A stretch of DNA of 21,001 nt from Paraphysomonas bandaiensis (taxonomy: Eukaryota > Protista > Chrysophyceae), in the NCBI GenBank assembly GCA_965644295.1, contig CBFFRP010000330.1, forward strand, positions 1-21,001, given 5' to 3'. The notes under the pieces were generated by a model. It was not told the origin of the DNA, did not search any database, and saw only the letters and a program-made list of their open reading frames with translations. The stretch's first letter is position 1. Every line of letters begins with the position of its first letter. Shown in pieces: positions 1 through 21,001 of this stretch. The position numbers were made by a program, and so were the translations under genes.

Positions 1-110
1 GTGGTGCCTGAGGTCAAGTTTCGAGCAAGAGCGAGTTTGCCTCTCTTTGGCTGCAAGGACATGGATGTAATGAAGGGTGCTATATGCACAGTACCCGTCG
101 CTTGGTATTT
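1..110 (-). other. N-terminal part of OTU-like domain 3
   Basis: IPSDGYCAYSTLH matches the canonical OTU P-x-D-G-x-C motif (Cys codon 88-90); truncated by the window edge. Confidence 0.6.
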
Positions 111-2934
111 GTTGTTGTGTTCTAACCGCCGAGGGTCTTAGGGTTAGACAATACACCCTGCCCATGGCGCACATGAGTTGCCTGAGGTGGTTATGATCCT
201 TGGGGGACCTTTGTGCAAGGTGGCGTCGGACTCTCGCGGAGAGAGAAACATCAAGTATCTCGGCCTGTGTCGAGATGGTGTCTATCTGAAGGTGCCGTGG
301 ATCTGGGGGATCCTCAATCCTGACGCCTTCTTGTCTGGTACGCAGGTGCTGCAGTAAGTTGGAAATGCGTTGTTTGGTTCGTGCGAGAGCAGTGTTGAGT
401 CGGTACTGGATACCAGGTATGCTAGTAGTGCCTGTCGTAGCAAGAACGTGAAACCCGTGTTGGCTTTGGACGATGTCGTGGGTTGTAACATCTTCCGTGG
501 TGAGGTTCCTTGTAAGGGAGTGCCGGAAGAAAGGCGTTAGCTGCGCCCAGCCCGACACTAGATGTGGTTGATCAGCTTCCCATAACCTGTATGGTATAGA
601 TAGTAGGTCTAGTATTATTTGAAAATCCTGCACGTCCATTTCCAGTTCGCTGTCTGGTTGATTTCTTTGAGAGTGTTCAAATTGTTGCAACCTCATCCGA
701 AGTGATTTTGTGGAGGAAAGTGGTGCCCCTCTTGTCAGGCAGAGTGCTCTGATATGCTTGGAAATGTCGTGCGGGGACTCCACATTGGATTTGATGGAAG
801 TCTGCAACTGCTGTGCTATTTGGAGTGCGCTGCACGTGGAACCCTTCGTATGTTCACATTTTGGAAATGTGGTCATAAAGATGTAGTTGTCTGCCCTGGA
901 GAATTTGTCAATGAAGCTATCCCAATTTGCGATCCTAGTTGGGGTCAGCATTTGCGAATGTATCTCCTGTACTAGTTCTGGCTGTGGAGCGACTGCTATG
1001 GTGTGGAAGTCATCGTATTCCACCCAGTTGTTCAGAACCGTAGAGTGGAATGGCATGAAATCCTGTCCCATAGCGTGTAGGATGGGGCCTGGGGAAGAAC
1101 TCGTGTGAGCTGAGTCTGCTATGTCCGGTGCTGGTGGGTCGCCAGAATTCAACGAGGGGGATGTGGGAGCAGGTGATCTCCATTTGACAGGGAAATAGTC
1201 AGTGAGGAGTGCACGCGGTGGTACAATTTCCTTGGCGTGTTTGGGTACCTTATTCTTGGGGTGGTGTATCGGTCCGTCACCACTATTGTCAGAGGAATAT
1301 GCCTTCCCTTGGCAGTTATGCGAAGGATGGGTACCTACCTGATTCTGGTGATGCCATTGAGCTTCATTAGATTGTTGTGGTAGTGCCTGGAGTATCCGTC
1401 CGCATACAAGTTCAGGGAGTCAGTCCAACAGCGTGTGGAGTTCCAGTTTTACTGGTAGCTTTGTATCTAGGAAGAAATGATCTTCCGAACAGAACACCTC
1501 ATGAAATGGCCGTTCTTGCGTCTTGGGAATGAAGGCTGAGTGAAAGGTAGACCAGTACGCCCAGTTGTGCCCTAGGACTTCTGGTTCTTCCTGCCATACT
1601 CTGAGCCGTATGTTCAGGGTTTCTGCTAAGAAGGCAATGGTATCAGTATGTCCCCATTTCTCTGTGGGTATTCCGATGGCAGTAGGTTTCTTCCTACGAA
1701 GTGCTCTGTGATATGTGGTGAGTAGTTGTTTGAGCTCCTTGCAAATGGCCACAATGTTGAGCTTTTTGGCTTCCTCTGTTGTGTATGAGTTGAGTACTTC
1801 TCTGCTCGTCTGTATGACTTGGAGCAGTTTATCTTTCGAGTCTGGAACATCAGGGTCCAGGTACGGGTATAGCTTATCATTTGAGCTCTTGTAGTGAATG
1901 GAAGCAATTGCCGCCAGCCCGCAGAACCCCGCCATAGGAGTGTTGTTGTACTCTGAATACGCATAATGGCGTGCTACAATCATTTTTCCCTCTTCCAGTG
2001 AGCGACGCACGTGGCTGTGGATAGCGGGAGTGTCGTGTCCCAACTGTAGTAGTTGTGTCACACTGCTGACCATCTCTTCCTGCAAAGCAATGGCAAGCAA
2101 TCCACTGGGCGAATAGAACGTCCATTCCTGGAGGGTGGAGTCTAGGAAAGCAGCTGGTACTGGATGCGGTATGAACACTGGTGGGGTCTCAATCGGTTCT
2201 GCGGAGTACATTTGTTGTGTTATCCCAGAACCATCCTGAGGAGTAGAAGTGCTGGTGGATGGTTTATACGATGTTGCAATCTCGTGTGAGCATAGAGGGC
2301 TGTCACTGTGATCTGTTGAGGACATCACTGCGCAGGCTTGTGGAGTGGACTTTTCGAGGGATGTAGATTGCGGTGGGACTATGTCATGGGGGGACGGCCT
2401 TTGGTTCGTAGTCATGTCATCCCTGGCCGGTCGAGTGGTATCAGGCTGGTGTGGAGGGGCCTCACTTTTCTGCGATTTATGTCGAAGGTGCTCCTTCCAG
2501 ATGAGTTTATTGAATTGACTCATGCGAAGCGCACTGCGTGTCTGTCTGCGTTGGATATGTGGCGGGAGGCATGGGATGGTGCCATCACGATACTGCTGTA
2601 GTTTTCGTGTGCAGCTCTGTCGTCGGAGTTTGTTTCTCTTATACTGAGCAGAGGCAGGTCTCTTTCTCGGTCCATCCCCACTACTGTCGCTTGAATATTC
2701 TGGTCCATGATGCCATCTTGTTGTATGTACACTGCTCGATGAGCGTAGGAATTTGTCTGGCGGTTTGCGCGGTGGTCGGAGGTGATAGTCTAAGGGCGTG
2801 TGTTTCATGTCGAATGTGAGTACGTGTTGAGGATTTAGTAGGTGTGGACTGGGGGGTGACCACTTGGGGGCCTCTTGCAAACTAAATATCTGTGTAGTGC
2901 TGTTCGCCTCCAAAGTGTCCCAGTCCAGTAGAAG
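1..2934 (-). CDS. ORF2-like polyprotein with three tandem OTU-like cysteine protease domains; one in-frame TGA at 1420-1422; open to the window edge
   Basis: Manual translation shows the frame of the 1420..2913 ORF continues past TGA (LLD*LPELVCGRIL...) with no further stop for 473 codons to position 1. OTU-like motifs: TPMAGFCGLAAIA...WGHTDTIAFLAETLNIRLRVW...EDHFF; a diverged second copy (KGSTCSALQIA...DFQIILDLLSIPYRLWEAD...HGFH); and a third starting IPSDGYCAYSTLH. Confidence 0.7.
430..850 (-). other. OTU-like domain 2 (diverged internal duplicate of domain 1, possibly inactive)
   Basis: Aligns by eye to domain 1: TIAFLAETLNIRLRVWQEEPEVLGHNWAY vs DFQIILDLLSIPYRLWEADQPHLVSGWAQ; FHEVFCSEDHFF vs THDIVQSQHGFH. 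Cys codon at 832-834. Confidence 0.5.
1460..1945 (-). other. OTU-like protease domain 1 (candidate Cys codon 1921-1923, His codon 1477-1479)
   Basis: G-F-C-G-x-x-A nucleophile motif, the W-G-x-x-x-x-I-x-x-L-A-x-x-L-N-I-x-L-x-V-W helix/strand motif and a terminal H-F-F match OTU-superfamily motif order. Confidence 0.7.
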
Positions 2935-4703
2935 TCAGTTGGAATCAGACCCGAATATGTCGGAGTCATCGCGCTCGTAGTCTTCCTGATTCCTCTTCGG
3001 TAGGCATTGGCCGACTTTTTGTTTATAGTAATCAAGCACTACGAGTGTGGTCTCTATGTCGATCTTGTAAAGGTCCGTTACCGCGTTTTCCAATCGGGAC
3101 AGAATGGTGTGTACCGTGGTTAGTGGAACTAGATTTGAGGACGCGTGGAGTGCAATTTCGCATAGCTCCGGGCAGGTGGGAGTCGGTGCCGGTGTGGTAG
3201 GGGGGGAAATGTCTACCTGTCTTTGCCGTTTGGGTGTGGAGGAACGAGTAGCTGCTGACCTCTGTTGTGGTACAGTGGTTGGACCAAAGGGCTGGAAGGA
3301 TATGGGAGGCGATATGTGGTGGGAACTGTGGTCCTCAGTATCAATTGCCTCGTTCAGAGCATACAGAAAACGTTGGGAGTGAAGATCTGGAGGAATCGGT
3401 ATGGTATGATAGAGAAGGTGTAAGTTTTCGTCCCCAAGGGCGCTTTTTAGGCAAGTGTTAATACTAGGGCGAGAGAGTTCCCAGGTGAGTTTGATCTTGT
3501 CATTGTTTTATTGTCAAGACAGATGTAAGTTTGTTCCATTAATCGTTCTTTTTCCCTGCGGTTGGTAGTGATCGGGTTACGCGCAGACCATATGATGTCT
3601 TGTATATCCGCAGCAGGGATCCCTATTGCATCACATGCCTTCCATACTTGCACGGGATGCAGGAGTGTTTCCGACTTAAGGGCGATGTGAAATAGGGAAA
3701 GGGTCGGTGCCCAGTTGGATTGCTTAAGCGAGGGTGATTCTCTGCTTGTCATTCGGCAACACAGTGAGCCTAGGCTGAGTTCTACATGTCCACCAACTTC
3801 ATTGTTGAATAGTGCTTTGTAAAATTTCGTTCTTAAGTCTTGGTCTCGAACAGGGTGGTGAAGTAGGAGAATCTGGTAATAGCGATAGGTTTTGTCTGTA
3901 GCCCTAGTTTTGCCTTTGTAATGAGTTAAAGTCCAAAATACTTCGTACGGGGGGAGTGTGGCAAAGCCTCCTGCGCGAAGTAACATGTCCAGTATATTCC
4001 GCAATCTGTAGGCGTGTGCAGGCCTGGTGCTGGCCGAATCAGCAGTCATACCATATATCGCAGCAACGGGTACCAGAGTTGGTTCCTCTATGGAGCGATC
4101 GACGAATTGTTCTCTTGGGGTTTGAAACAGTGACAACTGAACGTGTCGACTTTCTGTCCGTTGACGCCCTTTGTCGTCAACTGAGGTGCCAGTTTCAATA
4201 TGTAGATCAAAACAGAGAGGCGCTGAGAGCATGCATGAATCAGCAGCGACATTCTGTCCCATACCCGGCCTGACCTCGTACCCAGGTCTGCCAAGGGCGA
4301 ATGCTCGTATTACTCTGCTCGCCGTAGGAGCCGGTAAATCTGAGCAAGTTCGCGCATCCTCGGCTGCCCTGAAAGTAGCGAGGTCTTGCGGGGTAGGGAG
4401 TGAAATTGGAAACCCCAATTCATTGATTAGATAATGTATGATTCCAAAGAACGCCGTATCGTCTGTCATTTTCAGGTTGCTGACCACTAGAGTTCGGTAT
4501 TCCATGGCTGGTTCGAAGCTGCTCCATTCCAAGAACGTGCGAGTAGATGGAAGCTGAAGTCTGGGCACGTCGGCTTTGGATTTCTTGAAATCCGATAGGG
4601 CGTTCTTAACATGCGCATCATTGTCCATCAGTTGATGGGAGGGAGGGAGAACAAACTTCGAGGTGTAAGTTCGTTTGGTAGAGGGAGTGGCTCCACGTTG
4701 CAT
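2935..4703 (-). CDS. ORF1-like protein of the mobile element; needs one frameshift between ~3450 and ~3507
   Basis: The 3447..5420 ORF becomes protein-like from MQRGATPSTK (ATG at 4703), with an RRM-like start YRTLVVSNLK. A -1 frame (NDKIKLTWELSRPSINTCLKSALG...EDYERDDSDIFGSDSN*) is open from 3507 to TGA at 2935-2937, the same frame as ORF2. Confidence 0.5.
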
Positions 4704-5595
4704 TGTATCAGGTGATTTTTGTAAGGAGTACGTATTGATTAAATATGCTTCCAAAGGGTGGTTATATAAGAGGTGCACATATAAGTGGTAAATGCGGTGG
4801 TGATAGTGTGTTGTGTAGTCGACGAGGTTGACTGGGAGAGTACAGCTTGATACGCTGTATACTGTGTAGAGCGACTGTATTCGCGCATACCACGTAGAAA
4901 GTATAGTAGTCATCCAATGAGATGTGTAGACTATAGGAATGATAGGTAAGCCGTGAGAGGTGGAGGATTGCTTGGTGAGTGCACCATAGATTGTCCATGT
5001 GGAGTGGGTTTGTGCGGTCGCCAAGAAATGGTCCTGTCTTACAAGGTAGCGGGGTCGATGGAGAGCAAAGGTGTTAGGGAATGAACAAGTGCACCTTTTC
5101 CTAGTGCCTACCCGCACGAGCCATGCGATGAGTGGTTGTAACCGTAGAGAACGGAGTGTGGTGCAGATACATCTACAAGGGAAATGTCCAATAGGGACTG
5201 ACAGCGCTGTAGTGGTGCAGGCACTTAGTTTAACTGATGGCGTTAGTGAAGGGAAAGGTTGCCAAGCCACGTTATCTAACGGGGAGCATGTACAACATGG
5301 TAAGACAAGATGTTTGTCGGCAGTGTGGTGTGTTTCAAAATGTTGCCCTGCTTGGAGAGAAGGGAACAGTCTGAGCCCGGACCCGCTGATGGGACACAAC
5401 CACGGTCTCAATAAAGACATTGAGCTTGGAGCGAGCTAAAAAGGTATAACTTTTTGTTGAACTGTGTTTTTACCAGAAGAGAGAGAGAATTTAATATATT
5501 ACAGGATGATTACTACCGATAAACACCAAAAAGCTTCTAGTACAGCTAGTACGTACTTTGGAGTAGGCTGTAGTTAATAGGTTTATTGTTTATAC

Positions 5596-6340
5596 CAGGG
5601 ATAGGGAACAATATATTGTATTGCAATACATTGTACAATATATTGTAAAATATATTGATTGGTGGACTGGTCAAATATTCCATCAATACTGTTTCTGTTA
5701 AAAGGCCTCACAATACTATTGCAATATATTGCAATCAATATTATGATAGTCATATAAGTGAAGATTCTCAACTGTTGGGTGCAAAATGGATATAAAAACC
5801 GAGAAATTGATAACAACATTACAAAGGATAATGAAGCTGATGTTGACTATGCGACTAAAAATCTTCAGTCAGCTCAAAAAATTAAGAAACGTACAGATCC
5901 ACGAGTCATTAACGGTTGCTTGGCCCTGATATGTACTTCCAATACATGGGAACGTCTGTTCAGCACATCTAAACATATTATATCAGTGTTGCGCAAAAGT
6001 ATCCATCCTACTTAATATGCTGTTGTTTCTGAAAGCTATTCGACAGTTATGGCCGGATACTAGCATATTTCAATTAATTCTGTGGATGAATATGGTGACG
6101 TCACCGATGATGGCTCAGAGGATGAGAACGAGGTGGATTTTTAGTAGCTATAAGCAGCAGTTGGTTTATGTGATCTTTATGACTAATACTAAAAAATGAA
6201 TTCTACGGATGTGTTTATCTACTGATTAGTCATTCTAATATATTGTAATTGTATTGTGGGACCGGTTTAAAAAATCCATCAATACTATAGATGGAACGCT
6301 ATCTAACAATAGTATTGCAATATATTGTTCCCTATCCCTG
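5596..6340 (+). mobile_element. Non-autonomous (internally deleted) hAT-superfamily DNA transposon, 745 bp
   Basis: Perfect 23-bp TIRs CAGGGATAGGGAACAATATATTG (5596-5618; reverse complement at 6318-6340). Identical 8-bp TSD GTTTATAC at 5588-5595 and 6341-6348. Subterminal CAATAT/CAATAC-ATTG palindromic repeats and an internal hAT dimerisation-domain remnant. Confidence 0.93.
5910..6060 (+). pseudogene. Remnant of hAT transposase C-terminal dimerisation domain
   Basis: ICTSNTWERLFSTSKHIISVLRKSIHPT / MLLFLKAIRQLW matches the hATC pattern S-x-x-x-E-R-L-F-S...R-x-x-L-x-P...L-L-F-L-K; broken by a stop and a frameshift. Confidence 0.85.
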
Positions 6341-6521
6341 GTTTATACCCTATACTGATAGCTAGTTTCGCTTAACACTGATCAAGTAAGTGCTGTGATT
6401 CAGGTGGTTTTATTAGTTTATTAGTCTCATATTGATTTCAAATATGAAATATCATGACTGCACAAGGAAGACCCATAAAATAAAATTTCAATCAATTACT
6501 TTCAAGCCAGCTGTACACTGT

Positions 6522-7991
6522 TTAACTGCACACATACTGTTCTGTCTGAAATATATCACACAGGCAAAATCCGTATAACGGCCTATTTACGCAGACGGAT
6601 CACTCACGTCCACCCACACTATCCTCCACTCCATCTTGTCCCCTAAAGAAATATCCCCAGCCAATTGCCATTGCGTTATCTGCATTAAATATATTAGTGT
6701 GAGCCGTCAAATAGCCAACACAAATATTTCATGTGGCTTCAACACCTTAATACTATATGCAAACGAAACATGTACCTTTGGCATTCTAGGGAGACTGGGA
6801 TCACGGAATACAGTCGCAGCATCAAAGCGAACACCTATATATAGCATCGTCTTTCTCTCGTGCAGCTTTGGCAGTGGTGTATGGTCACCCTCATCTTCCT
6901 CCCCAGCCCCGCATATCTTTTCGGCTCGATGATGCTTCACAGGTGAGCTGGAAGGCTGGGAATTTCCGAACACGCCTGCCCCCACTACTCCAAAGCTGGG
7001 GTTGGGGAACAGAGAAGGCGATATATCCTCTTTAAACCCCGGGGTATTTTCTACAGCATGACACTAAACATAGAAAACTGAAGTACCCAGACTTTTTACC
7101 ATCAACGACAATTACTTCTAATTGTAAAGGCGTCACGCTTACGAGTTCATCCCTGAGAATTGACAATCGAGGGTCTCCTCCAAAGTCTGTGTTGTTCATA
7201 GATAAGTATTCGTTGAACACTTCCTCTGAAGTGACCTCTCTAAGTTCCTCAGCCAGTTCCGAGGATTCTATCTCTCTGGTAGAGGAATCATATCACATAC
7301 ACCAATATATAGCAATCCGCATTACCCATTAGCATATTGTTTAAATTCCGTAGAATATATGATATCACGAACTTTCATATAGGCCATCTTGGCGCCTTCA
7401 AGGAACTCAAAAATATTGAACCCATATTTCTCCAGGAGAGGGTGCTGTAAAAAAAAGCAGTTGAAAATTTGTTACACATAAAGGGCATTAGACTCACATG
7501 TGTTTCTGTATATATGTATAGTGCATGGAACATCCCTATACCCAACTTCCTCCGCAAGTCATGAAACTTATCCGACCCCTCCCGAGTGAGCACCGACAAA
7601 GCAGTGTCCCATCTCTTGACGTGCTTAAACTCCCAATCAAGATCAGCATCAGTCTTCTTCTTGTTTACGCTAAAAGCACAGAGTGAGAAATCCGGCATGA
7701 TGCGTTTACAGAGACAGATATATATGACGCGTGCCTCGAATATAATAACAGTACAGATATACGCATGACTACAGAAGAATTTTAATATCAGAATGATATG
7801 AATACAGACATACAGCACATGTGATACGACTACAGAGCATGATACACATATAAGTCATATGTAACTATGTACTTTGGAGAGAAGAAACGAACGCTCTGTC
7901 TGCAGTCATTCACTCTGACGCTCACAGCCATCTTAACGTTACTCACAACACCCCTGCGAAATAATCTCTCTGCTCGAAGCATCATCATCAT
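6522..7991 (-). CDS. Spliced gene, mitochondrially targeted Tim44-like domain protein (MAIP1-like), ~318 aa; predicted exons 7991-7873, 7669-7498, 7444-7326, 7275-7100, 7050-6776, 6679-6608, 6545-6522
   Basis: Six GT-AG introns (203, 53, 50, 49, 96, 62 nt) join fragments in frame (957 nt total); two donors are GTGAGT. The N-terminus MMMMLRAERLFRRGVV...RQSVRFFS looks like a mitochondrial presequence. KYGFNIFEFLEGAKMAYMKV...LREVTSEEVF, IGVRFDA and WQLAGDISLGDKMEWRIV match Tim44/MAIP1-like motif order. The first and last introns are least certain. Confidence 0.72.
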
Positions 7992-8367
7992 GGTGCGCTC
8001 TATAGTGATGAGACTGGCATATACAGGAGTAACTCCAGCTCTTATGATCAATCCCCATCATCATGCAGGAGGCAGATGCTCTTGTCTTGTGTTCGACGTA
8101 CTGCTGCACTGTACTGCTGCACTGTACTGCTGTACTGTGTATTCCGTATCCCTTAACCGACTTTGATTGTCCCACACAACGTCCTGAACTGCTGCCAGGA
8201 AATATCCTGGAAGCGGACTACACATAGCCGTATATCCATATATCCATATGCTGCATACACATACATAACAAGCAACACACGCCACCAGCAGAGAATTAAT
8301 TTGATCACATGTCACTGATTCACTCTACAGTATTCATATTCACTACTAATCACAAGAGAGCAGCACG
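7992..8367. promoter_or_regulatory. Putative bidirectional promoter between the divergent Tim44-like and NYN-PARP genes
   Basis: 376 bp between divergent ATGs. Contains CTGTACTG-type short repeats (~8098-8137) and an imperfect palindrome CCAGGAAATATCCTGG (8195-8210) followed by AAGCGGACTACACAT, which is retained in the otherwise divergent paralogous promoter. Confidence 0.5.
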
Positions 8368-11300
8368 ATGACGATTCAAGCTATTCTGGATCGTATCGGT
8401 GTGGACTCACTGGATGAACTGGAGAGAGAAATAGAAACCTTGCGAAGTCAAGTGCAAGATCTCGAGGACAGCGGGCTGGGCTCATCACAGAGAGCTAACA
8501 ACTTCAAAGAGAGTTTGGACGAATGCCTGAAGGCCAAAGATGCTTGCGAATCTCTATCTACGCCCTCTGAAGGAGTTATTGACTGTATATTGGACGACTT
8601 GGGTGAGAGCAGCGTCGAAAGCTTACAAGAGCGGCTCGCTGAATATCGCGATCAGCTTGATAAGTTTGATAAAGAAGGGAAATCATCATCTGTACGAGCT
8701 CACAATGTCCGAGACATGGTTGTAACTTATGAGCATGCGCTATCCAAGATCAAGGCTTTCCAAGCGCAGCATAAAGCGGCCACTATTACACGCGCGTCGG
8801 AAGGAGATATTGACTGTATATTGGACGACTTGGGTGAGAGCAGCGTCGAAAGCTTACAAGAGCGGCTCGCTGAATATCGCGATCAGCTTGATAAGTTTGA
8901 TAACCAGGGGAAATCGTCGTCTGTACGAGCTCGCAATGTCCGAGACATGGTTGTAACTTATGAGCATGCGCTATCCAAGATCAAGGCTTTCCAAGCGCAG
9001 TGTCAAGCGGCCACTACTACACGCGCGTCGGAAGGAGATATTGACTGTATATTGGACGACTTGGGTGAGAGCAGCGTCGAAAGCTTACAAGAGCGGCTCG
9101 CTGAATATCGCGATCAGCTTGATAAGTTTGATAAAGAAGGGAAATCGTCGTCTGTACGAGCTCGCAATGTCCGAGACATGGTTGTAACTTATGAGCATGC
9201 GCTATCCAAGATCAAGGCTTTCCAAGCGCAGTGTCAAGCGGCCACTACTACACGCGCGTCGGAAGGAGATATTGACTGTATATTGGAAGAGTTGGGTGAG
9301 AGTAACGTCGAAAGCTTACAAGAGCGGCTCGCTGAATATCGCGATCAGCTTGATAAGTTTGATAACCAGGGGAAATCGTCGTCTGTACGAGCTCGCAATG
9401 TCCGAGACATGGTTGTAACTTATGAGCATGCGCTATCCAAGATCAAGGCTTTCCAAGCGCAGTGTCAAGCGGCCACTACTACACGCGCGTCGGAAGGAGA
9501 TATTGACTGTATATTGGAAGAGTTGGGTGAGAGTAACGTCGAAAGCTTGCAAGAGCGGCTCGCTGAATATCGCGATCAGCTTGATAAGTTTGATAACCAG
9601 GGGAAATCGTCGTCTGTACGAGCTCGCAATGTCCGAGACATGGTTGTAACTTATGAGCATGCGCTATCCAAGATCAAGGCTTTCCAAGCGCAGTGTCAAG
9701 CGGCTCCTACGACAAATATGGATATTACCCCATACTTTGTGCATATATTTCACGATGTGGAGAATTGTAGGTGTGAAGGGCGATTGGGTCTGAATGCCAG
9801 AGTCCTAGTTAAATACACGTTAGAGAAGATCATGTGCGCTTTTCTAGGAAGTATGGAAGCAGTGAATGTTATGGATTTCGATCGAGATTTGTCATGGAAG
9901 TGGGATTTTTGCATCAGACGCGACAGCAATAATGTTTTTCATCCATCGAAATTATTCGTTCGAGATATGGACACTGTTGGGGCAATGCTTATCGATGTAC
10001 CGGGTATGAAGAAAGGAGAGGTTGACAAGCGCATTGAGCGTAATATGAGAACATTTGCAGCTGATTACCAAAAAATGAATGACGATGCGAAACAAAAAAC
10101 TGCAGCAGTCCTCATCGCCAGTGATGGTGACTACTCCTCTGTTGTAGACGATCTGAAACGCATGGGCATACTTGTGATTTTGATTTATGACCCTGCGGAA
10201 TGTTCTGATGTTTTCAAATCCATTGTGAGCCCTCGCTACTCTTTAGGTGTGTGGCAAGAAATCCTTGATGCCAGTAAACCTATGGCGCCTGGCGTTAATA
10301 ACTCTACTCGAGAAACAGTTCCAAATCCACAGAGTGATAGGGAGTATGCCTCTCTAGTTTTTGCCCTTGCCGATTTCATGTATGTAAGGGGACAGTCCAG
10401 CTGTTTCTATCCCGTTTACATGAAAGAGCTACTTAAAGAGAATCCAGAGATCGGGGCGATTAATACTAAATATGGGGGTTTGGAAAGTTTTTGTGGTAGA
10501 AGTAATGGAGCTCTTTGCTACCAGGCTAATAATCAGGGAGGATTAGTATCTGTTGCTTTGCACTTTCTACTGGAGTTTTGGGTACGCTTAGAGGGAGGAA
10601 AGGTTCCCGCCAATAGAATAGGTACGTTATAATTACGCTTATTAAATTGTTATATCTATTCCTAGTATACCTATTCCTAGTCACCTTCAAGTCTGACTGC
10701 AAATTGTGATGCCTGTAGGTAAATTCTATAAGAAATTTCCACGGTGCGCGGAAAATAATGTGGTCAAAAGCCAATTTAGAGAAAGTGGGGGGGCTCCTGC
10801 ACTCTGTTCTGCCACTGGTGGAAGTATGATATGGATCCAATGTTCCGACGATAGCACAGTGGGATATGGATACTTTGAATGCACAGCAGGTAACATCGAC
10901 AAGACTACCAATTCGTGCATGTGGACTATTAGCTGGCTGCTCCACAACCACCTCAAGTACCTCTCAAAGCCAACTGTTGATGAGGTGTTGTTAAGGGTGT
11001 CACCCAATGTTGTTCTGGAGCTCTGTGGTGATTCTCAGGGAGCACGCTTACGACTATCGATTTCACAGCACTTTGAATCTTCACAGCAATCAATTTCTGA
11101 TCCAGATGCTCTGTTGAAAGAAAGCAGATTGTGTGTAGAGGAGTTTCTAAGAGACTTACAGATCTCACCACTAGCCGAAGTGCCGGTGCCACGCTCAGTT
11201 CTTTTGGGTGACACTGAATTGCGAACGATAAGGAAACAATATCAAGTGTACTGCAATGTGTACAAGCGTAGGCAGGAGAACACGTGTGGCGATGATGCCA

Positions 11301-14300
11301 TTTTTATGCTTCTTCCTAAACATATGTCAGCAGGACCGAATGTACCGGCGAATCGATCTCCTCAACGACACCCAAATAAGAGTGCTTATGATATAGAGGC
11401 GTTTGCGTATTCACACCTAGTGAAACTAGGCATCAACCGCGTTACTCATATTGTGAAATTGAACATACGAAAGGAACCAGTGCTACATGCGTATATTGTG
11501 CTATCTCGAGATGCACTTGACCAGGATAGGAGAAACAGGCTCCTCAGTTCACAGTCATCCAATGGTGTGTCATTTTGTGAATCACTGCCTAGTCCTGAAG
11601 CGCGTGAAGTTGAGTCTATTCAACTTATTTATCCTTCCAGCAATGCGGAGGGGGCGGAAAAAGTCATGGATCGTATTAACGAACTTCGTCATTGCGAACG
11701 GGAATTAGATGTATTCGATGCCTCGGGTGGTCCTCCAGACACTTCCTCCTACCGCCCTGCTGTCGAACGATTCTTTTTTATGGACGCAGTCTGGTGCTTT
11801 TTGATTAGTGAGATCAATGATATTGCACCTGGATTACAGCTCGAAATATCTCAGCGTCAACAAAAGCGCGTCATAGTTGTACGTGGTCTAGAAAAGTTGG
11901 TTGAGCTTGCGGAGACACGTTTAAGAGAACGGCGTCGGAAAATGTTGGAAAAAACCATTGCAATTCCGAGGGATAAACAGAGCGATGACCTCAATCACGC
12001 ACTTAAAAACTACCTGAAATCCCTTTTTTCCAGCTGGTTTAGAGCATACAGTTCTGACCAAGACGGTACGTCTTCGCTGGATACTAGATCCAACAGTGAC
12101 GAAACGTCTGTTTCTAGTGTAAGTTTTTTATAATATTTGCATTCCTCATTTCGTCGTTAATGGTATCGTACGTAGTCTACATCAGTCCGGATGCCTCTGG
12201 CGAAATACTATGTAGCACGGAGAGAGGTTTGTATTGTGGCACTGCATGAGCGCCAGGACCAATGGCAGCTGTTTGTCAAAGCAGCCAAAAATATTATTGA
12301 CAGCTTTACAAGGAGAGAAGTATCTGTGAGTGGTGAAAATCCAACTCGATTCAATAGAGCTCTCAGTAAATTTGATCTATTGGATCATAAATATGACAAG
12401 GATACCAAGAATATTATTTTGCATGGTGCCAGGGAATCGGTTTTGGGAGCTCTGGCTTACATTGAACAAGAAATGAATGGACAGCAACCTGAGTCTGCTG
12501 ATATCGACTGTTCGGAATTCCCGCACAGCGATAGAATTGCCAGATATCTTCGTCGAGGTGGTGAGGGATGTGCTTTAGCACAATTACAGAACTTTGTGTC
12601 TCAGAGTTTTAAATCGGTGACTCTAACGATACCCCAGGCGGCTAACTGTGAATCCAATTCCAACAACTCCACAATTCTTACGCTTCGTGGTCCTAAAAAC
12701 ATGATACCAGCAGCTATTGATGCAACGAAGGTGGAATTACGAAAAATTGTAGCTGGTCTCGAGTTATCAGTGATAGACTGCTTTCAAGATTATCAGGTGA
12801 AATGGTTGATGCAATATGCGACGCATATAGGCGATGAAAATGATACTGTGGTGGATTTTGTGAGTGAAGACGTATTTTCAACCGTTGGTGATCCGCAGTT
12901 GAAATGCCAGTGCGAGATGGGTCCAATATCTGTTTACGTAGTTCATTGTGATTTTATTGAGACTGCATCTTATGGATGCGACACAATTGTCAACCCCGCC
13001 AACTCACATTTGAAGCATGACGGTGGTATTGCTAAGGCAATATCAGATGCTGCTGGCCCCGAACTTGTTAGGGAGTGTAATTCCAAAAGTCATATTCCTG
13101 CTGGTGGAGCGACAGCGACGGGATCGTATCGTTTGCATGATCACGGATTCAAGAATATTATACATACGGTGGCTCCGGTATGGTCTTCTTCTTCAGACGG
13201 ATCCGTGAGGATAGGCGAACGTCATTTATTGCATAATGCTGTGAAGAATGCCTTGTATGAAGCTCAGTTAAAAGGCGCGGAGGCCGTAGCGATTCCAGGT
13301 GTTGGTATGGGTTTATTCAAGTGGCCGGTGGATGATGCTGCGACAGAAATCGTACTTGCAATCGGAGAGTTCATTCATGACCAAACAGCGGCTGATGACG
13401 CCCAGAAATCTCTGAAAAAAATAGTTCTTTTTGACAACATTGAGTCCAGGGTATCTGCGTTCGTATCAGCACTAAAGGCATTACAGAATCACACCATTGG
13501 TGAGTCGGTGTCCATCCCTACAGTGCCTGAGTGTCAGTGGTTCCGGAAAGTGTGGCATCATGAGGTATCGGAACAGCCAGATGGGGCAGTTCGTACCTTG
13601 TTTGACGAATCTTTCGTTGAGCATGTTGTTGCTCCGTATGATTATGATCAAGTTATGCAAATGGAGCGAGCATATCTAGCTGGAGACTCGTCGGTTATTC
13701 TAGTCAGTGATGCCTACGGAGCAAAAAACAATAAAAAATACAAAATTGACTTTACACTAAAAACACAAACAACGATTCCTTTCAATAATAAATTTTCTGT
13801 ACGACCGATATTCCGTTCATCCGTAATCGATCCTAAAAATATCCCGATGTACAATGAGCGGTGTAAAGAACAAGTACTCGCTAGACCTGGCATTGTTGAG
13901 AGGGTTATACCTACGAACTTAAAAACTGGTGTTTTTGTAAAAAATCGAGATGGGGCACTGACTCAAAACTCCTTACAAAGAGAGAATGGTGTGGCAATAT
14001 TCGGTAATTATTTTGTCATTTATTGTCGTGATTGAATGTAAATATATTTTGTGTCCATAGGTACCTCTGATGCGATAAAGAAAACTATAACTGCTCTCGA
14101 TAATTTTATTTTGGAAAATAAATCTTCCAAAACTGTTGAGTTACGTCTCCTGCGAACTTCCAACGTTCAATTCGAAACCGCACTTCATGAGCTTCAGGAA
14201 CTAAACAGAGAAATGAATGTCGTGATCAGCTCCAGCAATGATGCCGACTGGAATGTTATTGTTGAAGGATTAGGGGAAGTGGTAGTGCTTCGGGCGCAGA

Positions 14301-14977
14301 CGAAAGTGCTTGAATATGAGAGGAATAAAGTCTATAATGACAGCCGTGCCATTTCTCTACCTGATACCTGGGGGTATGAGTTATCTGATGACGATTGCTT
14401 CCCTGACCCTTCACTCAAAGAGCTAGAGCCAATTAGCAGCGAGTACATCGAGGCTGCTAAATGCTTTGGAAATGACAATTTTAAGGCAGACATAGTACGC
14501 ATTGAACGTGTGCAAAACGTAGAGCTCTACCGTCTTTACGACACGAAGCGCAAAGAGGTTGCTCGTAAAAACGGAGGCAATGCGAATGAGATTCTTCTGA
14601 AGCATGGAACCAGTGATACACTTCCGGAAACTGTCTGGAATAGTGGTTCGAGGACAAACGCATATGGTTTTGATATTCGTTGGTCTAGTGACAAAAATTA
14701 TTATGGTAGAGGATCGTACTTTACTGACGATACTGGTTACGCAAATCGCTACTCGTATCAATGCGGGAACTCAGACGAGAGGCAGATTTTTCTGGCATAT
14801 GTTGCCCAGGGTTGTATTGAGCAGAAGGATACCAAAGATAAGAGCATAAAAACCCCTTCAGCGGGTTACCAGTCTGTGCGTGGACCGATTGATGGGTCTA
14901 TTCAAGGGCTTGTTGTTTACGAACTGCATCAAAGCTATCCTGCTTACCTTGTTACGTACAAAAGAGCGCCTAAGTAA
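8368..14977 (+). CDS. Multidomain repeat-NYN RNase-LOTUS/wHTH-RRM/KH-Macro-WWE-PARP protein (MARF1-like nuclease fused to a PARP14-like module), ~2132 aa; exons 8368-10621, 10719-12118, 12176-14003, 14061-14977
   Basis: Three GT-AG introns (10622-10718 GTACGT..TGTAG, 12119-12175 GTAAGT..CGTAG, 14004-14060 GTAATT..CATAG) remove each ORF stop and join the four ORFs in frame (6399 nt = 2133 codons). Domain motifs are listed in the sub-features. Confidence 0.85.
8566..9717 (+). repeat. Five near-identical 231-bp (77-aa) coding tandem repeats, preceded by one degenerate unit at the N-terminus
   Basis: Unit SEGDIDCILDDLGESSVESLQERLAEYRDQLDKFD(KE/NQ)GKSSSVRARNVRDMVVTYEHALSKIKAFQAQCQAATTTRA repeats with a 231-nt period. 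Residues 1-65 (IQAILDRIGVDSLDELEREI...GSSQRANN) are a diverged copy. Confidence 0.97.
9733..10270 (+). other. NYN domain (LabA/DUF88/MARF1-type PIN-like RNase), catalytic acidic residues apparently intact
   Basis: VHIFHDVENC (cf. xFWDxENC), KKGEVDKRI (cf. K-x-x-x-D), and VLIASDGDYSSVVDDLKRMGILVILI (cf. LISGDxDFxxxxxxLRxxGxxVILI). Confidence 0.85.
10339..10880 (+). other. Two tandem winged-helix (LOTUS/OST-HTH-like) repeats spanning intron 1
   Basis: After splicing, LADFMYVRG...ELLKENPEI...YGGLESFCGRSNGALCY aligns with LEFWVRLEGGKVPANRIGKFYKKFPRC...SGGAPALCSATGGSMIW. The position after NYN matches MARF1-type architecture; the fold is inferred. Confidence 0.4.
11170..12860 (+). other. RRM-like segment plus an array of degenerate KH-like domains
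   Basis: Repeated KH C-terminal strand-Gly-helix signatures: VIVVRGLEKLVELAETRL, NIILHGARESVLGALAYI, ILTLRGPKNMIPAAIDAT; GxxG-like RRGGEG. RRM-like THIVKLNIRKEPVLHAYIVLS. Confidence 0.55.
12920..13480 (+). other. Macrodomain (MacroD/PARP9-14-like ADP-ribose binding or hydrolase)
   Basis: DTIVNPANSHLKHDGGIAKAISDAAGPEL, TGSYRL, IIHTVAPVW, VAIPGVGMGLFKWP, LKKIVLF. Confidence 0.95.
13532..13816 (+). other. WWE domain
   Basis: QWF...PYDYDQVMQMERAY...KYKIDFTLKTQ...RPIFR matches the WWE pattern W...Y-D-x5-E-x-A-Y...Y-x-I-D-F-x-x-x-x-Q...R-x-I-x-R. Confidence 0.8.
14357..14977 (+). other. PARP/ARTD catalytic domain, PARP10/12/14-like, predicted mono-ADP-ribosyltransferase
   Basis: LPDTW, SSEY, IVRIERVQNVELY, NEILLKHGT (His codon 14603-14605), GFD, YGRGSYFT, YANRYS, RQIFLAYVAQG, YQSV, GLVVY, QSYPAYLVTY. 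No catalytic Glu at the third triad position. Confidence 0.95.
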
Positions 14978-15126
14978 CTAGGTGAGCTGTACAAAGCAAT
15001 ACGTTTGAGTTACTGTTCGTTTAGGATACTAGTTTATTCTTCGTTTTATTTTATGCACTCTTTGCTTAATAATTCTGTTTTCTCCATATTTCCGTTTTTT
15101 CATCAACCTTTCCGTGGTTGGGTTAG

Positions 15127-16170
15127 CAGGGCTGTACAACAATTAATTGTATTTGTAATTAAACTGCATGGAATATACGTAATAATTGCAATTTAATTGC
15201 TCGCAGGAAAGTCGTAATTAAATTGTAATTAATTGGCAACTGTTTACTATTTTGTATAAAGACATATTAGGATTAGAACTTGGGAAAACTTTAAGGATGA
15301 TAGCCACTTATTGCCCTTAATAGCCATCCCCTTACTGACTATTATTCATATTGCTACACCGCTGCTACCTGTTACCAAAGCCTCCATCCTGATATTGGAT
15401 ATTGTCGTCTCTGTTTAATATCTCGGTCATTATCATCTTACGAAAGGTGCTGTCTCTTTGTACGATCAATTACGTTTCTTTCCTCTTCACCTTAAGCTAC
15501 CAAACTAAGTTCAGCTCAATCAATAGCGTATATGTAATGCTCAATAACTTTCTAGTTTAAAGCTATGTATGTATAAGAAGTATGGCAGTCACGTTCTTAC
15601 CAATCCTGCCTGCCCTACAGGATACTGAATACTTCAGGTTGAAGTTCACTACAAACCGGGCTTGTAGCGGTATGTTCATGGTATTATCAAGGATTTTTAC
15701 TGTTTACTGCAGTTCAAATTAGGGATATTTAGACTTTTATATACTCGAAAGCCTTGGCGAGAAAGAATGCCAATCTGAAGCCAGTATCAAGAAACCAATC
15801 ATGAAATATCTGGATGCTTTGGCGCAGTAAGTTGAAAATAAAGTGAAAGAAATGTTGACTAAATACTAAATGTTTGGTATAGTTCAGGATGGTTGGACAT
15901 GTGCTAGGGAACACTATTATTATAACGTTTGCTGTGTGTTGTTATAAAAATAAAGATGTTCAAAGAGTGTTGCTTTGCTGTGGTGTCCAAAACGAAGATC
16001 AGGACGATGATGACATCGATCTTTTGGAGCATGGTATATATGGAACCCCATCGAGTGCCATTCCTCACAAGAGCACATGGCAAGTCACGTTTCCTCAATT
16101 TGCTTGCATTTTTAAGAGTGCGGAGCTGTTTGAACAATTAGACAATCTTCAGACCAATACGTCTGGCTAA
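15127..16170 (-). mobile_element. Degenerate hAT transposon remnant
   Basis: Minus-strand RNGTRWGSIYTML (15904-16137 ORF) matches the hAT transposase TRW-x-S-x-Y-x-M-L motif. A TIR-like CAGGGCTGTACAAC at 15127 is followed by subterminal TAATT/TTGTAATT repeats. No partner TIR was found. Confidence 0.6.
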
Positions 16171-16307
16171 CTTTGGATTCATACTCTCAAAATTAGACCC
16201 TACTAATTCAAGCTCGTCCCGCATGTAGTCACCAATTCACTTACACATATAGCTACATGGGGGTATAACAACAAAAGCGACTACGCAAGACCAAACCAAC
16301 TAAGTAC

Positions 16308-16450
16308 CGCTGCTTGAAGCATATTTACTCCACTACAAATTGTGTAGAAAGGCTTTTCAGCAGTGATTGCTGTGTATGCAACTTTCGGCTTGCTGCCTAC
16401 TTCAGTGGAAAATAAGGCATTTAGATTGCTTCACTATAGACTTTCTGGCT
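16308..16450 (+). pseudogene. Second hAT dimerisation-domain remnant, opposite orientation
   Basis: Plus-strand translation RCLKHIYSTTNCVERLFSS followed by LPTSVE; degraded. Confidence 0.6.
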
Positions 16451-16728
16451 GAATTACGACAGTTCTTTGAGGAATACAGTTATCACTGATGAGAACTGAC
16501 ATGAACTGATGACATGATAGGAATAATAGTAGTCAAACTGAAATATATTGACTGTAGAAGATCGTTATAATATTGGTTGGTAGTTGCGAGAATATACTTG
16601 TAGCAAATACCAATGAATGATTAGACAGCATGTTATTCATAATATTAATAATTGATTACTGTGTGAGTTCCAGTTCAGTTACTTAACTTATTTCACCATC
16701 CCAAAAAGACAAATGTTGACATGGCAGC

Positions 16729-17261
16729 GTGCGTAGCGCTGAATATGCAGTGAGAACCCGAGTGGGAAGCGCTGAACTAAGCAATGTGTACATTGGTAGA
16801 GGTGCGCGGTCGCAACACTCAGCAGCACTCACTAGACGGTCAAACGCGGTGATTAGTTACGCTGTCAATATGGGGAATTCAGATTGGAAGCAGCTTCCAA
16901 AGTCCGATCAGTTTGGGGTGATCAACTGGACGAAGACACTCAAGGTATGGCGTATGCACAAAAATCGAAACAAACAATATAGGTCTGGAAGAGCGTCCAA
17001 TTAGACCTGCTGACAATGCGCCGATAGCACTCCAAAACAAGTACAATGGGCACTTCGACAAGTGGCTCTAGCAGAAGGCCACATGCATCAGCTCCATATA
17101 TTGACACAGTTCAACCTGTTGCGGAAGCGCTCGAAATAGTTGATCAATATCTCCGAGAGAAGGACATCCTTCCATATGATGATCCCGAGAAAGACACTTG
17201 GCCAGTGAGCTTATTACTAGATTGGTTGAAAGATTCGTGGCGAAACTCAGTACGAATTGGT
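16729..17261 (+). pseudogene. Possible decayed coding fragment of unknown origin, cut by the duplication junction
   Basis: More GC-rich than its flanks, with protein-like pieces in shifting frames (...INWTKTLKVWRMHK, IRPADNAPIALQNKYNGHFDKWL, VAEALEIVDQYLREKDILPYDD...LLLDWLK). No family recognised. Confidence 0.25.
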
Positions 17262-17731
17262 TGCATGGAACATCCCTATACCCAACTTCCTCCGCAAGTC
17301 ATGAAACTTATCCGACCCCTCCCGAGTGAGCACCGACAAAGCAGTGTCCCATCTCTTGACGTGCTTAAACTCCCAATCAAGATCAGCATCAGTCTTCTTC
17401 TTGTTTACGCTAAAAGCACAGAGTGAGAAATCCGGCATGATGCGTTTACAGAGACAGATATATATGACGCGTGCCTCGAATATAATAACAGTACAGATAT
17501 ACGCATGACTACAGAAGAATTTTAATATCAGAATGATATGAATACAGACATACAGCACATGTGATACGACTACAGAGCATGATACACATATAAGTCATAT
17601 GTAACTATGTACTTTGGAGAGAAGAAACGAACGCTCTGTCTGCAGTCATTCACTCTGACGCTCACAGCCATCTTAACGTTACTCACAACACCCCTGCGAA
17701 ATAATCTCTCTGCTCGAAGCATCATCATCAT
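17262..17731 (-). pseudogene. Truncated 5' fragment of the Tim44-like gene (exon 1 and most of exon 2)
   Basis: Matches 7522-7991; breaks inside exon 2 at 17262 and reads into unrelated sequence (MFHATNSY*). Confidence 0.75.
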
Positions 17732-18129
17732 GGTGCGCTCTATAGTGATGAGACTGGCATATACAGGAGTAACTCCAGCTCTTATGATCAATCCCCATCA
17801 TCATGCAGGAGGCAGATGCTCTTGTCTTGTGTTCGACGTACTGCTGCACTGTACTGCTGCACTGTACTGCTGTAATAGACTGCTGTACTAGACTGTACTG
17901 CTGTACTGCTGCGTGACAACTGACTACGATTGCTACACCACCGTACGCGTACAGCCGGGAAATTTTCTGGAAGCGGACTACACATGCCCGTATTTTATAC
18001 AGCAGAGTACTGCTGCATACACATACATAACAAGCAACACACGCCACCAGCAGAGAATTAATTTGATCACATATCACTGATTCACTCTACAGTATTCATA
18101 TTCACTACTAATCACAAGAGAGCAGCACG

Positions 18130-21001
18130 ATGACGATTCAAGCTATTCTGGATCGTATCGGTGTGGACTCACTGGATGAACTGGAGAGAGAAATAGAAAC
18201 CTTGCGAAGACAAGTGCAAGATCTCGAGGACAGCGGGCTGGGCTCATCACAGAGAGCTAACAACTTCAAAGAGAGTTTGGACGAATGCCTGAAGGCCAAA
18301 GATGCTTGCGAATCTCTATCTACGCCCTCTGAAGGAGTTATTGACTGTATATTGGACGACTTGGGTGAGAGCAGCGTCGAAAGCTTACAAGAGCGGCTCG
18401 CTGAATATCGCGATCAGCTTGATAAGTTTGATAAAGAAGGGAAATCATCATCTGTACGAGCTCACAATGTCCGAGACATGGTTGTAACTTATGAGCATGC
18501 GCTATCCAAGATCAAGGCTTTCCAAGCGCAGTGTCAAGCGGCCACTACTACACGCGCGTCGGAAGGAGATATTGACTGTATATTGGACGACTTGGGTGAG
18601 AGCAGCGTCGAAAGCTTACAAGAGCGGCTCGCTGAATATCGCGATCAGCTTGATAAGTTTGATAAAGAAGGGAAATCATCATCTGTACGAGCTCGCAATG
18701 TCCGAGACATGGTTGTAACTTATGAGCATGCGCTATCCAAGATCAAGGCTTTCCAAGCGCAGTGTCAAGCGGCCACTACTACACGCGCGTCGGAAGGAGA
18801 TATTGACTGTATATTGGAAGAGTTGGGTGAGAGCAGCGTCGAAAGCTTACAAGAGCGGCTCGCTGAATATCGCGATCAGCTTGATAAGTTTGATAACCAG
18901 GGGAAATCGTCGTCTGTACGAGCTCGCAAGGTCCGAGACATGGTTGTAACTTATGAGCATGCGCTATCCAAGATCAAGGCTTTCCAAGCGCAGCATAAAG
19001 CGGCTCCTACGACAAATATGGATATTACCCCATACTTTGTGCATATATTTCACGATGTGGAGAATTGTAGGTGTGAAGGGCGATTGGGTCTGAATGCCAG
19101 AGTCCTAGTTAAATACACGTTAGAGAAGATCATGTGCGCTTTTCTAGGAAGTATGGAAGCAGTGAATGTTATGGATTTCGATCGAGATTTGTCATGGAAG
19201 TGGGATTTTTGCATCAGACGCGACAGCAATAATGTTTTTCATCCATCGAAATTATTCGTTCGAGATATGGACACTGTTGGGGCAGTGCTTATCGATGTAC
19301 CGGGTATGAAGAAAGGAGAGGTTGACAAGCGCATTGAGCGTAATATGAGAGCATTTGCAGCTGATTACCAAAAAATGAATGACGATGCGAAACAAAAAAC
19401 TGCAGCAGTCCTCATCGCCAGTGATGGTGACTACTCCTCTGTTGTAGACGATCTGAAACGCATGGGCATACTTGTGATTTTGATTTATGACCCTGCGGAA
19501 TGTTCTGATGTTTTCAAATCCATTGTGAGCTCTCGCTACTCTTTAGGTGTGTGGCAAGAAATCCTTGATGCCAGTAAACCTATGGCGCCTGGCGTTAATA
19601 ACTCTACTCTAGAAACAGTTCCAAATCCACAGAGTGATAGGGAGTATGCCTCTCTAGTTTTTGCCCTTGCCGATTTCATGTATGTAAGGGGACAGTCCAG
19701 CTGTTTCTATCCCGTTTACATGAAAGAGCTACTTAAAGAGAATCCAGAGATCGGGGCGATTAATACTAAATATGGGGGTTTGGAAAGTTTTTGTGGTAGA
19801 AGTAATGGAGCTCTTTGCTACCAGGCTAATAATCAGGGAGGATTAGTATCTGTTGCTTTGCACTTTCTACTGGAGTTTTGGGTACGCTTAGAGGGAGGAA
19901 AGGTTCCCGCCAATAGAATAGGTACGTTATAATTACGCTTATTAAATCTTTATACCTATTCCTAGTCACCTTCAAGTCTGGCTGCTAATTGTGATGCCTG
20001 TAGGTGAATTCTATAAGAAATTTCCACGGTGCGCGGAAAATAATGTGGTCAAAAGCCAATTTAGAGAAAGTGGGGGGGCTCCTGCACTCTGTTCTGCCAC
20101 TGGTGGAAGTATGATATGGACCCAATGTTCCGACGATAGCACCGTGGGATATGGATACTTTGAATGCACAGCAGGTAACATCGACAAGACTACCAATTCG
20201 TGCATGTGGACTATTAACTGGCTGCACCACAACCACCTCAAGTACCTCTCAAAGCCAACTGTTGATGAGATGTTGTTAAGGGTGTCACCCAATGTTGTTC
20301 TGGAGCTGTGTGGTGATTCTCAGGGAGCGCGCTTACGACTATCGATTTCACAGCACTTTGAATCTTCACAGCAATCAATTTCTGATCCAGATGCTCTGTT
20401 GAAAGAAAGCAAATTGTGTGTAGAGGAGTTTCTAAGAGACTTACAGATCTCACCACTAGCCAAAGTGCCGGTGCCACGCTCAGTTCTTTTGGGTGACACT
20501 GAATTGCGAACGATAAAGAAACAATATCAAGTTTACTGCAATGTGTACAAGCGTAAGCAGGAGAACACGTGTGGCGATGATGCCATTTTTATGCTTCTTC
20601 CTAAACATATGTCAGCAGGACCGAATGTACCGGCGAATCGGTCTCCTCAACGACACCCAAATAAGAGTGCTTATGATATAGAGGCGTTTACGTATTCACA
20701 CCTAGTGAAACTAGGCATTAACCCCGTTACTCATATTGTGAAATTGAACATACGAAAGGAACCAGTGCTACATGCGTATATTGTGCTATCTCGAGATGCA
20801 CTTGACCAGGATGGGAGAAACAGGCTCCTCAATTCACAGTCATCCAATGGTGTGTCATTTTGTGAATCACTGCCTAGTCCTGAAGTGAGTGAAGTTGAGT
20901 CTATTCAACTTATTTATCCTTCCAGCAATGCGGAGGGGGCGGAAAAAGTCATGGATCGTATTAACGAACTTCGTCATTGCGAACGGGAATTAGATGTATT
21001 C
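18130..21001 (+). CDS. Second paralogue of the NYN-(Macro-WWE-PARP) gene, partial; exon 1 18130-19921, intron 19922-20003, exon 2 20004 to >21001
   Basis: Near-identical to copy A, with intact frame, splice sites and NYN catalytic residues, and three 77-aa repeats. The Macro/WWE/PARP part lies outside the window and is inferred. Confidence 0.85.
18328..19017 (+). repeat. Three 231-bp (77-aa) coding tandem repeats in paralogue B
   Basis: Same unit as in copy A; the exon-1 ORF is 600 aa vs 754 aa, a difference of exactly 2 x 77. Confidence 0.97.

Follow-up and report, generated by a model that had tools for sequence, protein, structure and literature searches.

We found that Paraphysomonas bandaiensis carries a member of a transcribed, PARP14-like gene family of protists in which an ADP-ribosylation module is joined to a nuclease. 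The gene lies at positions 8368-14977 (+) of the window, i.e., the 21,001-nucleotide stretch of contig CBFFRP010000330.1 analyzed here, and its four spliced exons encode one 2132-aa protein comprising, in order, helical 77-aa repeats, an NYN nuclease domain, a LOTUS-like domain, a KH/RRM-like array, a macrodomain, a probable WWE domain, and a PARP-type ADP-ribosyltransferase (ART) domain. A natural fusion of a nuclease with ADP-ribosylation strongly hints that the two are functionally linked.

Gene structure and expression

Four open reading frames on the + strand (8368-10632, 10706-12133, 12191-14035, and 14051-14977) had been read, from the DNA letters alone, as parts of a single protein of ~2132 aa, and both an in-frame splice model and RNA-derived contigs bear this out. 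Exactly one set of GT..AG introns yields 2132 aa and no stop other than the terminal one: intron 1 (10622..10718 (+), 97 nt), intron 2 (12119..12175 (+), 57 nt), and intron 3 (14004..14060 (+), 57 nt). Exon 1 (8368..10621 (+)) encodes aa 1-751 and the first base of codon 752, exon 2 (10719..12118 (+)) the KH/RRM-like array, exon 3 (12176..14003 (+)) a KH-like region, the macrodomain, and the WWE domain, and exon 4 (14061..14977 (+)) a spacer and the ART domain, with the stop codon at 14975-14977.

The junctions were checked in RNA-derived contig sets from several studies (X1, X4, X5, and X7). Intron 1 is removed in X1 and X4 contigs, intron 2 in all four sets, and intron 3 in X1, X4, and X7. 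Specifically, an X1 contig of 3840 nt spans 9681-13673 with introns 1 and 2 spliced out, X5, a true metatranscriptome, lacks intron 2, and X7, a poly(A) metatranscriptome, contains a relative roughly 92% identical from which intron 3 has been removed. Two other choices for intron 2 (12117-12185 and 12123-12185) are in frame and open, but are absent from the RNA junctions of the organism. The gene was found in marine metatranscriptomes from several studies, and all indels among the coding differences of its relatives in RNA-derived contigs are in-frame. Overall, 8368-14977 is a real, expressed, and correctly spliced gene; separate genes ending at the stops of the individual reading frames are contradicted by RNA-derived contigs that lack all three introns. 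Pfam detected no signal or membrane domain in the 2132-aa product, which is a cytosolic-type protein.

A MARF1-type nuclease head

The NYN (PIN-like) nuclease domain (9730..10275 (+), aa ~455-636) has the conserved residues H462, D463, E465, D553, D586, and D588, of which the five acidic ones are invariant or nearly so across 24 family sequences and align with the motifs of MARF1 (meiosis regulator and mRNA stability factor 1). Its AF2 model (pLDDT 88) has a three-layer alpha/beta PIN-like fold and matches the MARF1 NYN structure 5yaa both in Foldseek (E 3e-6, TM 0.82, probability 1.00) and in VIA (mouse MARF1, Z 19.4, rmsd 1.9 A over 148/150 residues). The bacterial LabA-like NYN of VPA0982 (PDB 2qip), which shares the fold and the S-x-D-x-D-F motif, follows at Z 14.5, and the next unrelated match at 8.0; proteins of that bacterial type are small and stand-alone or NYN-OST-HTH, and differ from the present one in having no macrodomain, WWE, or ART. 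A family profile of the domain retrieved MARF1 NYN with E 6e-11, while a single-sequence phmmer search of the NYN piece against PDB gave no match. The Pfam NYN score (PF01936) of 21.3 bits is under the gathering threshold of 24.2; since the homologues P0002, P0004, P0008, and P0041 pass this threshold (24.7-30.9 bits) and the family profile matches MARF1 NYN, we take the low score as divergence rather than absence. The pairwise dN/dS of 0.12 indicates strong constraint. Taken together, sequence and model identify a MARF1/LabA-branch PIN-like domain with an intact acidic cluster, and the NYN domain named by the sequence-only reading is confirmed by family profile and structural match alike.

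Directly downstream lies a LOTUS/OST-HTH-like winged helix (10327..10563 (+), aa ~654-732). Pfam, including OST-HTH, returned no match for it; in VIA, the MARF1 LOTUS domain 5yad matched with Z 7.0 (71/71 aligned), alongside Tejas (7.0), TDRD7 (6.6), and TDRD5 (6.4), and language-model features also gave winged-helix leads. The head thus resembles MARF1 in NYN subtype, in the winged helix that follows, and in the shared NYN motifs D-x-E-N, K-x-x-x-D, and S/T-D. The two differ in that the NYN domains are only about 17-19% identical, and in that MARF1 combines two RRMs with a long array of LOTUS domains and has no ADP-ribosylation domains, whereas here a single LOTUS-like domain precedes a PARP14-like body. 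With this architecture and no Pfam RRM or OST-HTH in the protein, a MARF1 orthologue is ruled out.

A nuclease of the KHNYN/N4BP1/Regnase type was also rejected: no Regnase/KHNYN PIN appeared in the top structural rows, the domain order is reversed, and KHNYN and N4BP1 show up solely as KH-fold matches of exon 2. The system formed by ZAP (PARP13) with KHNYN or N4BP1 is similar in pairing a clade-3 PARP-family RNA sensor with a PIN-like nuclease near KH domains. In animals, however, these are separate polypeptides, where here there is one chain; KHNYN carries an NYN of the Regnase/ZC3H12-like branch rather than the MARF1/LabA type; and ZAP reads RNA through CCCH fingers and has an inactive ART, while the ART described here is predicted to be probably active.

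A diverged KH/RRM-like array

Exon 2 contains an array of small alpha/beta domains (10907..11959 (+)), modeled at pLDDT 70.6, with type I KH folds at exon-2 aa 63-146 and 323-413 and an RRM/ferredoxin-like fold at 191-289. All ten Atlas shape rows for the array (10/10) were multi-KH or PARP14-like proteins. In VIA it matched MEX-3C KH1 (Z 8.0) and further KH domains of Vigilin, KSRP, and N4BP1 (Z 7-8), and the RRM-like fold matched a nucleolin RRM (Z 6.6). Searched with Pfam at E up to 1, exon 2 and eight family members yielded nothing above noise, and no GXXG loop occurs in the exon 2 array. As hhalign of the exon-2 family against fish PARP14 found nothing (probability 1%), the KH identity of exon 2 is drawn from fold evidence.

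The array continues, as a KH-like stretch that was not folded, into exon 3 (12176..12910 (+), exon-3 aa 1-245). This part holds the only GXXG-like loop of the whole array, GGEG; its weak Pfam matches are to KH_PARP14_3 (0.008), KH_PARP14_6, and KH_1, and the ten best matches by language-model features (0.90) are all KH. Pairwise dN/dS ranges from 0.54 to 1.6, i.e., the array evolves faster than the NYN domain. No canonical RRM was matched by Pfam in the protein, whose N-terminus consists of repeats and NYN-LOTUS instead. The "RNA-binding array" of the sequence-only reading therefore survives at the level of fold, as an array of diverged KH domains plus one RRM-like fold, and loses its canonical RRMs. 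Given the lack of canonical RRMs and mostly degenerate KH domains, RNA binding by the array is putative, and because all but one of its KH-like domains are without GXXG, it may bind proteins rather than RNA.

A PARP14-like ADP-ribosylation module

The protein has a single macrodomain (12911..13495 (+), aa ~1463-1657; Pfam Macro 1.2e-25, 90 bits) of the MacroD/PARP14-macro-1 type, with N1494, G1501-G1502, and the G-L-F motif in place. Its best PDB matches are PARP14 macro 1-2 (3vfq, 1.5e-24) and macro 1 (3q6z), followed by MacroD-type hydrolases; among the three macrodomains in fish PARP14 it matches the first best, and its pairwise dN/dS is 0.36. PARP14 macro 1 is a hydrolase (PMC13224862, PMC10450202), and this similarity suggests a candidate "eraser" activity. 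The probable WWE domain (13619..13777 (+), aa ~1699-1751) scores 19.8 bits in Pfam, just below the cut-off of 21.1, while WWE domains at the collinear place in P0041, P0009, and P0021 are above it (25.6, 35.7, and 36.7 bits).

The ART domain (14387..14968 (+); Pfam PARP 4e-14, 53 bits) has its best PDB matches in PARP12 (6e-14), PARP15, and PARP14. Its triad is H2009-Y2047-G2110 (H-Y-G), the catalytic Glu being replaced, and an alignment that includes family members and fish PARP14 shows H-Y-[G/A]. A third residue of G or A is unusual, and one family member, P0037, has lost both His and Tyr. An H-Y-G triad predicts a mono-ADP-ribosyltransferase at most. Overall, the earlier claim that NYN, macro, WWE, and ART domains stand in one chain with intact core residues is borne out by profiles, structure, and alignments, WWE being probable from its sub-threshold score and the collinear homologues.

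The closest counterpart of this half is PARP14 (ARTD8/BAL2), an animal clade-3 macro-PARP. Both have the order KH array (here KH-like in fold), macro-1-type macrodomain, WWE (here probable), ART, with PARP14 macro 1 the best PDB match of the macrodomain; both ARTs keep His and Tyr without the catalytic Glu; and both belong to tandemly duplicated gene families, PARP14-like genes often being duplicated side by side (PMC4245714). They differ in macrodomain number (three in PARP14, one here), in the N-terminal RRMs of PARP14, of which canonical forms were not detected here, in the spacer of ~180 aa between WWE and ART here, and in the third triad residue (L in PARP14, G/A here), and PARP14 is without the N-terminal coiled repeat and NYN-LOTUS module. 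The host, moreover, is outside the lineages with described macro-PARPs: surveys place the origin of clade-3 macro-PARPs in the animal/amoebozoan lineage and report model diatoms as PARP-less (PMC2964712, PMC4245714). With MARF1 and PARP14 as the best structural and sequence matches, the comparison originally drawn with these two proteins proved apt.

Repeats, gene copies, and homologues

At the N-terminus, TRF identified a tandem repeat (8569..9704 (+)) of 231 nt (77 aa) in 4.9 copies, 97% alike, corresponding to five 77-aa helical repeats. Exon 1 Pfam matches (HBM, YscO, LMP, and similar) were set aside as coiled-repeat noise, with no significant single stretch. Repeat copy number varies among paralogues, and in the environmental homologues P0002 and P0003 the N-terminal segment resembles the repeat region.

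The genome holds four copies of the gene: a tandem pair in the window, one on C321, and one on C620 that is broken by frameshifts and stops. The tandem second copy (17262..21001 (+)) is 96-98% identical to 7522-11716, has its ATG at 18130 and fewer units, i.e., three, in its repeat, and ends at the contig end. The gene is thus not single-copy but one of a small family that has been duplicating recently. The presence of four copies, one of them a pseudogene, the recent tandem duplication, and the faster evolution of the KH array are circumstantially in keeping with defence; relaxed constraint after duplication can account for the pairwise dN/dS values, which lie below 1 almost everywhere and are no proof of an arms race. 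Among neighbor reading frames (1420-2913, 3447-5420, 7375-7818, 17046-17426, and 17679-18077), Pfam at E <= 0.001 assigned no family, and no Pfam-recognizable mobile element or virus gene adjoins the gene. A scan of viral contigs gave a single 29-residue match and one of metagenome contigs a single short match; nothing points to a viral origin.

A collinear NYN...Macro-(WWE)-PARP layout recurs in at least five divergent proteins of environmental eukaryotes (20-36% identical), each encoded by a single ORF on an mRNA-sized or eukaryote-like contig, and the family occurs in several uncultured marine eukaryotes. Beyond the family, a full-length profile next retrieved fish PARP14-like proteins (1e-100); a length-windowed homologue search with exon 2 found only one 265-aa fragment, 95% identical. 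The collinear homologues have no NCBI/UniRef entry or meaningful name, and no published description of an NYN plus PARP14-like combination was found in the literature searched. With four copies in this genome and no description in the literature searched, it does not fit a described, single-copy family.

Proposed function and alternatives

PARP14 and other clade-3 macro-PARPs are antiviral enzymes induced by interferon, and both MARF1 and PARP14 have non-immune roles too. By analogy with PARP14, ZAP-KHNYN, and MARF1, we propose an RNA-defence setting, and hold with about as much belief as doubt that the protein serves RNA surveillance in genetic conflict with RNA viruses or retroelements of the host, nuclease and ADP-ribose signaling being coupled. 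The whole protein would act on RNA. The NYN domain is predicted to cut single-stranded RNA with a metal bound by the Asp cluster, the LOTUS-like domain and part of the KH array may hold RNA or recruit partner proteins, and the 77-aa repeats may mediate self-association. The C-terminal half would work in a PARP14-like manner: the ART would place mono-ADP-ribose on the protein of which it is part, on proteins close by, or on phosphorylated ends of RNA, the macrodomain would bind or remove the mark, and the WWE domain would read ADP-ribose, which would couple nuclease action and ADP-ribose signaling in one particle. From this we infer that ADP-ribosylation may gate RNA cleavage against viruses or transposons.

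A possible, if doubtful, alternative is that the protein regulates expression post-transcriptionally in a housekeeping or developmental role, degrading particular cellular mRNAs, e.g., in stress granules or at life-cycle transitions, much as MARF1 does in oocytes or PARP14 with tristetraprolin; ADP-ribosylation would then serve self-regulation only. The match of the NYN-LOTUS head to MARF1, a regulator of cellular mRNAs, speaks for it, as do purifying selection on NYN and macro, expression in ordinary field metatranscriptomes, and conservation in several protists. Against it, there are several gene copies, among them a very recent tandem duplicate and one that is decaying, and repeat number varies; the family also seems to be missing from the model diatoms reported as PARP-less (PMC2964712), and a core function would rarely be so patchy.

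Another reading is an RNA-end machine whose main ART substrate is RNA, not protein. It fits three observations: in vitro, catalytic fragments of PARP14 and PARP10 attach ADP-ribose to phosphorylated ends of ssRNA and ssDNA (PMC10450202), the nearest matches of the ART lie in the PARP14/PARP10 clade, and nuclease and ART share one chain. NYN would leave 5'-phosphate ends, the ART would cap them with ADP-ribose, and the macrodomain would reverse the cap, which might block translation, ligation, or further processing. This chain of steps is purely inferential, however, and the third triad residue is an unusual G, so that we regard it as improbable. We consider it very improbable that the gene is being lost or encodes a scaffold of dead enzymes, with at least one of NYN, macro, and ART inactive and the protein only a binder or non-functional: the broken C620 paralogue, P0037 without ART His and Tyr, and the degenerate KH domains point that way, but the 8368-14977 copy keeps all catalytic-type residues, is transcribed and correctly spliced, and is under strong purifying selection on NYN, and its relatives have only in-frame indels.

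Within RNA surveillance, we tentatively entertain, while thinking it less likely to be right than wrong, a single-chain effector of innate immunity, pre-metazoan or assembled by convergence, in the host and other marine protists, in which a PARP14-type writer, eraser, and reader would be coupled to a MARF1-type RNase and foreign RNA, from an RNA virus or retroelement, would trigger cleavage licensed or marked by mono-ADP-ribosylation; the 5'-phosphate ends made by the nuclease might then be capped with ADP-ribose. If true, macro-PARP antiviral immunity would exist also outside animals and Amoebozoa, and this would be the first nuclease known under cis control by ADP-ribosylation. The gene offers a compact system for asking if RNA cleavage is under the control of ADP-ribosylation, or if RNA ends are modified by it. 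Diatoms, major ocean primary producers, are infected by RNA viruses and have a little-known antiviral repertoire; the gene is a candidate part of such a repertoire in its host.

Gene structure and splicing

Four successive forward-strand open reading frames (ORFs), identified by ORF scan at 8368–10632, 10706–12133, 12191–14035 and 14051–14977, are separated by short, AT-rich gaps starting with GT and ending with AG. We tried every GT/AG pairing near these gaps and aligned public RNA-derived contigs to positions 9000–14990 (5991 letters); these contigs inform on splicing, expression level and transcript 5′ and 3′ ends being beyond their reach. Model and contigs together gave three plus-strand introns, at 10622–10718 (97 nt), 12119–12175 (57 nt) and 14004–14060 (57 nt), and a spliced frame of 6399 nt, i.e., 2132 codons with a single terminal stop. 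A 3840-nt contig from sequencing run X1 spans 9681–13673 with introns 1 and 2 spliced out, a 1067-nt contig from X5, a bona fide metatranscriptome, crosses the intron 2 junction, and intron 3 is absent from the contigs of X1 and X4. In X7, a poly(A) metatranscriptome, the contigs of a ~92% identical relative share the intron 3 junction, while their intron 2 junction either coincides with the one above or is shifted to two bases upstream of the donor; in the intron 1 area, 103 nt are skipped, with non-GT..AG ends and extra letters between. The indels listed for this relative preserve the reading frame: they comprise two 3-nt deletions, a pair of one-base indels that compensate each other, and a 27-nt insertion at window position 13521 in the Macro–WWE linker, which seems to vary in length.

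Overall, 8368–14977 is one real gene, segments of which are present in RNA libraries from several independent marine studies. The sequence-only reading had joined the four ORFs in frame into one ~2132-aa protein, and the junctions of the splice model were matched exactly in RNA contigs, with all three introns removed and, among the contigs on 9000–14990, none ending at the ORF stops as transcripts of separate genes would.

A MARF1-type NYN domain follows the N-terminal repeats

A plus-strand tandem repeat at 8569–9704 (231-nt unit, 4.9 copies, 97% identity) encodes helical 77-aa repeats. Pfam matches in exon 1 (HBM, YscO and others) included no significant single stretch and were discarded as coiled-repeat noise.

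The NYN domain proposed from the sequence scored 21.3 bits in Pfam, below the cut-off of 24.2, while structure and family profile both led to the NYN domain of MARF1. Residues 451–751, searched exhaustively by phmmer against 1.84 billion representatives, retrieved 51 relatives, and across the 24 that were aligned, H462, D463, W512, D588 and W629 were invariant and E465, C467, K548, D553 and D586 near-invariant; judged by this alignment, the conserved acidic cluster corresponds to that of PIN-like nucleases. From the same alignment, AlphaFold produced a model (pLDDT 88) whose best Foldseek matches in the PDB were mouse and human MARF1 NYN (E 3e-6, probability 1.00, TM 0.82 by target), followed by the LabA-like VPA0982. 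VIA-align placed 148 of 150 residues on 5yaa (Z 19.4, rmsd 1.9 Å), with 2qip at Z 14.5 and the next unrelated chain at Z 8.0. Against PDB sequences, MARF1 NYN entries were the sole significant matches of the family profile (6e-11 and 1e-10), the alignment pairing the D-x-E-N-C, K-x-A-x-D and S/T-D motifs. Since conserved residues, Foldseek, VIA-align and the family profile agree, the domain is confirmed as a NYN of the MARF1/LabA subtype rather than of the KHNYN/Regnase subtype, in keeping with the earlier placement of KHNYN in a different NYN/PIN subfamily. The sole viral-contig match to the NYN family, on an IMG/VR contig (L009, 8001–8087), covers 29 residues around S-x-D-x-D and is probably an unrelated NYN protein.

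Residues ~654–732 are modeled as a separate helical domain with a β-hairpin. Every PDB entry aligning there by VIA-align was a LOTUS domain (MARF1, Z 7.0 with 71/71 residues aligned; Tejas, 7.0; TDRD7, 6.6; TDRD5, 6.4), and language-model features pointed to winged-helix families, OST-HTH among them. Given such moderate Z values and the lack of a Pfam family for this segment, we term the domain “LOTUS-like”.

Probable KH-type folds in the central array

No Pfam family was found in exon 2, even over eight relatives at E ≤ 1. Its structural model (pLDDT 70.6) resolved several small α/β domains, with the GLD-3 KH platform as top Foldseek match, and an Atlas shape search returned multi-KH proteins in nine of ten rows (PARP14 KH clusters, Vigilin, N4BP1, BICC1, TDRKH) and a PARP14-like protein in the tenth. 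By VIA-align, exon-2 residues 63–146 and 323–413 resembled type I KH domains (MEX-3C KH1, Z 8.0; SF1, Vigilin, KSRP, FBP, N4BP1), and residues 191–289 RRM/ferredoxin-like folds (nucleolin, Z 6.6). Exon-3 residues 1–245 gave weak Pfam matches to KH_PARP14_3, KH_PARP14_6 and KH_1 and a language-model score of 0.90, with all ten best matches being KH. An hhalign comparison of the exon-2 array with fish PARP14 gave no match, and the whole array region contains a single GXXG-like loop (GGEG). Of the “RNA-binding array” in the sequence-only reading, the array of KH-type folds is thus likely, while RNA binding is only putative with one such loop; diverged KH domains, in PARP14 and others, can bind protein (PMC10450202).

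Macrodomain, WWE and ART

The macrodomain (Pfam Macro, 90 bits) was closest among PDB sequences to PARP14 macro 1-2 (3vfq, 1.5e-24) and macro 1 (3q6z), with MacroD-type hydrolases and several RNA-virus macrodomains ranking next, and best matched the first of the three macrodomains of fish PARP14-like proteins. It carries N-x6-G-G-I and G-L-F motifs, in line with MacroD, Mac1 and PARP14 macro 1 domains, a profile compatible with predicted ADP-ribose binding and mono-ADP-ribosylhydrolase activity. WWE scored 19.8 bits, just below the Pfam cut-off, and 25.6–36.7 bits in collinear homologues.

For the ART (Pfam PARP, 53 bits), the closest solved domains were those of PARP12, PARP15 and PARP14, then tankyrases. 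When aligned to fish PARP14 and to members of its own family, the domain has H2009, Y2047 and G2110 where H-Y-E would stand: the family-wide triad is H-Y-[G/A], with H and Y kept, and as the catalytic Glu is absent, chain elongation is not expected. A mono-ADP-ribosyltransferase is therefore a reasonable prediction; mono-ADP-ribosylation has been shown for clade-3 PARPs (PMC2964712). One environmental relative, P0037 (1133 aa), has lost the NAD+-site His and Tyr (“LKFGS”, no Y), and by sequence looks like a PARP9/PARP13-like inactive variant inside the NYN-PARP family.

Relatives, paralogues and selection

Several long relatives from the NYN search showed the same part order in a single ORF by Pfam scans and phmmer collinearity: P0008 (1797 aa; NYN, Macro, PARP), P0021 (2024 aa; NYN, Macro, WWE, PARP), P0041 (1762 aa; NYN, KH, Macro, WWE, PARP) and P0009 (1941 aa; Macro, WWE, PARP, with NYN detected via phmmer), P0003 (1679 aa) stopping after the macrodomain. 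P0008 and P0009 matched all four window-gene exons in order, at just 20–36% identity to the window protein and to one another, from which we infer that the fusion is old and maintained. Environmental assemblies (ENA, JGI, Logan) are the source of all these relatives, which lack NCBI and UniRef entries and bear no source names beyond “hypothetical protein” and an automatic macrodomain label. In two cases the metagenome contig also carries eukaryote-type genes next to the relative (citrate synthase in one, Ras and Rieske PetC in the other), and one relative fills an mRNA-sized 6.5-kb contig. Two environmental proteins of ~1000 aa, P0002 and P0004, have an N-terminal helical segment, NYN-LOTUS and an exon-2-like array without Macro or PARP; they represent a naturally shorter form, or else ORFs truncated by an intron in genomic contigs.

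With a profile built from six full-length members, fish PARP14-like proteins were the next best matches (E 1e-100 to 1e-68), and no named protein joining NYN and PARP was found, in a shared-word, non-exhaustive search. In full-text literature searches, we found no description of a fusion of NYN with macrodomain, PARP or WWE, or of MARF1 with PARP14; in the texts searched, NYN was mentioned alongside PARPs solely for KHNYN.

The 62.5-Mb genome (669 contigs) holds four copies of the gene family. A tandem second copy at 17262–21001 (ATG at 18130) is 96–98% identical to 7522–11716, has three 77-aa units instead of five, and runs off the end of the contig, so that the true tandem array may extend further or have been collapsed during assembly. 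An intact-looking copy on contig C321 is 79–94% identical by exon. In the copy on C620 (L004, 8849–13994), the frame is broken in the NYN region and in exons 2 and 3, and the macro-proximal part contains TAG and TAA stops; barring assembly errors, this copy is probably a pseudogene. The Pfam Macro matches detected genome-wide, a lower bound, are all in this family, and there are five additional PARP-domain loci (C235, C71, C386, C457, C291) and NYN loci on C80, C223 and C297. The silicon-transporter family matched seven loci (C348, C406, C398, C150, C405, C298, C149), which, with the presence of the gene in marine plankton transcriptomes, would point to a marine diatom as the probable source. 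Within the window, positions 1–6000 show strong GC skew (~+0.2) and negative AT skew, and the long minus-strand ORFs at 1420–2913 and 3447–5420 matched no Pfam family at E ≤ 0.001.

In a single pairwise Nei–Gojobori comparison of short segments between the window and C321 copies, dN/dS was 0.12 for NYN, 0.36 for the macrodomain, 0.54 for the ART (at low dS), 0.65 for the N-terminal repeats and 0.54–1.64 for four segments of the exon-2 array. This shows that the nuclease is strongly constrained and that the exon-2 array is the fastest-changing part, a pattern that does not by itself prove positive selection.

Possible roles

A single chain combines a MARF1-type nuclease, structurally intact, with a PARP14-type writer, eraser and reader set, which confirms the observation behind the sequence-only reading and supports its interpretation in part. 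In the proposed mechanism, the head of the protein would bind and cut RNA, the 77-aa repeats would drive self-association, the ART would place mono-ADP-ribose on the protein itself, its partners or RNA ends, and Macro and WWE would read or remove this mark. We rate RNA surveillance or defence as the most likely role, with a probability near one half, because both architectural parents act on foreign or selfish RNA, because in animals a clade-3 PARP is partnered by a PIN-like nuclease, and because the family's copy-number turnover is typical of conflict genes, as described for animal PARP14 clusters (PMC4245714). In the animal pair, ZAP–KHNYN, the two act in trans, whereas the window protein carries both in one chain.

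A housekeeping role in mRNA decay is unlikely, at roughly half that weight; the sequence-only reading had looked to a single-copy housekeeping family as the contrary outcome, and four copies were found. An RNA-end capping cycle, for which RNA ends would be the relevant target of the ART, is improbable, and a mostly inactive scaffold, set beside an intact nuclease fold and an ART that would transfer mono-ADP-ribose, is slightly more so.

As far as searched, the window gene is an undescribed PARP14-like macro-PARP variant with NYN, expressed and multi-copy in its genome, and the family is conserved in several marine protists. Surveys have assigned the macro-PARP ancestor to the unikont lineage and found Thalassiosira pseudonana and Phaeodactylum to be PARP-less (PMC2964712, PMC4245714); the NYN-Macro-PARP family widens this picture of PARP distribution.
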